From the sequence record MZ189261.1: DNA of 64,000 nt. One strand, written 5' to 3'. This document shows positions 1 to 64,000 of this stretch, one piece after another. The notes beneath the pieces are model-generated. The model did not search any database, was not told the DNA's origin, and saw only the letters and a list, made by a program, of their open reading frames with translations. Within the stretch, counting starts at the first letter, position 1. Each line of letters begins with the position of its first letter. The position numbers were made by a program, and so were the translations under genes. The stretch is from Escherichia phage S143_2.

Positions 1-202
1 AAGTTCCTGCGTCCGAAAGAGCTTCTTCATAGTACCCATTAATTTCTTTAAGAGTCCTACGTTTACCACCAGGACCATCAACAGTAATTTTCCATTTACC
101 TGTAGAAGTGCGGCTCGGTGGCTCAACTTGTTCAATCCAAATATAACCACCTTCAACGCGTTGGTTGGCTGATTCTGCAATAAATTCTTTATACGTTTTC
201 AT
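1..202 (-). CDS. internal-protein-like capsid-targeted protein, 3' end outside window
   Basis: ATG at 202; translation MKTYKEFIAESANQRVEGG... matches the T4 IP N-terminal capsid-targeting sequence (MKTYQEFIAE); runs off window edge; absent from ORF track because incomplete. Confidence 0.5.
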   Translation of the reverse strand, partial: MKTYKEFIAESANQRVEGGYIWIEQVEPPSRTSTGKWKITVDGPGGKRRTLKEINGYYEEALSDAGT

Positions 203-266
203 TTTTTGTTTCCTTGTTTGTTTTGATAGAGTAATTATACCATATTAATACTTAAGCGTAAACTGT

Positions 267-527
267 TTAAGCTTTACCGCCAGAAATAATTCCGAAGTTG
301 TTAAAATCGTATCCAATATCGTCAACATCTACTTTAGGGCTTGCTACAACATAAGCAATTTCACTACGTTTTGCATAGGTGTTGATTTCTTTACCATCGC
401 CACCTAAGAAAAAATACCCATTACGTTTTAATGAGCCAAAGTCTTCCGCATCACCAATGAAAGCTTTAACTTTAAATTTGGGGCTTTTGGCATCTGCTTC
501 AGAGATAAATTCTTGGTACATTTTCAT
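267..527 (-). CDS. internal-protein-like capsid-targeted protein (86 aa)
   Basis: N-terminus MKMYQEFISEA resembles T4 IP capsid-targeting sequence with L/I-x-E cleavage motif for gp21 protease. Confidence 0.55.
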   Translation of the reverse strand: MKMYQEFISEADAKSPKFKVKAFIGDAEDFGSLKRNGYFFLGGDGKEINTYAKRSEIAYVVASPKVDVDDIGYDFNNFGIISGGKA

Positions 528-533
528 TTTTCC

Positions 534-947
534 TTAGTAAATTGATTTACCATAGTATTTGTACCAAGTAGGGCGCTGAGCAATTTTTTCATCTAAGCGT
601 GCTTGACTTATCGCAATGGACGCTTCGGACGGGACATAATTATTACGAAATTCGGCAGGGATGTCGGAAATATCCTGGACAGTCGTGTCCTTGATTTTGA
701 AACCACGTTTCAAGCATTCAGCGATTAGCTCGATTTGTCGTAAACGTAAAAATTCAAGTTTGTCGTAAAAGAATGTTACGTGACCTGTGCCTAAGATAAA
801 TGTTGGAGAGATTTTAAAATCCTTTACACGTTTACCGTTTTGAACATGTTTACGGACTGCACCAAATACGCGTGGTAATTCACGATACTCAGCCATAAGA
901 TGTTGGTCGGTCAGTTCAGAAACAAGTGTTAAATTGATACGAGTCAT
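534..947 (-). CDS. denV: endonuclease V, pyrimidine-dimer DNA glycosylase
   Basis: [31 protein letters not shown]... near-identical to T4 DenV as I recall it; start trimmed to ATG 947 preceded by GGAGGAA. Confidence 0.9.
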
Positions 948-1005
948 AAGTTCCTCCAAGTAGTTGATGAATGTATAGTATCAAAGTCCTTGGAGGAAGT
1001 AAACA

Positions 1006-1287
1006 CTATTTTTCTGAAGCGCCTGAAATATATTTTTCAAGACGTTGTTTCATCAGCGAGCCGTTCTTAGCGATTTCTTCCGGTTTATCGCACATACGCA
1101 ACAAGGCTTCAAGCTTAACGATATCGCTGGTACGTTCAAATTTGCGAGTATCTATCTTACTAGCAAGTTCAGAAATACGTGCTAATAGACTTTCAGCTTC
1201 AACCAAAGCTGCACCTAGCTTAGTTGCAAATGTGTCAGTAGCTTCGTTAAGAATAGATTCTGATAAAAATTCACTATATGTTTTCAT
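1006..1287 (-). CDS. internal-protein-like capsid-targeted protein (93 aa)
   Basis: Starts [11 protein letters not shown] at internal ATG 1287; ATGA stop/start overlap with e. Confidence 0.55.
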
Positions 1288-1772
1288 ATATACGCTTTCC
1301 AAGTTCCTGTTTTAAATGTTGAGATTACGCGTTTCGCGCGATTAGGTGTCTGACGATACCATTTAGATTGGGCTAGATTTACTGCCGCTTCGTCCCAACG
1401 TTTCTGTTGAAGCATACGAAGAGAATTAGTAAAACCAGCGACGCCTGCTACACCCATTTGGAAGACCATATTGACCAATGCACATCGACGAACTGCATCT
1501 AAAGAATCGTATACCGGTTTAAGTTTAGCATTACCCAAGATTCCGCGAACAGCTTTATCAACGTCTTCATTAAATAACTTTTCAGCCTCATCAAGGGTAA
1601 TTGTACCGTTGCATTTACGTCCGATCATTCTGTCAAGTTCAGCTTTAGCTACGGCTAAAGACGGGTTCTTTGTTACTAAATGACCTATGCCAATCGTCCA
1701 AAAGCCTTCAGTGTCTTTGTATAAAGTCAGTCTAAGACCTTCGTCATTACGAAGCATTTCAAATATATTCAT
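1284..1772 (-). CDS. e: endolysin, T4 lysozyme
   Basis: [23 protein letters not shown]...TIGIGHL about 80% identical to T4 lysozyme by eye, catalytic Glu11/Asp20 present; start trimmed to MNIF with GGAGGT SD. Confidence 0.93.
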
Positions 1773-1773
1773 A

Positions 1774-1799
1774 ATACCTCCCACGTTTATAGGAGGTAT
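1774..1799 (-). promoter_or_regulatory. inverted repeat pairing the e Shine-Dalgarno (ATACCTCC / GGAGGTAT), loop contains TATAAACG
   Basis: Perfect 8-bp inverted repeat directly upstream of e ATG; mirrors the known T4 e early-transcript translational block. Confidence 0.6.
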
Positions 1800-1806
1800 T
1801 TATTAC

Positions 1807-2265
1807 TTATAGGATGGTAGTGAGCACCTTATATAATGATTTGCCCATTACATATTCCCATTGAGAAGGTTTAATTAAAGCGAATGCATCAAATTCAGGA
1901 ATCTGTCGTCCGTCTGGGAATGTATGATAGGAATTACAAACACTGTTTCTGAATTGCTCGTGCTCTACAGGGATGGTATATAGGAACAGATGAATATTCT
2001 TATTGTCTGAGTAATGATGTTCACCTAGGTCTTTCAGGAAGGCAGGGTCATATTGTGTAAACCCAGTTTCTTCTTCGCATTCACGAATAGCGGCTTCGAT
2101 AGGAGATTCGCCGGGCTCGACACGACCTTTAGGAATATCCCACCGATGAGCTAAAGAACCTTTAGGACGAGAACCAGTTACACGCCCCATGAATAATTCT
2201 TTATCTTCGGTAAGGAAAATAATACCAGCTGATAGTTCTTTCACTTTATTTTTCTTACTCATCAT
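1807..2265 (-). CDS. nudE: Nudix hydrolase
   Basis: Nudix box GRVEPGESPIEAAIRECEEETGF; position immediately upstream of e as T4 e.1; start chosen at MSKKNK after AGGAA. Confidence 0.85.
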   Translation of the reverse strand: MMSKKNKVKELSAGIIFLTEDKELFMGRVTGSRPKGSLAHRWDIPKGRVEPGESPIEAAIRECEEETGFTQYDPAFLKDLGEHHYSDNKNIHLFLYTIPVEHEQFRNSVCNSYHTFPDGRQIPEFDAFALIKPSQWEYVMGKSLYKVLTTIL

Positions 2266-2753
2266 CTCAAATTCCTGCATTCGGTAATAAAACGTTCAAC
2301 TTCATTATTCTTGGCCTTTATCTTGTCTTTATGTTCTTGTAAACTACTTTTAATAAGATTAATAATGATGGCGGTGGTGCCGCCGCCAATGATGCCACCA
2401 ACAACACTTATGATAATAGATGCTAATAAGATAGCAATAATATCAACAAAACCTAAAGAACTCACCTTAGTACTGAAAAACCATATAGACGGTACAAATA
2501 TAATCCATCCTGTTATCCATTGGCACTTATTGAAAAACTTTTCAAGCTCAGCTTGAGTTGTTTGTATTACTTCATCGATAGGTTGATATCCATTAATGTA
2601 TCTGTTCACGATAATACCTGCTGGCTGGTCGATTTTAAATTCTTGGCAAATACGTTTCACTAAGTAGGATGGACAGGATGTCCAATCTACTGAATAGTAT
2701 GAAATACCTTCATTGCCATCGTCTATATTAGACCAATATGTTTTGTTAATCAT
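2262..2753 (-). CDS. small membrane protein (163 aa), two predicted TM helices, unknown function
   Basis: Hydrophobic stretches WITGWIIFVPSIWFF and FVDIIAILLASIIISVVGGIIGGG; C-terminal ERFITECR motif. Confidence 0.6.
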   Translation of the reverse strand: MINKTYWSNIDDGNEGISYYSVDWTSCPSYLVKRICQEFKIDQPAGIIVNRYINGYQPIDEVIQTTQAELEKFFNKCQWITGWIIFVPSIWFFSTKVSSLGFVDIIAILLASIIISVVGGIIGGGTTAIIINLIKSSLQEHKDKIKAKNNEVERFITECRNLR

Positions 2754-3439
2754 TACCAGCCTTCCATAGGGAATTCCAGATAAACTTGAGCATTGACACG
2801 AATTTCATTGGTAATCTTTTTAACTCGGTCTGTATTACGAGATACACGTCCGAACCAACGCCATCCATTACTAATTGCACGAGAACCAGTGTGCCATGTT
2901 TGCCAATCAAACTGAAGAAGAGTACGATCTGGAGCTTCCCATTTCTCTAGTTCACCTTTTTCAATTTTTTCGAGGACTTCTTTGTGCCACTGGCGATAGA
3001 TAAGTTCGCCATCAGGAATCTGACTGAACTCTGCAGTTCCTGTTGCAAAATGAGTAGGACACACATCAGCGTTAACAAGACCAAGAATATGTTCAGACAA
3101 ATAGCGAGGATTGTCATAATCAGGTTGTCCTGCAGTAATAAAGTGTTGACCGACTGGAATATCTGGGCGAGGAACATCATCATGGTGATATCCAGGAATA
3201 GCAGGATACCAACCGGGCATCAGCATGTGAACTCGTGAATCAAATACTACATCCGAGTCTTTCCAATCGTCAGGAAGATTTTGGATAAAGCTACGAGTAA
3301 TCGGGCCACCATTATCAAAAGCAAAATTCAAATCGCAGTTAAAGAACATAGGCTCGTTTTTAATCTGGTCGTTTTTAATCGCATGAGCAAAACCACCTAC
3401 TGCACGAGCTTGGCTATTAAACACTTTAGAACTATTCAT
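2753..3439 (-). CDS. hypothetical protein (228 aa), His/Asp-rich motif
   Basis: Long ORF with SD GAGGAAAA; motif GYHHDD...HF; no family recognised. Confidence 0.6.
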   Translation of the reverse strand: MNSSKVFNSQARAVGGFAHAIKNDQIKNEPMFFNCDLNFAFDNGGPITRSFIQNLPDDWKDSDVVFDSRVHMLMPGWYPAIPGYHHDDVPRPDIPVGQHFITAGQPDYDNPRYLSEHILGLVNADVCPTHFATGTAEFSQIPDGELIYRQWHKEVLEKIEKGELEKWEAPDRTLLQFDWQTWHTGSRAISNGWRWFGRVSRNTDRVKKITNEIRVNAQVYLEFPMEGW

Positions 3440-3440
3440 A

Positions 3441-3746
3441 TTATTTTCCTCGACATTCTTTAATGAAATTTTCTAGATTGGTAGATTCAATAGCTTTTTT
3501 ACGAGCTTCTGCGTGTTCTTCTTCAGACAATTTACATTTATAATTGACCCAGACATTATGGTCGAAACTAGTCGTGGCATATAATAACAATGCTCCAACG
3601 AATAGCAAAAACGGTGATAAGAATACGAAACCAGGAACACCATCCATATCGTAGGCCTTTTGTAATACTGCAACAGAAAGAGCTGCGTAAAAAGGTGATG
3701 CAAATATTGTTAAAAGACCGATTCGGTTGGTTTCTGTTAATTTCAT
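3441..3746 (-). CDS. small membrane protein (101 aa)
   Basis: Two hydrophobic helices; C-terminus ...LENFIKECRGK; SD GAGGAGAA; downstream of early-promoter cassette. Confidence 0.6.
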   Translation of the reverse strand: MKLTETNRIGLLTIFASPFYAALSVAVLQKAYDMDGVPGFVFLSPFLLFVGALLLYATTSFDHNVWVNYKCKLSEEEHAEARKKAIESTNLENFIKECRGK

Positions 3747-3764
3747 AATATTCTCCTCATGTTT

Positions 3765-3806
3765 TAATAGGACTACTATATCATAGTCCTATAATTGTGT
3801 AAACAG
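3765..3806 (-). promoter_or_regulatory. early-promoter-like cassette with embedded stem-loop (copy 1)
   Basis: Minus strand GTTTAC (-35) then inverted repeat ATAGGACTA/TAGTCCTAT over the -10 region; near-identical copies at 5059-5101 and 12714-12756. Confidence 0.6.
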
Positions 3807-3816
3807 TTTTGTGAAG

Positions 3817-4773
3817 TTATTTGAAAGGTTTTACCATATGGAAATTTTGTTTGAAACGTTTGACGTAATCATCATGTCCTAAGCTTTGGTACATACTTAC
3901 TACTTTGCTGTAGTTTTCCCAGGCATACTCACGGAACCAACCAGAGGTGATGCTTGTACAGACTTTTTCCAATGCCATCATAAAACTGGCTTCAGGGTTA
4001 ATTTTAAAGTCATTAGGAATTTGAGAACGTTCTAATGCTAGTACACATGATTCTTCGTATACACCGGCCAATTTGACCATTTCTGGTAACGATTCAAACT
4101 TCTCGCGTGAGGTCATGACTTCAGAACCGTCTTTCATATAAAATGTATACGCTGGACGGTCTGTTAGTGCAATGGCTTCATGAATAGTATCATGGTCATA
4201 CGTATAGATGTCATCTTTAAAGAACGCACTTTTAGAAGTGTCAAGAACTGGGTGAGCATAGTTCAAGGTTTCTTTCTGGCGTTTCAGCATAATTTCAGTA
4301 AGTTCATCGTTCAGTGTAACACCTTTACCACGAAGATACTGAATATGGTTCATAGTCTTTAAAAAGAATGGATTATTTTTCTTGAAACGATGAGACAACT
4401 TAATTGCAAGACATATCTCAGGAGTTGCCCAGTAAAACCCGTTCAAACGGTCTTTAGTCAAATTTTTCTTGGCGTATTTTAAAAGGTCATAAGAAGACGT
4501 GAAATCTTCAGGAGTGAGTTCACCTACTAATTCACGGACATTAGTGATTGCCGGAACAATATATGCTTCAAAATGAGTTTCGCGTCCATTATGGAAGCAT
4601 TTGAAAACTTGGACATCAGGGTTATCTTGATGAACATATACACCCATCATTTGATTTTTGAATGCATTCCAAGAACCTTGGTCTGCAATAAAGTCCCAGT
4701 CACTATTTTTGATAGCGTTAGAATCAATAAGACCATGATAGTGAAGTGCACGAGAACCAATAACTAACATCAT
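3817..4773 (-). CDS. hypothetical protein (318 aa), possible nucleotidyltransferase-fold N-terminus
   Basis: Strong SD GAGGAAAA; N-terminal LVIGSRA...SDWDFIA loosely fits the G[GS]...DxD NTase pattern; no family recognised. Confidence 0.6.
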   Translation of the reverse strand: MMLVIGSRALHYHGLIDSNAIKNSDWDFIADQGSWNAFKNQMMGVYVHQDNPDVQVFKCFHNGRETHFEAYIVPAITNVRELVGELTPEDFTSSYDLLKYAKKNLTKDRLNGFYWATPEICLAIKLSHRFKKNNPFFLKTMNHIQYLRGKGVTLNDELTEIMLKRQKETLNYAHPVLDTSKSAFFKDDIYTYDHDTIHEAIALTDRPAYTFYMKDGSEVMTSREKFESLPEMVKLAGVYEESCVLALERSQIPNDFKINPEASFMMALEKVCTSITSGWFREYAWENYSKVVSMYQSLGHDDYVKRFKQNFHMVKPFK

Positions 4774-4801
4774 AATATTTTCCTCGGATTAATTCATTAA
4801 C

Positions 4802-5053
4802 TTAAATTTCACGACATGCGATATCATATTCATCCCAGAGGTCATCGTGTGAAGCCTCTACCAATGGAACGATTGTACCATTTATGTCTTCATTATAAGG
4901 GCAAATTGTACAGTGCGCATCTTCGAATCGGATACCTTTGTGTTCAGATTTTTTATAACGCATATCGAATATCTTTGCAAATTTTTCACGAGTAATGGTT
5001 TTACCAACCACTTTGGTTCCGATACTTTCGTAATAAATCATTGTGGACTCCAT
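4802..5053 (-). CDS. hypothetical protein (79-83 aa)
   Basis: ORF downstream of early-promoter cassette; alternative start at 5041. Confidence 0.5.
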   Translation of the reverse strand: MESTMIYYESIGTKVVGKTITREKFAKIFDMRYKKSEHKGIRFEDAHCTICPYNEDINGTIVPLVEASHDDLWDEYDIACREI

Positions 5054-5058
5054 TTAAT

Positions 5059-5101
5059 TTGATAGGACTACTATAACATAGCCCTATCTTGTTGTAAACT
5101 G
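5059..5101 (-). promoter_or_regulatory. early-promoter-like cassette with stem-loop (copy 2)
   Basis: gataggactactataacatagccctat...gtaaac, about 85-90% identical to copies at 3765 and 12714. Confidence 0.6.
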
Positions 5102-5103
5102 TT

Positions 5104-5301
5104 TTAGCAAGAATAACTAGACGATACCCAGCCTTGAACAGTGATACTATTGTGGGATAATGAGATCGCGTCCTGGAGATTCAGACCTGCGTTATCTTCA
5201 ATCCATAACGTAACTTCTTCGCGTTCTTCTGTTGCAATTTGGAACAGGTTTTCCAGAGCAGCTACTGCCGTACGTACAGCACAATCTAATTCACGAGACA
5301 T
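5104..5301 (-). CDS. small protein, paralog family member (65 aa)
   Basis: C-terminus ...QGWVSSSYSC shared with the next two ORFs. Confidence 0.5.
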   Translation of the reverse strand: MSRELDCAVRTAVAALENLFQIATEEREEVTLWIEDNAGLNLQDAISLSHNSITVQGWVSSSYSC

Positions 5302-5310
5302 ATGGTTTCC

Positions 5311-5583
5311 TTAGCAAGTGTGAGAAGATGCGATCCAACCACCAGTTTCGAGGCTTAGGTTGTAGTCGTATTGGTAAACGTCGGCCCATTCAGCATAGCC
5401 GTTTTTTGTACAACGTTCAAGGTCGGCTTTAAGCTGTCCGGGTGAATGATATGTTCCACCCATACCATAAGCTGGATACAAGTCGAATGTTGTGTTTTGT
5501 TTATCAGCAATTTCTTTGGCAGCCTCAATAGCTGCATAGATTTTTGCTACAGCTTCAGCCAATTCGGTTTGTTCTTTAGACAT
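5311..5583 (-). CDS. small protein, paralog family member (90 aa)
   Basis: C-terminus ...GGWIASSHTC; stop overlaps TAAGGAA SD of next gene. Confidence 0.55.
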   Translation of the reverse strand: MSKEQTELAEAVAKIYAAIEAAKEIADKQNTTFDLYPAYGMGGTYHSPGQLKADLERCTKNGYAEWADVYQYDYNLSLETGGWIASSHTC

Positions 5584-5592
5584 AGTGATTCC

Positions 5593-5898
5593 TTAGCACA
5601 ACGCAGAAGACGAAACCCAAGCACCTTCAGTAATAACGTAACCGTTACCTTCACGCTTAACATCGCCACCATTATTTTCAATTTCATCTTTCATCCACTG
5701 GGATACGATTTCACCCTTAGGATAATAAGTACGACCGCTACCATAATCACCTACAGAAAATGATACGGCATATTGGTCTGCGATCTTTGTTGCTTCTTCT
5801 TCGATACGTTCAGCTTGATTCAGAAGTTTATAAATTGCGTCTGAAGCGGATTTGGCATCATTAAACTCTGGTACTTTAATTTCAATAATCTTACTCAT
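5593..5898 (-). CDS. small protein, paralog family member (101 aa)
   Basis: C-terminus ...GAWVSSSALC; ATGA overlap with upstream gene. Confidence 0.55.
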   Translation of the reverse strand: MSKIIEIKVPEFNDAKSASDAIYKLLNQAERIEEEATKIADQYAVSFSVGDYGSGRTYYPKGEIVSQWMKDEIENNGGDVKREGNGYVITEGAWVSSSALC

Positions 5899-6254
5899 TT
5901 TCTACATTCCTTAATAAAGTTTTCGATTGTTTCATTTTCACGTCTAGCTAGGAGTTCATTATAACTAATCATTTGAGAAGCGTAAACCTTTTTATTTTTC
6001 TTGTTATGGTTTATAAAGTCGTAGTAAAAATAGACTACAGTACAAAAGGATGCGATGGATGCAAAGGCTTGGGTATACCGTAAGTCCTGCCATTGGTCTG
6101 TGAATCCACCAGTGTTCCCTATAAATCCTAACACAACGCCGTCAATAAGAAATCCAACTAATCCAAAGGCAAATCCCATGCCAATACTCATAATAAAAAT
6201 TAGAATGTTCTCACCAAGAGAAGGCCATACGGTTAAGAGTTGAGGCTTTTGCAT
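5895..6254 (-). CDS. small polytopic membrane protein (119 aa)
   Basis: Multiple hydrophobic helices; C-terminus ...IENFIKECRK. Confidence 0.6.
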   Translation of the reverse strand: MQKPQLLTVWPSLGENILIFIMSIGMGFAFGLVGFLIDGVVLGFIGNTGGFTDQWQDLRYTQAFASIASFCTVVYFYYDFINHNKKNKKVYASQMISYNELLARRENETIENFIKECRK

Positions 6255-6628
6255 CTTATTTCCTTAACGAATTCCATAGCTTCTTCATATTCATACTTTT
6301 TAACAGCTTCATCATACTGAGCTTGGGCTTTTGCGCACTGAACTTTCCATTCTCTTAATCGGGCTCTGTGATGACGGCCTTGGTGCCAATATCCTGCCCA
6401 ATTAATAGGCATTAATAAAAACGGTACAATAAGTGGTGCGACGAACATTAATGAAAACGCTGCATCAGACGATATAACTTTATTGGAATCTAAAACAGCT
6501 CCTATAATCATAAAGATTAAAAACGCTAAAGCTAAAATAGGGCCAAATAGTACTTCATTTGGGATTAATTTACGCTTGTATTCATACGCCCAGGGCTTAC
6601 TTGGCATGTATAGGGTTGGCTTTGACAT
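6233..6628 (-). CDS. small membrane protein (about 131 aa)
   Basis: Start trimmed to ATG 6628 (track start was TTG); TM segments LFGPILALAFLIFMIIGAVL and AFSLMFVAPLIVPFLL; C-terminal EFVKEIRCK. Confidence 0.55.
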   Translation of the reverse strand: MSKPTLYMPSKPWAYEYKRKLIPNEVLFGPILALAFLIFMIIGAVLDSNKVISSDAAFSLMFVAPLIVPFLLMPINWAGYWHQGRHHRARLREWKVQCAKAQAQYDEAVKKYEYEEAMEFVKEIRCKSLNS

Positions 6629-7193
6629 ATTCTCTACATTCCATAATAAATTGCTCAAGGATTAAATTGTTAGTGAAATTAGGACTAACAACCATGGTTT
6701 CATAAAGCGCATCAATAGCACTTAAAGCATCAACTCTTTTAAGCAAAGGCTTGCCTTCATACATAGTTTCAGAATCGACGATTAAAGTGAAGTAGTATTT
6801 TTTATTATTGACCAGAACTTCTGTATCAATATAAAACATGTTAGACCTTAAAAGCTTGTCTCTAAAGCCTATGTAATCATCTGAACGTTCACTGATATAG
6901 TCCCATTCAGTGTTTAAACAACAAACAGACCACGTAGGAGCAACGAAATCAGTGAATCTAATATCATGGTCTGCAACTAGTTTAGCAATAGCTCCGATAT
7001 CATGAATCATAATACCTGGGGCTAATAAAGATTTTCGGTTATTTGCATATTCAGTTGTCTCATAAGAAGACGACCAGTACCATTTACGTCCAGTTGCAAC
7101 ATATCGTAATGAATCAACTAAAGACGTAGGTGGATTTACCTTATCTCGGAACTCTTCGAACATTGAGTCAATATCATTATTTTGGTTTCGCAT
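6597..7193 (-). CDS. hypothetical protein (about 198 aa)
   Basis: Start trimmed to ATG 7193 with AAGGAG SD; contains EQFIMECR near C-terminus. Confidence 0.55.
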   Translation of the reverse strand: MRNQNNDIDSMFEEFRDKVNPPTSLVDSLRYVATGRKWYWSSSYETTEYANNRKSLLAPGIMIHDIGAIAKLVADHDIRFTDFVAPTWSVCCLNTEWDYISERSDDYIGFRDKLLRSNMFYIDTEVLVNNKKYYFTLIVDSETMYEGKPLLKRVDALSAIDALYETMVVSPNFTNNLILEQFIMECREYVKANPIHAK

Positions 7194-7210
7194 GTTAACT
7201 CCTTTATTAT

Positions 7211-7238
7211 CCAAAAGGAGGACCGGAGTCCTCCGTAT
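7211..7238 (-). terminator. intrinsic terminator-like hairpin (GGAGGAC..GTCCTCC + T-run on minus strand)
   Basis: Perfect 7-bp stem followed by TTTTGG on the minus strand. Confidence 0.5.
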
Positions 7239-7242
7239 TATT

Positions 7243-7836
7243 TTATTTCAAAGAGTTAATATATTCTTGTACATCAGCAGAAGTGGTTTCGACACCAGCT
7301 GGAGTACCATTGAACGTTTCAACACGAGTCAGAGTGTCTTCGATATCAACCTTAGTCAGTGCAGCGATTTCAATTACATCATCAGCCGTAGAGATACCAA
7401 GGGCATTAGCTGCTCGAGTTTCACGAATGTATTCGAGTTTGATTGCCAGATTCTGACGAGCATCGTCAAGTTCAACAACCTTACGAGCAATTTCAATTCG
7501 CATAGCGGCATACCCGTCAGCTTTTGTATTAAGTTGTTCGGCAGTTCGACGATACAGAAGACCAAGCTTGGCATGCATGGTAACATCTTGTCCTTCAGCC
7601 AGGAGCTTACGAATTTCACGTTCCTTAGAAGCGGCTTGCTTATTCTTTTCAATAACAAGTTCGCGAATACGTTTTTCTTCATTAATAGATTTAACAGAAG
7701 CCGTTTTTAGTTCTTTGATTTGGGTAATCAACTTATCTGCAGCTGCGTTATACTGTTCTTCGACAGTCAGATTTTTAGCCATAGCAGTACCCAGTTTAGT
7801 GCGGATGAATTCAACAAGTTTCTTCAGTGTGTTCAT
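7243..7836 (-). CDS. coiled-coil protein (about 197 aa), unknown function
   Basis: Start trimmed to ATG 7836 with AAGGTAA SD; heptad-rich helical sequence; own early promoter upstream. Confidence 0.55.
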
Positions 7837-7865
7837 ATTATTACCTTTCAATTGGTGGTTTATTA

Positions 7866-7900
7866 TCCAACGAGAGCATTATACTCTGCTCTCAAGAGTT
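7866..7900 (-). promoter_or_regulatory. early-promoter-like element with inverted repeat GAGAGCA/TGCTCTC
   Basis: Minus strand ATTTAC -35-like box followed by a stem-loop over the -10 region. Confidence 0.4.
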
Positions 7901-7906
7901 TGTAAA

Positions 7907-8134
7907 TTATTTTTTAATCAAATTGACATAAAACTCGGCGTCTTCCGGGTGCATGCCTTCGCAGTATTCTTCAACCATGAACTTCTTAACAGCTTCATAA
8001 GGACCACTCAGATTAAGCTCAGTTGTCCAGAACTTGGAATCTTGGACTGAATCGATACGAACTTCAGGGTGTCGGTTGCGAATAACTTCTTCGGTGTATT
8101 CATAATCAACGACATCAATACTAACTTTAGCCAT
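7907..8134 (-). CDS. hypothetical protein (75 aa)
   Basis: ORF with upstream promoter-like element. Confidence 0.45.
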   Translation of the reverse strand: MAKVSIDVVDYEYTEEVIRNRHPEVRIDSVQDSKFWTTELNLSGPYEAVKKFMVEEYCEGMHPEDAEFYVNLIKK

Positions 8135-8180
8135 TTTATTTTCCTCTTGATTTGATGTGATTACTATAACATAAACTTAC

Positions 8181-8345
8181 TTAGATGTAAATTATTTCAA
8201 CGTCACCTTTAGCTGCTTTATAACCTTCAGCCCAAGATACAACAGAGTTTTTATCCGAGGATTCAAATTCAGGCATTGGACTTTCACCAATATTCACACA
8301 GTATGTTTCTTCATTTTCGTCAAACCAAATAATTAAAGTAGTCAT
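8181..8345 (-). CDS. hypothetical small protein (54 aa)
   Basis: Hand-translated MTTLIIWFDENEETYCVNIGESP...; preceded by GGAG SD inside a cassette duplicated at 45783. Confidence 0.4.
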   Translation of the reverse strand: MTTLIIWFDENEETYCVNIGESPMPEFESSDKNSVVSWAEGYKAAKGDVEIIYI

Positions 8346-8386
8346 TTTGTTTACTCCACTGTAGTTGATAAGTCTATAGTATCACC
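8341..8386 (-). promoter_or_regulatory. promoter/RBS/start-codon cassette (copy A)
   Basis: 44 of 46 nt identical to 45783-45830, including the ATG and first codons. Confidence 0.6.
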
Positions 8387-8412
8387 ATCCTTGGTGCTTG
8401 TACATCATTATT

Positions 8413-8718
8413 TTATTTTTTCCAACTTAACAACTTGTAGTGTCCTTCATTCATACGTGGTTTATCCCAAGAAATACTAATATACGATTCACTGTCAATA
8501 GAAGTCGCCGGGTTTTTCTCTACCGTAAGACCTTCACTTTCCAGCCATTCAATAGTATTTGCGCATAAATCTGAAGAACACCTCATCGGAAACCGGCAAG
8601 ATTTTTCACCTTTAGCTGCAGTGTTATACATCTTTTCTAAAATACGCTTTTGCACGTTTTTAAAAATAGTTTCAGCAGATTCTTCAGATTTTTTATTCAG
8701 TTCGGTATAAAGACTCAT
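8413..8718 (-). CDS. hypothetical protein (101 aa)
   Basis: ORF with SD GAGGAAAA. Confidence 0.5.
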   Translation of the reverse strand: MSLYTELNKKSEESAETIFKNVQKRILEKMYNTAAKGEKSCRFPMRCSSDLCANTIEWLESEGLTVEKNPATSIDSESYISISWDKPRMNEGHYKLLSWKK

Positions 8719-8827
8719 AACATTTTCCTCATGTTTTTATAGGTCTATAGTAACACATCTAGGGAAGAAGTAAACAACTTTTTCAGTAAGTTATAGACCC
8801 CCTAATGGGGACCGAAGTCCCCATTCT

Positions 8828-9454
8828 TTACTTACGAGTTTTTGCATACTGAGCAGCGTCAGCAGCCAAACGACCTGCCTGACGAAGTTTTTCTTTAATC
8901 GCATCGTGAAGTGGTTGAGTATACTTCAAACCTTCGATAGTCAAATAAAGACGATAAAGGTCTGGGGTGTCAAGGTTGTTGATATGTTGGCCATTACGAA
9001 GAATATTGAATTCACGAACGAGTGAAGATGTATCAGATTCAATATCACGAACAAGCGAAGATAGTTGTTTATATTTTTTTTCCAGGCTAGAAGTATCAAA
9101 CTTAAGAGCAGGAGCTTTAGGAGTTGCTTTTACTTCCGGCTTAGGCTCAGGTTTTGCTACTGCTTTAGGGGTCGCAGGTTTAGGAGTGGTAGGAGCAGGT
9201 TTCACTTTAGGCGAACCCGATTTAGCAGAAACACCACCACTAACAATATCTTTGAATGCTTTAGAAGCTCTGTAATATTCTTTTTGGCTGGAAGTGTCGA
9301 TACCGTACATGGCTTGAACGTTTTTGAAAAACTCTGTACTAGTTTTTGTACCAGAAATAGCATCGTAAGCAGCTTGCCATTTCTCTTTTGTCATACGTAC
9401 ACCGGCTTCGGTGATTACTTCCGTTTCGGCTAAAAATTCATTAAAAGTATACAT
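8828..9454 (-). CDS. internal-protein-like capsid-targeted protein (208 aa), Pro/Lys-rich central region
   Basis: N-terminus MYTFNEFLAETE resembles the IP targeting sequence; late promoter TATAAATA 36 nt upstream. Confidence 0.5.
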   Translation of the reverse strand: MYTFNEFLAETEVITEAGVRMTKEKWQAAYDAISGTKTSTEFFKNVQAMYGIDTSSQKEYYRASKAFKDIVSGGVSAKSGSPKVKPAPTTPKPATPKAVAKPEPKPEVKATPKAPALKFDTSSLEKKYKQLSSLVRDIESDTSSLVREFNILRNGQHINNLDTPDLYRLYLTIEGLKYTQPLHDAIKEKLRQAGRLAADAAQYAKTRK

Positions 9455-9489
9455 TGATGGTCCTTAGAAAGTAGGTTTATTGTTTACTA

Positions 9490-9497
9490 TATTTATA
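9490..9497 (-). promoter_or_regulatory. T4-type late promoter TATAAATA
   Basis: Exact TATAAATA on minus strand upstream of the 8828..9454 start. Confidence 0.6.
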
Positions 9498-9498
9498 C

Positions 9499-9529
9499 AA
9501 AAAAGCCCCAACCTTTCGGAAGGGGCTAT
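9499..9529 (-). terminator. rho-independent terminator
   Basis: Minus strand AGCCCCTTCCGAAAGGTTGGGGCT followed by TTTTTTG. Confidence 0.7.
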
Positions 9530-9829
9530 ATACCTTGTCGGGGTTCCACCTACTAAGGCAAGTGTTTGTACGAAACGCCGGGGTTCGAACCCGGTTATTA
9601 AGCAGTTGACGCTACTCAATATTTTTAAAAGGCCATATCTCGACCATATCCGAACGTTCCGTCAAAAACGCTACTCGGCTTACGGCAAAGATATTTCCTC
9701 GAATCGATAATTCGGTGCGCCGTTTCTGCTGTGGTGTAAGGGGATATTAACAAATCGTAAAGATTTATTAAGACCAGTCCTTACTCAGGGAACATCAGTC
9801 CGACGACTTACCGGTAGCGACCCGGCTTC

Positions 9830-10174
9830 TTATTTTGGCATATCATCAATTTGCTCTCGACGCCGACGCCATAGATTAATCGCTTCATTAACACATTCGG
9901 CGTTTGGTATATGACGGCAATAATATAATGATTCGCGTTTCTGGAACCGATGTTGCAATGGGATTTCGTTTAAAAGGTCTTTACGGTCAAAGTATTCAAA
10001 ACTAGTTAACCCGGAACGGTTTTTAATGAACTTCCAATGACCGAATTCATTTTGAACATAGATGTAATCTGCGTGTTGGTATAACAAATTAATCAATCGG
10101 TCTGAAATAACTGTATCATGTTCGTTAAAATAAAACGTTAAATCATGAACTACTAAGTAAACATTACCTTTCAT
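9830..10174 (-). CDS. hypothetical protein (114 aa)
   Basis: Start trimmed to ATG 10174 with GAGGAAAA SD; the longer track ORF would overlap tRNA-Arg. Confidence 0.55.
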   Translation of the reverse strand: MKGNVYLVVHDLTFYFNEHDTVISDRLINLLYQHADYIYVQNEFGHWKFIKNRSGLTSFEYFDRKDLLNEIPLQHRFQKRESLYYCRHIPNAECVNEAINLWRRRREQIDDMPK

Positions 10175-10192
10175 ATTTTCCTCACTTAAAGT

Positions 10193-10269
<77 letters not shown>

Positions 10270-10273
10270 TATT

Positions 10274-10348
10274 TGGCGGACGTGATAGGATTCGAACCTA
10301 TAACCAATCGCTTAACAGGCGATCGCTCTGCCATTGAGCTACACATCC
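10274..10348 (-). tRNA. tRNA-Asn (anticodon GUU), CCA encoded
   Basis: Acceptor GGATGTG/CACGTCC, anticodon stem ATCGC/GCGAT, loop CTGTTAA, T-arm ATAGG TTCGAAT CCTAT. Confidence 0.8.
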
Positions 10349-10352
10349 AAAT

Positions 10353-10439
10353 TGGTGGGGAGTGATGGAGTCGAACCACCCGAGTCGCAATGACAATGGA
10401 TTTACAGTCCACACCGCTACCTCTACGGGATAACTCCCC
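10353..10439 (-). tRNA. tRNA-Tyr (anticodon GUA), long variable arm, CCA encoded
   Basis: Acceptor GGGGAGT/ACTCCCC, anticodon loop CTGTAAA, T-loop TTCGACT. Confidence 0.75.
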
Positions 10440-10451
10440 TAATTCATAATT

Positions 10452-10526
10452 TGGTGGCCCTGGGTGGAATTGAACCACCATCTGGCGATTATGAGTCGCT
10501 TGCTTGAACCTTCCAGCTACAGGGCC
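10452..10526 (-). tRNA. tRNA with anticodon CAU (Ile lysidine-type by T4 synteny, or Met)
   Basis: Acceptor GGCCCTG/CAGGGCC, anticodon loop CTCATAA, T-arm GGTGG TTCAATT CCACC. Confidence 0.75.
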
Positions 10527-10527
10527 T

Positions 10528-10603
10528 TGGTGCTGATTGACGGAATCGAACCGCCGACCTTCTCATTACAAGTGAGTTGCTCTACCTACTGAGCTAAATC
10601 AGC
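10528..10603 (-). tRNA. tRNA-Thr (anticodon UGU), CCA encoded
   Basis: Acceptor GCTGATT/AATCAGC, D-arm GCTC AGTAGGTA GAGC, anticodon loop CTTGTAA. Confidence 0.8.
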
Positions 10604-10608
10604 AAAAC

Positions 10609-10698
10609 TGGCGGAGGCGATAGGATTTGAACCTATGAGTCGCCGGAGCGACTGCCGGTTTTCAAGACCGGTGCATTAAACCACTCTGCCACGCCTCC
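10609..10698 (-). tRNA. tRNA-Ser (anticodon UGA), long variable arm, CCA encoded
   Basis: Acceptor GGAGGCG/CGCCTCC, anticodon stem CCGGT/ACCGG, loop CTTGAAA. Confidence 0.8.
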
Positions 10699-10700
10699 AG

Positions 10701-10774
10701 TCTCCATACAAGGATTTGAACCTTGGGCCTCCTGATCCCAAATCAGGCGCTCTACCAAACTGAGCTACACGGAG
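10701..10774 (-). tRNA. tRNA-Pro (anticodon UGG), no encoded CCA
   Basis: Acceptor CTCCGTG/TATGGAG, anticodon stem CCTGA/TCAGG, loop TTTGGGA; 2-nt spacer to tRNA-Ser. Confidence 0.8.
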
Positions 10775-10784
10775 TAAATTAAAT

Positions 10785-10858
<74 letters not shown>

Positions 10859-10863
10859 AAATT

Positions 10864-10950
10864 TGGTGCGAGAAGTGGGACTCGAACCCACAAGGAAATC
10901 ATTCCGCAGCATTTTAAGTGCTGTGCCTTTACCAATTTGGCCATTCTCGC
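10864..10950 (-). tRNA. tRNA-Leu (anticodon UAA), long variable arm, CCA encoded
   Basis: Acceptor GCGAGAA/TTCTCGC, anticodon loop CTTAAAA, T-arm GTGGG TTCGAGT CCCAC. Confidence 0.8.
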
Positions 10951-10951
10951 G

Positions 10952-11024
10952 CTGGGAATAAAGGACTCGAACCTTTGCATCCTGGAATCAAAATCCAGTG
11001 CCTTACCAACTTGGCTAATTCCCA
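10952..11024 (-). tRNA. tRNA-Gln (anticodon UUG), no encoded CCA
   Basis: Acceptor TGGGAAT/ATTCCCA (U1:A72), anticodon stem CTGGA/TCCAG, loop TTTTGAT; 1-nt spacer to tRNA-Leu. Confidence 0.8.
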
Positions 11025-11121
11025 ATTATTAACAAAGGCTCTCTAACAAGAACCCTTGATGATAGAGGGTATTAATCAGTGCGATATGAGTTAATAATAA
11101 CAAATAATTCTTAAAGCATAT

Positions 11122-11415
11122 TTACCATTTATGATAATACATATTTACGATGCAGTCAAGACCCAAAGGATTCTTGAAAATATCATATTCAAGAGGACCT
11201 TTTTCCGTTTCAATAAAGAAATCAAAATTTACTGTATTAAATTTACGGTCTTCCTTCACTAATTTAACTTGAGAAGATGAACGGTCAATGTAAACCTTTT
11301 CAACTTCAAAACATGTTAAAATGCCATAATCATCAATCAAGGCTTTAGCCGCGTCTTGATCATATTTATATCCATTTTCAATAGACGATACTTTAGCATA
11401 AAGAATCATTATCAA
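11122..11415 (-). CDS. hypothetical protein (97 aa)
   Basis: ORF; stop overlaps next gene start. Confidence 0.45.
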   Translation of the reverse strand: MIMILYAKVSSIENGYKYDQDAAKALIDDYGILTCFEVEKVYIDRSSSQVKLVKEDRKFNTVNFDFFIETEKGPLEYDIFKNPLGLDCIVNMYYHKW

Positions 11416-11792
11416 CCTTCATCAACAATAGTATGAGTATGAGCATTTACAATTTGCCACCAATCAAAGCGATTAGAACCATACATCAGGTTGTTCTCAT
11501 TTTCTTTGATAATGTCACGGAGTTCATCTTCAGTAGCGGCTTTCGCTATTAAATCAGCATATCCACCGCGAGGATAATAATTATCACCTGCAAAAAGTAA
11601 AAAGTTCGGTTTAATATTATTGAACTCTTCAAGAGTAATAACTTTTCCTGTCGGTTGAACAATCTCTACATATTTATATCCTAATTTTTGAGCAGCATCT
11701 ACTGCTTCAAGCAAAGTATCATGAGCCCATCCAATTTGACAACCTGGCTTTTCAGATGGATTAGCCTGATAATCCGCGTACACTTTATACAT
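11412..11792 (-). CDS. hypothetical protein (about 126 aa)
   Basis: Start trimmed to ATG 11792 with AAGGTG SD. Confidence 0.5.
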   Translation of the reverse strand: MYKVYADYQANPSEKPGCQIGWAHDTLLEAVDAAQKLGYKYVEIVQPTGKVITLEEFNNIKPNFLLFAGDNYYPRGGYADLIAKAATEDELRDIIKENENNLMYGSNRFDWWQIVNAHTHTIVDEG

Positions 11793-11793
11793 T

Positions 11794-11979
11794 CTATTCA
11801 CCTTTTGCAATTTTATCCATAACGATAGCGATTAAGCCGATTAGAAATGCTACTACCAATGAGATAGAATTTTCGGTTGTTGTCAGTAGTCCACAAATGA
11901 ATCCTACAAACATCGAAAAACTAAAAGCCATTGAAGCAATTACTACAGCAACATTACGAATCAGTTCAGCGCGTTTCAT
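11794..11979 (-). CDS. small hydrophobic membrane protein (61 aa)
   Basis: Two hydrophobic segments; early-promoter-like element with inverted repeat GATAGGGTA/TACCCTATC upstream at 11998-12040. Confidence 0.45.
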   Translation of the reverse strand: MKRAELIRNVAVVIASMAFSFSMFVGFICGLLTTTENSISLVVAFLIGLIAIVMDKIAKGE

Positions 11980-12048
11980 TTTATTCTCCTCGGTAGTTGA
12001 TAGGGTAATAGTATCACTACCCTATCTAAAAGTAAACGGTTTTATAAA

Positions 12049-12357
12049 CTATTTTATTCCGCGTGATGCAATCGTATTCTGCCGTTTAACGCCAGTTTGT
12101 TTAAAGTTATGATTGTCAAGTTGATCGGTACGAGCAACTCCGAATGATGATTTAATCTTAGCTTTAGATCCTTTAGTTATAGAAATAAACATCTCGGGAG
12201 CCCCTTTCTTAAAGTCCGAAGCAATTACTTCAACACCGTTCTTAGCAAGTGACCTCAGAATTGCTTCCGCGTACTCATCATCAAGACCCGCTTGAGTATG
12301 AATAACGAATGTCTTTGGTGCAGCCGCTTCATTGATAAATTCTTTATAGGTTTTCAT
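12049..12357 (-). CDS. internal-protein-like capsid-targeted protein (102 aa)
   Basis: N-terminus MKTYKEFINEA. Confidence 0.6.
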   Translation of the reverse strand: MKTYKEFINEAAAPKTFVIHTQAGLDDEYAEAILRSLAKNGVEVIASDFKKGAPEMFISITKGSKAKIKSSFGVARTDQLDNHNFKQTGVKRQNTIASRGIK

Positions 12358-12417
12358 TTTATTTTCCTAATTAATTTTGATGAGATAATAATACCACAAC
12401 CCTATTTAAAAGTAAAC

Positions 12418-12690
12418 TCATTTTAAATAAATTGCGTATTTTTTATAACCCGCCGACTCATGACGAAGACCCTTATCATTAGCAAAACGCTCAATGTTGT
12501 TAATTTGATTCTGGTCAAGTTCAGAGATGTCAAACACGAAAAAGTTACGTTTGTTACCAACTGTTACATAGTCAGTTAAATCAATATCATATAGGTAATT
12601 GATGTCAGCAATCAAAGTCTTGACAGCTTTGCTAATTTTTACTTTTTCGTTAAAAGTAGCTTCATTGATAAATTCTTTATAGGTTTTCAT
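12418..12690 (-). CDS. internal-protein-like capsid-targeted protein (90 aa)
   Basis: N-terminus MKTYKEFINEA; in the position of T4 ipI next to 57B. Confidence 0.6.
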   Translation of the reverse strand: MKTYKEFINEATFNEKVKISKAVKTLIADINYLYDIDLTDYVTVGNKRNFFVFDISELDQNQINNIERFANDKGLRHESAGYKKYAIYLK

Positions 12691-12713
12691 TTTATTTACT
12701 TGAGGTCGTTTAT

Positions 12714-12756
12714 TTGATAGGACTACTATAACATAGTCCTACAGGTGTGTAAACTG
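12714..12756 (-). promoter_or_regulatory. early-promoter-like cassette with stem-loop (copy 3)
   Basis: gataggactactataacatagtcctac...gtaaac; minus strand GTTTAC -35 then TAGGACTA/TAGTCCTA stem-loop. Confidence 0.6.
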
Positions 12757-12767
12757 TTTTGTAAAAA

Positions 12768-13453
<686 letters not shown>

Positions 13454-13457
13454 TTTA

Positions 13458-14192
13458 TTACCTTAAGATTGTTTCAATTTTAGAATAAAGCTCTTCTAAA
13501 GAGCCGTCGTTTGTAATAACTAAATCGCCTTCTTCAATAGGCAACCCAGCTTCTGTAATATGTTTATCGGTGGATTCCGTACCAGAGCGAACCACATGAA
13601 TAACTGTAGCACCCATCGCTCTAGCGGTTTCCATTTCATGGACTTGGCGGGTATCGGTCACAACGTAGTAATCGAAATCGCTTCCAATATAATCCATATA
13701 GTTTAATGCAAAAAGTTTAACCCAATACATACGGTCAAATAAATTAACGACAACATCCGTACCGAGGGCTTGCATAAGACGGCGGATTGACCATGTGTCG
13801 TTGATATTATTTATAGCTTCGCGCAGGGCTTCATATGGTTTAATATCTAGATACGAATATCCACCTTCTAACGATGATAATACTTTAACATTATTAATTG
13901 GTAAATATTGACTTTGCAAATAAATTAGCGCTTCTTCCAATAATTCAATAACATCCAACTTATTGAGATTTAATGGTGTTTCACGGTCGTATCCAATGCC
14001 TTCAAAGTATTCGTATTTCAACTCTGTGAATACATCAGGATTTTCAGCATGCCTACGTTCCCAGGCTATTGCTAGAGCGTCTTTAATCGGATATGCCAAT
14101 TGATATTTTACTGATTTAAAGTTTGAATTGATGTAATCAGCAGTAGTATCTTTGCCACTACGTTTGATGCCACTTAAAAAGATTAGCTCCAT
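13458..14192 (-). CDS. 1: gp1 deoxynucleoside monophosphate kinase
   Basis: MELIFLSGIKRSGKDTTADY... P-loop; length matches T4 gp1. Confidence 0.9.
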   Translation of the reverse strand: MELIFLSGIKRSGKDTTADYINSNFKSVKYQLAYPIKDALAIAWERRHAENPDVFTELKYEYFEGIGYDRETPLNLNKLDVIELLEEALIYLQSQYLPINNVKVLSSLEGGYSYLDIKPYEALREAINNINDTWSIRRLMQALGTDVVVNLFDRMYWVKLFALNYMDYIGSDFDYYVVTDTRQVHEMETARAMGATVIHVVRSGTESTDKHITEAGLPIEEGDLVITNDGSLEELYSKIETILR

Positions 14193-14245
14193 AGGTTTTC
14201 CTCATATAATTTATGAGTGATTATAACATACGGAGCTAGAAGCGA

Positions 14246-14830
14246 TTAACGCAAGGAAGGGTGCCTAGAAATGGATTTAGATTCGACAGCTTGGAGTGGT
14301 TGTTGAGATACAATGACTTCGCCATCCTTTTCTATCGTCATATACGCGTAGTGAATAGTTGCTACGCACGTAACGGCAGGATCAGAATCTTCAGTGTAAC
14401 TAAATTCAATTTCGCTCAAATCAGAAATCCATGGTTTATAGAAATTTGCCGTCAAAACGACTTCAGTCTTATTGTTGTTTAAAATGTGCAAAGTAACAAA
14501 CTCAGGACCATCGGAGTGGGCCGTATTATGCCCGGTTATATAGTTATTAGTGCTGAGCATCCATTTATACATGTTCATCCAGGACGTCATGTCTTCATCA
14601 ACTATAAATCGTACAATAAAAGGGTCATATTCAAATGTAGTGCCTGCGCGCATTGCACGTCCTAACCCCATTGTGCCTGTCACAGTTTCAACAACAGGAA
14701 TTCTCACACCAGGTAGTGGAGCCGTTTGGGCATTGAGCACAAAACCTGAAGTTCGTGTACTATCCGGGATATCCACAACAAAGTTTGTTATATTTGTTTG
14801 GTTAAAAATCTGTCTCGCTGGACGAGTCAT
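14246..14830 (-). CDS. 3: gp3 tail completion / sheath stabiliser
   Basis: Synteny 1-3-2-4; start trimmed to ATG 14830 (track start was GTG). Confidence 0.7.
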   Translation of the reverse strand: MTRPARQIFNQTNITNFVVDIPDSTRTSGFVLNAQTAPLPGVRIPVVETVTGTMGLGRAMRAGTTFEYDPFIVRFIVDEDMTSWMNMYKWMLSTNNYITGHNTAHSDGPEFVTLHILNNNKTEVVLTANFYKPWISDLSEIEFSYTEDSDPAVTCVATIHYAYMTIEKDGEVIVSQQPLQAVESKSISRHPSLR

Positions 14831-14932
14831 AAGCACCTCAAAAACGCTTTAATAAAAATGCAGTATAATGGTTTTAGGTCTCTTCCATTAATCCGGTTCA
14901 ACAGAATACCAGAAGAACGGAAGAGAATAGAA

Positions 14933-15754
14933 TTAAGATTTCCAAACAGTATTCGCAGAGAAACGTTTTCCTTTTGACATAAACTGCTGAGTAGGTAACA
15001 TGATTATGTTAGCCCAGTCTTTAGGAGCGATTTCTGTTATTGTTCCTCTAATGTGGCCTGGCAGGTATGCTTTAATCATTTTGTCAGCACCTTGAAATCC
15101 TTTCACCTTGCTCCAGTCTATCTTCAACTTTGTGTTATTAGTAATAGTAGTTGTGCTAGCATATTGCTTCAGCAATTCTTCAAGAAACTGTTGTCGTGCT
15201 TTAGGTGGGATATAGTGCAAGTTTAACCCGTACATCAAATTATGTTTACCTAATCCTAAATAAATAATCAAAGGATATCGGTCCCAGTACGGCAGAGTAT
15301 CTTTATGTTTAGCATCATAAACGTAAGTATAAATTTTGCCTGGCGTAGGCTTGACTACTTTATGACCTTTTACACTTTTCTTAATTGTTTCAACGAACCA
15401 CTTAGATGATTTGTTGTTTACTGCTGCGCCTTCATTTCTAATCTTTTCTCGTATTGAACTGCGAAACGAGTTTATCATCAGAAGTTGACGTTCTTGCTTA
15501 TTGAGTTTATTTTTAGGTTTAGATTCAAGCGTTTCAATTTTCTGTGCAGTCTTAATAGATGATGCATATCTAGACATTGCAGATGTAAACGACGAGTATT
15601 TTATTCCTTTTGATTCTGCAAATGCTTTTGCAGTGATTCCTTTCTCTTTAGCTTTCTTGTATTCTAATCCTATCTCAATCCATTTTCTTTCATTCATAGA
15701 CTGAGCAATCTTAGGGGCTTGTACGCCTTCAGATATAATTTGGAATATGCTCAT
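14933..15754 (-). CDS. 2: gp2 DNA end protector
   Basis: 273 aa (T4 gp2 274 aa); synteny. Confidence 0.8.
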
Positions 15755-15756
15755 AA

Positions 15757-16206
15757 TTACCCCTTGTATCCGAGTTTCCTAAGTCCGTCTTCGGTTAGAA
15801 CTCGAAATTTTATATTTCTCTTTTCTGCGACAGCAGAAGCAGCTTTCCATTTGTCGCAGTTCACAGACCAGGTGTATATTTCATTCATATAACGTTTCTT
15901 TGCTGCGGTAGTAAGATTTGCAGGCTTAATAGGTGGCTGAGTTTCTTTCTTTGGTTTTATTTCTACAAAGAACTCTTGACCTGATGCATCTTTCATCCAT
16001 ATGTCCATATAGTATCGACGTTTCTTACCTTCAGCATTACAAAAATATGGAATTACTGCCGTTTCGCTGCCCCATGCAATAATTTCTGGATTTTTATCCA
16101 ACCATTCGAAAAAGAATTTTTCCCAGTTTGAACGATACGTTATTTTGGTATGGTCTCCACGGTATTTTTTTAAATTTTTCGGGACCCATTTACCAGAGTA
16201 GGCCAT
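15757..16206 (-). CDS. 4: gp4 head completion protein
   Basis: Start trimmed to MAYSGKW (149 aa; T4 gp4 150 aa) with AAGGAGG SD and minus-strand late promoter. Confidence 0.8.
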
Positions 16207-16217
16207 GTTGTCCTCCT

Positions 16218-16240
16218 TATAAATAGTATTATTATTTATA
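16218..16240. promoter_or_regulatory. divergent late promoters: TATAAATA (+, 16218-16225) for gene 53 and TATAAATA on minus strand (16233-16240) for gene 4
   Basis: Exact octamers in both orientations between divergent late genes. Confidence 0.65.
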
Positions 16241-16267
16241 CCAATTTCATATTGGAAGGAGACTATT

Positions 16268-16843
16268 TTGTTATTTACATTCTTCGACCCAATAGGATAT
16301 AGTGCTAAAACAGTTGATAAGAATGCACCTACTATTCCTATGACAGACATATTTCGTAACTATAAAGAGTACTTTAAACGTGTTGCTGCCAATTATAGAT
16401 TACGTTCTTATTATATTAAAGGCTCTCCACGTCCTGAAGAACTAGCAAACATAATTTATGGCAACCCTCAATTATACTGGGTCCTTTTGATGTGTAATGA
16501 TAACTATGATCCGTATTATGGTTGGATTACATCTCAGGAAGCAGCGTATCAAGCTTCTATTCAGAAATATGCTAATGCTGGCGGAGACCAAGTTCTTTAT
16601 CATATTAATGAAAATCGTGAGAAATTTTACAATTTGGTTTCATATCCGGATGAGCCATTAGTATGGTATGATAAAGGCGATAAAGCTCGTAAGTATCCAC
16701 AATATAAAGGACCTTTAGCTGCAGTAGATACTTATGAAGCGGCAGTATTAGATAATGAAAAACTTCGTAAAATAAAAATTGTTGCAAAAGAAGATATAAA
16801 CTCGTTTATCACAGATTTGATTCGTGAGATGGAGATTGCATAA
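16268..16843 (+). CDS. 53: gp53 baseplate wedge
   Basis: 191 aa (T4 gp53 196 aa); apparent TTG start 7 nt after AAGGAG; synteny. Confidence 0.75.
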   Translation: MLFTFFDPIGYSAKTVDKNAPTIPMTDIFRNYKEYFKRVAANYRLRSYYIKGSPRPEELANIIYGNPQLYWVLLMCNDNYDPYYGWITSQEAAYQASIQKYANAGGDQVLYHINENREKFYNLVSYPDEPLVWYDKGDKARKYPQYKGPLAAVDTYEAAVLDNEKLRKIKIVAKEDINSFITDLIREMEIA

Positions 16844-18576
16844 TGGAAATGATTAGCAGTAGCCTTAATTGGTTCGTTGGTGTTGTCGAGGACAGAATGG
16901 ACCCATTAAAACAAGGGCGAGTTCGAGTTCGAGTCGTTGGTCTTCATCCGGCGCAGAGAACACAAGGTGATGTACAAGGTATTCCTACAGAAAAACTTCC
17001 ATGGATGACTGTTATTCAACCTATTACGTCTGCATCAATGTCAGGTATTGGTGGTTCTGTTACAGGTCCTGTTGAAGGAACTCGAGTATATGGTCATTTC
17101 TTAGACAAATGGAAAACAAACGGGATTGTACTTGGTACATATGGCGGAATAGTACGTGAAAAGCCTAATAGACTTGAAGGTTTTTCAGACCCGACAGGTC
17201 AGTATCCGCGACGTTTAGGTAATGATACGAACGTATTAAACCAAGGTGGTGAAGCTGGTTATTATTCGAACTCTAACGTAATTCAAGATAACAACTTGGA
17301 TTACGGTATAAACCCAGATGATACAGATTTAGCAAATATTCCAGAAGATGACGACCCTAATTTTACAATAACAGAAATGTTACGTCGTGATGAAGGTCTT
17401 CGTGATAAAGTGTATTGGGACCATCTCGGGTATCCTACAGTAGGTATTGGACACCTTATCGTAATGGAAAAGACCCGAGATATGTCTCGAATTAATAAAT
17501 TGTTATCTGATCAAGTAGGGCGTGAAGTAACAGGAAATCCTGGAACTATTACATTAGAAGAAGCAACAGCGTTATTTGAGAAGGACCTTGCTAAGATGCA
17601 GAAAGACATTCGTTCTAATTCTAAAGTAGGTCCTGTTTATGCTAAAATGAACAGATCTCGTCAAATGGCATTAGAAAACATGTGCTTCCAGATGGGCGTT
17701 GGTGGTGTAGCAAAATTCAATACTATGCTTAAAGCAATGGCCACAGGTGATTGGAAAACCGCATACAAATCTGGACGCGATTCGTTATGGTTCCAACAGA
17801 CTAAAGGGCGTGCTTCACGTGTAACAACAATTATTTTAACTGGTAACATGGAATCATATGGCGTTCCTGTTAAAACACCACCTTCACCAGGAGTTGGTGC
17901 TGATTTAGTTACTAGAAATACCGATCCAGAAGACCCGGCTGGTCCTCCTGTTCCGTTAGATTCACGTATCCTTTTTAAAGAACCTGAATCAAGTTATCGT
18001 GGTGAATATCCATACGTTCATGCTATGGAAACAGAAAGCGGTCATATCCAAGAATTTGACGATACTCCAGGTAATGAACGTTATCGCTTAGTTCATCCAA
18101 CAGGGTCATATGAGGAAGTTTCTCCGTCTGGGCGTCGTACTCGTAAAACTGTAGAAGACCTTTTTGACATCACTAATGGCGATGGGAACTTCTTGATTTC
18201 TGGTGATAAACTTGTTAACGTTGGTGCTAATGAAATATATTATAACATGGCAGACCGCCTCCATCAAATAGACGGCAATGACACAATCTTTATTCGTGGT
18301 AACCAATCTAAAACTGTTGAAGGCGATGGAACTCTTTACGTTAAGGGTAATATCAAAATAGTTGTTGACGGAAATGCAGATATTCTTGTTAAAGGTGATG
18401 CTAAAACTCAGGTCGAAGGGAATCATGATTACACAGTCAACGGAAACGTTAAATGGACTGTTAATGGTAATGTTGATATGACTGTTGCCGGTGATTGGGC
18501 AGAAACAATGTCTACAATGAGCTCAGTAGCTTCAGGACAATACACTGTTGACGGATCTCGTATTGATATTGGGTAA
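16843..18576 (+). CDS. 5: gp5 baseplate hub with lysozyme domain and C-terminal beta-helix
   Basis: 577 aa; lysozyme-like DEGLRDKVYWDHLGYPTVGIGHL; C-terminal VxGxxxx repeats. Confidence 0.92.
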   Translation: MEMISSSLNWFVGVVEDRMDPLKQGRVRVRVVGLHPAQRTQGDVQGIPTEKLPWMTVIQPITSASMSGIGGSVTGPVEGTRVYGHFLDKWKTNGIVLGTYGGIVREKPNRLEGFSDPTGQYPRRLGNDTNVLNQGGEAGYYSNSNVIQDNNLDYGINPDDTDLANIPEDDDPNFTITEMLRRDEGLRDKVYWDHLGYPTVGIGHLIVMEKTRDMSRINKLLSDQVGREVTGNPGTITLEEATALFEKDLAKMQKDIRSNSKVGPVYAKMNRSRQMALENMCFQMGVGGVAKFNTMLKAMATGDWKTAYKSGRDSLWFQQTKGRASRVTTIILTGNMESYGVPVKTPPSPGVGADLVTRNTDPEDPAGPPVPLDSRILFKEPESSYRGEYPYVHAMETESGHIQEFDDTPGNERYRLVHPTGSYEEVSPSGRRTRKTVEDLFDITNGDGNFLISGDKLVNVGANEIYYNMADRLHQIDGNDTIFIRGNQSKTVEGDGTLYVKGNIKIVVDGNADILVKGDAKTQVEGNHDYTVNGNVKWTVNGNVDMTVAGDWAETMSTMSSVASGQYTVDGSRIDIG

Positions 18577-18579
18577 TAT

Positions 18580-19095
18580 ATGGCACAAATACTTCCTTTA
18601 AATACCGACTTAGGAGAAGACATGGAAGGGGCGTCTATTGACGTCCTTTTTACTCCACAGTTAGAAACAACCGAAACTTTAGTGTCAATAAATATAACAG
18701 ATTATGAACCGACACAAGGCATTACGGTGGATGGTAACCGTTTATATGGAACATATGAAAGTGTGTTTAGCTTTTCTTCAGATGCATTGAAATACCGATT
18801 AAATGATGATTTTGAAACCGCATCTTCATGGGATGATTTACCAAAAGATGAATCTACACAGTTATATTTGTGGAGAGCTCCTCAGAATCTTCGTAAAGTG
18901 TTTAGTTATACGGTTGAAATGATTTATAACTACCAAGAAGAAAGTTCATCAGGCGGTTCTAGAAGTGACTCTGGTACAGAACCTCCACCGGCTCCAGTAC
19001 AAAAAACTCTTACTAAGGTTTATACAAAAACTATAGTAGGAAATTGGAGCAAATGGGCTCATCAATTACGAAACTATGTTTATGTGAGGCCGTGA
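18580..19095 (+). CDS. 5.1: gp5.1
   Basis: 171-aa ORF in T4 5.1 position. Confidence 0.7.
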
Positions 19096-19097
19096 AA

Positions 19098-19391
19098 ATG
19101 TCAGGCTTAAGTTACGACAAGTGCGTTACAACAGGTCATGAAGCATGGCCTCCTACTGTAATAAATGCTTCCCAATCTAAAGTATTCACCGGCGGTATTC
19201 CTGTTCTTGTGGCAGGAGACCAAATAACACCCCATACAGAAATTAAAAAACCATACGAGACTCATGGAGGTGTTACTGAACCTCGTACATCTAAAGTATA
19301 CGTCACCGGTAAAAAGGCTGTTCAAATGGCTGACCCAATTTCATGCGGGGATACTGTTTCTCAGGCCTCGTCAAAAGTCTTTATAAAATAG
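19098..19391 (+). CDS. 5.4: gp5.4 PAAR-repeat spike tip
   Basis: Start trimmed to [21 protein letters not shown] (97 aa), near-identical to T4 gp5.4 as recalled. Confidence 0.85.
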
Positions 19392-19399
19392 GAATTAAA

Positions 19400-21373
19400 A
19401 TGGCAAACACTCCTGTAAATTATCAATTAACCCGAACAGCGAATGCTATTCCCGAGATTTTTATCGGGGGCACATTTGCCGAAATCAAACAGAACATTAT
19501 TGAATGGCTCAATGGGCAGAATGAATTTCTTGATTATGATTTTGAAGGTTCACGCTTAAACGTATTGTGCGACCTTTTAGCATATAACACTCTTTACATC
19601 CAACAGTTCAGTAATAGTGCAGTGTATGAAAGTTTTATGCGTACTGCAAACTTGCGTAGTTCTGTTGTACAAGCGGCTCAAGATAACGGATATCTGCCTT
19701 CATCTAAATCAGCAGCACAAACAGAAATTATGCTCACATGTACGGATGCATTAAATAGAAACTATATCACCATTCCGCGTGGCACTCGTTTCTTAGCATA
19801 CGCTAAAGATACTTCTGTTAACCCGTATAACTTTGTTTCTACTGAAGATGTCATTGTAGTTAAAGACAAAAATAACCAATATTTCCCACGTCTTCGATTA
19901 GCTCAGGGACGTATTGTTCGTACTGAATTAACATTTGATAAATTAAAACCTATCATTATTCGTGATAAGAACATTGACCGTAATTTAGTTAAGTTGTACG
20001 TTGATGGAGCAGAATGGATTAACTGGACACGTAAGTCGATGGTTCACGCTGGTTCTACGTCAACGATCTATTATATGCGTGAAACAGTTGATGGGAACAC
20101 CGAATTTTATTTTGGTGAAGGCGAAATCTCTATTAACACGTCAGAAGGTGCGTTAACGTCTAACTATATTGGTGGCCTTAAACCTGTTCAGGGTTCTAAA
20201 ATCGTAATTGAGTATATTTCTACTAATGGCGCAGATGCTAACGGTGCTGTAGGATTTTCTTATGCTGATACATTAGCTAATATCACGGTAATCGATATTA
20301 ACGAGAACCCTAGCAATAACCCAGACTTTGTTGGGGCCGACGGCGGTGGTGACCCTGAAGATATTGAACGTATCCGCGAATTAGGCACAATTAAACGCGA
20401 AACTCAACAACGTTGTGTAACCGCTTCCGACTATGACACATTCGTCTCTGAGCGGTTTGGTTCTATTATTCAAGCAGTTCAAACATTCACAGATTCGTCT
20501 AAACCTGGGTATGCATACATTGCTGCTAAGCCTAAATCTGGATTGTATTTGACTTCTGTCCAACGTGATGATATCAAAAACTATTTGAATGATTATAACT
20601 TAGGGACTATTACACCTGTTGTTATTTCGCCTGATTATTTGTTTATCAAAATGAATATCAAAGTTACATACGCGTTGAATAAACTCCAAGAATCAGAACA
20701 ATATCTTGAAGGGCAGATTATTAATAAAATTGACCGTTATTATATTGAAGATGTAGAAATTTTTAACTCATCGTTTGCAAAATCTAAAATGCTAACTTAT
20801 GTCGATGATGCAGATATTTCTATTATTGGTTCTTCAGCTACTATTCAAATGGTTCGCGAAGTACAAAACTTCTATAAAACGCCTGAGGCCGGTATTAAAT
20901 ACAATAATCAGATTAAAGATAGATCGATGGAATCTAATATATTCTCGTTTGATTCGCACAGACCTAATCCAGAAAATGCAAACGAAACTATTAAATACGG
21001 TGTTCGCATAGTATCTTCCGACCGTAATGACCGTGGCATAGGTCAAGTTATTATTGGTCCATTTGCAGACGGTGATGTTGTTGAAAACGAAAATATACAA
21101 CCTTATACAGGTAATGATTTTAATAAACTTACTGTTACTGACGGACGAAACAAATACTATTCAATTGGTGAAGTGAATTATCCTGCCGATTCGATTTATT
21201 GGAACATTGCTAAAATTGACCTCACTTCAGACCGTTTTGAAGTTCAAACAATTGAACTTTATTCCGACCCTGCAGATGATATTATTTTTACAAAGGATGG
21301 TTCTTTAATCGTATTCGAAAATGACTTACGTCCTCAGTACTTAACTATAGATTTGGAGCCTATTTCACAATGA
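19400..21373 (+). CDS. 6: gp6 baseplate wedge
   Basis: Start trimmed to MANTPVNYQL (657 aa; T4 gp6 660 aa). Confidence 0.88.
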   Translation: MANTPVNYQLTRTANAIPEIFIGGTFAEIKQNIIEWLNGQNEFLDYDFEGSRLNVLCDLLAYNTLYIQQFSNSAVYESFMRTANLRSSVVQAAQDNGYLPSSKSAAQTEIMLTCTDALNRNYITIPRGTRFLAYAKDTSVNPYNFVSTEDVIVVKDKNNQYFPRLRLAQGRIVRTELTFDKLKPIIIRDKNIDRNLVKLYVDGAEWINWTRKSMVHAGSTSTIYYMRETVDGNTEFYFGEGEISINTSEGALTSNYIGGLKPVQGSKIVIEYISTNGADANGAVGFSYADTLANITVIDINENPSNNPDFVGADGGGDPEDIERIRELGTIKRETQQRCVTASDYDTFVSERFGSIIQAVQTFTDSSKPGYAYIAAKPKSGLYLTSVQRDDIKNYLNDYNLGTITPVVISPDYLFIKMNIKVTYALNKLQESEQYLEGQIINKIDRYYIEDVEIFNSSFAKSKMLTYVDDADISIIGSSATIQMVREVQNFYKTPEAGIKYNNQIKDRSMESNIFSFDSHRPNPENANETIKYGVRIVSSDRNDRGIGQVIIGPFADGDVVENENIQPYTGNDFNKLTVTDGRNKYYSIGEVNYPADSIYWNIAKIDLTSDRFEVQTIELYSDPADDIIFTKDGSLIVFENDLRPQYLTIDLEPISQ

Positions 21374-24300
21374 CAGTAAAAGCGCCAGCAGTCACAAGTC
21401 TCAGAATATCCAAGTTGTCCGCTAACCAAGTTCAAATACGCTGGGATGACGTTGGTGCTAATTTCTACTATTTCGTAGAAATCGCTGAGACTAAAACGGC
21501 GGATGGGGAAATAATTCCACCTGCCAGCTACAGATGGATAAATTTAGGATATACTCCTAATAGCAACTGGTTCGAAAGTAGCTTAGACCCATTAACTTCT
21601 TATATTATTCGTGTATCAACTGCCGCCGAAGGCTTCGAGAGATCTGATTGGGTATATACCGAAATATTTGAATCATTTCAGACTAACGCGTATACATTTC
21701 AACATATGATTGAAATGCAATTGGCTAACACTTTTATTAGAGAAAAATTTACAAATAACAACACGGCTTATGTCGATTTTAATAAAGACACTATAATGGC
21801 AGCTCTAATGAATGAATCATTCCAATTTAGCCCTGCTTATGCGGATATTTCATCTATTAAAAATTTCATTATTGGCGAAAATGAGTATCATGAAATTCAA
21901 GGTTCTATTCAACAGGTGTGTCATGATATAAACCGTGTTTATTTGATGGAATCCGAAGGAATTCTTTATTTGTTTGAACGGTATCAGCCTGTGGTTAAAG
22001 TCTCTAATGATAAGGGACAAACCTGGAAATCGGTTAAATTGTTTAATGACCGTGTAGGGTACCCTGTATCAAGAACAGTGTATTACCAGACAGATTATAC
22101 CACGTATGTTCTTGGGTATGATAAATTATTTTACGGCCGTAAATCAACTGACGTTCGTTGGTCTGCTGATGATGTGAGATTTAGTTCTCAAGATATAACA
22201 TTTGCTAAAATTGGTGACCAGTTAAATTTAGGATTTGATGTAGAAATATTTGGTAACTACGCATCATTACCTGCTAACGTATCACGTATTGCAGAAGCTA
22301 TCGTTTGCAATGACGATTACGTATATGTTGCTGCTCGAGATAAAGTTCGGTTTATTAAAACTAGTAATGCCCCTATTGATTCAGACCCGTTATCTCCGAC
22401 ATATTCCGAACGTTTGTTTGAACAAGAAACATTTAACATCACAGGTAACCCTAAGGCAGTTTGCTATAAAATGGATTCTGTCGGTGGTAAAATATTTGCA
22501 CTGATTATCGGTGAAGTTGTTAATCTTAACGATGACCCGAGGACCACTCCTATTGTTGATTCTGCTGATAAAGGTGTTTACGTTCTAGACCATGATGCTG
22601 GCACATTTAAACGTGTGTTTGGTAATACTGAAGAAGAACGTCGCCGTATTGAACCAGGGTACACCAGTATGTCTACTGATGGTGTTGAGTTATCTATTTC
22701 ATCTAGTAATTTTAAATTTCTAGAATCGGATATTGTTGGTGACCCAAAAACACAAGTCAAGTATGGTTTAATCGGTGCTGTTAAATATGAGTATCCTCGT
22801 GAATGGCTGGCTGATAAACATTATCATATGATGGCATTTATTTCAACTGAAGACTCTCAATGGGAATCGTTCACTCCCCAACCAATGGAATACTATGCTG
22901 AGCCATTCTTTAGTTATTCTAGAAAGTCTGGTACTCGTTGTTGGATTAATAACTCAGACAAGGCCGTTGTAATTTATTCTGATTTACTTTACACTAAAGT
23001 TATTGAGAATCGTCCGCTTAGTTCTTCAGATCGAGAAGTTCATGAATATTGGAAGGATGGCGACTGTACAATAGTGATGCCTAACGTAGATTTCACCGGA
23101 TTTAAAAAATATGCATCCGGCATGATTTTCTATAAAGCATCAGGTGAGATTATTTCTTATTATGATTTTAGTTATCGTGTTAGAGATAACGTTTCTATAA
23201 TTTGGAAGCCTACTAATATATTCTTAACAGCATCGTTACAAAACCAAGAAAAAGATACCACATGGACTCCTGTAGAAGAGAACGGTATTGCAGACCCAGA
23301 TTTACGTCCATTGCTCACTACAATGATGCCAGAGTCTTATCTTTTAGATAATACAAACTTCGAAGCATTCTGCGAGGCTTATATTCAGTATCTTTCTGAC
23401 GGTTATGGGACCCATTATAACAACCTTTTGAATCTTATTAAAAATCAATATCCGCGAGAAGAACATGCGTGGGAATACTTATGGTCTGAGATTTATAAAC
23501 GAAACATTTACTTAAACGCCGAAAAACGCGATTTAGTGTCTCGTTTCTTTGAATCAAGAAGTTATGACTTCTATTCAACTAAAGGAACTGAAGCATCATA
23601 TAAATTCTTGTTTAAAGTGCTTTATAACGAAGATGTTGAAATTGAAATTGAATCTAGTTCCGGGACTGAATATGATATCATCATTGAATCTGATTCGTTG
23701 ACAGAAGATTTGGTCGGACAGACCATATACACCGCGACAGGACGTTGTAATGTGACGTATATCGAGAGAAGTTACTCTAAAGGTAAATTACAATGGACCG
23801 TAACAATTCACAACCTATTAGGTCGTTTAATCCAAGGACAGGAAGTTAAAGCTGAAAGACTCCCTGGTTTTGAAGGTGAAATTGTTCGTGGTATTAAAGG
23901 TAAGGAGCTTTCTCAGAACAACATCGATTACATAAATCGTGGTAGAGCATACTACGTAATGAAGATTAAATCTAAACTTCCATCATCTCGTTGGAAATCA
24001 GACGTATTACGTTTTGTTCATCCAGTTGGATTTGGATTTATCGCAATTACCCTTCTCACAATGTTTATTAACACCGGATTAACACTTAAACATGTTGAAA
24101 CCATTATTAATAAATACAAAAACTATAAGTGGGATTCTGGATTACCAACTAAATATGCAGACCGAGTGGCTAAATTAGACCCACAAGGAAATGTTGAGTT
24201 TAACCCTATTACAGGTGAAGCGATATATGAAATAGGCCCTATGGCTGGTCAAGATTATCCATTGCCTGAAGATTATAACGCTGAAAACAATAACTCCATA

Positions 24301-24468
24301 TTTCAAGGTCAACTTCCATCGGAACGACGTAAACTGATGAGCCCATTATTTGATGCGTCTGGAACAACATTCTCTAGATTTAGAGATTTGGTTGAACAGC
24401 GGTTAATCGATAATGTAGGAAATCCAAGAGACCCCGTGAATCCACCACAGGTTAAATTAGATGAATGA
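21370..24468 (+). CDS. 7: gp7 baseplate wedge
   Basis: 1032 aa, same as T4 gp7; synteny. Confidence 0.9.
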   Translation: MTVKAPAVTSLRISKLSANQVQIRWDDVGANFYYFVEIAETKTADGEIIPPASYRWINLGYTPNSNWFESSLDPLTSYIIRVSTAAEGFERSDWVYTEIFESFQTNAYTFQHMIEMQLANTFIREKFTNNNTAYVDFNKDTIMAALMNESFQFSPAYADISSIKNFIIGENEYHEIQGSIQQVCHDINRVYLMESEGILYLFERYQPVVKVSNDKGQTWKSVKLFNDRVGYPVSRTVYYQTDYTTYVLGYDKLFYGRKSTDVRWSADDVRFSSQDITFAKIGDQLNLGFDVEIFGNYASLPANVSRIAEAIVCNDDYVYVAARDKVRFIKTSNAPIDSDPLSPTYSERLFEQETFNITGNPKAVCYKMDSVGGKIFALIIGEVVNLNDDPRTTPIVDSADKGVYVLDHDAGTFKRVFGNTEEERRRIEPGYTSMSTDGVELSISSSNFKFLESDIVGDPKTQVKYGLIGAVKYEYPREWLADKHYHMMAFISTEDSQWESFTPQPMEYYAEPFFSYSRKSGTRCWINNSDKAVVIYSDLLYTKVIENRPLSSSDREVHEYWKDGDCTIVMPNVDFTGFKKYASGMIFYKASGEIISYYDFSYRVRDNVSIIWKPTNIFLTASLQNQEKDTTWTPVEENGIADPDLRPLLTTMMPESYLLDNTNFEAFCEAYIQYLSDGYGTHYNNLLNLIKNQYPREEHAWEYLWSEIYKRNIYLNAEKRDLVSRFFESRSYDFYSTKGTEASYKFLFKVLYNEDVEIEIESSSGTEYDIIIESDSLTEDLVGQTIYTATGRCNVTYIERSYSKGKLQWTVTIHNLLGRLIQGQEVKAERLPGFEGEIVRGIKGKELSQNNIDYINRGRAYYVMKIKSKLPSSRWKSDVLRFVHPVGFGFIAITLLTMFINTGLTLKHVETIINKYKNYKWDSGLPTKYADRVAKLDPQGNVEFNPITGEAIYEIGPMAGQDYPLPEDYNAENNNSIFQGQLPSERRKLMSPLFDASGTTFSRFRDLVEQRLIDNVGNPRDPVNPPQVKLDE

Positions 24469-25465
24469 TTCAAGTGTTATCTATCGTGCAATAGTTACAT
24501 CAAAATTTAGAACAGAGAAAATGCTGAATTTTTATAATTCAGTTGGGGATGGAGATGATAAGAACTCCATTTATATTACGTTTGGACGTTCAGAGCCTTG
24601 GGCGTCAAATGAAAATGAGGTGGGCTTCGCCCCACCTTATCCTACAGATTCTGTTCTTGGTGTTACTGATATGTGGACCCATATGATGGGCACCGTTAAA
24701 GTTTTACCTTCAATGTTAGATTCTGTTATTCCTAGACGTGATTGGGGAGATGTGCGATATCCAGACCCTTACACGTTTAGAATTAACGATATAGTCGCAT
24801 GTAATACTGCTCCGTACAACGCGACAGAAGTTGGAGCTGGTTGGTTAATTTACCGTTGTTTAGATGTCCCTGACGTAGGGCTCTGTTCAATAGAATCTTT
24901 AGATAATAAAGATGAATGTCTTAAATTGGGTGGTAAATGGACTCCGTCTGTTCGTTCTATGTCTCCTCCTGAAGGCAGAGGCGATGCTAATGGGGTTATC
25001 GAAACCGGTGATGGATATATTTGGGAATATCTTTATGAGATTCCTGCTGATGTGTCAATTAACCGTTGCACTAACGAATATCTTGTAGTTCCATGGCCGG
25101 AAGAAATTAAAGAAGACCCCACCCGTTGGGGATATGAAAATAACTTAACTTGGCAACAAGATGACTACGGTTTGATTTACCGTGTTAAAGCTAATACGAT
25201 GCGGTTTAAAGCATATTTTGATTCTGTTTATTTCCCTGAGGCAGCTTTGCCTGGTAACAAGGGTTTTAGACAGATATCAATTATCGCAAACCCGTTAGAA
25301 GCTAAGAAAAATCCAAATGACCCTAATGTTAAAGCAGAAAAGGATTATTACGACCCTAGAGACCTGCAACGTCATTCCGGTGAAATGATTTATATGGAAA
25401 ACCGACCACCTGTTATTATGGCAATGGACCAAACAGAAGAAATTAACATTTTGTTTATGTTTTAA
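24461..25465 (+). CDS. 8: gp8 baseplate wedge
   Basis: 334 aa as T4 gp8. Confidence 0.9.
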   Translation: MNDSSVIYRAIVTSKFRTEKMLNFYNSVGDGDDKNSIYITFGRSEPWASNENEVGFAPPYPTDSVLGVTDMWTHMMGTVKVLPSMLDSVIPRRDWGDVRYPDPYTFRINDIVACNTAPYNATEVGAGWLIYRCLDVPDVGLCSIESLDNKDECLKLGGKWTPSVRSMSPPEGRGDANGVIETGDGYIWEYLYEIPADVSINRCTNEYLVVPWPEEIKEDPTRWGYENNLTWQQDDYGLIYRVKANTMRFKAYFDSVYFPEAALPGNKGFRQISIIANPLEAKKNPNDPNVKAEKDYYDPRDLQRHSGEMIYMENRPPVIMAMDQTEEINILFMF

Positions 25466-25468
25466 TTA

Positions 25469-25493
25469 GGGAGCCTTCGGGCTCCCATTTTTG
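25469..25493 (+). terminator. rho-independent terminator after gene 8
   Basis: GGGAGCCTTCGGGCTCCC followed by ATTTTTG. Confidence 0.75.
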
Positions 25494-25497
25494 TATC

Positions 25498-25505
25498 TAT
25501 AAATA
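25498..25505 (+). promoter_or_regulatory. late promoter TATAAATA upstream of gene 9
   Basis: Exact octamer 33 nt before the ATG. Confidence 0.7.
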
Positions 25506-25537
25506 GAATATAATATCGGACAACAAAAGGCAGAATT

Positions 25538-26410
25538 ATGGCATTTTTTAAGCAAACTCCTAAACAATTAATCGATACCGGCGAAATTGGTAATGCCTCA
25601 ACAGGTGATATCTTATTCGACGGTGGTAATAAAATAAATGACGATATCAACGCTATTTACAATGCATTTGGCGATCAACGTAAAATGGCCGTAGCAGATG
25701 GAACCGGACCTACAGGTCAAACTATTCATGCCACAGGTTATTATCAAAAAGGAAAGGCGGTCGATTATCAAACTCCTATTAAACCAGGCACTATGCATGA
25801 TATTGATGCTTCTGACGGTGGTGTGATTGTTATTATTGACCGTCCTGAATTAGGTGACTCTGTAGAATTCATAAACTCTAATGGGTCTATTTCTGTTAAC
25901 AATCCTTTAAGTATCCAAGTAACCGATGGTTCGATTAAAGGTGTTCTTAATAATCTTGTTATTTCCACCCCTTATACTCATGTTGTTCTTCGTTGTGTTG
26001 AACTTAATGGGCAGACTTCAGTATGGAATTATTCTACTGATAGCATGTTTGGGCAGAAAGAATCTCCTGTCGATGGGACTTGGAGTCTTACAGGAAACAC
26101 AGTTTCTATTCCTCTGTTTTATCGCACAGATTATAACATGGCTAAATTGCTTGTTACATGTCAATCCGCTGACGGTAGAAAAATAAAAACATGTGAAATA
26201 AATATTCTAATAGATACAATTAACTCAGAAGTTCTTTCTACCGAATTTGCAGTAATGCGAGTTGGTAATGTAGATGAAACCGACGAGATTGCTAATATTA
26301 GCTTTAGTATTATTAACAACTTTGCTACTATGACGATTACATCCGATATTATTGGATTACGTTCGGCAGTTAAAATTATCTCAACTCAGAAAATTGGGGT
26401 CGCTCAATAA
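25538..26410 (+). CDS. 9: gp9 baseplate, long tail fibre socket
   Basis: 290 aa (T4 288 aa); synteny. Confidence 0.88.
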   Translation: MAFFKQTPKQLIDTGEIGNASTGDILFDGGNKINDDINAIYNAFGDQRKMAVADGTGPTGQTIHATGYYQKGKAVDYQTPIKPGTMHDIDASDGGVIVIIDRPELGDSVEFINSNGSISVNNPLSIQVTDGSIKGVLNNLVISTPYTHVVLRCVELNGQTSVWNYSTDSMFGQKESPVDGTWSLTGNTVSIPLFYRTDYNMAKLLVTCQSADGRKIKTCEINILIDTINSEVLSTEFAVMRVGNVDETDEIANISFSIINNFATMTITSDIIGLRSAVKIISTQKIGVAQ

Positions 26411-28215
26411 TGAAACAAAATATTAAAATTGGTAACGTCGTTGATGACGGACAAGGCGATTACCTTCGTCGAGGTGGCGAAAAAATAAATGAGAACTTTG
26501 ACGAAATCTATTATGAATTAGGTGATGGTGAAGTTCCTTATGCCGCTGGTGCATGGAAGACTTATGATGCGGCTGATGGTCTTAATCTTAAGGCTGCTTG
26601 GGGTAAATCTTATGCAATTAATACTACTTCTGGGCGAGTTTCGGTAAATCTTCCTAAAGGGACAATTGCAGACTATAATAAAGTTATTCGTGCCCGTGAC
26701 GTATTTGCAACTTGGAACATTAACCCTGTTACTTTAATTCCGGCAAACGGAGACACGATTAAAGGTTCTTCATCTCCGGTGGAAATTAACGTTCAGTTCT
26801 CTGATTTAGAATTAGTTTATTGTGCTCCTGGACGTTGGGAATACATCAAGAACAAACAAATTGACAAAATAGTTAGCTCTGACATTAGTAACGTTGCTCG
26901 TAGAGAATATCTGGTTGAAACCCAAGGTCAGACCGATTTCATGGATGTTTTTAACGGGACCTCTTATAACGTTAACAACATTCGCGTAAAACATCGTGGC
27001 AACGAATTGTACTATGGTGATGTATTCAGTGATAACAGTGATTTTGGTTCTCCAGGCGCTAATCCTGGTGAACTGGTTGCACTTGATGGATTTAATATTA
27101 GATTACGCCAACCATGTAATGTTGGCGACACTGTACAAATTGAGACATTCTTAGATGGTGTTTCTCAGTGGCGTAGTTCATATACTCGTCGCCAAGTTCG
27201 CATTTTAGATAGTAAATTGACTGCTAAAAAATCTATTGACGGAAGTATTTACGTCACTGATTTGAGTACGTTCCGGTCTATTCCATTTACAGCATTTGGT
27301 ATTAATCCTACGGAACCACCTAACCCTAATTCGTTAGAAGTTCGCTTCAATGGTATTCTCCAAGAATTAGCTGGTACTGTTGGAACTCCTATTTTCCGTT
27401 GTGAAGGTGTGGATGCTGATTCTGAAGAGTCATGCGCTAATCTCGGTGGGACATGGACTCAATCATATACAGATTATGCGATTGAATATACTGATAATAT
27501 CCCTAGCGCAATTCTGTTTGACCGTCAATTTGAAGACCAAGACATTATTACCATCACATGGTTTAATAACGATTTAGGAACTCTTCTTGAAATGGACGAA
27601 ATCCTTGATGTCGCTGATGAGAAATATGTTTCTCAAGGGTCTAACATTGAAATTACTGGTGACGTTGCATTAACCGATTTCGATAAAATTGGATGGCCTA
27701 ATGTAGAACCTGTTCCTAAGTATGAACGTGAATTCTCGACTATCTCAGCAATATTTGATACAATTTATCCTGTCGGGACTATTTACGAAAATGCGGTTAA
27801 CCCTAATAATCCGGCCACTTATTTAGGTTTTGGTTCGTGGAAAATTTGGGGACAAGGCAAAGTATTAGCAGGTTGGAATGACGACGAGTCGGATCCTAAT
27901 TTTGCATTAAATAATAATGACCTTGACGTCAATGGTAACCCTACTCATACCGCAGGTGGGACCGTTGGTGTAACAACCATCACATTAGAAAATGCTGATT
28001 TACCAGCTACACAAACCGATGAAAAGGTTCTTATTTCTGATGATAATGGTACAGTAATTATAGGCGGTTGTCAATATGACCCAGATGAAGAAGGTCCTAT
28101 TTACACTAAATATCGTGAAGACCATGCAAAGACTAATGGATCTCATGTTCCAGCGCGTTCTATAACTAATATTCAGCCATCTATAACTGTATACCGTTGG
28201 GTAAGGATTGCATAA
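26410..28215 (+). CDS. 10: gp10 baseplate wedge
   Basis: 601 aa (T4 602 aa). Confidence 0.9.
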
Positions 28216-28874
28216 TGACTGTACTTAATACAAAGGCGGGAGTTATTTCCCGTCATGCTGATTTTTTGAATTACAGAAAAAATCCAGCTCAAATTGATGT
28301 TTTAAACAACCAAGCTGTAGGTTCCGTGACTATTTCTCAGTTAGCTCGCGGTTTTTATGATGCTAACGTAGAATCTGCAATAAACGATGTCCATAATATG
28401 GCACGAGCTGATATTGGTACTGTTGTCACAAACACTTCAGGCGTATCGCCTGAAGGTACAGCACAAGTTGATTATTGGACTTTTTCTGGTGATGTTCTCG
28501 ACGATACTTTGGCCCCTGGAACGCCGGTCGTTATTAACGTATTTGGACTTGCTGTTAAAGCAACAATTGGTATGACTGATAACGAATTAACGGCACAAGT
28601 TCGTATAGCTTTACAAGAAGCCATTGCTAATCAAATCGCTATTTCTTCTTATAAAGACCATCCGACCGAAGGTAATAAACTTCAGGTGACATATTTAGAT
28701 AACCAACGTCATGTGTTGCCAACATATGCTTCGTTTGGTGTAACAATTTCGCAAGAAATTTTGTCTGAAGCAAAATCCGGATACGGAACATGGAATTTAT
28801 TGGGTGCCCAAACGGTTACTCTTGATAACCATAGCACTCCTACCGTTTTCTACCACTTTGTGAGAGCCTCATGA
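28215..28874 (+). CDS. 11: gp11 baseplate wedge, short tail fibre attachment
   Basis: Start trimmed to [10 protein letters not shown] (219 aa as T4 gp11). Confidence 0.88.
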
Positions 28875-30454
28875 GTAATAACAATACATACCAACACGTT
28901 TCAAACGAATCCATTTACGTTGAATTCGACCCTACGGGGTCGAATTTTCCAGATACAGTCACTAATGTCCAAGCCGCATTAGCTGCTATTTCTCCTTCAG
29001 GTGTTAATGGTGTACCGGAAGCAACAACTACTACACCAGGAATTATTCAAATAGCTACTCCACAAGAAGTTATTGATGGATTAGATAATAGTAAAGCTGT
29101 TACTCCGGCAACACTGAATGCTCGTCTACAATATCCTAATGCAACCGAAACTCAATATGGCTTAACTCGTTATGCGACTGAAGATGAAGCAGTAACCGGA
29201 GCTATTGACGATGCATCAATTACTCCGCTTAAATTAAATCAAAAAATAGACAATGTATTTCAGACAAAAGTGTCGACAGAAGCAACAAATGGTGTAATTA
29301 AAATTTCAACTTCTGCCGCGGCATTAGCTGGTTCTGACGATACAACGGCAATGACTCCGTTAAAAACGCAACAATTAGCAATTAAACTTATTTCGCAAAT
29401 TGCTCCAAATAATAGTGACGCCACCGAATCTATTACAGGTGTTGTTCGTTTGGCTACAGTTGCTCAAGCACAACAAGGCACCCTGCGTGAAGGCTATGCA
29501 ATTTCACCTTATACCTTTATGAATTCAGTAGCATCAGAAACTAATAAAGGTGTCGTTAAACTAGGGACACAGACTGAAGTAAATAGTAACAACTCTTCAG
29601 TTGTAGTGACCGGCGCAACATTAAACGGACGTGGGGCTACAACTTCTTTACGTGGAGTTGTTCGTTTAACTACACAAGCCGGTAGCCAATCAGGTGGTGA
29701 TGGTTCTTCTGCCCTTGCTTGGAATGCTGATGTTATCCACCAACGAGGTGGACAAACTATTAATGGCACGCTTCGCATTAATAATACGTTGACGGTTGGT
29801 TCTGGTGGAGCTAATATAACTGGTAATGTCAATATGACCGGTGGTTATATTCAAGGCAATCGTATTGTGACTCAAAATGAATTAGACCGAATTCTTCCAG
29901 TTGGCGCTATTACAATGTGGGCTGCAGATAGTTTACCGAGTTCTGACTGGCGCTTCTGTCATGGTGGGACCGTTTCTGCTTCAGAATGCCCGGTATATGC
30001 TTCCAGAATTGGGACACGATATGGTGGTAGTTCTTCTAACCCAGGCTTGCCTGATATGCGTGGATTATTTGTTCGCGGCTCAGGTCGTGGTAACCATTTA
30101 ACTAACCCTAATGTTAATGGTAATGACCAATTCGGTAAGCCTCGTCTGGCGGTAGGTTGTACCGGTGGATATGTTGGTGAAGTGCAAAAACAACAGATGT
30201 CATATCATAAGCATGCTGGTGGTTTTGGTGAATATGACGATTCCGGTGCATTTGGTAATACTCGTCGTTCAAACTTTGTTGGTACTCGTAAAGGACTTGA
30301 CTGGGATAACCGTTCGTATTTTACTAACGAGGGATATGAAATTGATCCGGCGTCTCAGCGTAACTCTAGATATACCATGAATCGTCCAGAATTAATTGGA
30401 AATGAAACTCGCCCATGGAATATTTCTTTAAACTATATCATTAAGGTAAAATAA
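28871..30454 (+). CDS. 12: gp12 short tail fibre
   Basis: 527 aa as T4 gp12. Confidence 0.9.
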
Positions 30455-31902
30455 TGACTGATATAACTCTGGTAGATTTACCATATGTTGACGGCCCGCC
30501 AGACGCGGGTCAGAGCCGTATTGAATGGATTAAAAACGATGAAGAAATAACAGGTGCTGACACAAAATACGGTTCTGAAGGTGTAATGAACCGTCCTATT
30601 GTTGAAGTTCAACGTAACGTAGAAGCGTTAGATGTTAATATTAAAACTATAGCATCTTCTTTGAATACGGCCAATGAAGATATCAAAGTTATTCAAGGTA
30701 TTTTAGATGTTTCCGGGGATGTTGATGCTCTTGCACAGATAGGCCAGAACACCCAAGATATCGATGTCATTAAAGTCACAGTTCAAACCCATGCTAGTGA
30801 ATTGAATGATTTGAATAAACATATTGATGCGAATACTGATGATATTGGCGTTTATAATCAGGAAACAGATTCAGTTTATAGAACTGTTCGTAACGACCTG
30901 CTTTGGATTAAAAATGAATTAGGACAATATACCGGTCAAGATATTAATGGGGTTCCTACTCCAGGAAATGATAGCACTGGTATGAAACGCCGTATTATGA
31001 CTAATAGCTCCGTGATTGTTGACCACGGTGTTCGATTAACTGATTTAGAAACTAAATTTGCTGATTCTGACGTCGGCTCTTTAACTAATGAAGTCGAACA
31101 CTTACGCGAAGAAATGGGGCCTCGCACTTCTTTCACTACTCCAGTATTTAGTCGTCTTTCCGGTATTGATTTAACTTTGTCGCGTCAAAATGCTGACTTA
31201 GATGGCATTAAACAGTCTATTGGGTATCCTAATACGACTTCTATTATTACTACAACTAATGCGAATAGTTCAGCAATAAACGACATTAATCTTGAGCTCA
31301 ATCAATCGGGTGGTATTAAACCTCGTTTGACCACAGTAGAAACTGCCATTGGCGCCGATGATTTGCCTACTACAATCCAAGGACGTATTAAACTCAATAC
31401 TGATGCTATCGGAGCATTGAACACTGTTGTCGGCTCTGATTCTTCGTCAGGATTGCGTTTTAATGTGTCATGGTTAAATAACGTAGTCGGTGTTGACGCT
31501 TCAGGTGGGAAACCGGAACCAGAAGGCTCTTTGCTTTATCGTACTAGAGCGCTTGAAGGATCTATCGGTGAGATGAGTAACGACATTCAGAACATTCAAA
31601 CTGATGTTGGGACTAATACCACAGGGGTTAAGGGTTCTGTAAACACATTAAATACTCTTATAAACGGCACCAACCCAAATGGTTCGACTGTTGAAGAACG
31701 TGGTATATTGCCTACAGTTAAAAGTCATGATACGACAATTAATGGTTTAACTTCTAGAATTGCTACTCTTGAAACTGATTTGGCCGCTGCAGAAGCTGAA
31801 ATCCAAACTCTTAAGGACGCTGGATATATTGAAGATGCTCCTTCAGACGGTAAATTCTATGTTCGCAAAGACGGTGCATGGGTTGAACTTCCTACAGCTT
31901 AA
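30454..31902 (+). CDS. wac: fibritin (whisker antigen control)
   Basis: 482 aa coiled-coil with C-terminal GYIEDAPSDGKFYVRKDGAWVELP foldon. Confidence 0.92.
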   Translation: MTDITLVDLPYVDGPPDAGQSRIEWIKNDEEITGADTKYGSEGVMNRPIVEVQRNVEALDVNIKTIASSLNTANEDIKVIQGILDVSGDVDALAQIGQNTQDIDVIKVTVQTHASELNDLNKHIDANTDDIGVYNQETDSVYRTVRNDLLWIKNELGQYTGQDINGVPTPGNDSTGMKRRIMTNSSVIVDHGVRLTDLETKFADSDVGSLTNEVEHLREEMGPRTSFTTPVFSRLSGIDLTLSRQNADLDGIKQSIGYPNTTSIITTTNANSSAINDINLELNQSGGIKPRLTTVETAIGADDLPTTIQGRIKLNTDAIGALNTVVGSDSSSGLRFNVSWLNNVVGVDASGGKPEPEGSLLYRTRALEGSIGEMSNDIQNIQTDVGTNTTGVKGSVNTLNTLINGTNPNGSTVEERGILPTVKSHDTTINGLTSRIATLETDLAAAEAEIQTLKDAGYIEDAPSDGKFYVRKDGAWVELPTA

Positions 31903-31934
31903 TGAAAAGGGCCTTCGGGCCCTAAAGGATTTAT

Positions 31935-32861
31935 ATGTCAGGTTATAATGCACAAAACCCTAAAGAATTAAAGGATGTAATATTACGTCGTTTAGGCGCT
32001 CCTATTGTAAATGTTGAATTAACTACAGACCAAATTTATGATTGTATTTCACGAGCGTTAGAACTTTATGGCGAATACCATTTTGACGGGTTGAATAAAG
32101 GTTTCCATGTATTTTTTGTTGATGACGAAGAAAAATACCGTCACGGCGTATTTGATATGCGTGGTTCTAACGTATTTGCTGTAACAAGAATTATAAGAAC
32201 AAATGTTGGCTCTATTACTTCAATGGATGGTAATGCAACTTATCCATGGTTCACTGATTTCCTTTTAGGAATGGCCGGTGTTTCAGGTGGTATGGGTAGT
32301 AATTGTGGTAAATTCTACGGCCCGAACGCTTTTGGCGCTGACCTCGGGTATTATTCTCAATTAGTATCTTATATGGGTATGCTTCAAGATATGATTGCTC
32401 CTCTTCCAGATTTTTGGTTTAACTCTGCAAACGAGCAATTAAAAGTAATGGGTAACTTTAGACAGAAAGATGTCATTATCGTTGAATCATATGTTCGCTC
32501 TTATATCGAGACCCATAAGATGGTAGGAAATACAGTAGGGTACGGTCAGGTCGGTCCTCGTGATTCATGGTCTATTTCTGAACGTTATGATAATCCAGAC
32601 CATAATTTGGTCGGACGTCGAGTTGGTGAAGATCCTGCAACTAAACAAGGCGCATATAACAACCGCTGGGTTAAAGATTATGCAACTGCATTAGCTAAAG
32701 AGCTTAATGGACAAATTCTTGCTAAACATCAAGGTATGATGTTACCGGGTGGCGTCACTGTTGATGGTGTTCGATTAATTGAAGAAGCTCGTTTAGAGAA
32801 AGAAGCTTTACGAGAAGAGTTATATTTACTGGACCCTCCTGCAGGTATTTTGGTAGGTTAA
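31935..32861 (+). CDS. 13: gp13 neck protein
   Basis: 308 aa (T4 309 aa); synteny. Confidence 0.9.
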
Positions 32862-32862
32862 T

Positions 32863-33498
32863 ATGGCAACATACTACAGATTGTATATTACAACATTTGA
32901 AACATCCACCGGTATAAAGATTTATGGTGGTAAACACAAATCAGTTTACGAAGACCCTTCAAAAGACCCTTATACTGGGTCTGGTACCTTTATACGAAGG
33001 GCCAAAAGAAAATACGGTCCGTCTTGTATAAAAGAAATTATATGGTCTAAGCCATTTGAATCTAAAGCTCTAATGGATGAAGCTGAAGAGTTACTGGTAG
33101 ATGAATTATCCATTTTAGAAAATTGCGCAAATCTTGTTAAAGGTGGTGCAGGCGGAAGGTCGTATATTAACCCAGAAGATAATCCATCTATAGGACAAAA
33201 ACGTTCAGCCCAATCTAAAAAGAAAATGTCTGACGCCGCAAAATCAAGAAAATGGACTGAAGAAGGGTTAAGAAAACGTAAAGAATCTACAGCAAGAATG
33301 TGGAAAGATTTCAAACATAGACATCCTGATTTTTCTGGTTCAAAAAATCCAGCAGCTCGAAAAGTTAGTGTAAATGGTAAAATATTTAACACCTGCAAAG
33401 AATGTGGTGAAGAATTTAATATCACATCAAGCGCGGTTATAGGCCGATGCAAAAACAACAAACCTAAATGGGCAGGATGGAATTATGTCGACGTATAA
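32863..33498 (+). mobile_element. extra 211-aa ORF between genes 13 and 14; putative homing-endonuclease-like protein with C-terminal Cys cluster
   Basis: Not present between 13 and 14 in T4 as I recall; N-terminus YRLYITTFETSTGIKIYGG loosely GIY-(10)-YIG-like; C-terminal CKEC...C; 3' end overlaps gene 14 start. Confidence 0.4.
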
Positions 33499-34249
33499 TT
33501 CAAATTTATTTGCAAAGTTAGAAAACCGAGAAGGCTATTCTAAAACTAATGAAACCGAGATTTTAAACAAATACGTGAACTTCAACAAATACGAAAATAG
33601 TCAGACATTAGCCGATGTTCTAGTGGCAGAAAGCATACAGATGCGCGGTATTGAATGTTTTTATGTTCCACGTGAATATGTTGCCGTGGACCTTATCTTT
33701 GGTGAGGACCTTAAAAATAAATTTACTAAAGCATGGAAATTTGCTGCATATCTGAACTCTTTTGAAGGTTATGAAGGAGCGAAATCGTTCTTCAGCAACT
33801 TCGGAATGCAAGTTCAAGACGAAGTTACATTATCTATTAACCCAGGTCTTTTCAAACACCAGGTCAACAATCAGGAGCCCAAGGAAGGTGATTTAATATA
33901 CTTCCCAATGGACAACAGTTTGTTTGAGATTAACTGGGTTGAACCATATGACCCATTCTATCAAGTAGGTAAAAATGCGATTCGTAAAATTACTGCAGGC
34001 AAGTTTATTTACTCTGGCGAAGAAATCAATCCGGTGCTTCAGAAAAATGAAGGTATCAATATACCTGAATTTAGTGACTTGGAACTTAACCCTGTTAGAA
34101 ATCTTGACGGTATCCATGACATTAATATCGATGAATATTCTGAAGTTGAGCAAATCAATTCAGAGGCAAGTGAATATGTTGAGCCGTATGTAGTAGTTAA
34201 CAACCGTGGTAGACAAAATTCACCATTTGACGATGGGTTTATGAATTAA
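33485..34249 (+). CDS. 14: gp14 neck protein
   Basis: 254 aa (T4 256 aa). Confidence 0.9.
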
Positions 34250-34301
34250 TAAATAGATAAGATAAAGCAAACACCGGTCGAAAGGCCGGTTAGGAGAAAT
34301 G

Positions 34302-35123
34302 ATGTTTGGTTATTTTTACAACTCGTCGTTCAGGCGATATATCACAATGATGGGCGATTTGTTTTCAAATATCCAAGTTAACCGTCAATTGTCTACAGGC
34401 AATAAATTAATTAGAGTTCCTATTACGTACGCATCTAAAGAGCACTTTATGATGAAACTTAATAAATGGACCTCTATAAACTCACAAGAAGATGTGGCTA
34501 AAGTCGAAACTATTCTACCACGTATAAATCTCCAAATGGTAGATTTCGTTTATAACCCAACGTTTAAAACGAATATATTGAATAACTCTCTTTTGAGTAA
34601 ATCGACTAAGGATATTGTAGACCAATACAACCCATCACCAATTAAAATGATTTTTGAACTGAGCATCTTTACTCGTTATGAAGATGATATGTTCCAAATC
34701 GTTGAGCAAATTATTCCATATTTTCAGCCGCATTTTAATACGACTATGATTGAGCAATATGGGCAGGATATTCCATTTGAAAGGGATATTAAAGTCGTAT
34801 GGATGGCAGCATCAATGGATGAACAAATAGACGGTGATAATTTATCTCGTCGACGTTTAGAGTGGTCATTAACATTTGAAGTAAATGGATGGATGTATCC
34901 TCCGGTAGGCGCAGCAGAAGGCCTTATTAAAACGACTTATCTTGATTTTCATGCTAATGAACGAGACCTTCAATCAGCCGCCAGCGTTTTTGAATCAGTT
35001 GATACAGAAATTAAACCGAGAGACGTTGAAGCACAAGATTGGAATGGCGAAGTTGAACAAACTTATACTCATGATATTCCAATCCCGACTCCACCAACCC
35101 CTCCTGGTCCTAGAAAACAATAA
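34302..35123 (+). CDS. 15: gp15 tail terminator / sheath stabiliser
   Basis: MFGYFYNSSFRRY... as T4 gp15. Confidence 0.9.
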   Translation: MFGYFYNSSFRRYITMMGDLFSNIQVNRQLSTGNKLIRVPITYASKEHFMMKLNKWTSINSQEDVAKVETILPRINLQMVDFVYNPTFKTNILNNSLLSKSTKDIVDQYNPSPIKMIFELSIFTRYEDDMFQIVEQIIPYFQPHFNTTMIEQYGQDIPFERDIKVVWMAASMDEQIDGDNLSRRRLEWSLTFEVNGWMYPPVGAAEGLIKTTYLDFHANERDLQSAASVFESVDTEIKPRDVEAQDWNGEVEQTYTHDIPIPTPPTPPGPRKQ

Positions 35124-37449
<2,326 letters not shown>

Positions 37450-37476
37450 AAATAAAGCAAATTAAGAGGAATTAAA

Positions 37477-39459
37477 ATGGCACTTCTCTCTCCGGGCGTT
37501 GAGCTCAAAGAAACTACCGTACAGAGTACTGTAGTTAATAACTCCACTGGTACTGCTGCCCTGGCTGGAAAATTCCAATGGGGACCGGCATTCCAGATTA
37601 AACAAATCACTGATGAAGTTGCATTAGTTGATATGTTTGGTACTCCTAATACGGATACAGCAGATTATTTCATGTCTGCTATGAACTTCCTTCAATATGG
37701 TAATGACCTTCGTGTTGTACGCGCAGTTGATCGTGATACTGCTAAGAACTCATCTCCTGTAGCAGGCAATATTGAATTCACAATCTCTGCTACCGGTAGT
37801 AACTATGCAGTCGGTGATAAAATTATCGTTAAGTATTTGACCGAAACTGTTGAAGCAGATGGTTATGTCACTTCAGTTGATGTTGACGGTAAAATTCTTA
37901 ACATTTATATCCCAACTGGTAAAATTATTGCTCGTGCAAAAGAAATTAATGAATATCCGGCATTGGGTTCTAATTGGACGGCCGAAGTTGCCAGTTCTTC
38001 TTCTGGACTTTCTGGCGTTATTACAATTGGTTCTATCGTAACCGATTCGGGTATTCTGTTAACTGAAGTTGAAACTTCTGAAGAAGCTATTACTTCTCTA
38101 ACTTTCCAAGAATCTATTAAAAAATATGGTGTCCCAGGCGTAGTTGCTCTTTATCCTGGTGAACTTGGCGACCAGCTTGAAATTGAAATCGTATCTAAAG
38201 CAGACTATGACAAAGGTGCTTCAGCCCAGTTAAAAATTTATCCTGATGGTGGTACTCGTGCATCTACTGCTAAAGCAGTGTTTGGATATGGCCCACAAAC
38301 TGATGACCAATATGCAATTATTGTTCGTCGTAACGATGCTGTAGTTCAGAGCGTAATTCTTTCTACTAAGCGTGGTGAACGCGATATTTATGGTAGTAAT
38401 ATCTTTATTGATGATTTCTTTGCTAAAGGCGCAAGCAATTATATTTTCGCTACTTCACAAGGTTGGCCAAAAGGTTTCTCTGGCGTAATCAAACTGGGTG
38501 GCGGCTTATCATCTAATGAAACGGTTGACGCTGGTGATTTAATGGAAGCTTGGGATTTGTTTGCTGACCGTGAATCTGTTAATGCGCAGTTGTTTATTGC
38601 TGGTTCTTGTGCAGGTGAATCTTTAGAAGTTGCTTCTACAGTTCAGAAACATGTTGTAGCAATTGGTGATTCTCGCCAAGATTGTTTGGTTCTTTGCTCA
38701 CCGCCACGTGCAACTATAGTCGGTATTCCTGTTAATCGTGCAGTTGATAATCTGGTTGATTGGCGTACTGCGTCAGGAACTTACACTGATAATAACTTTA
38801 ATGTAAGTTCTACTTATGCTGCTATTGACGGTAACTATAAATATCAATATGACAAATATAATGACGTGAATCGTTGGGTTCCATTAGCTGCTGATATTGC
38901 TGGTCTTTGTGCTCGCACAGACAATATTTCTCAGCCTTGGATGTCTCCTGCCGGTTATAACCGTGGACAAATTCTTAACGTTATTAAGCTTGCAATTGAA
39001 ACTCGCCAAGCGCAGCGTGATCGTTTGTATCAGGAAGCTATTAACCCTGTTACTGGTACAGGTGGTGATGGGTATGTTCTGTACGGTGATAAAACTGCCA
39101 CTTCTGTTCCTTCACCATTTGACCGTATTAACGTTCGTCGTTTGTTCAATATGGTTAAAACGAACATTGGTTCAGCATCTAAATATCGCCTGTTTGAATT
39201 GAACAACGCATTTACCCGTTCTTCTTTCCGTACAGAGACTTCTCAATATCTACAGGGTATTAAAGCTCTTGGTGGTGTATATAACTTTAAAGTTGTTTGT
39301 GATACTACCAATAACACCCCAGCAGTTATCGACCGTAATGAATTTGTAGCTACTTTCTACTTACAACCTGCCCGCTCGATAAATTATATTACGTTGAACT
39401 TTGTAGCAACAGCAACTGGTGCCGATTTCGACGAACTAATTGGTACTGTAAGTGGCTAA
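37477..39459 (+). CDS. 18: gp18 tail sheath
   Basis: 660 aa (T4 659 aa). Confidence 0.93.
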   Translation: MALLSPGVELKETTVQSTVVNNSTGTAALAGKFQWGPAFQIKQITDEVALVDMFGTPNTDTADYFMSAMNFLQYGNDLRVVRAVDRDTAKNSSPVAGNIEFTISATGSNYAVGDKIIVKYLTETVEADGYVTSVDVDGKILNIYIPTGKIIARAKEINEYPALGSNWTAEVASSSSGLSGVITIGSIVTDSGILLTEVETSEEAITSLTFQESIKKYGVPGVVALYPGELGDQLEIEIVSKADYDKGASAQLKIYPDGGTRASTAKAVFGYGPQTDDQYAIIVRRNDAVVQSVILSTKRGERDIYGSNIFIDDFFAKGASNYIFATSQGWPKGFSGVIKLGGGLSSNETVDAGDLMEAWDLFADRESVNAQLFIAGSCAGESLEVASTVQKHVVAIGDSRQDCLVLCSPPRATIVGIPVNRAVDNLVDWRTASGTYTDNNFNVSSTYAAIDGNYKYQYDKYNDVNRWVPLAADIAGLCARTDNISQPWMSPAGYNRGQILNVIKLAIETRQAQRDRLYQEAINPVTGTGGDGYVLYGDKTATSVPSPFDRINVRRLFNMVKTNIGSASKYRLFELNNAFTRSSFRTETSQYLQGIKALGGVYNFKVVCDTTNNTPAVIDRNEFVATFYLQPARSINYITLNFVATATGADFDELIGTVSG

Positions 39460-39491
39460 TAAGACGCCTGATGGGCTATTTCGGTAGCCCA

Positions 39492-39499
39492 TATAAATA
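39492..39499 (+). promoter_or_regulatory. late promoter TATAAATA upstream of gene 19, preceded by hairpin GGGCTA..TAGCCC
   Basis: Exact octamer. Confidence 0.7.
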
Positions 39500-39572
39500 T
39501 AACTATATCGTTTAAAAATTAATTCTATGGGCATCTGGTTAATCCTAAGCCCATATTACTACAGAGGCTAAT

Positions 39573-40064
39573 ATGTTTGTAGATGACGTAACTCGCGCCT
39601 TCGAATCAGGTGATTTCGCTCGCCCTAACCTGTTCGAAGTAGAAATCTCTTATCTTGGGCAAAACTTTAGCTTCCAGTGTCGTGCTACGGCTCTTCCTGC
39701 TGCGATCGTTGAAAAGGTTCCTGTTTCTTATATGAACCGTAAAATTAACGTGGCTGGTGATCGTACATTCGATGATTGGACTATTACAGTAATGAACGAT
39801 GATGCTCATAGCATTCGTCAGAAATTTGTTGATTGGCAAGGTATTGCAGCAGGACAAGGTAATGAAATTACCGGTGGTAAACCTGCCGAATATAAAAAGA
39901 CTGCTATCGTTCGTCAATTTGCTCGTGATGCTAAAACGGTCACTAAAGAAGTTGAAATTGTTGGCTTGTGGCCTACTAACGTTGGTGAAGTATCTCTTGA
40001 TTGGGACAGCAATAACGAGATTGAAACGTTCGAAGTAACTCTTGCTCTTGATTGGTGGGAATAA
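39573..40064 (+). CDS. 19: gp19 tail tube
   Basis: 163 aa as T4 gp19. Confidence 0.93.
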   Translation: MFVDDVTRAFESGDFARPNLFEVEISYLGQNFSFQCRATALPAAIVEKVPVSYMNRKINVAGDRTFDDWTITVMNDDAHSIRQKFVDWQGIAAGQGNEITGGKPAEYKKTAIVRQFARDAKTVTKEVEIVGLWPTNVGEVSLDWDSNNEIETFEVTLALDWWE

Positions 40065-40112
40065 TCTGGTTGGGGAGAAATCCCCAGCTTCCCGTGATGA
40101 CGGAGAAGTCCA

Positions 40113-40120
40113 TATAAATA
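40113..40120 (+). promoter_or_regulatory. late promoter TATAAATA upstream of gene 20, preceded by hairpin TGGGGA..TCCCCA
   Basis: Exact octamer. Confidence 0.7.
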
Positions 40121-40148
40121 TAACTATAATTCCCATTCGGAGAATACA

Positions 40149-41720
40149 ATGAAATTTAATATCTTAAGTTTGTTTGCTCCATGGGCAAAAATGGACGAAC
40201 GTGATTACAAAGACCAAGAAAAAGAAAATTTAGAATCTATCACCACACCAAAATTAGACGACGGCGCTAAAGAATACGAAGTATCTGAAAATGAAGCACA
40301 GCAAACATATAATGCTATGTTTCAGAGAATGTTCGGTAGTCAAGAACCAGGGCTCAAATCAACCCGTGAATTAATCGATACGTATCGAAATTTGATGACG
40401 AACTATGAAGTGGATAACGCGGTCTCTGAAATAGTTTCCGATGCTATCGTGTATGAAGATGATACAGAAGTCGTTTCTATAAATTTAGACAACACAAAAT
40501 TTAGTCCAAATATCAAATCAATGATGTTGGATGAATTTAATGAAGTGTTAAATCATTTATCTTTCCAACGTAAAGGTTCAGATCATTTTAGACGTTGGTA
40601 TGTGGATTCTCGAATTTTCTTCCATAAAATTATTGACCCTAAACGCCCTAAAGAAGGTATTAAAGAGCTTCGTCGTTTAGACCCACGTCAAGTTCAATAT
40701 GTCCGTGAAGTTATTACAACCACTGAAGCCGGTGTTAAAATAGTCAAGGGTTATAAAGAATATTTCATTTATGACACGTCACACGAATCTTATGCTTGTG
40801 ATGGTCGCATATATGAAGCTGGCACAAAAATAAAAATCCCTAAAGCCGCGATTGTTTACGCCCATTCTGGTTTAGTTGATTGTTGTGGTAAAAATATCAT
40901 CGGTTATTTGCATCGGGCTATTAAGCCAGCGAACCAATTAAAACTTCTTGAAGATGCTGTCGTAATTTATCGTATTACTCGTGCTCCTGATCGTCGTGTA
41001 TGGTACGTTGATACAGGTAATATGCCTTCAAGAAAAGCAGCAGAACATATGCAACATGTTATGAATACGATGAAAAACCGTATTGCATATGATGCTACTA
41101 CAGGCAAGATTAAAAACCAGCAGCATATTATGTCGATGACCGAAGATTATTGGTTACAACGACGTGATGGTAAAGCAGTAACAGAAGTTGACACATTACC
41201 GGGTGCAGATAATACCGGAAATATGGAAGATGTACGTTGGTTCCGTAATGCGCTTTATATGGCTTTACGTATTCCTATTACCCGTATTCCAAGTGACCAA
41301 GGTGGTATACAGTTTGATGCTGGTACTTCTATTACACGAGATGAATTGTCATTTGGTAAATTTATTCGTGAGCTGCAACATAAATTTGAAGAGATATTCC
41401 TAGACCCGCTTAAAACTAATTTAATTCTTAAAGGAATTATTACAGAAGATGAGTGGAATGATGAAATAAATAATATTAAGATAAAATTTCATCGGGATAG
41501 TTATTTCTCGGAATTAAAGGATGCTGAGATTCTGGAGCGTCGCATTAATATGCTTCAGATGGCCGAACCATTTATTGGTAAATATATTTCTCACAGAACA
41601 GCTATGAAAGATATTCTTCAGATGTCTGACGAGGAAATTGAACAAGAGGCTAAGCAAATTGAAGAAGAGTCGAAAGAGGCTCGTTTCCAAGACCCCGACC
41701 AAGAACAAGAGGATTTTTAA
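40149..41720 (+). CDS. 20: gp20 portal vertex protein
   Basis: 523 aa (T4 524 aa). Confidence 0.93.
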
Positions 41721-41956
41721 TGGACGATTTAATTCAAGCTATTAAATCAAACGACCTCGTTGCTACTCGAAAGTTTTTTGAAAGTGCAATGGCAGAAAAA
41801 ACGGTTCGTTTGATTGAAGCACGCAAAGCAGAAATCGCGTCTCAATTTTTGATTGAAGGCGAAGAACCTGAAGAAGAAAAGAAAGCTAAAGCTTCGGAAG
41901 ACGACGCTGATGAAGGCGATGACGACGAAGACGAAGATGATGAGGACGATGAATAA
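41720..41956 (+). CDS. 67: gp67 prohead core protein
   Basis: 78 aa with acidic C-terminus [11 protein letters not shown]. Confidence 0.85.
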
Positions 41957-42381
41957 TGTATCTTATCCCTGAATCTTATGAATTGGTACTCGAAAATGTC
42001 GAAGCACTTATTCCTGAAGCACAGGGCCGAATCGATGCATTGTCTTCTGCTCTCGATATTGACGATATAAATACTATTATCGAGAACATGCTTGAAACTG
42101 AAACGGATTTAGCTGTTGCAATGGCTTCCATTATTAATGAAGAACAGTTAAATGAGTTTATTGTTAAACATGTTTCTTCTCGTGGTGAAGTCACCCGCAC
42201 TAAAGACCGTAAAACTCGTGAACGTAACGCGTTCCAAACAACCGGTCTTTCTAAAGCAAAACGTAGACAAATCGCTCGTAAGGTCGTTAAAGCTAAAAAA
42301 GCTAACCCTTCAGGCCAAGTTAAAGGCTTGCGTAAGCGTAAAAAAGCTCTTAAACGTCGTAAAGCATTAGGATTAAGCTAA
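41956..42381 (+). CDS. 68: gp68 prohead core protein
   Basis: 141 aa as T4 gp68. Confidence 0.85.
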
Positions 42382-43028
42382 TGAATAAACCCGAGTTACT
42401 TATTGAAACTTGGGGTCAACCCGGTGAGATTATTGATGGCGTTCCAATGTTGGAATCTCATGATGGAAAAGATTCTGGCTTAAAACCAGGGCTTTATATA
42501 GAAGGTATTTTTCTTCAGGCAGAGGTTGTTAACCGAAATAAACGTTTATATCCTAAACGCGTTTTGGAAAAAGCAGTAAGTGACTATATTAAAGAACAAG
42601 TCGCAACCAAACAAGCCCTTGGAGAATTAAACCATCCACCTCGTGCAAATGTTGACCCCATGCAAGCCGCTATCATTATTGAAGATATGTGGTGGAAAGG
42701 AAACGATGTATATGGACGTGCTAGAATTATTGAAGGCGACCATGGTCCCGGCGATAAATTAGCTGCTAATATACGAGCTGGTTGGATTCCAGGTGTTTCC
42801 TCTCGTGGTCTTGGTTCTTTAACCGACACCAATAAAGGGTACCGTATCGTGAACGAAGGATTTAAATTAACCGTCGGCGTAGATGCCGTATGGGGACCTT
42901 CCGCTCCAGATGCTTGGGTTACTCCTAAACAAATATCAGAATCAGAATCAGAAAATTCGGTGGAAACCGCCAAAAACAGTGCTGATGAAGCATTTAAAGC
43001 TCTCGCAGAGAGTTTAAAAGCATTATAA
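42381..43028 (+). CDS. 21: gp21 prohead core protease
   Basis: 215 aa (T4 212 aa). Confidence 0.9.
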   Translation: MNKPELLIETWGQPGEIIDGVPMLESHDGKDSGLKPGLYIEGIFLQAEVVNRNKRLYPKRVLEKAVSDYIKEQVATKQALGELNHPPRANVDPMQAAIIIEDMWWKGNDVYGRARIIEGDHGPGDKLAANIRAGWIPGVSSRGLGSLTDTNKGYRIVNEGFKLTVGVDAVWGPSAPDAWVTPKQISESESENSVETAKNSADEAFKALAESLKAL

Positions 43029-43031
43029 ATA
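43024..43031 (+). promoter_or_regulatory. late promoter TATAAATA upstream of gene 22
   Basis: Exact octamer. Confidence 0.65.
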
Positions 43032-43061
43032 ATAATGTAATCTAAACCACAGGACACTAAA

Positions 43062-43874
43062 ATGATCAAAGAACAACTTTTGAAAGAAGCTCAGAACATC
43101 GAGACTTCAGTTGCTCTTAATAGTGTTTTCGAATCAGTAGAACTGTCTCCGGACGTTAAAGCTAATTTCAGCACTGTATTCGAAGCCACCGTTAAGCAGG
43201 AAGCAGTCAAACTGGCTGAATCTCATATCAAAGCCATCGCCGAAAAGGCCGAAGAAGAAGTTGAAAAGGCTAAAGAAGATGCTGAAGAGAAAGCTGATAA
43301 AAAATTGGCTGAACAAGCTTCTAAATTCCTAGACCATCTTGCAAAAGAATGGCTCGCAGAAAACCAAATCGCAGTTGATAAAGGCATTAAAGCTGATTTG
43401 TTCGAATCCATGCTTGGTGGTCTGAAAGAACTGTTTGTTGAACATAACGTTGTTGTTCCAGAAGAATCTGTAGATGTTGTAGCAGAAATGGAAGAAGAGC
43501 TGGCCGAACATAAAGAAGAAACCGCTCGTTTGTTCGAAGAAGTTACCAAACGTGATGCATATATCAATTACGTTCAGCGTGAAACCGCTATTAATGAAAG
43601 CGTAAAAGACCTGACTGAATCTCAGAAAGAAAAAGTTATTGGCCTGGTTGAAGGTATGGATTATTCTGACGCATTTGGTACTAAGTTAACTGCTATTGTA
43701 GAAATGGTTAAAGGTTCTACTAAAGAAGAAGCCGCTATCACCGAAAGTATAAATACAGTTGACAATGACGCTGCCGGTCTTAATTTTGTTGCCGAAGCAG
43801 TTGACACTACCACAACTCAGGTAGAACAGAATTCTAATGTAAGTTTATATGCGAAAGTCGCATCTCGTTTCTAA
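43062..43874 (+). CDS. 22: gp22 prohead core scaffold
   Basis: 270 aa acidic helical protein (T4 269 aa). Confidence 0.9.
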   Translation: MIKEQLLKEAQNIETSVALNSVFESVELSPDVKANFSTVFEATVKQEAVKLAESHIKAIAEKAEEEVEKAKEDAEEKADKKLAEQASKFLDHLAKEWLAENQIAVDKGIKADLFESMLGGLKELFVEHNVVVPEESVDVVAEMEEELAEHKEETARLFEEVTKRDAYINYVQRETAINESVKDLTESQKEKVIGLVEGMDYSDAFGTKLTAIVEMVKGSTKEEAAITESINTVDNDAAGLNFVAEAVDTTTTQVEQNSNVSLYAKVASRF

Positions 43875-43891
43875 TTTAAAGGTTAACACAA

Positions 43892-45460
43892 ATGACTACT
43901 ATCAAAACTAAAGCTCAGCTCGTAGACAAATGGAAAGAACTGCTGGAAGGCGAAGGCCTGCCGGAAATCGCTAATAGCAAGCAGGCTATTATCGCTAAAA
44001 TCTTCGAAAACCAGGAAAAAGATTTCGAAGTATCCCCTGAATATAAAGACGAGAAAATCGCTCAGGCATTTGGTTCTTTCTTGACCGAAGCTGAAATTGG
44101 TGGTGACCACGGTTATAATGCTCAGAACATCGCAGCAGGTCAAACCTCTGGTGCAGTAACCCAGATTGGGCCAGCAGTTATGGGTATGGTTCGTCGTGCT
44201 ATTCCTAATCTGATCGCTTTTGATATTTGTGGTGTTCAGCCTATGAACAGCCCGACCGGTCAGGTATTTGCTCTCCGTGCAGTATATGGTAAAGACCCTA
44301 TCGCTGCTGGCGCTAAAGAAGCTTTCCATCCGATGTATGCCCCGGACGCGATGTTCTCTGGTCAGGGTGCTGCTAAGAAATTCCCAGCTCTGGCTGCTGG
44401 CACACAAACCACAGCAGGTGATATCTATACTCACTTCTTCCAGGACACTGGTACTGTGTATTTGCAGGCTTCTGTTCAAGTAACAATTGATGCTGGCGCT
44501 ACCGATGCAACTAAATTAGATGCTGAAATTAAGAAACAAATGGAAGCCGGTGCACTGGTAGAAATCGCTGAAGGTATGGCCACTTCTATCGCTGAACTTC
44601 AGGAAGGCTTCAATGGTTCTACCGACAACCCGTGGAACGAAATGGGCTTCCGTATCGACAAACAAGTTATTGAAGCTAAATCTCGTCAGCTGAAAGCAGC
44701 TTACTCCATCGAATTGGCACAAGACCTCCGTGCAGTACACGGTATGGATGCTGATGCTGAACTGAGTGGTATTCTTGCTACTGAAATTATGCTGGAAATC
44801 AACCGTGAAGTTGTTGACTGGATTAACTACTCCGCTCAGGTTGGTAAATCTGGTATGACTAATATCGTTGGTTCTAAAGCTGGTGTATTTGACTTCCAGG
44901 ACCCGATTGATATCCGTGGTGCTCGTTGGGCCGGTGAAAGCTTTAAAGCTCTGTTGTTCCAGATTGATAAAGAAGCAGTTGAAATTGCTCGTCAAACCGG
45001 TCGTGGTGAAGGTAACTTCATTATCGCTTCCCGTAACGTAGTTAACGTACTGGCTTCAGTTGATACTGGTATTTCTTATGCTGCACAGGGTCTGGCTTCT
45101 GGTTTTAATACCGACACTACTAAGTCTGTATTTGCCGGTGTACTTGGTGGTAAATACCGCGTATACATCGACCAGTATGCTAAACAGGATTACTTCACCG
45201 TTGGTTACAAAGGCGCTAACGAAATGGATGCAGGTATTTACTATGCTCCTTACGTTGCACTTACCCCACTGCGTGGTTCCGATCCTAAGAACTTCCAGCC
45301 GGTAATGGGCTTTAAAACTCGTTACGGTATCGGTGTTAACCCGTTTGCTGAAAGTTCCCTGCAGGCTCCAGGTGCTCGCATCCAGTCCGGTATGCCGTCT
45401 ATCCTGAACAGCCTTGGTAAGAACGCTTACTTTAGACGCGTCTACGTTAAAGGAATTTAA
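43892..45460 (+). CDS. 23: gp23 major capsid protein
   Basis: 522 aa (T4 521 aa). Confidence 0.95.
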   Translation: MTTIKTKAQLVDKWKELLEGEGLPEIANSKQAIIAKIFENQEKDFEVSPEYKDEKIAQAFGSFLTEAEIGGDHGYNAQNIAAGQTSGAVTQIGPAVMGMVRRAIPNLIAFDICGVQPMNSPTGQVFALRAVYGKDPIAAGAKEAFHPMYAPDAMFSGQGAAKKFPALAAGTQTTAGDIYTHFFQDTGTVYLQASVQVTIDAGATDATKLDAEIKKQMEAGALVEIAEGMATSIAELQEGFNGSTDNPWNEMGFRIDKQVIEAKSRQLKAAYSIELAQDLRAVHGMDADAELSGILATEIMLEINREVVDWINYSAQVGKSGMTNIVGSKAGVFDFQDPIDIRGARWAGESFKALLFQIDKEAVEIARQTGRGEGNFIIASRNVVNVLASVDTGISYAAQGLASGFNTDTTKSVFAGVLGGKYRVYIDQYAKQDYFTVGYKGANEMDAGIYYAPYVALTPLRGSDPKNFQPVMGFKTRYGIGVNPFAESSLQAPGARIQSGMPSILNSLGKNAYFRRVYVKGI

Positions 45461-45489
45461 TGCTTTAACGTTAAAATACATAACCTTAT

Positions 45490-45515
45490 GGGAGACTTCG
45501 GTCTCCCATTTTTGG
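45490..45515 (+). terminator. rho-independent terminator after gene 23
   Basis: GGGAGACTTCGGTCTCCC followed by ATTTTTGG. Confidence 0.8.
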
Positions 45516-45517
45516 TT

Positions 45518-45787
45518 TTATTTCTGTGCAATTTCGATGTAAGTTTTCAAAATATTTTGCCAATTAGGCATACCTTCTTGGACATATGCCGGAGAACCGT
45601 CTTTGTTTTTGAATGATGCAAGTTTATCAGTGGCCCAATAACCTTTAGCTCGAGCTTCAGAATCAACTTTCATCCATACTTTGTTGAAGGCGTTACCATT
45701 AACTTTTGCACCATATTTTTCTACCAACTTAACTGCTTCAGCTTCTAGAACTTTTAAAGTATCTCGTAAGAAACGTGCTTTAGTCAT
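45518..45787 (-). CDS. hypothetical protein (89 aa), antisense to the head gene cluster
   Basis: ORF with GGAG SD; occupies the 23-24 interval where T4 has segD as I recall. Confidence 0.55.
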   Translation of the reverse strand: MTKARFLRDTLKVLEAEAVKLVEKYGAKVNGNAFNKVWMKVDSEARAKGYWATDKLASFKNKDGSPAYVQEGMPNWQNILKTYIEIAQK

Positions 45788-45850
45788 TTTGTTTACTCCT
45801 CTGTAGTTGATAAGTTTATAGTATCACATACCAAATACGTTGTAAACAAT
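45783..45850 (-). promoter_or_regulatory. promoter/RBS/start cassette (copy B) with GTTTAC -35 box
   Basis: 44 of 46 nt identical to 8341-8386; -35 GTTTAC on minus strand at 45843-45848. Confidence 0.6.
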
Positions 45851-45853
45851 CTT

Positions 45854-45861
45854 TATAAATA
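45854..45861 (+). promoter_or_regulatory. late promoter TATAAATA upstream of gene 24
   Basis: Exact octamer. Confidence 0.65.
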
Positions 45862-45888
45862 ATCTATATCACATAAGGAAAAAATGCA

Positions 45889-47172
45889 ATGAGTAAAATC
45901 CAAAAATTATTGCGTGAATCTACAACGTCTACTAGCAACTCAATTGGTCGCCCAAATCTCGTTGCTTTGACTCGCGCTACGACTAAATTAATATATTCTG
46001 ACATTGTAGCAACACAAAGAACTAATCAACCTGTTGCTGCTTTTTATGGTATCAAATATCTTAACCCAGATAACGAATTCACATTTAAAACTGGTGCTAC
46101 TTATGCTGGCGAAGTTGGATATGTAGACCGAGAAAAAATTACTGAGCTCACAGAAGAATCAAAAGTCACACTAAATAAAGGCGATTTTTTCAAATATAAT
46201 AATATCGTCTATAAAGTGTTAGAAGATACACCATTTGCAGATATTCAAGAAAGTGATCTAGAATTAGCTCTTCAGATTGCAGTCGTTCATTTAAAGGTAC
46301 GGTTATTTTCAGATGCAGCGGTAACAAGCAAATTTGAAAGTTCTGGTAGCGAAATTTCTGATGCAAGATTCCAGATTAATAAATGGCAAACTTCGGTCAA
46401 ATCTCGTAAACTTAAAACAGGTCTCACGGTTGAATTAGCGCAAGATTTGGAAGCGAATGGATTTGATGCCCCTAACTTCTTAGAAGATTTGCTTGCTACT
46501 GAAATGGCTGATGAAATTAATAAAGATATTCTTCAGTCTTTAATTACTGTATCGAAACGCTATAAAGTTACTGGAATTACTGACACCGGATTTATTGACT
46601 TGAGCTATGCGTCCGCTCCAGAAGCAGGTCGTTCGTTATATCGAATGGTGTGTGAAATGGTATCACACATTCAAAAAGAGACAACTTATACTGCAACGTT
46701 TTGTGTAGCCTCAGCTCGTGCAGCTGCTATTCTTGCTGCTTCCGGTTGGTTAAAACATAAGCCAGAAGATGACAAGTATCTTTCACAAAATGCTTATGGA
46801 TTCTTGGCAAATGGATTACCTCTTTACTGCGATACCAACAGTCCGTTAGATTATGTTATTGTGGGTGTTGTAGAAAATATCGGCGAAAAAGAAATTGTAG
46901 GGTCCATCTTTTATGCTCCATACACTGAAGGAGTAGATTTAGATGACCCGGAACATGTCGGTGCATTTAAAGTTGTAGTTGATCCAGAAAGCTTGCAACC
47001 GTCTATCGGATTATTGGTTAGATACGCTTTATCAGCAAATCCTTACACAGTAGCAAAAGATGAAAAAGAAGCGAGAATAATTGATGGCGGGGACATGGAT
47101 AAAATGGCAGGACGTTCAGACTTGTCTGTTTTACTCGGTGTTAAATTGCCTAAAATCATCGTTGATGAATAA
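45889..47172 (+). CDS. 24: gp24 capsid vertex protein
   Basis: 427 aa as T4 gp24. Confidence 0.93.
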   Translation: MSKIQKLLRESTTSTSNSIGRPNLVALTRATTKLIYSDIVATQRTNQPVAAFYGIKYLNPDNEFTFKTGATYAGEVGYVDREKITELTEESKVTLNKGDFFKYNNIVYKVLEDTPFADIQESDLELALQIAVVHLKVRLFSDAAVTSKFESSGSEISDARFQINKWQTSVKSRKLKTGLTVELAQDLEANGFDAPNFLEDLLATEMADEINKDILQSLITVSKRYKVTGITDTGFIDLSYASAPEAGRSLYRMVCEMVSHIQKETTYTATFCVASARAAAILAASGWLKHKPEDDKYLSQNAYGFLANGLPLYCDTNSPLDYVIVGVVENIGEKEIVGSIFYAPYTEGVDLDDPEHVGAFKVVVDPESLQPSIGLLVRYALSANPYTVAKDEKEARIIDGGDMDKMAGRSDLSVLLGVKLPKIIVDE

Positions 47173-47201
47173 AAAAAAAGGGACCTTACGGTCCCTTTTT
47201 C
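47173..47201. terminator. bidirectional terminator between gene 24 and rnlB
   Basis: AAAAAAAAAGGGACCTTACGGTCCCTTTTT. Confidence 0.8.
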
Positions 47202-47202
47202 G

Positions 47203-48201
47203 TTATGATACTAATTCAATCCATGCAGGACGCAGAACATCTTGCACCATTCGGACTAATTCTTTCTTAACAAGATTCGGATTATCAGATGATGTTAATA
47301 CAATACCTTCACGAGAAGTTTCTTCCAGAATATCTTGAACAGTCAATCCCATCACTTTGCCAAAATCTTTTGGCGTTACAGTCCCAATCTTAGAAATAAC
47401 ATTATTAACACGATTTAATGTAACATAACAAGCTAGAACACCAAGCAAGTTTTTGTCAATTTCGGTTAATGGAACCTGAGTTTTAATAGGCTTATCAGAC
47501 TTTTTCTTTTCACTGAATTTAGAGTTCTTGCACTTAATAGCTACACGAGTACCGTTTGGCAGCCATTTAGGGAAACAAGGCTTCAGAACATAACCTTCTG
47601 CTGTATTATTGCCAATAACATTAGCATCAAATACACAATTATTTGCTTCTACAAGGTCTTCTGACGCAGTAGCATTATAAGCGGCTAAGACTGAATCAAG
47701 GTCGTTTGGAATCATGATAAGAGCATCAAATGTTCCACGACCAAGCATTGGTGCCATTTTAAAACCGAATTCATTACAGAAATCTTGCATTTCGTAATCG
47801 GTCAAATACGTATTATCACCACTTTCTGTATTGATAATGATATCGAACACATAAAAATCTTTTTCACCGTAGTCAACACCTTTCTGGATTCCACCACCAG
47901 CGAATTCACCGAATACTTGATATGATACGGCTCGAGCTTCGTGCATTAATTCCTGAACGGCTTTAATAGCCTTATCATACTTCTTGAGTACGATTTCATA
48001 GCCGTAAAAATCTTCTGCTGGAAGAATAGGGCCTGTGCGCTTGGCGCATGTGACGTTGTCACGTTCAATTATTAACGAGAAGTTGGTCCCGTGGATTTTC
48101 TCACGTGCTACCCAAACACCAGTAGTCAAACCATTAGTGTAGAGTTTTTCAATAAACTTAGAGTTGTAGTGGTTTTCAAGACTGCTGTATTTCTTAAACA
48201 T
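47203..48201 (-). CDS. rnlB: RNA ligase 2
   Basis: [21 protein letters not shown]...KIHGTN motif I; near-identical to T4 Rnl2 as recalled. Confidence 0.93.
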
Positions 48202-48289
48202 AAATCACCATTATAAATAATAATATCAAAATAATTAGCAGAGACTCTATCTCCGACCCGATGTTTAATTTGAATGGATAGAACCTAGA

Positions 48290-48318
48290 TTCATTATACC
48301 ATCAAAAAATGTAAAGCA
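48290..48318 (-). promoter_or_regulatory. sigma70-type early promoter (CTTTAC, 17-bp spacer, extended TGgTATAAT)
   Basis: Read on minus strand upstream of rnlB. Confidence 0.55.
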
Positions 48319-48320
48319 TA

Positions 48321-48572
48321 CTAGAACTTGATTTCTATCCAGTGCCCATCACGTTGGTCGTGATTAATTTTGTACTGAAAGCCGTTATCACGGAACCACT
48401 GGCCGATTTGCTCGGTGATAGTTAAATCATTCTTTGACGGATAGTATGTAAATTGTGTCTGGCCTTTGTCAGCGGCTTTCTCTGCCATCACAGAGAAGTT
48501 AGTAATAAAATCTTTCAACAAATTGGCTTTAGTGGCCAGGGCCCTTTCTCTTAATTCCTGTGCAAAACTCAT
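48321..48572 (-). CDS. hypothetical protein (83 aa)
   Basis: ORF in T4 24.2/24.3 position. Confidence 0.5.
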   Translation of the reverse strand: MSFAQELRERALATKANLLKDFITNFSVMAEKAADKGQTQFTYYPSKNDLTITEQIGQWFRDNGFQYKINHDQRDGHWIEIKF

Positions 48573-48769
48573 TTCTTCACCTTTCTGTTAATCAAACGTT
48601 TACGGTATACAACTTTTTCTTTTGCTTTAAACTTTGACCGAGCTGTCTCGGCTTTAGTCCATAGTAATCCAACTTCTTTAGGTTGTAAACCGATTTTTTG
48701 AGCAATTTCTACGAATGAAAATCCCGCCTCATGTAATGTATAAACTTCAACTTCAGCTCTCATAATCAA
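48569..48769 (-). CDS. hypothetical protein (66 aa), possible helix-turn-helix
   Basis: EAGFSFVEIAQKIGLQPKEV resembles an HTH. Confidence 0.45.
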   Translation of the reverse strand: MIMRAEVEVYTLHEAGFSFVEIAQKIGLQPKEVGLLWTKAETARSKFKAKEKVVYRKRLINRKVKK

Positions 48770-48862
48770 TCCCGTATTATTTGGTTTGTGCCATTATACA
48801 TCAATCTCAAGATGTGTTTTGTATGCTTTAAAAACGAAGAAAGGGGCCGAAGCCCCTTACGA

Positions 48863-49993
48863 TTATGGATATGTATAGATGATACCAGTTTCTAAAGCAG
48901 TTTTATGGATGATGTATCCATTACGTGATTCTTGAACATCAACTTCTGGATAATCTTGTATCATCTTCTGAAGGGTGTAACGATGCAGGTAATATTTACT
49001 ATCTGGGTCGTCAGTTTTCCAATCTTTACCTTCTTCAGTCATTTTTTGGATTTCATCCATAACCCACCAACCACACCAGATATAAGCTGAAGTACGATGT
49101 GGAAGAGGATGAACATAAGGTAGTTCACCTTCTGGTTCTGGAGCAACTTTATCAGTTACCTGAACTTGACCTTCTGCTGTAATAGTTTTGCTATCGTAAT
49201 CAGTTGCAGTAATAGTTGCAGTAACTTCAATAGTTTGACTTCCAATAGATGATGTATCAACGGTGTATACGTTAGTTGACCCTTCCACAGGAGAAGAATC
49301 TTTCTTCCATGAATATTCGATTTGCGCTTCTTCAGGAGCATCGGTTACATTAGCAGTAAATGTAGCCGAAGCATCTTGATGAACGTTAATAGAAGGAGGA
49401 GTCAATGTAACCTGTGGATTCATTGTCTTCTTATTAACCGTTAATGATACTTCATTCGAAGTAACTTCCTTTGCATCATAATCTGTTGCGGTTACTTGGG
49501 CTACACATTTAATTCTTTTTACACCACTTGTAGTTGGAGTATAGCTAAATGTAGAGTTAGTTTCTCCACCAATTTGAGAATCATCAACATACCATTGATA
49601 CGTAGCAGATGCGCCTGATGGCTGTGAAGCTAAGGCGGCAGTAAATTGAACTGGGGTTCCAATTACTCCAGCTGAAGGACTATTAGGAGTTACTGCCAAT
49701 GTAGTTGACTGAGTTTTATTTTTAACCGTGATAGTCGTAGTAATTTCTGCTGTTTCAGCGTCAGTATCAGGAATAGTATTTGTTGCAACAACTTTAATTG
49801 TTTTTGTTCCAGCAGGTCCTTTTAACACATAATCAAAAGTTTCTGCCGATCCTACTTGAGGAGCATCGTCTACACTCCATGCATAGGTAATAGTTCCACC
49901 TCCAGTTTCACCACTGGGAGTAGCAGTAAACTGCTGAGTCTGATCTATAACTCCAGTAGGTGTTTTAGGAGTTATATCAACTGTAAAAGCCAT
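48863..49993 (-). CDS. hoc: highly immunogenic outer capsid protein
   Basis: 376 aa, MAFTVDITPKTPTGVIDQTQQFTATPSG... near-identical to T4 Hoc as recalled. Confidence 0.93.
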   Translation of the reverse strand: MAFTVDITPKTPTGVIDQTQQFTATPSGETGGGTITYAWSVDDAPQVGSAETFDYVLKGPAGTKTIKVVATNTIPDTDAETAEITTTITVKNKTQSTTLAVTPNSPSAGVIGTPVQFTAALASQPSGASATYQWYVDDSQIGGETNSTFSYTPTTSGVKRIKCVAQVTATDYDAKEVTSNEVSLTVNKKTMNPQVTLTPPSINVHQDASATFTANVTDAPEEAQIEYSWKKDSSPVEGSTNVYTVDTSSIGSQTIEVTATITATDYDSKTITAEGQVQVTDKVAPEPEGELPYVHPLPHRTSAYIWCGWWVMDEIQKMTEEGKDWKTDDPDSKYYLHRYTLQKMIQDYPEVDVQESRNGYIIHKTALETGIIYTYP

Positions 49994-50002
49994 AAGTTAT
50001 CC

Positions 50003-50671
50003 TTATTTTAATGTTACGAAAGAAGAATTACGAGATTCACGAATTAGAACTGATCCATCGCGATTAATATAATAAATTAAGCTAAATAATGTTTGGTGAG
50101 CAGAAGCATGCACAAAACTAGTTGGGCGAGATTTCCAATCAGGCGTTTCGGCTATCCATTGATAAATCCACCAAGGAACAGTAACATATCCTGGGCTTTT
50201 GCCTAATTTAATGAGTGTAGGACTAAAATTTTCAGGCAGAACAAATGTTACTTCTTTATTTACCTCTGCCTCAGGCTCTTTTTCAGATTCAACAACCTGA
50301 GTAATTGCTTCTTCGAATTTATCATGGTCGAATTCTTTTTCTTGTTCGACAACTTCTAATACTTCAACTTGTTCTGTTGGAGAATCAAACAACAGAATAG
50401 CTTCTTCTTTAACTTCTTCGTTGGTGAAATTAACACCGTCCACATCATCTGCGGCAGTAATTAAATCGGTGATAGATAATCCATCAGTTTCAGGTAATGG
50501 TTCATCAGCCAGTGCGTTAAGAGCTTCTTCGATATCAATAACAATATTATCAAATGATTTTGTTTTCTTAACACTAATGCCAAATTGTTCCGCATATTCA
50601 AACAGTTTAGCTTTAGCTTCCTTTTTATCAGAAAGAGCACGTAACTCTTCAATATAGTCTTTATCGATCAT
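50003..50671 (-). CDS. inh: inhibitor of prohead protease
   Basis: 222 aa (T4 226 aa); synteny after hoc. Confidence 0.8.
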   Translation of the reverse strand: MIDKDYIEELRALSDKKEAKAKLFEYAEQFGISVKKTKSFDNIVIDIEEALNALADEPLPETDGLSITDLITAADDVDGVNFTNEEVKEEAILLFDSPTEQVEVLEVVEQEKEFDHDKFEEAITQVVESEKEPEAEVNKEVTFVLPENFSPTLIKLGKSPGYVTVPWWIYQWIAETPDWKSRPTSFVHASAHQTLFSLIYYINRDGSVLIRESRNSSFVTLK

Positions 50672-50684
50672 GATATTTCCTCAT

Positions 50685-50692
50685 TATAAATA
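50685..50692 (+). promoter_or_regulatory. late promoter TATAAATA upstream of uvsW
   Basis: Exact octamer 30 nt before the ATG. Confidence 0.65.
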
Positions 50693-50721
50693 TAACTATA
50701 TTTATTACATGGTAATTTGAC

Positions 50722-52236
50722 ATGACTGACATTAAAGTACATTTTTATGATTTTAGTCACGTGCGCATTGAATGCGACGAAAGTACGTTTTACGAACTTC
50801 GTGACTTTTTTAGTTTTGAAGCTGACGGGTATAAATTTAACCCAAAATATCGCTATGGGCAATGGGATGGTAGAATTCGACTTTTAGATTACAATCGTTT
50901 GTTACCATATGGACTTGTAGGACAAATAAAAAAGTTCTGTAACAATATGAGTTATTCTGTATGGATTGACCCTAAAATCTTTGAGACTGAAGACCTTACC
51001 AGGGAAGATTTTGACGCATGGCTTTCTAAACAAGAAATTTATTCGGGCAACGCCAAAATCGAACCACATTGGTATCAAAAAGATGCAGTATACGAAGGAT
51101 TAGTTAATCGTCGTCGAATTTTAAACCTTCCGACATCAGCAGGTAAATCACTAATCCAAGCACTTTTAGCTCGATATTATCTAGAGAACTATGAAGGTAA
51201 AATTCTCATTATCGTCCCTACAACAGCATTGACAACCCAGATGGCTAATGATTTTGTTGATTATCGCTTGTTTAGTCATTCGATGATTAAGAAAATTGGC
51301 GGTGGTGCTGATAAAGCGGACAGAGCTAAAAACGACGCTCCAATTATTGTTGGCACATGGCAAACAGTAGTTAAGCAGCCTAAAGAATGGTTCTCTCAAT
51401 TCGGTATGATGATGAACGATGAATGCCACTTAGCGACAGGCAAAAGTATTTCTTCAATCATCTCAGGATTAAATAATTGCATGTTTAAATTCGGTTTATC
51501 TGGCTCATTAAGAGACGGAAAAGCCAATGTAATGCAGTATGTAGGTATGTTCGGTGAAATCTTCCGTCCTGTTAGCACGTCTAAATTAATGGAAGATGGA
51601 CAGGTAACTGAGCTTAAGATTAATAGTATTTTCCTTCGTTATCCAGATGAATTCGCCATTAAATTAAAAGGTAAAACATACCAAGAAGAAGTTAAAATTA
51701 TTACCGGACTAAAACGTCGTACAAAGTGGATTGCTCAACTTTCAGTCAAATTGGCTAAGAAAGACGAGAACGCCTTTGTAATGTTTAAACACGTTACACA
51801 CGGTAAAGAAATATTTGAAGCTATTAAAGAGCTTGGATACGAAAAAGTTTATTACGTATCAGGTGAAGTTGATACTGAAACACGTAACGCGCTTAAAGTC
51901 ATGGCAGAAAATGGTAAAGGCATTATTATTGTCGCATCATACGGAGTATTCTCTACTGGTATTTCAGTCAAGAATCTTCATCATGTTATTTTTGCTCATG
52001 GTGTTAAATCAAAAATTATCGTACTTCAAACCGTAGGTCGTGTGCTTCGTAAGCATGGTTCTAAAGCTGTTGCTACAGTTTGGGATCTCATCGATGACGC
52101 AGGTGTAAAACCTAAATCATTAAATACTAAAAAGAAGTATACTCATCTTAATTACTTGTTAAAACACGGTATTGATCGTATCCAACGTTACGCTGATGAG
52201 AAATTTAACTATGTAATGAAAACAATTAATTTATAA
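50722..52236 (+). CDS. uvsW: UvsW DNA/RNA helicase
   Basis: 504 aa; Walker A LPTSAGKS, DECH box. Confidence 0.9.
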   Translation: MTDIKVHFYDFSHVRIECDESTFYELRDFFSFEADGYKFNPKYRYGQWDGRIRLLDYNRLLPYGLVGQIKKFCNNMSYSVWIDPKIFETEDLTREDFDAWLSKQEIYSGNAKIEPHWYQKDAVYEGLVNRRRILNLPTSAGKSLIQALLARYYLENYEGKILIIVPTTALTTQMANDFVDYRLFSHSMIKKIGGGADKADRAKNDAPIIVGTWQTVVKQPKEWFSQFGMMMNDECHLATGKSISSIISGLNNCMFKFGLSGSLRDGKANVMQYVGMFGEIFRPVSTSKLMEDGQVTELKINSIFLRYPDEFAIKLKGKTYQEEVKIITGLKRRTKWIAQLSVKLAKKDENAFVMFKHVTHGKEIFEAIKELGYEKVYYVSGEVDTETRNALKVMAENGKGIIIVASYGVFSTGISVKNLHHVIFAHGVKSKIIVLQTVGRVLRKHGSKAVATVWDLIDDAGVKPKSLNTKKKYTHLNYLLKHGIDRIQRYADEKFNYVMKTINL

Positions 52237-52261
52237 GGGCTTCGGCCCTTAGGAGATAAAA

Positions 52262-52492
52262 ATGGTACTTGAATTTAAACAATTTTTATACGAAGCATCT
52301 ATTGACGAATTCATGGGTAAAATTGCTAGTTGTCATACCTTAGAAGGGCTTGAAGAATTGGAAGCTTATTATAAGAAACGTATAAAAGAAACGGAATTAA
52401 AAGATACAGATGATATTTCTGTCAGGGATGCCTTAGCAGGTAAGCGTGCCGAACTTGAAGGCGATGATGAGGATGCGGAAGAAGACTTCTAA
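52262..52492 (+). CDS. uvsW.1: UvsW.1
   Basis: 76 aa, separate frame, own AGGAG SD. Confidence 0.8.
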   Translation: MVLEFKQFLYEASIDEFMGKIASCHTLEGLEELEAYYKKRIKETELKDTDDISVRDALAGKRAELEGDDEDAEEDF

Positions 52493-52493
52493 T

Positions 52494-52524
52494 TAAAAAA
52501 AGGCCCGACCTTTTTGGAAGGGCC
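52494..52524 (-). terminator. rho-independent terminator (minus strand)
   Basis: Minus strand GGCCC...GGGCC hairpin followed by TTTTTTT. Confidence 0.6.
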
Positions 52525-52549
52525 AAAAACCATAGGCAAAAAGGTAACA

Positions 52550-52717
52550 CTATAGTAAAAGTTGGGTTTCGTTCAATTGCTCTTCTGAACTTTCTGAAAC
52601 CGGCAATTGTTGGACATAATTATAACAAGGACCAGGATGTGCTGGACCTTTGTCTGTTTCAACAACCAATGCAGAATCGATTGGAGTTTTACAGACAACA
52701 CAAATCTTATCTGACAT
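52550..52717 (-). CDS. hypothetical small Cys-containing protein (55 aa)
   Basis: Hand-translated MSDKICVVCKTPIDS...GPCYNYV; strong AGGAGG SD; below the ORF-track length cut-off. Confidence 0.5.
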   Translation of the reverse strand: MSDKICVVCKTPIDSALVVETDKGPAHPGPCYNYVQQLPVSESSEEQLNETQLLL

Positions 52718-52749
52718 GATTGCCTCCTAAGTTGAAATTACATATCTAT

Positions 52750-52974
52750 TTATACCACTCGCATGCACATATCGATACCCATATCTTTTGTATAAAAATA
52801 CTCGTCGATGTACCCGGCAAACTTCCCTTTAATATAAAGGACGTCTTCGCCACAAGGATGGTCTGCCAGGATACGAATATCCTGACGACGTAGACGATAC
52901 TTTTCCATTAAGAATTTAATTTCAGTTTCAAATTCTTCATCATTATTAAAGGCATCTTCAATTGAATAACGCAT
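52750..52974 (-). CDS. hypothetical protein (74 aa), uvsY-upstream ORF
   Basis: ORF in the T4 uvsY.-1/-2 position. Confidence 0.55.
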   Translation of the reverse strand: MRYSIEDAFNNDEEFETEIKFLMEKYRLRRQDIRILADHPCGEDVLYIKGKFAGYIDEYFYTKDMGIDMCMRVV

Positions 52975-53387
52975 TATTGCCCCGCTTCAAATTCTCGCAT
53001 ATCCTGGATATGTTTAAGTGCAAAACTACGAGATTTAACTGCGTCAAGTGCACCACTACAGAACTCAAGTAAAATTCCCCAGTATTGTAAAGTAGTCTCT
53101 ATTTTAAGCACATCTTTATCTGCGGCCAAGACAGTTTTCATTTCAGATTTCTCGTATCGGTCCATACTGAATTCATCACCGTCACCTCGTCCCGAGTAGT
53201 AGTCTAATCTTGCTTTTAGAGCAGTTTTCTTCTGAGTCTCTATACGCAACATTTCTTTACGAATAAATGAGTGCTTACGTAGCCATTTGCTGTATAACTT
53301 AACATTATTCGCTGTCTCATATTGCAACTTTGTCATATCAATAGCTAAGTCTGCGTCTAACTCTTCCTGTAAATCTTCCAGCTTCAT
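52974..53387 (-). CDS. uvsY: UvsY recombination mediator
   Basis: Start trimmed to MKLEDLQEEL (137 aa), near-identical to T4 UvsY as recalled. Confidence 0.92.
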   Translation of the reverse strand: MKLEDLQEELDADLAIDMTKLQYETANNVKLYSKWLRKHSFIRKEMLRIETQKKTALKARLDYYSGRGDGDEFSMDRYEKSEMKTVLAADKDVLKIETTLQYWGILLEFCSGALDAVKSRSFALKHIQDMREFEAGQ

Positions 53388-53467
53388 AATGTTCTCTCTT
53401 TTAACTAATAATCTCCCGGCTGTATCGGAAGGACCTAAAACCATTATACATAGGTTGCCTTGAAGCA

Positions 53468-53866
53468 TTACACTCTATTGCTTGACGCTAACTGAAGTTT
53501 AATTTGTTCAATATCGTCAGGGTTGTCTACGACCGAAAATCTAATCTCTACTATAACCGTATAGTCATCATATACTGGCGTTACACTTACAGAAAGTTTG
53601 TCGATGCGTGGTTCATAGTTACGAACAGCCGCCTGGATATTACGCTCAATCGTATCGGCTGTAAGTGGTGTCATGTTCTCGAAAAGTTCGTCGACCAAAT
53701 CGCATCCAAATTCAGGGTCGAAGGGGCGTGAGCCTTTTCTAGTTGTCACTATACCAAGAAGACTATTTTTAATAGAACGAAGTCCTACAGAACGAGCAAC
53801 GTCCTTGTTCCAATCCATACGCATTTCTGGGTCGATATCTGAATAAAGTTTATTGATATTAGACAT
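53468..53866 (-). CDS. 25: gp25 baseplate wedge
   Basis: 132 aa as T4 gp25. Confidence 0.92.
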   Translation of the reverse strand: MSNINKLYSDIDPEMRMDWNKDVARSVGLRSIKNSLLGIVTTRKGSRPFDPEFGCDLVDELFENMTPLTADTIERNIQAAVRNYEPRIDKLSVSVTPVYDDYTVIVEIRFSVVDNPDDIEQIKLQLASSNRV

Positions 53867-54492
53867 TATAGTAACTCAAAGAATTCTTTGAGGCCTCGTA
53901 TTGTGTGAACGTGTGACGCCCCACATTTGGGACATTTAATAGGGGTTGCCAGATAAATTGATGGCGATACTAAAAGATTTTTAATATTGATCATGTCATC
54001 TTCTGTTATAAGGCCGTAAAGGTCGTTTATTTCTGCTTCAGTTAAATCTTCAACAGGGATGGACTCTCCATTGACAAAAACGGCCTCAATACATGAAGCA
54101 ATCATTAATGCGATATTTTTATCGTCAAATAATTTAGGTTGACGGAACTTAATTTTAATACCACTAAACGAATACCAGGGATCGGCCTGTTCATCCAATT
54201 GAGTGTGCAATAAATTCATATAGACTTGAAATGAATGCCCACAGGAACAATTCCAGGTGTGTTCTTGATTCACTTCACCTAACGAATGTGCCCACAGATT
54301 TACCAACAATAGCTCGGCTTCTTGTTTAGTCAAGTTTTTAGCGTTAGAGCAATTAGTGATAATATTGTTCACTGCTGATTCAATAGTACCGGTAGCCCGC
54401 GCACCAATGAGTCCTAAATATTCTTTTAAAGTAAAGGCTCTACAATTCACTTCTTTATCGCCTAAACGTACGGTAAACGTATATTTGTACAT
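53866..54492 (-). CDS. 26: gp26 baseplate hub
   Basis: 208 aa as T4 gp26. Confidence 0.9.
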   Translation of the reverse strand: MYKYTFTVRLGDKEVNCRAFTLKEYLGLIGARATGTIESAVNNIITNCSNAKNLTKQEAELLLVNLWAHSLGEVNQEHTWNCSCGHSFQVYMNLLHTQLDEQADPWYSFSGIKIKFRQPKLFDDKNIALMIASCIEAVFVNGESIPVEDLTEAEINDLYGLITEDDMINIKNLLVSPSIYLATPIKCPKCGASHVHTIRGLKEFFELL

Positions 54493-54510
54493 GTTAACTC
54501 CTTTATTGTG

Positions 54511-54522
54511 TATTTATAAATA
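54511..54522. promoter_or_regulatory. overlapping divergent late promoters in TATTTATAAATA (minus for gene 26, plus for gene 51)
   Basis: TATAAATA readable on both strands, 4-nt offset. Confidence 0.65.
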
Positions 54523-54539
54523 ATAGAAAAGGAGTAATT

Positions 54540-55292
54540 ATGGCTAATATAATTCGTTGTAAATTACCGGATGGTGTTCATCGTTTTAAGCCGTTCACTG
54601 TGGCGGATTATAGAGACTTTTTACTAGTTAGAAATGATATCGAACATCGTTCGCCACAAGAACAAAAAGAAATAATTGCCGATCTGATTGATGATTATTT
54701 TGGCGAGTACCCTAAAACATGGCAACCATTTATATTCCTGCAAGTTTTTGCAGGCTCTATAGGCAAAACAAAAGTTCCCGTTATTTTCACTTGCCCTAAA
54801 TGCTCTAAAGAAAAAACTGCACCATTTGAGATATATCAAAAAGAACTAGTCGAACCTGAACTTGATGTTGCTGGTATAAAAATACGTTTTTCTTTCCCTG
54901 AAAAGTTTTATGACAATAAGGCATTAATGATAAGTGAAAACATAAAAGAAATATATTATAATGATGAATGGTACCCATGGAATGATTTGACTGAAGAGAA
55001 CCAAATCCAAGTAATAGAAGCAATAGACATTGACTCGCTCGAGAAGGTTATTGCTTCTATGAACCCTATTAATTTGACCCTTAGATTAGGTTGTTGTGAA
55101 CGTCATGTTAAAACATATACTGATATCTTAGAGGTTTTTAAATTGTTAGTTAACCCTGATGAGATTTTTACATTCTATCAGATAAACCATTCACTAGTAA
55201 AGAGTCAATACACATTGGATTCTATTATGCAAATGATTCCTGTTGAACGTGGTATTGCTTTAACATTAGTAGAAAAGGACCATAAAAAATGA
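54540..55292 (+). CDS. 51: gp51 baseplate hub assembly catalyst
   Basis: 250 aa (T4 249 aa). Confidence 0.88.
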
Positions 55293-56461
55293 CAGTATTC
55301 CAACGTCCAGGATATCCTAACTTAAGCGTTAAATTATATCAAGATTATTCGGCTTGGCAAGAAAATAGATATGTTGAACTCGCAGCAACAATAACAACTT
55401 TAACCATGCGAGATTCGCTATATGGAAGAAATGAAGGGATTCTTCAATTTTATGACACTAAAAACATCCACACTAAAATGGATGGTAGACAGATAGTCCA
55501 AATCTCTGTTTCAAATTCAAACACACCTCTCCAAGTTAGAACTCGAATTTATGGATGTAGACATTATTCTGTGTCTGTGGACTCAAAAGGTGACAATATT
55601 ATTGCAATTGAGCTTGGAACAATACATTCTATAGAGAACCTTAAATTTGGGCGACCATTCTTCTCAGACGCAGGAGAATCTATACGTGAAATGTTAGGTG
55701 TCATATATAAAGACCGTACGTTAATTACTCCGCCAATAAACACTATTAATGCTTATGTTCCTGATATTCCTTGGACAAGCACATTTGATGATTATTTGGC
55801 ATATGTCAGAGAATTAGGACTTGCTACAGCGAGTGATAAGTTCGTATTCGTATGGCAAGATATTTTAGGCGTAAACATGATTGACTATGATACTCTTATT
55901 GGTCAGGAAGGCATTAAGATGGTTGTAGGTGAGCCAAATACTGTAGGTCAGTATATTCAAGAGCTTGAGTATCCATTAGTATGGGATTTCACCTGGATGA
56001 CTAAAGCTAACCAATTTACAAGAGACCCTATTAAAAACGCCACGATATTCGCTCATTCATTTTTAGATACATCTATTCCGGTTATTGTTACAGGCGATGG
56101 TGATAATGCTATTCTTGTGTCAAGATCAGGTGGATATTCCGAAATGACCTATCGTAATGGATTTGAAGAAGCAAGTCGTCTTCAGACAATGGCCCAATAT
56201 GACGGATATGCTAAATGCACTACTACAGGTAATTTTAACATAACGCCTGCTACTAAAATTATATTTGTTGACCAAAAGAACCAATTCAAATCCGAATTTT
56301 ACGTGGATGAAGTTATTCATGAGTTATCAAATAACAACTCACAAACTCATCTGTACATGTTTACCAACTCAATGGTGTTAGAACCTGTTAACCCAGTTAA
56401 GGTTAAAAATGAACTTAAATCTGATTCTACCTCTAAAGAAAATAATTCTACCACAGTCTAA
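55289..56461 (+). CDS. 27: gp27 baseplate hub
   Basis: 390 aa (T4 391 aa). Confidence 0.92.
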
Positions 56462-56942
56462 TAAAAAGGTAATGATTCCCAAATTAGGGCTTAAACATTA
56501 TAATCTTTTAAAGGACGTTAAAGGCCCTGACGAAAACATGAAAATCTTAGCTGATTCTATTTGTAAAAATATGAGTCCAGCAGATTTTGATTTTGCATGT
56601 CTACACATATTGGAATTTAATAATAAACTTAATTCTGAAGTTGAAAAAGATGGATTCACTTATAAACTAGATGACGTCTATGTATGCCAACGAACAGAAT
56701 TCCAATTTCAAGGTAATACTTTTTATTTTAGACCCCCAGGCAAATTTGAACAATTCGCTACAATCAGTGAAATGCTATCAAATTGCTTAATAAAAGTTAA
56801 TGACGAAGAGAAAGAAATTTCTTTCCTTGAGATGCCTGCTTTTGTAATCAAATGGGCAGAAGACCTTTCGACAACTATTGCTATTCCAGGCCCTAATGGC
56901 CCTATTAAGGGTATAGCAGAAATTATTGGATTGCTTGAATGA
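56409..56942 (+). CDS. 28: gp28 baseplate hub distal subunit
   Basis: 177 aa as T4 gp28; overlaps gene 27 3' end. Confidence 0.85.
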
Positions 56943-58711
56943 AACCTGAAGAAATGAAATCCATGCGTAGAAATAAGGTCATTGCCGATAATAAACCACA
57001 AAAAGTAGCTGCAACAGCAGCTACTGATTCATTAGAAGCATTGAATAACATTTCATCAAAACTGGACGATGTCCAAGCCGCGTCTGAACTCACATCACAA
57101 AGTGTAGAAGATAAAGGCAATGGAATTATTGAATCAATTGGAGACTTAAAGAATTCGACAGATAATACTGCTGAAGGCACAGAGCTTATCGCAGAAGTTA
57201 TTGAAAAACAAACTGAAGTCACTAAAAGTATAAACGAAGTTTCTAGTGCAATAAGCTCCAAGTTAGACCGATTAGCTACATTATTAGAGCAAAAATTACA
57301 AACATCTACCGCTATTCAAAATACAGGAGGCACCTCTCTTGAAGTAATTGAGAACGCAATACCTGTTAAAGTGGTTGAGAATGAAACTTATGATGAGCTG
57401 TTTAAAGCATTACCTACACCTGAAAAGATTGATAATAAGCCAGACGAAGATTTCTTCCCAGCCCCGGTTCAAGAAAGTGCTAATTCTACTTCCGATTCTA
57501 AAGGCGGGATTAGCTTTAAATTGAGCGATAAAATTGCAATGCTCACCAAAACAGTTCAAGCCGGGTTTAATAAATCAATATCAATTTCTGACAGAATTGC
57601 TGGAATGCTTTTCAAATACACTATAACGGCTGCTATTGAAGCAGCAAAAATGGCCGCACTTATTCTTGGTATTGTTATCGGTATTGATTTATTGATAGTC
57701 CATTTCAAATATTGGACAGACAAGTTCACTTCTGCCTGGGATTTATTTGATGAAAACTTTACTAAATTCTCCGATGAAGCTAAAGAGTGGGGTAAATTCT
57801 TAAGTGATATATTCACTTCTATTGACTCTATAAAACAATTGTGGGAAGCTGGAGACTGGGGTGGTTTAACCGTTGCTATTGTCAAAGGTGTAGGAACAGC
57901 GTTAATGAACTTAGGTGAACTAATTCAATTAGGAATGGCTAAACTCTCTGCGTCTATATTGCGTGCTATAGGTTTTGGTGATACCGCAGACGAAATAGAA
58001 GGACGTGCTTTGGAAGGATTCCAAGAAACTACTGGGAACAAATTAAAGAAAGAAGACCAAGAGAAAGTCGCTAAATATCAAATGAAGCGTGACGATGGGG
58101 AATTAGGAACCGTTTCTAAAGGTCTTGATATGTTACAACGCGGCAAAACATTCGTTACTAACTGGGTTCGTGGTAATGACAATAAAGAAGAGTTTAGTAC
58201 AAGCGATGAGCGTGCTGCGGAATCGGCAAAATTAAAAGAGTTACCTGAAGAGGAGCGTAAAGAGGCGTATATAAAAGCTAATGAAACTCGTGCGGCACTG
58301 GTTAGATTTGAGGATTATATCGATAAAATCGATATGACTAATCCGGAAAATGCTAAAAACGTCGAGAAGTCTTATGCTGATTTAAGTAAACTTATTAAAG
58401 ACCCTGAACTTAATAAAACTCCTGTTGTTAAAAAGGAATTAGATGCTAGATTTGAAAAGCTAAATAATAAAATGGCTGAAGCCAAAAAGGCTCAGACAAC
58501 AGTTAAGCCTGAATCTTCGACTAAATCTCCGGAAGCAAAACAAGTTCAGTCAATAGAGAAAGGACGTGCTTCTGAATCTAAACAACAGCAACCGGTAGCG
58601 GCGATTAGTAACACAAATAATGTCGTCAAAAAGAATACCGTAGTCCAGAATATGACCCCTGTAACAAGTACAACGGCTCCTGGAATTTTCCATGCCACCG
58701 GTGTTAATTAA
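56939..58711 (+). CDS. 29: gp29 tail tape measure / baseplate hub
   Basis: 590 aa as T4 gp29. Confidence 0.9.
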   Translation: MKPEEMKSMRRNKVIADNKPQKVAATAATDSLEALNNISSKLDDVQAASELTSQSVEDKGNGIIESIGDLKNSTDNTAEGTELIAEVIEKQTEVTKSINEVSSAISSKLDRLATLLEQKLQTSTAIQNTGGTSLEVIENAIPVKVVENETYDELFKALPTPEKIDNKPDEDFFPAPVQESANSTSDSKGGISFKLSDKIAMLTKTVQAGFNKSISISDRIAGMLFKYTITAAIEAAKMAALILGIVIGIDLLIVHFKYWTDKFTSAWDLFDENFTKFSDEAKEWGKFLSDIFTSIDSIKQLWEAGDWGGLTVAIVKGVGTALMNLGELIQLGMAKLSASILRAIGFGDTADEIEGRALEGFQETTGNKLKKEDQEKVAKYQMKRDDGELGTVSKGLDMLQRGKTFVTNWVRGNDNKEEFSTSDERAAESAKLKELPEEERKEAYIKANETRAALVRFEDYIDKIDMTNPENAKNVEKSYADLSKLIKDPELNKTPVVKKELDARFEKLNNKMAEAKKAQTTVKPESSTKSPEAKQVQSIEKGRASESKQQQPVAAISNTNNVVKKNTVVQNMTPVTSTTAPGIFHATGVN

Positions 58712-58719
58712 GGATTATT

Positions 58720-59829
58720 ATGATTAGTGTAAAAGAAATAGTAGTAGATGCAAAGGATTTAAATAAAGCAATCCCAGTCTCAGAAAGTGCTGGGCAAAGC
58801 ACTAAAACCGAAACAACTACTAAAACTTATGTTGCTCAATTTCCTACAGGAAGAGCAGCCGGAAATGACTCCACAGGAGACTTCCAGGTAACAGACCTTT
58901 ATAAGAATGGATTATTATTTACCGCGTACAATATGTCTGCACGCGATTCAGGATCCCTCAGGAATTTACGTCCGGCATACGCCGGCACTTCATCTAACGG
59001 TATCATATCAGATTTAACTGATAATGTGAAAGATGCAGTGACTAAATTCTCTAATGGGTTGCTTCCTGCTGGAGCTAATAAACCTACTATAAATAAAACT
59101 CCTGTTGCTAATATACTTTTGCCACGTTCCAAATCTGACGTTGATACAACTTCACATCGTTTTAATGATGTTGGTGATAGCCTTATTACTAAAGGTGGAG
59201 GTACTGCTACGGGTGTTTTAAGTAACATTGCTTCTACTGCAGTTTTTGGTGCATTAGATTCTATTACTCAAGGGCTTATGGCTGATAATAACGAACAGAT
59301 TTATACGACTTCTCGTAGTATGTATGGCGGTGCAGAGAACCGTACTAAAGTCTTTACATGGGATTTAACTCCGCGTTCAACTGAAGACCTTATGGCTATT
59401 ATAAACATTTACCAGTATTTTAACTATTTCTCATATGGTGAGACCGGTAAATCACAATACGCCCAAGAGATTAAAAGTTATTTAGACGAATGGTACCGTT
59501 CAACGTTTATTGAGCCTATGACGCCTGATGATGCAGTAAAAAATAAGACATTGTTTGAAAAGATTACTGCGTCATTAACAAATGTATTAGTTGTAAGCAA
59601 CCCTACAATTTGGATGGTTAAAAACTTTGGTTATACGTCTAAATTTGATGGATTAACTGACGTATTTGGCCCATGTCAAATTCAAAGCGTACGTTTTGAT
59701 AAAACTCCAAATGGACAATTTAATGGTCTTGCTGTTGCTCCTAACTTACCGTCAACATTTACGTTAGAGATAACAATGCGAGAAATTATTACATTAAACC
59801 GTTCTTCACTTTATGCGGGGACTTTCTAA
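58720..59829 (+). CDS. 48: gp48 baseplate tail-tube cap
   Basis: 369 aa (T4 364 aa). Confidence 0.88.
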   Translation: MISVKEIVVDAKDLNKAIPVSESAGQSTKTETTTKTYVAQFPTGRAAGNDSTGDFQVTDLYKNGLLFTAYNMSARDSGSLRNLRPAYAGTSSNGIISDLTDNVKDAVTKFSNGLLPAGANKPTINKTPVANILLPRSKSDVDTTSHRFNDVGDSLITKGGGTATGVLSNIASTAVFGALDSITQGLMADNNEQIYTTSRSMYGGAENRTKVFTWDLTPRSTEDLMAIINIYQYFNYFSYGETGKSQYAQEIKSYLDEWYRSTFIEPMTPDDAVKNKTLFEKITASLTNVLVVSNPTIWMVKNFGYTSKFDGLTDVFGPCQIQSVRFDKTPNGQFNGLAVAPNLPSTFTLEITMREIITLNRSSLYAGTF

Positions 59830-60791
59830 TGTACTCTTTAGAAGAATTTAATAATCAAGCTATAAATGCAGATTTCCAACGAAACAATATGTTTAGTTGT
59901 GTATTTGCTACTACACCATCAACCAAATCGTCTTCACTAATTTCGTCAATTGGTAGTTTTGCTTATAATAACTTAGGGTTGGATTCTGATTGGTTAGGAT
60001 TGACTCAAGGTGATATCAATCAGGGCGTAACAACCCTGATTACAGCAGGAACACAGAAATTAATTCGAAAATCAGGTGTAAGTAAATATCTGATTGGAGC
60101 AATGAGTCAACGTACGGTACAAAGCTTGTTAGGCGAGTTCACAGTAGGATCTTATCTGATAGACTTCTTCAATATGGCATATAATAATACAGGTTTAATG
60201 ATTTATTCTGTAAAAATGCCTGAGAACCGATTATCTTATGAAACAGATTTCAACCATAACTCCCCGAACATCCGAATTACCGGCCGTGAAATGGACCCGT
60301 TAGTAATAAGCTTTAGAATGGATTCCGAAGCATCTAACTTTAGAGCAATGCAAGACTGGGTAAACTCAGTCCAAGACCCTGTAACAGGTCTTCGTGCTTT
60401 ACCACAAGACGTCGAAGCAGATATTCAGGTTAATTTACATGCACGAAATGGTTTACCGCATACCGCTGTCATGTTCACCGGATGTATTCCTGTTAGTGTC
60501 TCTTCTCCTGAGTTAACGTATGATGGTGATAATCAGATAACAGTTTTTGATGTAACATTTGCTTATCGCGTTATGCAATCAGGTGCTGTAAATAGACAGG
60601 CTGCTTTAGAATGGCTGGAATCAGGACTTATTAGTAGTGTTTCAGGAATGTTTGGAAATAATCAGAATGATTCTGGTCTAGGAAGTGCGGTATCAAGACT
60701 TTCTAGATTAGGTGGGACTGCCGGAGGTGTGTCTAATATAAACACATTGACAGGTGTGGTGAATTCTGCGTCAAGAGTTTTAGGACTATAA
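59829..60791 (+). CDS. 54: gp54 baseplate tail-tube initiator
   Basis: 320 aa as T4 gp54. Confidence 0.9.
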   Translation: MYSLEEFNNQAINADFQRNNMFSCVFATTPSTKSSSLISSIGSFAYNNLGLDSDWLGLTQGDINQGVTTLITAGTQKLIRKSGVSKYLIGAMSQRTVQSLLGEFTVGSYLIDFFNMAYNNTGLMIYSVKMPENRLSYETDFNHNSPNIRITGREMDPLVISFRMDSEASNFRAMQDWVNSVQDPVTGLRALPQDVEADIQVNLHARNGLPHTAVMFTGCIPVSVSSPELTYDGDNQITVFDVTFAYRVMQSGAVNRQAALEWLESGLISSVSGMFGNNQNDSGLGSAVSRLSRLGGTAGGVSNINTLTGVVNSASRVLGL

Positions 60792-60792
60792 A

Positions 60793-60829
60793 GAAAAAGG
60801 GAGACAACGTCTCCCTTTAGGGGTTTATT
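60793..60829. terminator. bidirectional terminator after gene 54
   Basis: AAAAAGGGAGACAACGTCTCCCTTT. Confidence 0.75.
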
Positions 60830-61118
60830 TACGGAATGAAAGGAATGCTGGTGCTCGGAATGGAGTATCATCTTTAGAGTATTTAACTAATACGACCATT
60901 GGTACCTCTGTTTCTAAATGACCCGTCACTACACCGACAAAAATTTGATCAGTGTGTTCAGGGTCACGAAAGTTTTTAAGAGGTTCCATAGCAATATGGA
61001 ATGCACCTGGGAATACTCGATTCAATTCGTCAATCACAGCTTCGTTAAAAGCATCATCCGCTGGGATAACATCTTCAACTACTAGTTCTTGACCATTAAA
61101 GCGAAGCATAGATTTCAT
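60825..61118 (-). CDS. hypothetical protein (about 97 aa), alt-downstream ORF
   Basis: Start trimmed to ATG 61118 with GAGGAAAA SD; early promoter at 61147-61177. Confidence 0.5.
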   Translation of the reverse strand: MKSMLRFNGQELVVEDVIPADDAFNEAVIDELNRVFPGAFHIAMEPLKNFRDPEHTDQIFVGVVTGHLETEVPMVVLVKYSKDDTPFRAPAFLSFRK

Positions 61119-61176
61119 AACGTTTTCCTCATGTTGTTGATGGGATGATAGTATCACACATCCATGTGTTTGTAAA

Positions 61177-63264
61177 CTATCCTTGGACAAATTTAAACGG
61201 AACTGATTCTAAATCCATTAAAGATGCTAACAATTTCAATCCTTTAGGAGCACTAGTTTTTTCTACAAATGAGGAGAACGATATCGGCTCATCTGATTCG
61301 ATTTCACCCGTCATAGCAACCACCTCACCTGTTTCCATGAGAACATCACCGTCGTAAATGACAGCTTCGTCCAACTGGTCTGAGGACATGACTTCAGCTT
61401 GAATAAATTTAAGGTTGGATTCTAAACCTGCACCAGTGTCAGATGACGCATCTGTAATTTTATTTATCTGCAAGAGAATGCCTCTAGGCAAAATAATTTC
61501 TTGCTCATTAGGGTGATTACTCAACTGTCCAGGATAAATCACGTTAACTTTATGGGCGCCATCAATAGCCCATCCAACGTTAACACGGATTTGGTCTGGT
61601 GCATGCATAGCTGTTCTTACTTGACTAGGAGAAATAGTAACACCTTCGTCATTATTGTCAATGTTAAGCTCTTTGCGAACTTCTTCAGGAGCAAGTCCAA
61701 GGGCAACGTTCTCTTTAAACCCACCAAAAATAATAGGAGCTAGTGAAGTAGAAACATAGTTTCTGAAGTAGAATACCTTATTTTTAACCATTGCTTCGTA
61801 AATAGGCATTCTGATAGACTGGGCTCTATATAACGTTAGTCCTTCAGGTAAACGGTCTCCATTTAAAAACGCTGAATCAAGACCATCAATAGCGCGTTTA
61901 ACTTCATCTTCATCTGCAACATCGTAAAAATCTGGTTTATAACGACCTAACAACATATTATTGATATCCGTATACGCAGAAGAGGCATATTCACGAATAG
62001 CTCGTTTTTCAGCAACAGAGTATTGATTAGGGACCCGATTCATTGTTATATTAAAGGTGCCTCTAGCCGATTCTCGTGCATAAGTATACATCACATTAGA
62101 CAAGAACGCTGATTTACGTTGTTTCCAAGTTCTTTCAGATACTTCAGCTAAAACGTCGTCGGGCAGTTGGAAATTATCACGTCTAAAATCTTCAAACCAT
62201 TCGTCTTTAATAGAGTCTGCAATTTCATTTGCAGCTTCGACAAAAGCAGCTAATGCTTTAACAGATGTTGTTTTTTCAGTTTTAATTTTCTTAGCAAACT
62301 TTTCTAAAGTTGGCTTAATAACACTACCATAAGAAACTTCATCAGCAAATCTAAAGGATTCATCAATACGATTATAAATCTTATTTTCGATATCAGCAAC
62401 TAAAGTGCCTTTTGCTGTGGACGATGCTTGGGCTAGTACGATTTCATATGCTTCAGGAAGTAATTCGGCTGTAGCTGGGCCACTAACTTCTTTAGCAGAA
62501 TTTTCGTATTTCTGGAATAACTCACCTTCTTGGCGGTCAGCTTCTAAAGATTGACTTGCTGCAATAGCACGACGAGAAATTTTAGTACGAGCAATAACAG
62601 GCTTATCTTTACGTTTTTCTTCTACCGCAGCAATAGAACCAGCGATAGCCGTTTCTTTGGTGACCATTTCGCCAGTCTTTTTACTCACATAAACTTCGCC
62701 AACATCAGAATCTACTTTCGTGTACAACTCTGTGTTAATGTTAGGGATGCCTTTAATATCTTCAATGTTGGCATTTTTACGAACCATCATCACATAGGTG
62801 TGTTTACCTGTGAATTGATACATTGCCGACAATACTTTAAAACGACCACCGGTTTTAGTAGAAACTAAACGAGCAAGAAGAGTTTGAAGCTGCTGTCCGC
62901 GTCCTTTCAATTTCTTGGTAGGGAATCGGAATAGAACTGCATCCATACGAAGAGCTTTAACCTGTTCATATACTGTATTGAAAATGGTGTTGATTGCATC
63001 AATAGGAGCAGGACCAAGGCCATTTTTCAATTCAGCGAGATTGCCCTTTTCAGATAGACTCATAATAACAACATGAGCGTATTTGTCGCCAAGTTTAACT
63101 TGTTTTACAGCATCACCTTCGGAAAGGTAAGAGAATAAGCGAACTACGATGTTTGTATCGATATCACCAATTTTCCAGACTTGTGGAACTTTAGCTTTAG
63201 GGTTCAAATTGACGACAGGAAGACTGCCTTCAGATTCAAACACTTCATTTAATTGTTCAGACAT
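61177..63264 (-). CDS. alt: Alt ADP-ribosyltransferase (packaged, injected)
   Basis: 695 aa (T4 Alt 682 aa); position between gene 54 and gene 30. Confidence 0.85.
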   Translation of the reverse strand: MSEQLNEVFESEGSLPVVNLNPKAKVPQVWKIGDIDTNIVVRLFSYLSEGDAVKQVKLGDKYAHVVIMSLSEKGNLAELKNGLGPAPIDAINTIFNTVYEQVKALRMDAVLFRFPTKKLKGRGQQLQTLLARLVSTKTGGRFKVLSAMYQFTGKHTYVMMVRKNANIEDIKGIPNINTELYTKVDSDVGEVYVSKKTGEMVTKETAIAGSIAAVEEKRKDKPVIARTKISRRAIAASQSLEADRQEGELFQKYENSAKEVSGPATAELLPEAYEIVLAQASSTAKGTLVADIENKIYNRIDESFRFADEVSYGSVIKPTLEKFAKKIKTEKTTSVKALAAFVEAANEIADSIKDEWFEDFRRDNFQLPDDVLAEVSERTWKQRKSAFLSNVMYTYARESARGTFNITMNRVPNQYSVAEKRAIREYASSAYTDINNMLLGRYKPDFYDVADEDEVKRAIDGLDSAFLNGDRLPEGLTLYRAQSIRMPIYEAMVKNKVFYFRNYVSTSLAPIIFGGFKENVALGLAPEEVRKELNIDNNDEGVTISPSQVRTAMHAPDQIRVNVGWAIDGAHKVNVIYPGQLSNHPNEQEIILPRGILLQINKITDASSDTGAGLESNLKFIQAEVMSSDQLDEAVIYDGDVLMETGEVVAMTGEIESDEPISFSSFVEKTSAPKGLKLLASLMDLESVPFKFVQG

Positions 63265-63297
63265 AGTGTTTTCCTTTTAGTAATAATTTATATTTAT

Positions 63298-63320
63298 GCC
63301 AAAAAGAGCCCGAAGGCTCT
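63298..63320 (-). terminator. rho-independent terminator (minus strand)
   Basis: Minus strand AAGAGCCTTCGGGCTCTT followed by TTTGG. Confidence 0.6.
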
Positions 63321-63508
63321 TAATCCACAATCGGGAGCAAAGTACGATAAACTTCAAAATTAGGGCCTTTTTCGTACCCATTAACGTTATCTACGAAAAC
63401 CCGATACGAATTTTCATTAGGAAAATCTAATATAATCTGAGAGCAAGAGGTGGAAACATCTCCACCATCCTTCTTAGCTACAATAACTGTTTCTAAATAA
63501 GCTTTCAT
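63320..63508 (-). CDS. hypothetical protein (about 62 aa)
   Basis: Start trimmed to ATG 63508, TAATG overlap with the gene 30 stop. Confidence 0.45.
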   Translation of the reverse strand: MKAYLETVIVAKKDGGDVSTSCSQIILDFPNENSYRVFVDNVNGYEKGPNFEVYRTLLPIVD

Positions 63509-64000
63509 TATAAACCTGTCTGGGACCACGGTCCAAATACGTCTTCAAACGAATCCGCTTCTGTTTTATCAAAACGGAACCCTTTAATAATTGGAAGGAA
63601 AATACCTACAGTACCTTCACGGCCTTTAGAATGAACCCAACCATTACATTCACAATCAGCGATACGTCCAATTAATTTACCTTCACGAGCTTCGGTCATT
63701 AATCGTTCACGGTCTAAATCATGACGCTCGTCTAAAGGAATAAGAACCTTTACACCGTCAACTGTTTTATGAGTTGTATCTTTAAACCCTGAACCACAAT
63801 CGGTTGTAATACGACGACAACGTGATACGAGTTCGACACCACCTAATTTGTTAGGGTCTTTAGAGTGTTCATAGTATCCTACAACTTCTAAAGCGATATC
63901 AATAACTTCTTTAAATTTAATTAGGTTCTTAGAGCGTTTGTTTTCCCAATATGAATCACGGTTTTTAAGGATAATACCTTCAAGACCTTGGTCAACATAT
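63508..64000 (-). CDS. 30: DNA ligase, C-terminal part (5' end outside window)
   Basis: Frame open to window edge; ...GKLIGRIADCECNGWVHSKGREGTVGIFLPIIKGFRFDKTEADSFEDVFG resembles T4 DNA ligase C-terminus as recalled. Confidence 0.85.
   Translation of the reverse strand, partial: YVDQGLEGIILKNRDSYWENKRSKNLIKFKEVIDIALEVVGYYEHSKDPNKLGGVELVSRCRRITTDCGSGFKDTTHKTVDGVKVLIPLDERHDLDRERLMTEAREGKLIGRIADCECNGWVHSKGREGTVGIFLPIIKGFRFDKTEADSFEDVFGPWSQTGL

What the first reader, a model, noticed from the sequence alone, without database searches (positions are those of the whole stretch)
9530..9829. About 300-bp ORF-free interval downstream of tRNA-Arg with structured elements: candidate small RNA locus
No convincing ORF on either strand (the 76-aa plus-strand ORF 9480..9710 spans a terminator and promoter). 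The interval contains a T-arm-like palindrome CCGGGTTCGAACCCCGG and a CGAATcgataATTCG hairpin, and ends at a strong minus-strand terminator. I could not fold a canonical tRNA here.
Basis: inference. Interest (0 to 1): 0.45.

Follow-up and report, generated by a model that had tools for sequence, protein, structure and literature searches.

The report
Phage T4 stable RNAs rnaC/rnaD
The "empty" 300 bp holds this T4-like phage's copies of two small stable RNAs known in phage T4 since the 1970s (species 1/rnaC and species 2/rnaD), so the locus is real but not new; their function is still unknown.

Summary
Window 9530-9829 has no conserved ORF. On the minus strand it carries a T-arm-like palindrome (9594..9578) and the CGAAU..AUUCG hairpin (9714..9700), and it runs into an intrinsic terminator (9527..9499).

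The interpretation (a small-RNA locus) is right, but the locus is already known. The interval aligns base for base with the two misc_RNA genes annotated downstream of tRNA-Arg in phage T4. These are rnaD (species 2 RNA; window 9833..9714, 107/124 identical) and rnaC (species 1 RNA; window 9707..9569, 142/145 identical).

What I add:
- Comparative analysis of 26 distinct rnaC sequences from at least seven T4-like genera supports a tRNA-like four-way junction: a 7-bp acceptor-like stem, a canonical T-arm and two non-tRNA arms.
- The two 6-nt apical loops (UUGACG/CGUCAA) are fully complementary, and they co-vary in two independent lineages.
- rnaC and rnaD are separate modules. rnaC sits alone inside tRNA arrays in Karamvirus and Gelderlandvirus. 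rnaD occurs alone in Dhakavirus and in a Vequintavirinae phage.
- Neither RNA matches any Rfam family.

The function remains unknown. I favour a stable tRNA-mimic processed by the host tRNA machinery.

The parts
9714..9833 (-). rnaD (species 2 RNA) orthologue, about 120 nt. Its first bases overlap the TAA stop codon (9832..9830) of the upstream ORF.
   Evidence: Aligns to T4 rnaD (AF158101 71171..71053); 107/124 identical. The 5' segment UAAGUCGUCGGACUGA and the 3' segment CACAGC.GAAACGGCGCAC are invariant in 28 variants.
9810..9826 (-). rnaD 5' hairpin GCCGG-GUCGCUA-CCGGU
   Evidence: RNAalifold. The base pair varies A-U / G-C / G-U, and the next pair changes C-G to U-A in the Vequintavirinae phage A73.
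9569..9707 (-). rnaC (species 1 RNA) orthologue, 139 nt by the T4 annotation. A conserved tail, U-ACA-A, runs to 9566.
   Evidence: Aligns to T4 rnaC (71046..70908); 142/145 identical. The rnaC covariance model R1 scores 165.5 bits here, and this is the only strong copy in the 64-kb window.
9700..9706 (-). rnaC acceptor-like stem, 5' strand CGAUUCG. It pairs with 9577..9571 (CGUUUCG), with two U.U mismatches.
   Evidence: Pair 3 is A-U in 11 sequences and G-C in 15. The stem is a perfect 7 bp in phiR1-RT and its close relative L036 (Tegunavirus), and keeps all seven pairs with one G-U wobble in L008.
9630..9699 (-). rnaC arm 1, a long interrupted hairpin at the D-arm position. Its apical loop is UUGACG (9665..9660).
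   Evidence: Its two helices counted have 12 of 13 pairs with changes on both sides. The arm length is nearly constant although the sequence diverges to about 57% identity.
9596..9621 (-). rnaC arm 2, a 10-bp hairpin at the anticodon-arm position. Its 6-nt loop is CGUCAA (9611..9606).
   Evidence: 7 of 9 counted pairs have changes on both sides. The loop is complementary to the arm 1 loop in 26/26 sequences, with two compensatory events.
   Evidence: It is a 5-bp stem with a 7-nt UUCGAAN loop; two pairs co-vary.
9547..9564 (-). Conserved hairpin in the 3' trailer (CACUUGC-CUUA-GUAGGUG)
   Evidence: It is conserved in T4 and Mosigvirus. In Dhakavirus it directly follows rnaD.
9499..9527 (-). 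Intrinsic terminator closing the tRNA / rnaD / rnaC transcription unit
   Evidence: hairpin plus U-run. T4 has the same element. PMC2330249 states that T4 transcription terminates after the species I gene.
9490..9497 (-). TATAAATA, a T4-type late promoter box for the next gene (8828..9454). It is not part of the RNAs.
9830..10174 (-). 114-aa ORF (phrog_3355, function unknown) between tRNA-Arg and rnaD. This is context, not part of the RNAs.
   Evidence: T4 lacks this ORF; there rnaD abuts tRNA-Arg.
10193..11024 (-). Array of 10 tRNA genes (Gln, Leu, Gly, Pro, Ser, Thr, Met-CAU, Tyr, Asn, Arg) upstream on the same strand. This is context.

Best explanation
The interval encodes, on the minus strand, this Mosigvirus-type phage's orthologues of the two small stable RNAs of phage T4: rnaD (species 2, about 120 nt) followed by rnaC (species 1, about 140 nt).

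What the sequence shows:
- Both lie at the 3' end of the tRNA gene cluster, on the same strand, and are closed by an intrinsic terminator.
- rnaC folds as a tRNA-like four-way junction. It has a 7-bp acceptor-like stem stacked on a canonical T-arm and a degenerate CCA-like tail (U-ACA).
- The D-arm and anticodon arm are replaced by a 70-nt arm and a 10-bp arm. Their 6-nt loops are complementary to each other (a loop-loop, or kissing, contact).
- rnaD is a separate structured module. It has a 5' hairpin, an invariant irregular core closed by GUCGUCG/CGGCG(C)AC, and a variable central hairpin.

Inferred from T4 literature and from the structure:
- Both RNAs are co-transcribed with the tRNAs from promoters upstream of the cluster.
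- Host RNase P cuts at the 5' end of the rnaC acceptor stem, which also frees the rnaD 3' end.
- An endonuclease cuts in the A/U-rich stretch AAAAUAAGAAG just upstream of the rnaD hairpin. Exonucleases then trim the trailer back to the stems.
- The compact folds make the products long-lived.

Most likely function (inference, about 35%): rnaC acts in trans as a non-decoding tRNA mimic. It would engage a host or phage factor that recognises the acceptor/T-arm half of tRNA. It would be dispensable in laboratory hosts and useful in some natural hosts. The role of rnaD is unknown.
For: Identity:
- Base-for-base alignment to the T4 misc_RNA features rnaD and rnaC: 142/145 (rnaC) and 107/124 (rnaD) identical.
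- RB10 annotates the same genes as ncRNA.
- 816 phage records hold a match.

Expression in T4:
- RNAC and RNAD were classed as late RNAs and validated by Northern blot. The published RNAC template oligonucleotide is identical to window 9707..9650 (PMC9697503).
- The roles are stated to be unknown (PMC3014915).
- A primary transcript of about 1.75 kb is described as the precursor of eight tRNAs plus species I and II, terminating after species I (PMC2330249).

rnaC structure:
- RNAalifold and single-sequence folds agree in five of seven lineages tested.
- Over 26 distinct sequences, 95.0% of cells are paired against 36-47% for slid partners. 25 of 43 pairs have changes on both sides. 0 of 500 shuffles reach the observed values.

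Kissing loops:
- 6/6 pairs are formed in 26/26 sequences.
- There are two independent compensatory events: C-G to U-A in Tegunavirus and A-U to G-C in the Marfavirus-like Klebsiella phages.
- Cognate duplexes give -4.1 to -7.6 kcal/mol; cross combinations give 0 to -1 kcal/mol.

tRNA-likeness:
- The rnaC model aligns end to end, weakly (about 13-23 bits), with genuine tRNAs.
- Other annotators' tRNA finders call the 3' 95 nt 'tRNA-OTHER' or 'tRNA-Lys'.
- In Karamvirus and Gelderlandvirus, rnaC occupies a slot between tRNA-Trp and tRNA-Gly, with tRNA-like spacing.
- RNase P prefers a 3' CCA-like end (PMC11143913). The tail is U-ACA, U-UCA or U-CCA.

Host-dependent role:
- A convergent SNP arose in rnaD in all phage lines evolved on E. 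coli ECOR34 (PMC12685909).
Against: - No experiment was done on this phage. Transcript ends here are inferred from T4 annotation coordinates, and the exact mature ends are uncertain by 1-3 nt.
- RNase P, RNase E and exonuclease involvement, and T-loop modification, rest on my recollection of 1970s-80s T4 work that the paper library does not hold.
- The trans-acting tRNA-mimic function has no direct support. No partner is known, the tail is not CCA in most lineages, the 6-nt loop is not an anticodon loop, and there is no D-loop to form a tRNA elbow.
- The intramolecular form of the loop-loop contact needs a sharp turn in arm 1, and a dimer is not excluded.
- The rnaD core helices are invariant, so covariation cannot test them. 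The rnaD fold z-score is only -1.9.
Confidence: 0.85

Rival explanations
1. The two RNAs have no trans function. The region is a cis-acting 3' end of the tRNA operon, made of structured spacers that guide processing of the polycistronic precursor and block 3' exonucleases. The stable RNAs seen in T4 are long-lived by-products.
For: The region sits at the operon end, directly before the terminator (PMC2330249). No function has been found in about 50 years (PMC3014915; PMC9697503). From memory, T4 deletions of the tRNA region are viable.
Against: - rnaC occurs on its own in the middle of tRNA arrays in Karamvirus and Gelderlandvirus, where there is no operon end to protect.
- rnaD occurs without rnaC in Dhakavirus and Vequintavirinae.
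- The loops and internal loops are invariant, and the two rnaC loops co-vary. A mere spacer would not need this.
- A convergent SNP in rnaD arose during host adaptation.
Confidence: 0.25
2. rnaC and/or rnaD are base-pairing regulatory small RNAs that target host or phage mRNAs.
For: The literature calls them 'small regulatory RNAs' without evidence (PMC9697503; PMC12685909). Both contain invariant unpaired stretches.
Against: - The best candidate seeds in rnaC (the two 6-nt loops) pair with each other and change together in two lineages. A fixed external target would forbid that.
- After processing there is no Rho-independent 3' end with a U-tail of the kind typical of Hfq-dependent sRNAs.
Confidence: 0.1
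3. The interval is a decayed tRNA gene or genes (pseudogene, or a tRNA with a large insertion) with no function of its own.
For: It has a T-arm and an acceptor-like stem. Some pipelines annotate 'tRNA-OTHER' or 'tRNA-Lys' here. The rnaC model gives weak end-to-end matches to tRNAs.
Against: - ARAGORN and the Rfam tRNA model find nothing here.
- The non-tRNA arms are kept by compensatory substitutions across at least seven genera.
- rnaC is 142/145 identical between T4 and this phage.
- The RNA accumulates stably in T4.
Confidence: 0.03
4. The interval encodes a small protein, as many GenBank records annotate ('hypothetical protein' across the region).
For: The window has a 42-aa ORF at 9625..9753 (-) and a 76-aa ORF on the plus strand. 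'Hypothetical protein' annotations appear in many records.
Against: - The 42-aa frame has an in-frame stop in T4 and several in Gelderlandvirus and Marfavirus homologues.
- Homologues differ by 1- and 2-nt indels.
- The substitution pattern preserves RNA helices.
- No homologue of the ORF start exists where rnaD is absent.
Confidence: 0.01

Closest known systems
Phage T4 rnaC (species 1 RNA, 'RNA C')
   Same: 142/145 identical. Same order (rnaD, rnaC, conserved trailer, terminator), same strand as the tRNA cluster, and the same predicted fold.
   Different: The window has a C at the last T-loop position (UUCGAAC against UUCGAAU) and a G.U instead of an A-U pair in arm 2. Neither change is structurally significant.
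Phage T4 rnaD (species 2 RNA, 'RNA D')
   Same: The 5' and 3' core segments are invariant, and the position directly upstream of rnaC is the same.
   Different: The central hairpin differs (107/124 identical overall). In T4, rnaD abuts tRNA-Arg. Here a 114-aa ORF (phrog_3355) lies between them, and its stop codon overlaps the first bases of rnaD.
Canonical tRNA
   Same: rnaC has a 7-bp acceptor-type stem continuous with a 5-bp T-stem and a 7-nt UUCGAAN loop, and a four-way junction. It sits in a tRNA array slot in some genera. It is probably an RNase P substrate.
   Different: rnaC has no D-arm and no 7-nt anticodon loop. It is about 140 nt long. Its tail is U-ACA-A rather than N-CCA in most lineages. 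Most lineages have two U.U mismatches in the acceptor stem. ARAGORN and the Rfam tRNA model do not detect it.
Other tRNA-like non-coding RNAs that borrow the tRNA processing machinery: the tmRNA tRNA-like domain, bacterial YrlA (Y RNA-like), and phage P1/P7 C4 RNA (from my own knowledge and the reference list of PMC11143913)
   Same: An acceptor/T-arm module is joined to a non-tRNA body, and the RNA is released or matured by RNase P.
   Different: There is no sequence or covariance-model match. YrlA and tmRNA models give nothing on 9480-9840 at E<=10, and ARAGORN finds no tmRNA. rnaC has no tag ORF and no Ro-binding stem. None of those RNAs is described with a loop-loop contact between two replacement arms.

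Membership tests
T4 rnaC (species 1 RNA) | Sequence homology to the annotated T4 rnaC over its whole length | tested here: met
   142/145 identical
T4 rnaC (species 1 RNA) | Position: same strand as the tRNA cluster and downstream of it, directly after rnaD and before the operon terminator | tested here: met
T4 rnaC (species 1 RNA) | Accumulates as a discrete stable RNA of about 140 nt in infected cells | not testable with these tools
   Shown for T4 only (Northern blot, PMC9697503)
T4 rnaD (species 2 RNA) | Sequence homology to the annotated T4 rnaD, including the invariant 5' and 3' core segments | tested here: met
   107/124 identical. The core is invariant in 28 variants.
T4 rnaD (species 2 RNA) | Directly follows a tRNA gene (tRNA-Arg in T4) | tested here: not met
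   A 114-aa ORF intervenes here and in several relatives. This is a difference in context, not in the RNA itself.
Canonical tRNA | Detected as a cloverleaf by ARAGORN or the Rfam RF00005 model | tested here: not met
Canonical tRNA | T-arm (5 bp plus a 7-nt UUCRANY loop) continuous with a 7-bp acceptor stem | tested here: met
   The acceptor stem has two U.U mismatches except in Tegunavirus.
Canonical tRNA | D-arm and a 7-nt anticodon loop | tested here: not met
   They are replaced by a 70-nt arm and a 10-bp arm with a 6-nt loop.
Canonical tRNA | 3' N-CCA end, and aminoacylation | tested here: inconclusive
   The encoded tail is U-ACA-A here, U-UCA-A in Tegunavirus and U-CCA-A in Marfavirus-like phages. 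Post-transcriptional CCA addition and charging cannot be tested here.
Any Rfam 15 family | Covariance-model match at or near the gathering score | tested here: not met
   On 9480-9840 there are only two chance-level hits (NsiR1 at 17.8 bits, isrK at 16.2 bits), both far below gathering scores.
Intrinsic (Rho-independent) terminator (9527..9499) | GC-rich hairpin followed by a U-run on the transcribed strand | tested here: met
   The simple scanner missed it because the stem encloses a 12-nt inner stem-loop.

The most novel reading that the evidence does not exclude
Species 1 RNA (rnaC) is a tRNA-shaped decoy or adaptor. Its body is locked by an intramolecular kissing-loop between two arms that replace the D-arm and anticodon arm. 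It presents only the acceptor/T-arm half of a tRNA to a host or phage tRNA-binding factor (a processing, CCA-adding or modification enzyme, or a tRNA-targeting defence nuclease). This would give a host-specific advantage. rnaD is an independent mobile RNA module shared between T4-like and rV5-like (Vequintavirinae) phages. If so, this would finally assign a function to RNAs known since the 1970s.
Probability: 0.3. Interest if true: 0.65.

Novelty: already known. Interest (0 to 1): 0.3.

Why it matters
As a genome-scan finding this is a rediscovery. Species 1 and 2 RNAs are annotated in the T4 reference genome and have been known since the early tRNA-processing work.

It matters in two modest ways.

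1. Annotation. Most GenBank records of T4-like phages label this stretch 'hypothetical protein', 'tRNA-OTHER' or nothing. No Rfam family exists, so automated annotation keeps missing two conserved non-coding RNA genes.

2. A testable structure. Their function is a 50-year-old loose end in one of the best-studied viruses. The comparative model derived here gives precise mutations to test: a tRNA-like junction, a co-varying 6-bp loop-loop contact, and modular spread of rnaC and rnaD including into Vequintavirinae.

Tried and rejected
- **Rfam and ARAGORN.** Rfam at E<=10 over 9300-11200 finds only the ten tRNAs and chance hits, with nothing for rnaC or rnaD. ARAGORN finds no tRNA or tmRNA in the interval.
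- **Terminator scanner.** The simple promoter/terminator scanner missed the real terminator. Folding shows it.
- **Alternative acceptor pairing.** Internal CGGAACG with 3' CGUUUCG is what ARAGORN-type tools use for 'tRNA-OTHER'. It is better than the terminal pairing in T4. It acquires a mismatch in Karamvirus and fails in Tegunavirus, whereas the terminal pairing co-varies. Rejected.
It is not conserved and overlaps the acceptor strand, so it is probably incidental.
- **The rnaD internal loop GACUGA/GAAA.** Its letters recall the hammerhead core (CUGANGA...GAAA) or a kink-turn. There is no third stem or cleavage site, the tandem G.A geometry does not fit, and no Rfam ribozyme model hits. Not pursued.
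- **rnaD 3' end GCGCACCA as a tRNA-like CCA end.** The final base varies (A/G/U/C), so there is no support.
- **Covariance-model hit L010 1071-1189 (30.5 bits).** It is a chimeric alignment across two adjacent tRNAs, not a homologue.
- **Bacterial genome scan.** A degenerate rnaC pattern gave 4 hits, none confirmed by the covariance model, so they are chance matches.
- **Literature.** The searches that ran and named species 1/species I RNA, p2Sp1, RNAC with T4 phage, or tRNA-like stable RNAs found no functional study. The older primary papers and Miller et al. 2003 are not held.
- **Protein-coding reading.** Rejected.

Full report
**What the window is.** The window comes from a T4-type phage of the Mosigvirus kind. 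The 461 bp around the finding are 98-99% identical to Escherichia phages TH12, moskry and others. On the minus strand there is an array of ten tRNA genes at 11024..10193, in the order Gln, Leu, Gly, Pro, Ser, Thr, Met(CAU), Tyr, Asn, Arg. A 114-aa ORF follows at 10174..9830; it belongs to phrog_3355, of unknown function, with no Pfam match. Next comes the interval in question. A 208-aa ORF (9454..8828) lies beyond it.

**Checking the observation.**
- The T-arm-like palindrome CCGGGTTCGAACCCCGG reads on the minus strand at 9594..9578.
- The CGAATcgataATTCG hairpin lies at 9700..9714.
- In the direction of transcription the interval runs into a hairpin plus U-run at 9527..9499. A T4 late-promoter box TATAAATA follows at 9497..9490.
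- Only mechanical ORFs of 42, 51 and 76 aa overlap the interval.
- ARAGORN and the Rfam tRNA model find no tRNA there.

There is one correction. The interval is not immediately downstream of tRNA-Arg, because the phrog_3355 ORF lies between them.

**What it is.** In the T4 reference record (AF158101), tRNA-Arg is followed by two misc_RNA features. These are rnaD ('small, stable RNA; species 2 RNA', 71171..71053) and rnaC ('species 1 RNA', 71046..70908). The window's minus strand aligns to them base for base.
- rnaD corresponds to 9833..9714 (107/124 identical).
- rnaC corresponds to 9707..9569 (142/145 identical).
- The conserved trailer and the terminator follow as in T4.

RB10 and other curated T-even records annotate the same two genes. 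Most records instead carry 'hypothetical protein' or nothing, and some carry 'tRNA-OTHER' or 'tRNA-Lys' over the 3' two-thirds of rnaC.

In T4 the two RNAs were detected by RNA-seq, and the authors report validating them by Northern blot. The published RNAC template oligonucleotide is identical to window 9707..9650. They are classed as late RNAs 'of yet unknown functions' (PMC9697503). A 2010 review says the same (PMC3014915). [quoted passage not shown]

The locus is a known one, and it holds two RNAs.

**Structure of rnaC.** I collected 26 distinct rnaC sequences. They come from Tequatrovirus, Mosigvirus, Gaprivervirus, Tegunavirus, Karamvirus, Gelderlandvirus, Marfavirus-like Klebsiella phages and uncultivated contigs. 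Identity to the window falls as low as 57%.

RNAalifold gives a four-way junction, and single-sequence folds give the same architecture in five of seven lineages tested. Its parts are:
- a 7-bp acceptor-like stem (window 9706-9700 with 9577-9571);
- a long interrupted arm 1 (9699..9630);
- an A-rich linker of 8-9 nt;
- a 10-bp arm 2 (9621..9596);
- a canonical T-arm (9594..9578);
- a conserved tail, U-NCA-A.

Counted over the alignment, 95.0% of cells form standard pairs, against 36-47% when partners are slid by 1-3 columns. Of 43 pairs, 25 show changes on both sides. No shuffle out of 500 reaches the observed values.

The acceptor stem has two U.U mismatches in most lineages. It is a perfect 7 bp in two of the three Tegunavirus sequences and keeps all seven pairs, with one G-U wobble, in the third. 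Its third pair switches between A-U and G-C.

A covariance model built from the alignment finds one strong copy in the window (165.5 bits). It also aligns weakly but end to end with genuine tRNAs. This agrees with other pipelines calling part of rnaC a tRNA.

**A co-varying loop-loop contact.** The apical loop of arm 1 (UUGACG, 9665..9660) is the exact complement of the 6-nt loop of arm 2 (CGUCAA, 9611..9606). All six pairs are possible in all 26 sequences. The otherwise invariant loops change together twice:
- UUGAUG/CAUCAA in Tegunavirus;
- UUGGCG/CGCCAA in the Marfavirus-like group.

Cognate loop duplexes give -4.1 to -7.6 kcal/mol. Cross combinations give 0 to -1 kcal/mol.

Whether the contact forms within one molecule or between two is not settled. 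As an inference only: arm 2 (10 bp) + kissing helix (6 bp) + the apical helix of arm 1 (6 bp) make about 22 steps. The basal part of arm 1 is about 24 steps. The two parts of arm 1 meet at a conserved 3-nt bulge (R-U-A). Arm 1 keeps its length within about 2 nt while its sequence diverges. This is what a closed, intramolecular arrangement would require.

**Structure of rnaD.** In 28 variants, rnaD has three elements.
- A 5' hairpin (9826..9810). Its basal pairs co-vary.
- An invariant core. GUCGUCG pairs with CGGCG(C)AC. An internal loop GACUGA/GAAA follows, and then a short helix whose first pair is U-A in 17 sequences, A-U in 6 and unpaired in 5.
- A central hairpin that exists in at least four unrelated sequence versions while keeping its basal pairs.

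The core helices never vary, so covariation cannot test them. The thermodynamic signal is weak (z = -1.9).

**The two RNAs are independent modules.**
- In Karamvirus and Gelderlandvirus, rnaC sits alone between tRNA-Trp and tRNA-Gly, spaced like a tRNA, with no rnaD.
- In Tegunavirus, rnaC lies upstream of tRNA-Trp.
- In Dhakavirus, rnaD is joined directly to the trailer and terminator, and rnaC is precisely absent.
- A clear rnaD homologue follows a tRNA-Met(CAU) in the Vequintavirinae phage A73 and about five relatives, outside the T4-like family. It has the same two invariant segments, a compensated 5' hairpin and a shorter central hairpin.
- Upstream of rnaD there may be tRNA-Arg, the end of a phrog_3355-type ORF whose stop codon falls in the first bases of rnaD, or other sequence.

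A degenerate rnaC pattern found nothing genuine in 185,579 bacterial and archaeal genomes.

**How it most likely works.**

Shown: the position, strand and terminator; the homology to RNAs that accumulate in T4; the tRNA-like junction; and the loop-loop covariation.

Inferred from the T4 literature and from the structure:
- Both RNAs are transcribed as the tail of the tRNA operon. A sigma-70-like site lies upstream of tRNA-Gln at 11159..11131.
- RNase P recognises the acceptor/T-arm helix and the degenerate CCA (RNase P prefers a CCA-like 3' end; PMC11143913). It cuts at the 5' end of rnaC, which also releases rnaD.
- The rnaD 5' end is made by endonucleolytic cleavage in the A/U-rich single strand AAAAUAAGAAG just before its hairpin.
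- Exonucleases trim the 3' trailer.

From memory only, and not verifiable in the held library: species 1 RNA was sequenced in 1975 (Paddock and Abelson) and was reported to carry the T-psi-C modification, and T4 deletions removing the whole region are viable.

On function I commit to a non-decoding tRNA mimic acting in trans on a factor that reads the top half of tRNA, at roughly 35%. The main rival, at about 25%, is that the RNAs are long-lived by-products of cis-acting processing and stability elements. A base-pairing regulator is unlikely, because the candidate seeds pair with each other. A pseudogene or a small protein is excluded in practice. A convergent SNP in rnaD in all lines of a T4-like phage evolved on E. 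coli ECOR34 hints at a host-dependent role (PMC12685909).

**Novelty and verdict.** The locus is already known, so interest as a finding is low. The residual value has three parts. Annotation can be corrected, since no Rfam family exists and GenBank mislabelling is widespread. The comparative structure appears in none of the papers I could search. The loop-loop contact gives a concrete experiment for an old open question.

Noticed in passing
window 9830-10174 (-): A 114-aa ORF of family phrog_3355 (unknown function, no Pfam hit) lies between tRNA-Arg and rnaD. Its TAA stop codon (9832..9830) falls within the first bases of rnaD. The same PHROG is annotated next to the last tRNA of the Karamvirus array (L003 2337-2711), so it seems to travel with T4-like tRNA clusters. 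T4 itself lacks it.
   Followed up: partly
L039 1508-1606 (Escherichia phage A73, Vequintavirinae): An rnaD homologue lies directly after tRNA-Met(CAU) in an rV5-like phage, with about five related records. The two core segments are identical to T4, the 5' hairpin carries compensating changes, and the central hairpin is shorter. This suggests transfer of the rnaD module between phage families.
   Followed up: partly
L006 1499-1708 (Dhakavirus IME08); also L041, L045-L048: In these phages rnaD is joined directly to the conserved trailer and terminator, and rnaC is absent at exactly its boundaries. This looks like gain or loss of a discrete gene. L043 has a Dhakavirus-type rnaD followed by rnaC.
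   Followed up: partly
L040 about 4046-4100 (-): In one IMG/VR T4-like contig, rnaD is followed by a different GC-rich sequence (TTTTTATGGAGTTTTTCCAGAGCGGGCGGTGCGCCCGG...) instead of rnaC or the trailer. I did not examine it.
   Followed up: no
window 9792-9797 with 9715-9718 (-), the rnaD internal loop: The invariant internal loop 5'-GACUGA-3' / 5'-GAAA-3' recalls the letters of the hammerhead core. It has no third stem or cleavage site and no Rfam ribozyme hit. The motif is unexplained.
   Followed up: partly
GenBank records under: The rnaC/rnaD stretch is widely misannotated: 'hypothetical protein' ORFs across it (for example G2469_00144), and 'tRNA-OTHER' or 'tRNA-Lys' over the 3' 95 nt of rnaC.
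   Followed up: yes
window 10193-11024 (-): The tRNA array has ten genes, including Tyr, Asn and Met(CAU), and no segB homing-endonuclease gene. T4 has eight tRNAs split by segB. This matches the T2L/RB1/RB3-type arrangement described in PMC2330249.
   Followed up: no
whole window: The T4 late-promoter box TATAAATA occurs 21 times against 7.8 expected from shuffles. Most copies are on the plus strand between 37 and 59 kb, consistent with a block of late genes there.
   Followed up: no
window 9581 (-), T-loop of rnaC: Among the 26 distinct rnaC sequences examined, this window alone has UUCGAAC, where most others have UUCGAAU at the last T-loop position. It is probably neutral.
   Followed up: no

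Follow-up and report, generated by a model that had tools for sequence, protein, structure and literature searches.

ip9 and ip7, two unrelated internal-protein genes lying side by side in the ipI slot of a Mosigvirus-like phage: a slot content very probably formed by cassette exchange

In phage T4 the interval between trna.4 and 57B is occupied by ipI alone, whereas two genes are found in the corresponding interval of Escherichia phage S143_2 (record MZ189261.1). This raises the question of what the two genes are, how they came to be neighbors and what their products could do for the phage. We addressed it in a stretch of 64,000 nucleotides of this genome (hereafter the window), which by nucleotide similarity is Mosigvirus-like and belongs to the Tevenvirinae. 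We are highly confident that the two genes are ip9 and ip7, situated next to each other in the ipI hotspot, and that cassette exchange formed the content of the slot. The two are unrelated members of the polymorphic T-even internal-protein (IP) set. The genes themselves, the polymorphism of the locus, the common targeting peptide and the model of exchange by promoter/stem-loop elements are already known from literature of 1994-2010, and the initial annotation of the window overlooked this: ip9 and ip7 had already been named and carry annotations in hundreds of GenBank records, and the exchange model had been published.

The initial annotation had described a tandem pair of distinct genes in the ipI position next to 57B, both beginning with MKTYKEFINEA and then diverging (102 and 90 aa), where T4 has a single ipI. 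Each part of this description agrees with our results (Table 1). The open reading frames have the lengths given, BLASTP aligns residues 1-11 of Ip9 and Ip7 only and found no similarity past residue 11, and profile-profile comparison of the two proteins gave no extension past the N-terminal region. As in T4, the pair is bordered by 57B (Acb1) upstream and trna.4 downstream. Upstream of 57B lie a 76-aa open reading frame at the 57A position and then the dNMP kinase gene (gene 1), and downstream of the pair trna.4 is followed by trna.3 and trna.2, with the tRNA cluster beyond in close relatives. Both ip9 and ip7 are real genes, since comparison with orthologues in other phages shows purifying selection on them, with dN/dS values mostly of ~0.1 (0.06-0.58 for ip9 and 0.10-0.28 for ip7).

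Table 1. Positions of the ip9-ip7 locus, its flanking elements and related features in the window.
Feature	Position	Strand	Description	Basis
ip9	12418..12690	(-)	90-aa internal head protein	ORF; phrog_7673 at 9.2e-55
ip7	12049..12357	(-)	102-aa internal head protein	ORF; phrog_2667 at 5.6e-41
57B	12768..13223	(-)	Upstream anchor, 151 aa, Acb1 anti-CBASS family (2H phosphoesterase)	Pfam Acb1 1.8e-58; T4 57B position
trna.4	11794..11979	(-)	Downstream anchor, 61-aa predicted membrane protein	phrog_1692 1.4e-32; T4 and UFV-AREG1 annotations
Element A	12691..12767	(-)	57B to ip9: TTTACA-17-TATAGT, 10-bp stem-loop and ribosome-binding site	Scan, fold, alignment
Element B	12358..12417	(-)	ip9 to ip7: TTTACT-17-TATTAT, without stem-loop	Scan, fold
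Element C	11980..12048	(-)	ip7 to trna.4: GTTTAC-18-TACTAT and 12-bp stem-loop	Scan, fold, alignment
Second copy of element-A type	3747..3816	(-)	Before non-IP small gene 3441..3746	Fold -15.8 kcal/mol, z -3.3; alignment
Third copy of element-A type	5054..5103	(-)	Before non-IP small gene 4802..5053	Fold -16 kcal/mol, z -5.8; alignment
Direct repeat, copy 1	12659..12697	(-)	39 nt, ip9 start, candidate crossover patch	Sequence identity
Direct repeat, copy 2	12326..12364	(-)	39 nt, ip7 start	Sequence identity
Gene 21	42381..43028	(+)	Prohead core serine protease	Pfam Peptidase_S77 2.9e-107
Gene 22	43062..43874	(+)	Scaffolding core protein	Pfam T4_CASP 1.5e-89

The upstream gene product is 93% identical to Q38376, the Ip9 of phage RB15, and up to 98.9% identical to its counterparts in further phages; its entire length is covered by a match to phrog_7673 ('internal head protein'), and tblastn located it in 193 phage records. 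Its targeting sequence comprises residues 1-10 (12661..12690), with cleavage predicted after Glu10 (I-N-E↓A, the arrow marking the cut), and its cargo domain residues ~19-90. The AF2 model of Ip9 (pLDDT 75.7) has an alpha-beta-beta-alpha-beta-beta topology, and the mature protein is predicted to consist of 80 aa with a mildly basic pI of 8.2. An exhaustive HMMER search with the cargo returned 8 representatives only, and the cargo family is therefore small; no bacterial relatives were found in that search.

At 97% identity the downstream gene product corresponds to the 'Ip7 protein' of phage WG01, and at 91% to the T2 'internal head protein 7'; it matches phrog_2667 (likewise 'internal head protein') over its full length and was found by tblastn in 283 phage records. 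Residues 1-10 (12328..12357) form its targeting sequence. The AF2 model (pLDDT 65.7) places a ferredoxin-like beta-alpha-beta-beta-alpha core at residues ~14-72, and the C-terminal tail (residues 74-102) is basic (pI 11) and modeled with low confidence (pLDDT <50). For the mature protein, 92 aa and a pI of 9.85 are predicted. Neither Ip7 nor Ip9 has a significant Pfam or NCBIfam family, PDB profile sequence searches with the two returned nothing below E = 0.5, and their predicted structures gave generic fold matches with no functional lead; a BFVD search with Ip7 returned Ip7 orthologues only.

What the two proteins have in common is the targeting peptide MKTYKEFINE, which is of the MKTYQEFIAE type. 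Across 49 IP genes from 30 loci, M1, K2, E6 and F7 of this peptide are invariant, position 8 is I, L or M in 45 and E10 is retained in 44. The cleavage motif of gp21 is (L/I)-x-E followed by a small residue, and the motif I8-N9-E10↓A11 is present in both Ip9 and Ip7. Within the 64 kb this N-terminus occurs on five genes (four recovered by pattern scan and one by eye), all of them in two loci which match the IP loci of T4. Genes for the portal gp20, gp67, gp68, gp21, gp22 and the capsid protein gp23 are present in the window, and with them the machinery which uses the targeting peptide. The proposal that both genes are capsid-targeted is thus well founded as a prediction of localization, given the I-N-E↓A N-terminus, the full-length PHROG matches, the 93-97% identity to Ip9 and Ip7 and the presence of gp21 and gp22.

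Targeting to the scaffolding core is known to need only ~10 residues (PMC9026906), the T-even IPs are a diverse set with the targeting sequence alone in common (PMC3012670), and the packaging and injection of mature IPs accompany those of the DNA (PMC3012670; PMC12373910). By analogy, the targeting peptide would recruit Ip9 and Ip7 into the prohead scaffolding core, where gp21 would cut after Glu10 (I-N-E↓A) to leave cargos of ~9-10 kDa; these would be packed with the DNA and then injected along with it. Because they would enter with the DNA, the cargos could act before any phage gene is expressed. We consider the packaging and injection of Ip7 and Ip9 very likely, if slightly less certain than the identity of the genes and the origin of the slot content.

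The intergenic regions of the locus show how such genes could be moved. Each of ip9 and ip7 has its own T4-type early promoter, and a third promoter/stem-loop serves trna.4. In element A, upstream of ip9, TTTACA (12753..12748) and TATAGT (12730..12725) are separated by a 17-nt spacer (10/12 promoter matches), and the stem-loop (12717..12742; -15 kcal/mol, z -3.1) overlaps the -10 hexamer. The A-type stem, TAGGACTA/TAGTCCTA, recurs together with its promoter at 3804 and 5099, and the suggestion that the upstream gene sits behind an early-promoter/stem-loop cassette repeated elsewhere is thereby confirmed. The picture of the cassette can be refined, as ip7 has a separate early promoter with no stem-loop, and a promoter/stem-loop, element C, comes after ip7. 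The promoter of ip7, element B, consists of TTTACT (12416..12411) and TATTAT (12393..12388), again with a 17-nt spacer; no stem-loop was found in it, its fold being no better than that of shuffles (z +0.87), and its 3' part aligns with the region upstream of T4 ipI. Some cassette borders therefore lack the full promoter/stem-loop form. Element C, the homologue of the element that precedes trna.4 in T4, has GTTTAC at 12037..12032 and an overlapping stem-loop at 11999..12026 (-16.4 kcal/mol, z -2.9). A second stem type at the ip locus is ATAGGGTA/TACCCTAT. At the locus the stems are AT-rich, in contrast to the GGGG/CCCC type, and as no T-run or U-tract follows them, the sequence gives no evident sign of terminator activity. 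The corresponding elements of T4 and other phages can be aligned for ~75 nt and have different stem sequences. No TATAAATA late promoter was found directly upstream of the ip genes or within the locus, the nearest on the same strand being at 13808..13815 inside gene 1; expression of ip9 and ip7 at the time of head assembly is therefore assumed.

Cassette-mediated gene exchange, which the initial annotation had suggested, and for which it had proposed a synteny comparison across T4-like phages, is borne out by that comparison. We compared 32 loci anchored on 57B and trna.4, which came from T4, four other GenBank phages, IMG/VR contigs and the window, and found the slot content to be variable: targeting-peptide genes number zero in 2 loci, one in 14, two in 13, three in 2 and four in 1, and the 49 IP genes represent 13 cargo families that show no similarity to one another. 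The order ip9-ip7 is present in four loci and the reverse order once, there with divergent family members. Elsewhere ip9 occurs alone (L019) or with a different partner (L001), and ip7 occurs alone (L029, L030 and L036). Two metagenomic loci (L008 and L009) have no ip gene in the slot, and their 57B is 100% and 99% identical, respectively, to that of the window; at the empty site of the former an A-type promoter/stem-loop is joined straight to the ribosome-binding site of trna.4.

The exchange extends to the block as a whole. Between the window and UFV-AREG1 (Tequatrovirus), ip9 is 99% identical, element B 95%, ip7 93% and element C 96%, whereas the core flanks 57B, 57A and gene 1 are only 70-75% identical, and we conclude from this difference that the block was transferred between genera. 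Fifty records carry the two genes as one contiguous block, again with ip9 before ip7 and at 95-97.6% identity, among them UFV-AREG1 and vB_VIPECOMC06, in whose annotation the block encodes two internal head proteins, and in these records the match stops 6 nt upstream of the ip9 ATG. The breakpoints in the slot fall in patches of homology in the promoter/stem-loop, the ribosome-binding region and the targeting codons. New combinations of ip genes very probably arise by homologous recombination between short conserved flanks.

One candidate for such a crossover patch is a direct repeat of 39 nt at the starts of ip9 and ip7, composed of AAATAAA, the ATG and 29 further coding nt (the targeting codons plus the initial two bases of codon 11). 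The two genes agree in all of their first 32 coding nt, a match of a kind seen in none of 100 shuffles, and the identity grows to 39 nt once 7 nt from the ribosome-binding region are counted in. Over the targeting region the two genes are identical at 32 of 33 nt, the highest value among 24 within-genome IP pairs. A general homogenization of targeting codons within genomes was considered and rejected, as mean identity is 26.2/33 within genomes and 25.6 between genomes. Given means so nearly equal, the near-identity in the window is to be attributed to local conversion or crossover and not to a general rule. In addition, three other loci (L001, L007 and L010) have in their first slot the type of 5' end seen in ip9 of the window (ctcaagNaaataaaATGAAAACCTATAAAGAATT), there in front of other cargos, which places at least one junction within the targeting codons.

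For the function of the cargos the literature offers precedents. Ip1, Ip2 and Ip3 are inhibitors of GmrSD type IV restriction enzymes, each of a different one (Silas et al., 2025; PMC12373910), and removal of the targeting sequence leaves IPIII active in the cytoplasm (Srikant et al., 2022; PMC9391042). When ip4-10, with ip7 and ip9 among them, were assayed against GmrSD variants, no reproducible inhibition was seen (PMC12373910, Suppl. Fig. 9). We found no homology of Ip7 or Ip9, in sequence or structure, to a characterized GmrSD inhibitor, and our literature search found no published function or virion proteomics for either protein. By analogy with their characterized relatives, the cargos would most probably be stoichiometric inhibitors of host DNA-targeting immunity, and we regard a counter-defense role for Ip7 and Ip9 as somewhat more probable than not. 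Since all three characterized relatives are specific restriction inhibitors, Ip7 and Ip9, as widespread and conserved candidates for injected proteins, are reasonable choices for host-range and anti-defense screens.

A further indication comes from relatives of the Ip9 cargo outside the T4-like phages. The siphophage Kagunavirus UTEC10 encodes a 72-aa homologue of the cargo without the targeting peptide; its gene is the first in the run of small genes on its strand and follows a gap of ~500 bp, which separates it from a divergently oriented block of replication genes. In Kuttervirus aagejoakim (Ackermannviridae) the match lies at residues ~678-737, in the C-terminal part of a 755-aa protein, and a third homologue lies within a metagenomic protein of 861 aa. 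The two short homologues start at Ip9 residue 19, and the Kuttervirus segment starts near the same position. These sequence comparisons suggest that the Ip9 cargo may be a portable module, which in T-even phages gained the 10-residue peptide and a short linker, and they hint that the target of Ip9 is not specific to restriction of hmC-DNA. If Kagunavirus and Kuttervirus have no glucosyl-hmC in their DNA, that target would be a general early-acting host defense or a host factor. It is possible, and we put this forward only tentatively, that Ip9 is not a T-even-specific factor against hmC restriction and is instead a cytoplasmic early effector which was turned into a pre-packaged, injected one when 18 residues were added. 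Ip7, too, could have a target other than the GmrSD enzymes, and the negative result of the GmrSD screen would then be explained. The homologues that lack the targeting peptide in unrelated phages provide a handle on the defense which Ip9 would counter.

Other accounts of the pair have to be weighed against this reading. The adjacency of ip9 and ip7 in the same orientation, their 39 identical 5' nt and their first rank among the within-genome pairs could all be expected had a single ip gene been duplicated in tandem and its cargo then diverged to an extreme degree, with no need for two independent cassettes. However, the cargos show no similarity past residue 11 by BLASTP or profile-profile comparison, the predicted topologies of Ip9 and Ip7 differ in the models, in other phages ip9 and ip7 each stand alone or have different partners, and homologues of the Ip9 cargo without targeting peptide exist in unrelated phages, while short-patch conversion, or a crossover within the targeting codons, accounts better for 5' ends that are nearly identical. 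Tandem duplication was therefore rejected as the origin of the pair on the dissimilarity of the cargos and the separate occurrence of the genes, and we regard it as extremely unlikely. It is also very unlikely, in our judgment, that the two products are never packaged, that is, that they remain in the cytoplasm as ordinary early proteins whose synthesis comes too early, or yields too little, for head assembly. The presence of early-type promoters only directly upstream, with no late motif within the locus, would fit this account, yet T4 ipI also has an early-type element (GTTTAC-N18-TACTAT with a stem-loop and no TATAAATA), and IPI is a classical packaged protein. Moreover, the strict conservation of the targeting peptide and of I-x-E↓A across 13 cargo families is left unexplained unless packaging is selected, and read-through from upstream late promoters, such as the one at 13808..13815, is possible.

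The remaining alternative accepts packaging and assigns the proteins a physical role, in which basic, DNA-associated proteins would assist in condensing, neutralizing or ejecting the genome, and locus diversity would reflect neutral drift among dispensable fillers. Mature Ip7, with its pI of 9.85 and basic tail, and to some extent mature Ip9 at pI 8.2 have a composition in keeping with such a role; the ip4-10 screen gave no reproducible anti-GmrSD activity, and some close relatives from nature have no ip gene in the slot. Purifying selection (dN/dS ~0.1) and spread across genera argue instead for a specific, selected function, as does the fact that all three IPs of known function are specific restriction inhibitors (PMC12373910), and a stand-alone gene for the Ip9 cargo in a siphovirus that lacks this packaging route is hard to reconcile with a role in packaging. 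We consider a purely physical role improbable.

The observation and its interpretation repeat what has been published on T-even IP loci. The description of the IP locus as a hotspot of gene swapping and the exchange model go back to Repoila et al. (1994), as summarized in PMC2839356. Promoter/stem-loop elements at both T-even IP loci, together with more than 30 IP variants, were reported by Arbiol et al. (2010; PMC2839356), and the elements were proposed there as a possible explanation of the plasticity of the loci (PMC2839356). Elements B and C of the window conform to the promoter form TTTACW-N17-TAYWAT described for T4/PST (Comeau et al., 2014; PMC4122927), and element A does so with one mismatch. 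The IP-associated elements of T-even phages are regarded as analogues, not homologues, of the PeSLs of RB49 and phi1, being T4 early promoters with weaker, AT-rich stems without polyG/polyC (PMC2839356); promoter and terminator activity of PeSLs and the formation of mini-circles were addressed by reporter and inverse-PCR experiments (PMC2839356). Elements A and C combine an early promoter with a stem-loop, as PeSLs do, and the elements of the window also resemble PeSLs in that they are repeated in plastic regions, flank small accessory genes and coincide with insertions, deletions and replacements between close relatives. They differ from PeSLs in their stems, TAGGACTA/TAGTCCTA and ATAGGGTA/TACCCTAT, which have no U-tract, and in element B, which has no stem.

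Among the IPs themselves, Ip9 of RB15 and Ip7 of T2, WG01, MX01 and further phages, whose names follow Repoila et al. (1994), are full-length orthologues, with the same length, targeting peptide and locus. Compared with other carriers of ip9-ip7, the window shows only small differences, namely two targeting peptides that are identical to each other in nucleotides and a different variant of the promoter/stem-loop upstream of ip9. T4 IPI, the precursor of the GmrSD inhibitor IPI*, occupies the same slot behind the same kind of early promoter, stem-loop and ribosome-binding site, and its first seven residues follow the same pattern, MKT(F/Y)KEF. However, T4 has one gene where the window has two, the IPI cargo is unrelated to Ip7 and Ip9 (19-25% identity in forced alignment), and the IPI propeptide has 19 residues, with cleavage at ITE↓A, against the 10 predicted in Ip7 and Ip9. 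T4 Ip2 and Ip3 (IPII and IPIII) carry the same class of 10-residue targeting peptide and share the presumed route of delivery, although their locus lies next to e and denV and their cargos are unrelated to those described here. The window carries three IP genes of its own at its e/denV locus. T4 Ip2 and Ip3 offer the functional precedent for the probable role of Ip7 and Ip9.

In two metagenomic relatives (L008 and L009, IMG/VR contigs 3300030021_000002 and 3300029310_000133), 57B matches that of the window at 100% and 99% identity, respectively, yet neither carries any ip gene between 57B and trna.4, where a gap of 82-83 nt is found. In L008 (4457..4535), the ribosome-binding site of trna.4 is fused directly to an A-type promoter/stem-loop; this junction is a natural 'empty site'. 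The trna.3 and trna.2 alleles of L008 differ from those of the window. The flanking gene 57B (window 12768..13223, minus strand) clearly belongs to the Acb1 anti-CBASS proteins (Pfam match at 1.8e-58), so that a known counter-defence gene directly adjoins the ip hotspot.

On the other flank, window 11122..11979 was compared with the corresponding loci of Tequatrovirus UFV-AREG1 (L003) and vB_VIPECOMC06 (L002), the latter being otherwise the closest Mosigvirus. The trna.2 and trna.3 genes are 97% identical to those of UFV-AREG1 but show only partial matches of 75-83% to vB_VIPECOMC06, whereas for trna.4 the pattern is reversed (79% and 99%, respectively). Mosaicism is thus not confined to the ip genes but reaches trna.2, trna.3 and trna.4, and the opposite identity patterns imply another recombination junction close to where trna.3 and trna.4 meet. 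Just downstream of trna.2, ORF translations and the annotation of the close relatives AV112 and UFV-AREG1 indicate a putative cluster of about ten tRNA genes (window ~10400..11050).

Two observations bear on possible exchange between the ip genes themselves. Codons 3-4 of the window's ip7 are ACC TAT, the same as in the adjacent ip9 (targeting regions at 12326..12364 for ip7 and 12659..12697 for ip9); they are ACA/ACT TTT/TTC in the ip7 of five other phages (L002, L003, L027, L036, T4-like relatives) and ACC TAT, matching the window, in the ip7 of L029 and L030. Short-patch conversion between the adjacent ip9 and ip7 targeting regions may have occurred in the window's lineage. In Escherichia phage OLB35 (MH992122, a record marked UNVERIFIED), a gene annotated 'ip7 protein' (L007 2375..2608; 77 aa, P0017) encodes a chimera: its N-terminal part shares 91% identity with the Ip7 core, and its C-terminal 35 residues share 80% with the end of Ip9; the targeting peptide is absent from the annotation. 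P0017 may be a true ip7/ip9 cassette recombinant or else an artefact of assembly or annotation.

Outside T4-like phages, the Ip9 cargo domain was found without the targeting peptide, in L005, L006 and an 861-aa metagenomic protein (P0037, residues 665-735). The Kagunavirus gene heads its strand's run of small genes, and in the Kuttervirus protein the Ip9-like segment is C-terminal (about residues 678-737).

Coordinates of Ip9 cargo homologues and of the second internal-protein (IP) locus
Feature	Location	Strand	Remarks
Ip9 cargo homologue, 72 aa	L005 3004..3222		Kagunavirus vB_EcoS_UTEC10 (siphovirus)
Ip9 cargo homologue in 755-aa Ackermannviridae protein	L006 994..3261		Kuttervirus aagejoakim; phrog_3867
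Lysozyme e, T4-type	window 1284..1784	-	second IP locus
IP gene next after e	window 1006..1287	-	phrog_3499
denV	window 534..959	-	second IP locus, after first IP gene
IP gene after denV	window 267..527	-	N-terminus MKMYQEFISE; PHROG 2667 (Ip7) match
Third IP gene of second locus	window <=202, past left window end	-	N-terminus MKTYKEFIAES

The motif GTTTAC-N16-18-TAnnnT occurs 16 times in the window (263..12754 and 45847..61177), with 14 matches on the minus strand. When perfect stems of 6 bp or more were strictly required, three of the 16 had one (3804, 12037 and 12754), and folding gave a fourth, with one G-U pair, at 5099. Several matches are followed by small ORFs of unassigned function (e.g., 3441..3746 and 4802..5053), which look like further shuffled accessory cassettes.

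A second IP locus of the phage occupies window 1..1784 on the minus strand, and the phage has at least five IP genes in total. The match of the gene after denV to the Ip7 family is weak (2.7e-20). On the T4 map, ipII and ipIII lie side by side, with e on one side and denV on the other, whereas in the window IP genes lie on both sides of denV.

What the first reader, a model, noticed from the sequence alone, without database searches (positions are those of the whole stretch)
32863..33498. Extra ORF inserted between neck genes 13 and 14: putative homing-endonuclease-like gene
Genes 13 and 14 are adjacent in T4 as I recall. Here a 211-aa ORF fills the gap, overlaps the gene 14 start, and has an N-terminus (YRLYITTFETSTGIKIYGG, then an E/N-rich helix EAEELLVDELSILENCANL) loosely resembling a GIY-YIG nuclease core plus a C-terminal Cys cluster (CKEC..C) typical of endonuclease DNA-binding modules. 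The GIY-YIG match is imperfect.
Basis: partly seen in the sequence, partly recalled or inferred. Interest (0 to 1): 0.65.

Follow-up and report, generated by a model that had tools for sequence, protein, structure and literature searches.

The report
Seg-like homing endonuclease gene in neck operon
The extra 211-codon gene between phage neck genes 13 and 14 is a selfish, mobile "homing endonuclease" gene of a well-known type (a relative of T4 SegC), found in only a minority of otherwise near-identical phages; this is an ordinary kind of finding, though a clean example.

Summary
The ORF is real: 32863..33498, + strand, 211 aa. It starts 1 nt after the gene 13 stop and overlaps the gene 14 start by 14 nt. 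The window is a Mosigvirus (RB69-like T-even phage, nearly identical to phage moskry).

The ORF is a free-standing GIY-YIG homing endonuclease gene of the T4 Seg family.
- **C-terminus:** it is an I-TevI-type NUMOD3 + helix-turn-helix DNA-binding module, not a Cys/zinc cluster.
- **Distribution:** only 12 of about 152 close Mosigvirus records carry it. The rest have genes 13 and 14 adjacent, as in T4.
- **Anatomy:** the element takes over the gene 14 ribosome site and first codons, and supplies a new SD+ATG for gene 14 from its own conserved 3' end.
- **Flank:** the first ~110 nt of gene 14 differ by ~35% from insert-free relatives, against ~0.5% further on. This is probably the self-immune version of the target site.
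- **Other genera:** the same pattern recurs in Gaprivervirus and Slopekvirus.

The gene is already annotated as an endonuclease in GenBank. I found no paper that characterises it. It is a new member of a known kind, of modest interest.

The parts
31935..32861 (+). Gene 13 (neck/head-completion protein gp13, 308 aa). Left flank, essentially unchanged by the insertion.
   Evidence: ORF. Annotated as gp13 in moskry, AV110 and others. Only 6 mismatches in 927 nt against insert-free AV110.
32852..32874 (+). Captured translation-initiation region: SD-like GGTAGG (32852-32857), gp13 stop TAA (32859-32861), then ATG GCA ACA TAC (Met-Ala-Thr-Tyr). In insert-free phages this is the start of gene 14. Here it starts the endonuclease ORF.
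   Evidence: The alignment of the window with AV110 and AV109 is identical through ...GGTAGGTTAATATGGCAAC and then diverges. In Gaprivervirus (ATGGCTACTTA) and Slopekvirus (ATGCAA) the first codons of the HEG likewise equal the local gene 14 start.
32863..33498 (+). Free-standing homing endonuclease gene, 211 aa, Seg-like (SegC-related) GIY-YIG family.
   Evidence: PHROG 314 'homing endonuclease' E 2.6e-37. BLASTP to T4 SegC: 33% identity over residues 4-197, E 2e-16. Annotated as putative, homing or GIY-YIG endonuclease in most of the 12 GenBank records that carry it; one labels it a head closure protein and one is unannotated. dN/dS of 0.1-0.3 against orthologues in other genera.
32863..33147 (+). 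N-terminal GIY-YIG catalytic domain (about residues 1-95). Candidate catalytic residues: Y8, Y21, G23, E75, N90.
33175..33231 (+). NUMOD3-like DNA-binding linker motif (residues 105-123).
   Evidence: Pfam NUMOD3 at 16.9 bits, below the 20.4-bit cut-off. 12 of 13 family members match it. T4 SegC matches above the cut-off at the equivalent position.
33337..33474 (+). C-terminal helix-turn-helix DNA-binding domain of I-TevI type (residues 159-204).
   Evidence: Pfam I-TevI_DNA-bd at 22.6 bits, below the 27-bit cut-off. The family profile hits PDB 1i3j at E 4e-6. The Foldseek top hit is 1i3j with probability 1.00. 12 of 13 members match PF20987, best E 1.6e-10. Only C181 is conserved.
33474..33487 (+). 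Replacement translation-initiation region for gene 14, embedded in the last codons of the endonuclease (..W-N-Y-V..): SD AGGA (33474-33477), a 7-nt spacer, then ATG (33485-33487).
   Evidence: Read from the sequence. The motif GGATGGAATTATG, encoding ..GWNY(A/V), is conserved at the HEG/gene 14 overlap in Mosigvirus and Slopekvirus, and as TTATGGAATTATG in Gaprivervirus. The distant Krischvirus Phi1 homologue also overlaps the gene 14 start.
33488..33595 (+). Recoded 5' tract of gene 14 that travels with the endonuclease gene: 38 substitutions in about 108 nt against insert-free relatives. Inferred to be the cleavage-immune version of the homing site, or a foreign flank that was co-converted.
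   Evidence: Mismatch positions against AV110 and AV109, with only 3 mismatches in the next ~650 nt. There are 0-1 mismatches in gene 14 nt 1-119 among six HEG+ phages. The first ~50 nt are of this type only in HEG+ phages. The right-hand end of the tract varies between HEG+ phages: nt 119, ~129 or ~141.
33485..34249 (+). Gene 14 (neck protein gp14, 254 aa), intact. N-terminus MSTYNSN.. instead of MATYDKN..

Best explanation
The ORF is a free-standing homing endonuclease gene (HEG) of the phage Seg family. It has an N-terminal GIY-YIG nuclease domain, then a NUMOD3 motif and an I-TevI-type helix-turn-helix that binds DNA.

**Shown**
- It is an optional 622-bp insertion at the gene 13/gene 14 junction of a Mosigvirus.
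- Its left junction lies within the first four codons of gene 14, so the endonuclease uses the original gene 14 ribosome-binding site and Met-Ala-Thr-Tyr start.
- Its conserved last codons (..Trp-Asn-Tyr-Val, GGATGGAATTATG) carry a new Shine-Dalgarno sequence and ATG that restore translation of the essential gene 14.
- The first ~110 nt of gene 14 next to the insert are about 35% different from insert-free relatives.
- There is no consensus late promoter (TATAAATA) nearby.

**Inferred**
- It is probably made late in infection, as a promoter-less passenger of the late structural transcript.
- When a carrier phage and an insert-free relative infect the same cell, the enzyme binds the intact 13/14 junction or the start of gene 14 in the insert-free genome and cuts it.
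- The break is repaired by recombination from the carrier genome. This copies the endonuclease gene plus a variable length of flanking gene 14 sequence into the recipient ('intronless homing').
- The carrier's own genome is immune, because the site is split by the insert and recoded.
For: **Family**
- PHROG 314 'homing endonuclease' E 2.6e-37.
- Collinear with T4 SegC, 33% identity, E 2e-16.
- SegC has the same three-module architecture in Pfam.
- The AlphaFold model is confident in the N-terminal domain.
- Foldseek and a sequence profile both hit the I-TevI DNA-binding domain 1i3j.
- E75 and N90 align to I-TevI E75 and N90.
- Y8, Y21, G23 and E75 are invariant in 41 relatives.

**Mobility**
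- Present in 12 of ~152 Mosigvirus records, at >=99.4% identity.
- Among HEG+ phages the HEG (1-4 mismatches in 636 nt) and the adjacent gene 14 tract (0-1 in 119 nt) are far less diverse than gene 13 (4-26 in 927 nt).
- Insert-free AV110 is closer to the window in gene 13 (6 mismatches) than four of the five HEG+ phages compared.
- The right end of the donor-type tract varies (nt 119, 129, 141), as expected for co-conversion tracts.

**Target and immunity**
- 38 mismatches at 33488-33595, against 3 in the next 650 nt.
- The same local divergence occurs independently in Gaprivervirus RZ against TH41 and VR7.
- It also occurs in Slopekvirus phT4A against CP-p-KP-21068: 27 mismatches in gene 14 nt 5-72, then 9 in the remaining 675 nt.

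**Constraint:** dN/dS is 0.1-0.3 between genera.

**Mechanism precedent:** intronless homing by SegF and SegG, as summarised in PMC2988022 and PMC2993671.
Against: - No cleavage or inheritance data exist for this protein or its close homologues; no characterisation turned up in four paper searches or look-ups.
- The protein does not hit the Pfam GIY-YIG models PF01541 or PF19835, even at E<=10.
- The equivalent of the I-TevI catalytic Arg27 could not be assigned. Candidate positions (R25 in homologues is H25 here; R45/R46) are not invariant.
- The location of the target site is inferred only from sequence divergence.
- Insert-free mosaics (a20, SHSML-52-1, typing phage 13) carry part of the 'immune' tract, so part of that tract may be ordinary allelic variation.
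- Late expression is inferred only from the absence of nearby promoter consensus.
Confidence: 0.85

Rival explanations
1. It is a decayed or domesticated homing endonuclease. The gene descends from a Seg-type HEG but no longer cleaves DNA. It persists because removing it would also remove the only ribosome-binding site and start codon of the essential gene 14, or because the DNA-binding protein has acquired a regulatory role, as I-TevI has in repressing itself.
For: - There is no direct Pfam GIY-YIG hit.
- The catalytic Arg equivalent is not identifiable, and the near-invariant R25 of close homologues is His here.
- The cassette supplies the gene 14 start, so imprecise loss would be lethal.
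Against: - Y8, Y21, G23, E75 and N90 are all intact and conserved.
- The K-H at positions 24-25 matches the consensus of the wider family and of the active T4 SegC.
- dN/dS is 0.1-0.3.
- HEG diversity (0.2-0.6%) is lower than that of the flanks, and the tract ends vary. Both indicate recent spread rather than a stranded relic.
- Most Mosigviruses lack it, so it is not needed.
Confidence: 0.1
2. It is a phage-against-phage exclusion nuclease rather than a homing element in the strict sense. The enzyme cuts competitor genomes at the start of gene 14 or elsewhere. This mainly excludes or converts nearby markers, and may not often copy its own gene.
For: - Insert-free mosaics a20, SHSML-52-1 and typing phage 13 carry donor-type sequence in gene 14 nt ~51-141, but recipient-type sequence in nt 1-50 and no HEG. 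A break repaired with a short conversion tract would leave this pattern.
- Marker exclusion from a distant cleavage site is documented for SegG and SegF (cited in PMC2993671).
Against: This is an extension of the homing model, not an alternative to it. The mosaics can equally arise by ordinary recombination between alleles. In Slopekvirus the diverged tract stops at nt 72, so no common distal site emerges.
Confidence: 0.04
3. It is a conserved neck or virion accessory gene, or a chance ORF.
For: Its location in the late structural operon and its tight translational coupling to genes 13 and 14.
Against: - It is absent from ~92% of close relatives, and from T4.
- It has strong homology to endonucleases.
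- A 211-codon ORF with conserved orthologues in four genera is not chance.
- The antisense 163-aa ORF (32970..33461) has no family hit.
Confidence: 0.01

Closest known systems
T4 SegC (free-standing GIY-YIG homing endonuclease between T4 genes 5.1 and 5.3)
   Same: Collinear full-length homology (33% identity, E 2e-16). Same module order: Seg-type GIY-YIG, then NUMOD3, then I-TevI-type HTH. Similar length (198 against 211 aa). Both are promoter-less cassettes riding on an existing transcript and overlapping a neighbouring ORF (PMC2988022).
   Different: A different insertion locus (13/14 junction, not 5.1/5.3) and therefore presumably a different target sequence. Only 33% identical. SegC passes the Pfam SegE_GIY-YIG cut-off, and this protein does not hit it at all. 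SegC activity has been shown experimentally; this protein's has not.
Annotated 'segC' or 'homing endonuclease' ORFs at the same 13/14 junction in other T4-like genera: Shigella phage SP18, vB_EcoM_RZ and VR26 (Gaprivervirus); phT4A and Klebsiella phages (Slopekvirus); Phi1 (Krischvirus)
   Same: The same locus and the same overlap with the gene 14 start. 55-60% amino-acid identity (28% for Phi1). The 3' end ..KW.GWNY(A/V), which encodes the gene 14 SD+ATG, is conserved in Gaprivervirus and Slopekvirus; Phi1 ends ..KWKEFYYV but still overlaps the start. Distribution within each genus is sporadic: 9 of 33 and 16 of 114 records. The 5' end of gene 14 is locally recoded.
   Different: A different genus background (Mosigvirus, whose type phage RB69 was reported to lack HEGs altogether, PMC2993671). 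The first codons differ and match each host genus's own gene 14 start. The C-terminal tail is 2 residues longer (..YVDV).
I-TevI (group I intron-encoded GIY-YIG endonuclease of T4 td)
   Different: It is free-standing, not intron-encoded. It lacks the I-TevI zinc finger and is 34 residues shorter. The N-terminal hairpin is 2 residues longer, and there is a Seg-specific insert (..DPYxGSG..) between strand 2 and helix 1. The Arg27 equivalent is unclear.
SegF / SegG 'intronless homing' systems of T4
   Same: The proposed mechanism: cleavage of the HEG-less allele of a neighbouring essential gene, repair from the HEG+ genome, co-conversion tracts of variable length, and sequence divergence of the donor allele that confers immunity (PMC2988022 and PMC2993671; tract data).
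   Different: Here the diverged tract abuts the insertion point, whereas SegG cleaves at a site distant from its own gene (title of Liu et al. 2003, as cited in PMC2993671). No genetic or biochemical data exist for this element.
HNH homing endonuclease at the 13/14 junction of phage T6
   Same: It occupies the same intergenic junction, which shows the site is a recurrent HEG landing place.
   Different: An unrelated nuclease family (Pfam HNH_4), 270 aa. It overlaps the end of gene 13 and leaves the native gene 14 start (ATGGCTACTTATGAT) untouched.

Membership tests
GIY-YIG nuclease superfamily | The GIY-YIG alpha/beta fold: a three-stranded sheet flanked by helices, in the order strand-strand-helix-strand-helix. 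| tested here: met
GIY-YIG nuclease superfamily | Conserved catalytic residues: the Tyr of 'GIY', the Tyr and Gly of 'YIG', the metal-binding Glu (I-TevI E75) and Asn (N90). | tested here: met
   Y8 (RLY), Y21 and G23 (IYGG), E75 and N90. hhalign pairs E75 with E75 and N90 with N90. Y8, Y21, G23 and E75 are invariant and N90 nearly invariant in 41 relatives of 23-38% identity.
GIY-YIG nuclease superfamily | The conserved catalytic Arg (I-TevI R27). | tested here: inconclusive
   No invariant Arg was found. R25 of close homologues is H25 here, which matches the wider-family consensus GKH and SegC VHK. R45 and R46 are variable, and SegC has K-N there. K50 is nearly invariant. A structural superposition with residue mapping was not available.
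GIY-YIG nuclease superfamily | A match to the curated sequence profiles (Pfam PF01541 GIY-YIG or PF19835 SegE_GIY-YIG). | tested here: not met
   No hit for this protein, even at E<=10. The link is indirect: the Phi1 orthologue (29.5 bits), T4 SegC (26.4 bits) and 4 of 41 relatives pass or match PF19835. This is a detection tool rather than a defining property. Fold and residues were tested separately.
Seg-type free-standing homing endonucleases of T4-like phages | Sequence homology to characterised Seg proteins across both the catalytic and the DNA-binding parts. | tested here: met
   BLASTP to T4 SegC covers residues 4-197, 33% identity, E 2e-16. PHROG 314 E 2.6e-37 over residues 1-210. tblastn also hits ORFs annotated as segD and segH.
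Seg-type free-standing homing endonucleases of T4-like phages | A C-terminal modular DNA-binding region (NUMOD3 and/or an I-TevI-like HTH). | tested here: met
   Each Pfam hit is individually below its cut-off: NUMOD3 16.9 against 20.4 bits, I-TevI_DNA-bd 22.6 against 27 bits. The family profile hits 1i3j at E 4e-6. 12 of 13 members match both. Foldseek's top hit is 1i3j.
Seg-type free-standing homing endonucleases of T4-like phages | Free-standing (not within an intron or intein), optional, and patchily distributed among close relatives. | tested here: met
   12 of ~152 Mosigvirus records, 9 of 33 Gaprivervirus and 16 of 114 Slopekvirus. Absent in T4. Genes 13 and 14 are intact on either side.
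Seg-type free-standing homing endonucleases of T4-like phages | The donor genome carries a diverged (immune) version of the sequence around the insertion site, and co-conversion tracts vary in length. | tested here: met
   38 mismatches in 108 nt, against 3 in the next 650 nt. Replicated in two other genera. Tract ends fall at nt 119, ~129 or ~141 in different HEG+ phages. That this divergence actually confers immunity is inferred, not tested.
Seg-type free-standing homing endonucleases of T4-like phages | Site-specific double-strand cleavage of the HEG-less allele, and super-Mendelian inheritance in mixed infection. | not testable with these tools
   This needs biochemistry and phage crosses. 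No published data turned up in four paper searches or look-ups.

The most novel reading that the evidence does not exclude
This is a lineage of Seg-like endonuclease genes specialised for one landing site, the first codons of neck gene 14. It occurs in at least three genera of T4-like phages (Mosigvirus, Gaprivervirus, Slopekvirus), with a distant 28%-identical homologue at the same junction in Krischvirus. It has evolved a 'start-swap' design. The element takes the victim gene's ribosome site and first 2-4 codons for itself, and hard-wires a replacement SD+ATG for the essential downstream gene into its own conserved C-terminal codons (W-N-Y). Any imprecise deletion of the element therefore kills the phage. 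The insert-free mosaics (a20, SHSML-52-1, typing phage 13) would then be footprints of endonuclease-driven gene conversion that diversifies the gp14 N-terminus without transferring the HEG. If true, this would be cross-genus spread of a free-standing HEG, which the 2010 review PMC2993671 said lacked convincing evidence.
Probability: 0.3. Interest if true: 0.45.

Novelty: new member of a known kind. Interest (0 to 1): 0.27.

Why it matters
For genome annotation, it settles that the extra gene in the neck operon is a selfish mobile nuclease and not a new virion component. It also shows that the unusual gp14 N-terminus of these phages is a by-product of the element.

For phage biology, it gives a compact natural example of intronless homing, replicated in three genera, with clearly readable junctions. 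The element hijacks the translation start of an essential gene and supplies a substitute, which may help explain how such elements persist in tightly packed structural operons.

In practice, HEG+ therapeutic or biocontrol phages such as moskry, F2 and JM10 could bias recombination in cocktails that also contain HEG-free Mosigviruses. The enzyme could also be a new sequence-specific GIY-YIG nuclease, if its roughly 30-40 bp target were mapped.

None of this overturns current understanding.

Tried and rejected
1. **Direct Pfam and NCBIfam scans for a GIY-YIG or HNH domain.** No catalytic-domain hit. There were only sub-threshold I-TevI_DNA-bd, NUMOD3 and TIGR01453 matches to the C-terminal half. 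I therefore turned to profiles, fold prediction and SegC.
2. **phmmer of the single sequence against PDB.** Top hits were spurious (interferon gamma, E 0.035). I-TevI scored only E 0.12. A profile of 13 homologues was needed.
4. **hhalign of the 41-sequence alignment against the I-TevI catalytic domain.** The result was statistically weak (E 0.037, probability 1.4%). I used it only as a guide for motif register, not as evidence.
5. **The Cys/zinc cluster hypothesis.** Rejected. The cysteines are not conserved, and a weak hit to a treble-clef model (E 0.16) is noise.
6. **A shared distal cleavage site at gene 14 codons ~25-30 (loss of Pro29).** This is seen in Mosigvirus and Gaprivervirus, but not supported in Slopekvirus, where Asn-Lys-Tyr is native and the tract ends at nt 72.
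7. **A search for the element's own promoter.** There is no TATAAATA between 25498 and 37442 on the + strand. The only match nearby is a one-mismatch site inside the ORF at 32913. Sigma-70-like hits are no more frequent than in shuffled sequence.
8. **Literature search for a characterised 13/14 endonuclease.** Nothing was found. The RB49 genome paper PMC135041 is not held in the library.
9. **A donor lineage for the recoded tract.** The best match outside the HEG+ phages and the Mosigvirus mosaics is only ~78% (Klebsiella phages), so the source is unidentified.

Full report
**1. Observation**

Upstream is a 308-aa gp13 homologue (31935..32861). Downstream is a 254-aa gp14 homologue (33485..34249). 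Further out lie the short tail fibre gene 12, wac, gene 15 and terminase genes 16 and 17, in the T4 order. The ORF starts one nucleotide after the gene 13 stop (TAA-T-ATG) and overlaps gene 14 by 14 nt.

The window is a Mosigvirus (RB69-like T-even phage). It is collinear, coordinate for coordinate, with Escherichia phage moskry MN850651.

**2. It is an optional insert**

- megablast of the ORF finds only 12 phage records, all Escherichia Mosigviruses, at 99.4-100% identity.
- The same search with genes 13 and 14 included finds 152 records at >=95% identity. About 140 of them lack the ORF; their match spans 1693 bp instead of 2315 bp, so the insert is 622 bp.
- In insert-free AV110 and AV109, gene 13 and gene 14 are 1 nt apart. 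The same is true in T4 itself (gp13 ends at 94521, gp14 starts at 94523).

**3. What the protein is**

*Sequence evidence*
- PHROGs: family 314 'homing endonuclease', E 2.6e-37 over residues 1-210.
- Pfam: only sub-threshold matches, to I-TevI_DNA-bd (residues 159-204) and NUMOD3 (105-123). There is no GIY-YIG hit.
- NCBIfam: a sub-threshold 'group I intron endonuclease' match to the C-terminal half.
- tblastn and BLASTP: collinear homology to T4 SegC, 33% identity over residues 4-197, E 2e-16.
- SegC itself scores in Pfam as SegE_GIY-YIG + NUMOD3 + I-TevI_DNA-bd, the same module order.
- An exhaustive profile search finds 7100 cluster representatives at E<=0.001, so this is a large family.
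- Across 41 relatives of 23-38% identity, Y8, Y21, G23, Y37, G39, G41, E75 and G94 are invariant and N90 nearly so. Four of the 41 hit Pfam SegE_GIY-YIG.
- A profile of close homologues aligned to I-TevI pairs E75 with the catalytic E75 and N90 with N90. The alignment continues through the linker into the C-terminal HTH. The I-TevI sequence used was checked against PDB chains.

*Fold evidence*
- The AlphaFold2 model has mean pLDDT 82.7, and about 90 for residues 1-90. The topology there is strand-strand-helix-strand-helix.
- Foldseek's top hit is the I-TevI DNA-binding domain 1i3j. The sequence profile also hits it, at E 4e-6.

*Caveats*
- The equivalent of the I-TevI Arg27 could not be assigned.
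- The 'CKEC..C' cysteines are not a cluster. Only C181 is conserved, and the segment is helix 1 of the HTH.

**4. Anatomy of the insertion**

*Left junction.* The window is identical to insert-free phages through ...GGTAGGTTAATATGGCAAC, that is, through the gene 14 ribosome site and its first codons (Met-Ala-Thr-Tyr). It then diverges into the endonuclease. The same holds in two other genera.
- In Gaprivervirus the HEG of RZ starts ATGGCTACTTA.., like the local gene 14.
- In Slopekvirus the HEG of phT4A starts ATGCAA.., like the local gene 14 (MQNW..).
- The HEG N-termini thus differ between genera (MATYY.. against MQF..) and match each host's own gene 14 start.
- So the element sits inside the first codons of gene 14 and uses that gene's initiation region.

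*Right junction.* The last codons of the endonuclease (..Trp-Asn-Tyr-Val/Ala; GGATGGAATTATG) contain an AGGA Shine-Dalgarno sequence 7 nt before a new ATG for gene 14. This motif is conserved in the Mosigvirus and Slopekvirus copies, and as TTATGGAATTATG in Gaprivervirus. The distant Phi1 homologue also overlaps the gene 14 start.

*Promoter.* No late-promoter consensus lies between 25498 and 37442 on the + strand. The gene is therefore a promoter-less cassette in a late transcript, as the review PMC2988022 describes for segC, segF and segG.

**5. Footprint in gene 14**

Against AV110 and AV109, the window has 38 substitutions at 33488-33595 (gene 14 nt 4-111). It has only 3 in the remaining ~650 nt of gene 14, and 6-7 in all of gene 13.

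| Region compared with the window | Five other HEG+ phages | Insert-free AV110 |
|---|---|---|
| HEG (636 nt) | 1-4 mismatches | - |
| Gene 14 nt 1-119 | 0-1 | 38 |
| Gene 13 (927 nt) | 4-26 | 6 |

- The cassette is therefore much less diverse than its surroundings. It occurs in backgrounds that are less similar to each other than to an insert-free phage.
- The right end of the donor-type tract differs between HEG+ phages: nt 119 in the window and moskry, ~129 in JM10, and ~141 in phiEC1, 308Ecol101PP and SQ17. This is what variable co-conversion tracts would leave.
- Three insert-free phages (a20, SHSML-52-1, O157 typing phage 13) are mosaics. They have donor-type sequence distal to nt ~51, 72 and 57 respectively, but recipient-type sequence in the first ~50 nt. 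Only HEG+ phages have the donor type there.
- The same local divergence occurs in Gaprivervirus: the last ~25 nt of gene 13 and the first ~90 nt of gene 14.
- It also occurs in Slopekvirus: 27 mismatches in gene 14 nt 5-72, then 9 in the remaining 675 nt.
- I infer that the enzyme's recognition and cleavage site lies at or near the intact 13/14 junction and the first ~70 nt of gene 14 in insert-free genomes. The carrier would be immune because the site is both split and recoded. This is inference from sequence only.

**6. Selection and distribution**

- dN/dS between orthologues of different genera is 0.1-0.3.
- Of the nine distinct variant sites seen among five other Mosigvirus copies, seven are synonymous.
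- Frequency is 12 of ~152 records in Mosigvirus, 9 of 33 in Gaprivervirus and 16 of 114 in Slopekvirus.
- A 28%-identical 'segC' occupies the same site in Krischvirus Phi1.

**7. Comparison with what is known**

This is a Seg-family free-standing GIY-YIG HEG. The proposed mechanism is the 'intronless homing' and marker exclusion shown for T4 SegF and SegG (PMC2988022 and PMC2993671).

The exact protein is already annotated as 'putative endonuclease', 'homing endonuclease' or 'GIY-YIG endonuclease' in most of the 12 GenBank records. Orthologues at the same junction have been annotated in records such as SP18 and Phi1. I found no paper that characterises it.

Two points are mildly noteworthy. 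RB69, the Mosigvirus prototype, was reported to have no HEGs. The 2010 review also saw no convincing evidence that HEGs cross between T4-like clusters. Here one HEG lineage holds the same site in at least three genera.

**8. Verdict**

The element is a new member of a known kind. Confidence is 0.85 that it is a Seg-like GIY-YIG homing endonuclease gene, and about 0.6 that it is currently active with a target in the first ~70-110 nt of insert-free gene 14. Interest is modest.

Noticed in passing
L012 (phage T6, NC_054907.1) 387-1199: Phage T6 carries a different homing endonuclease at the same 13/14 junction: 270 aa, Pfam HNH_4, unrelated to the Seg-like one. It overlaps the end of gene 13 and leaves the native gene 14 start intact. 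The junction is therefore a recurrent landing site for two nuclease families.
   Followed up: partly
L009 (a20), L010 (SHSML-52-1) and L011 (O157 typing phage 13), gene 14 nt 1-141; corresponds to window 33485-33625: These insert-free Mosigviruses have mosaic gene 14 5' ends. The first ~50 nt are recipient-type, followed by donor-type (window-like) sequence starting at nt ~51, 72 and 57. 22 records fall in the 80-90% identity band. They may be footprints of HEG-induced gene conversion without HEG transfer, of HEG loss, or of ordinary recombination.
   Followed up: partly
window 27900-31900, compared with L018 (SQ17): HEG+ phage SQ17 is ~25-50% divergent from the window across genes 10, 11, 12 and wac (49-136 mismatches per 250 bp). 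It becomes near-identical from ~31900 onward. This is a sharp mosaic boundary at the wac/gene 13 intergenic region.
   Followed up: no
window 31908-31923: A perfect GC-rich palindromic hairpin (AGGGCCTTCGGGCCCT) lies in the 32-nt spacer between wac and gene 13. On the + strand it is not followed by a T-run. It coincides with the mosaic boundary seen against SQ17, and may be an RNA-stability or recombination-junction element of the kind described as PeSLs in T4-like phages (PMC4122927 turned up in a literature search but was not read).
   Followed up: no
window 32970-33461 (- strand): A 163-aa TTG ORF runs antisense to the endonuclease gene. It has no Pfam hit and is most likely a by-product of the purine-rich coding strand (AT skew up to +0.26 at this position).
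   Followed up: partly
window 18622-19391: By the moskry annotation, gene 5.1 is followed directly by the gene 5.4 homologue (annotated 'phospholipase'). This phage therefore lacks segC at the T4 segC locus, while carrying a SegC-like gene at 13/14 instead.
   Followed up: no
window 33485-33595, protein level: The recoded tract changes eight residues of the gp14 N-terminus (A2S, D5N, K6S, G16E, Q20K, P29K, F30Y, N35K) relative to insert-free Mosigviruses. Loss of Pro29 is also seen in HEG+ Gaprivervirus (P to Q). Whether this affects neck assembly is unknown.
   Followed up: no
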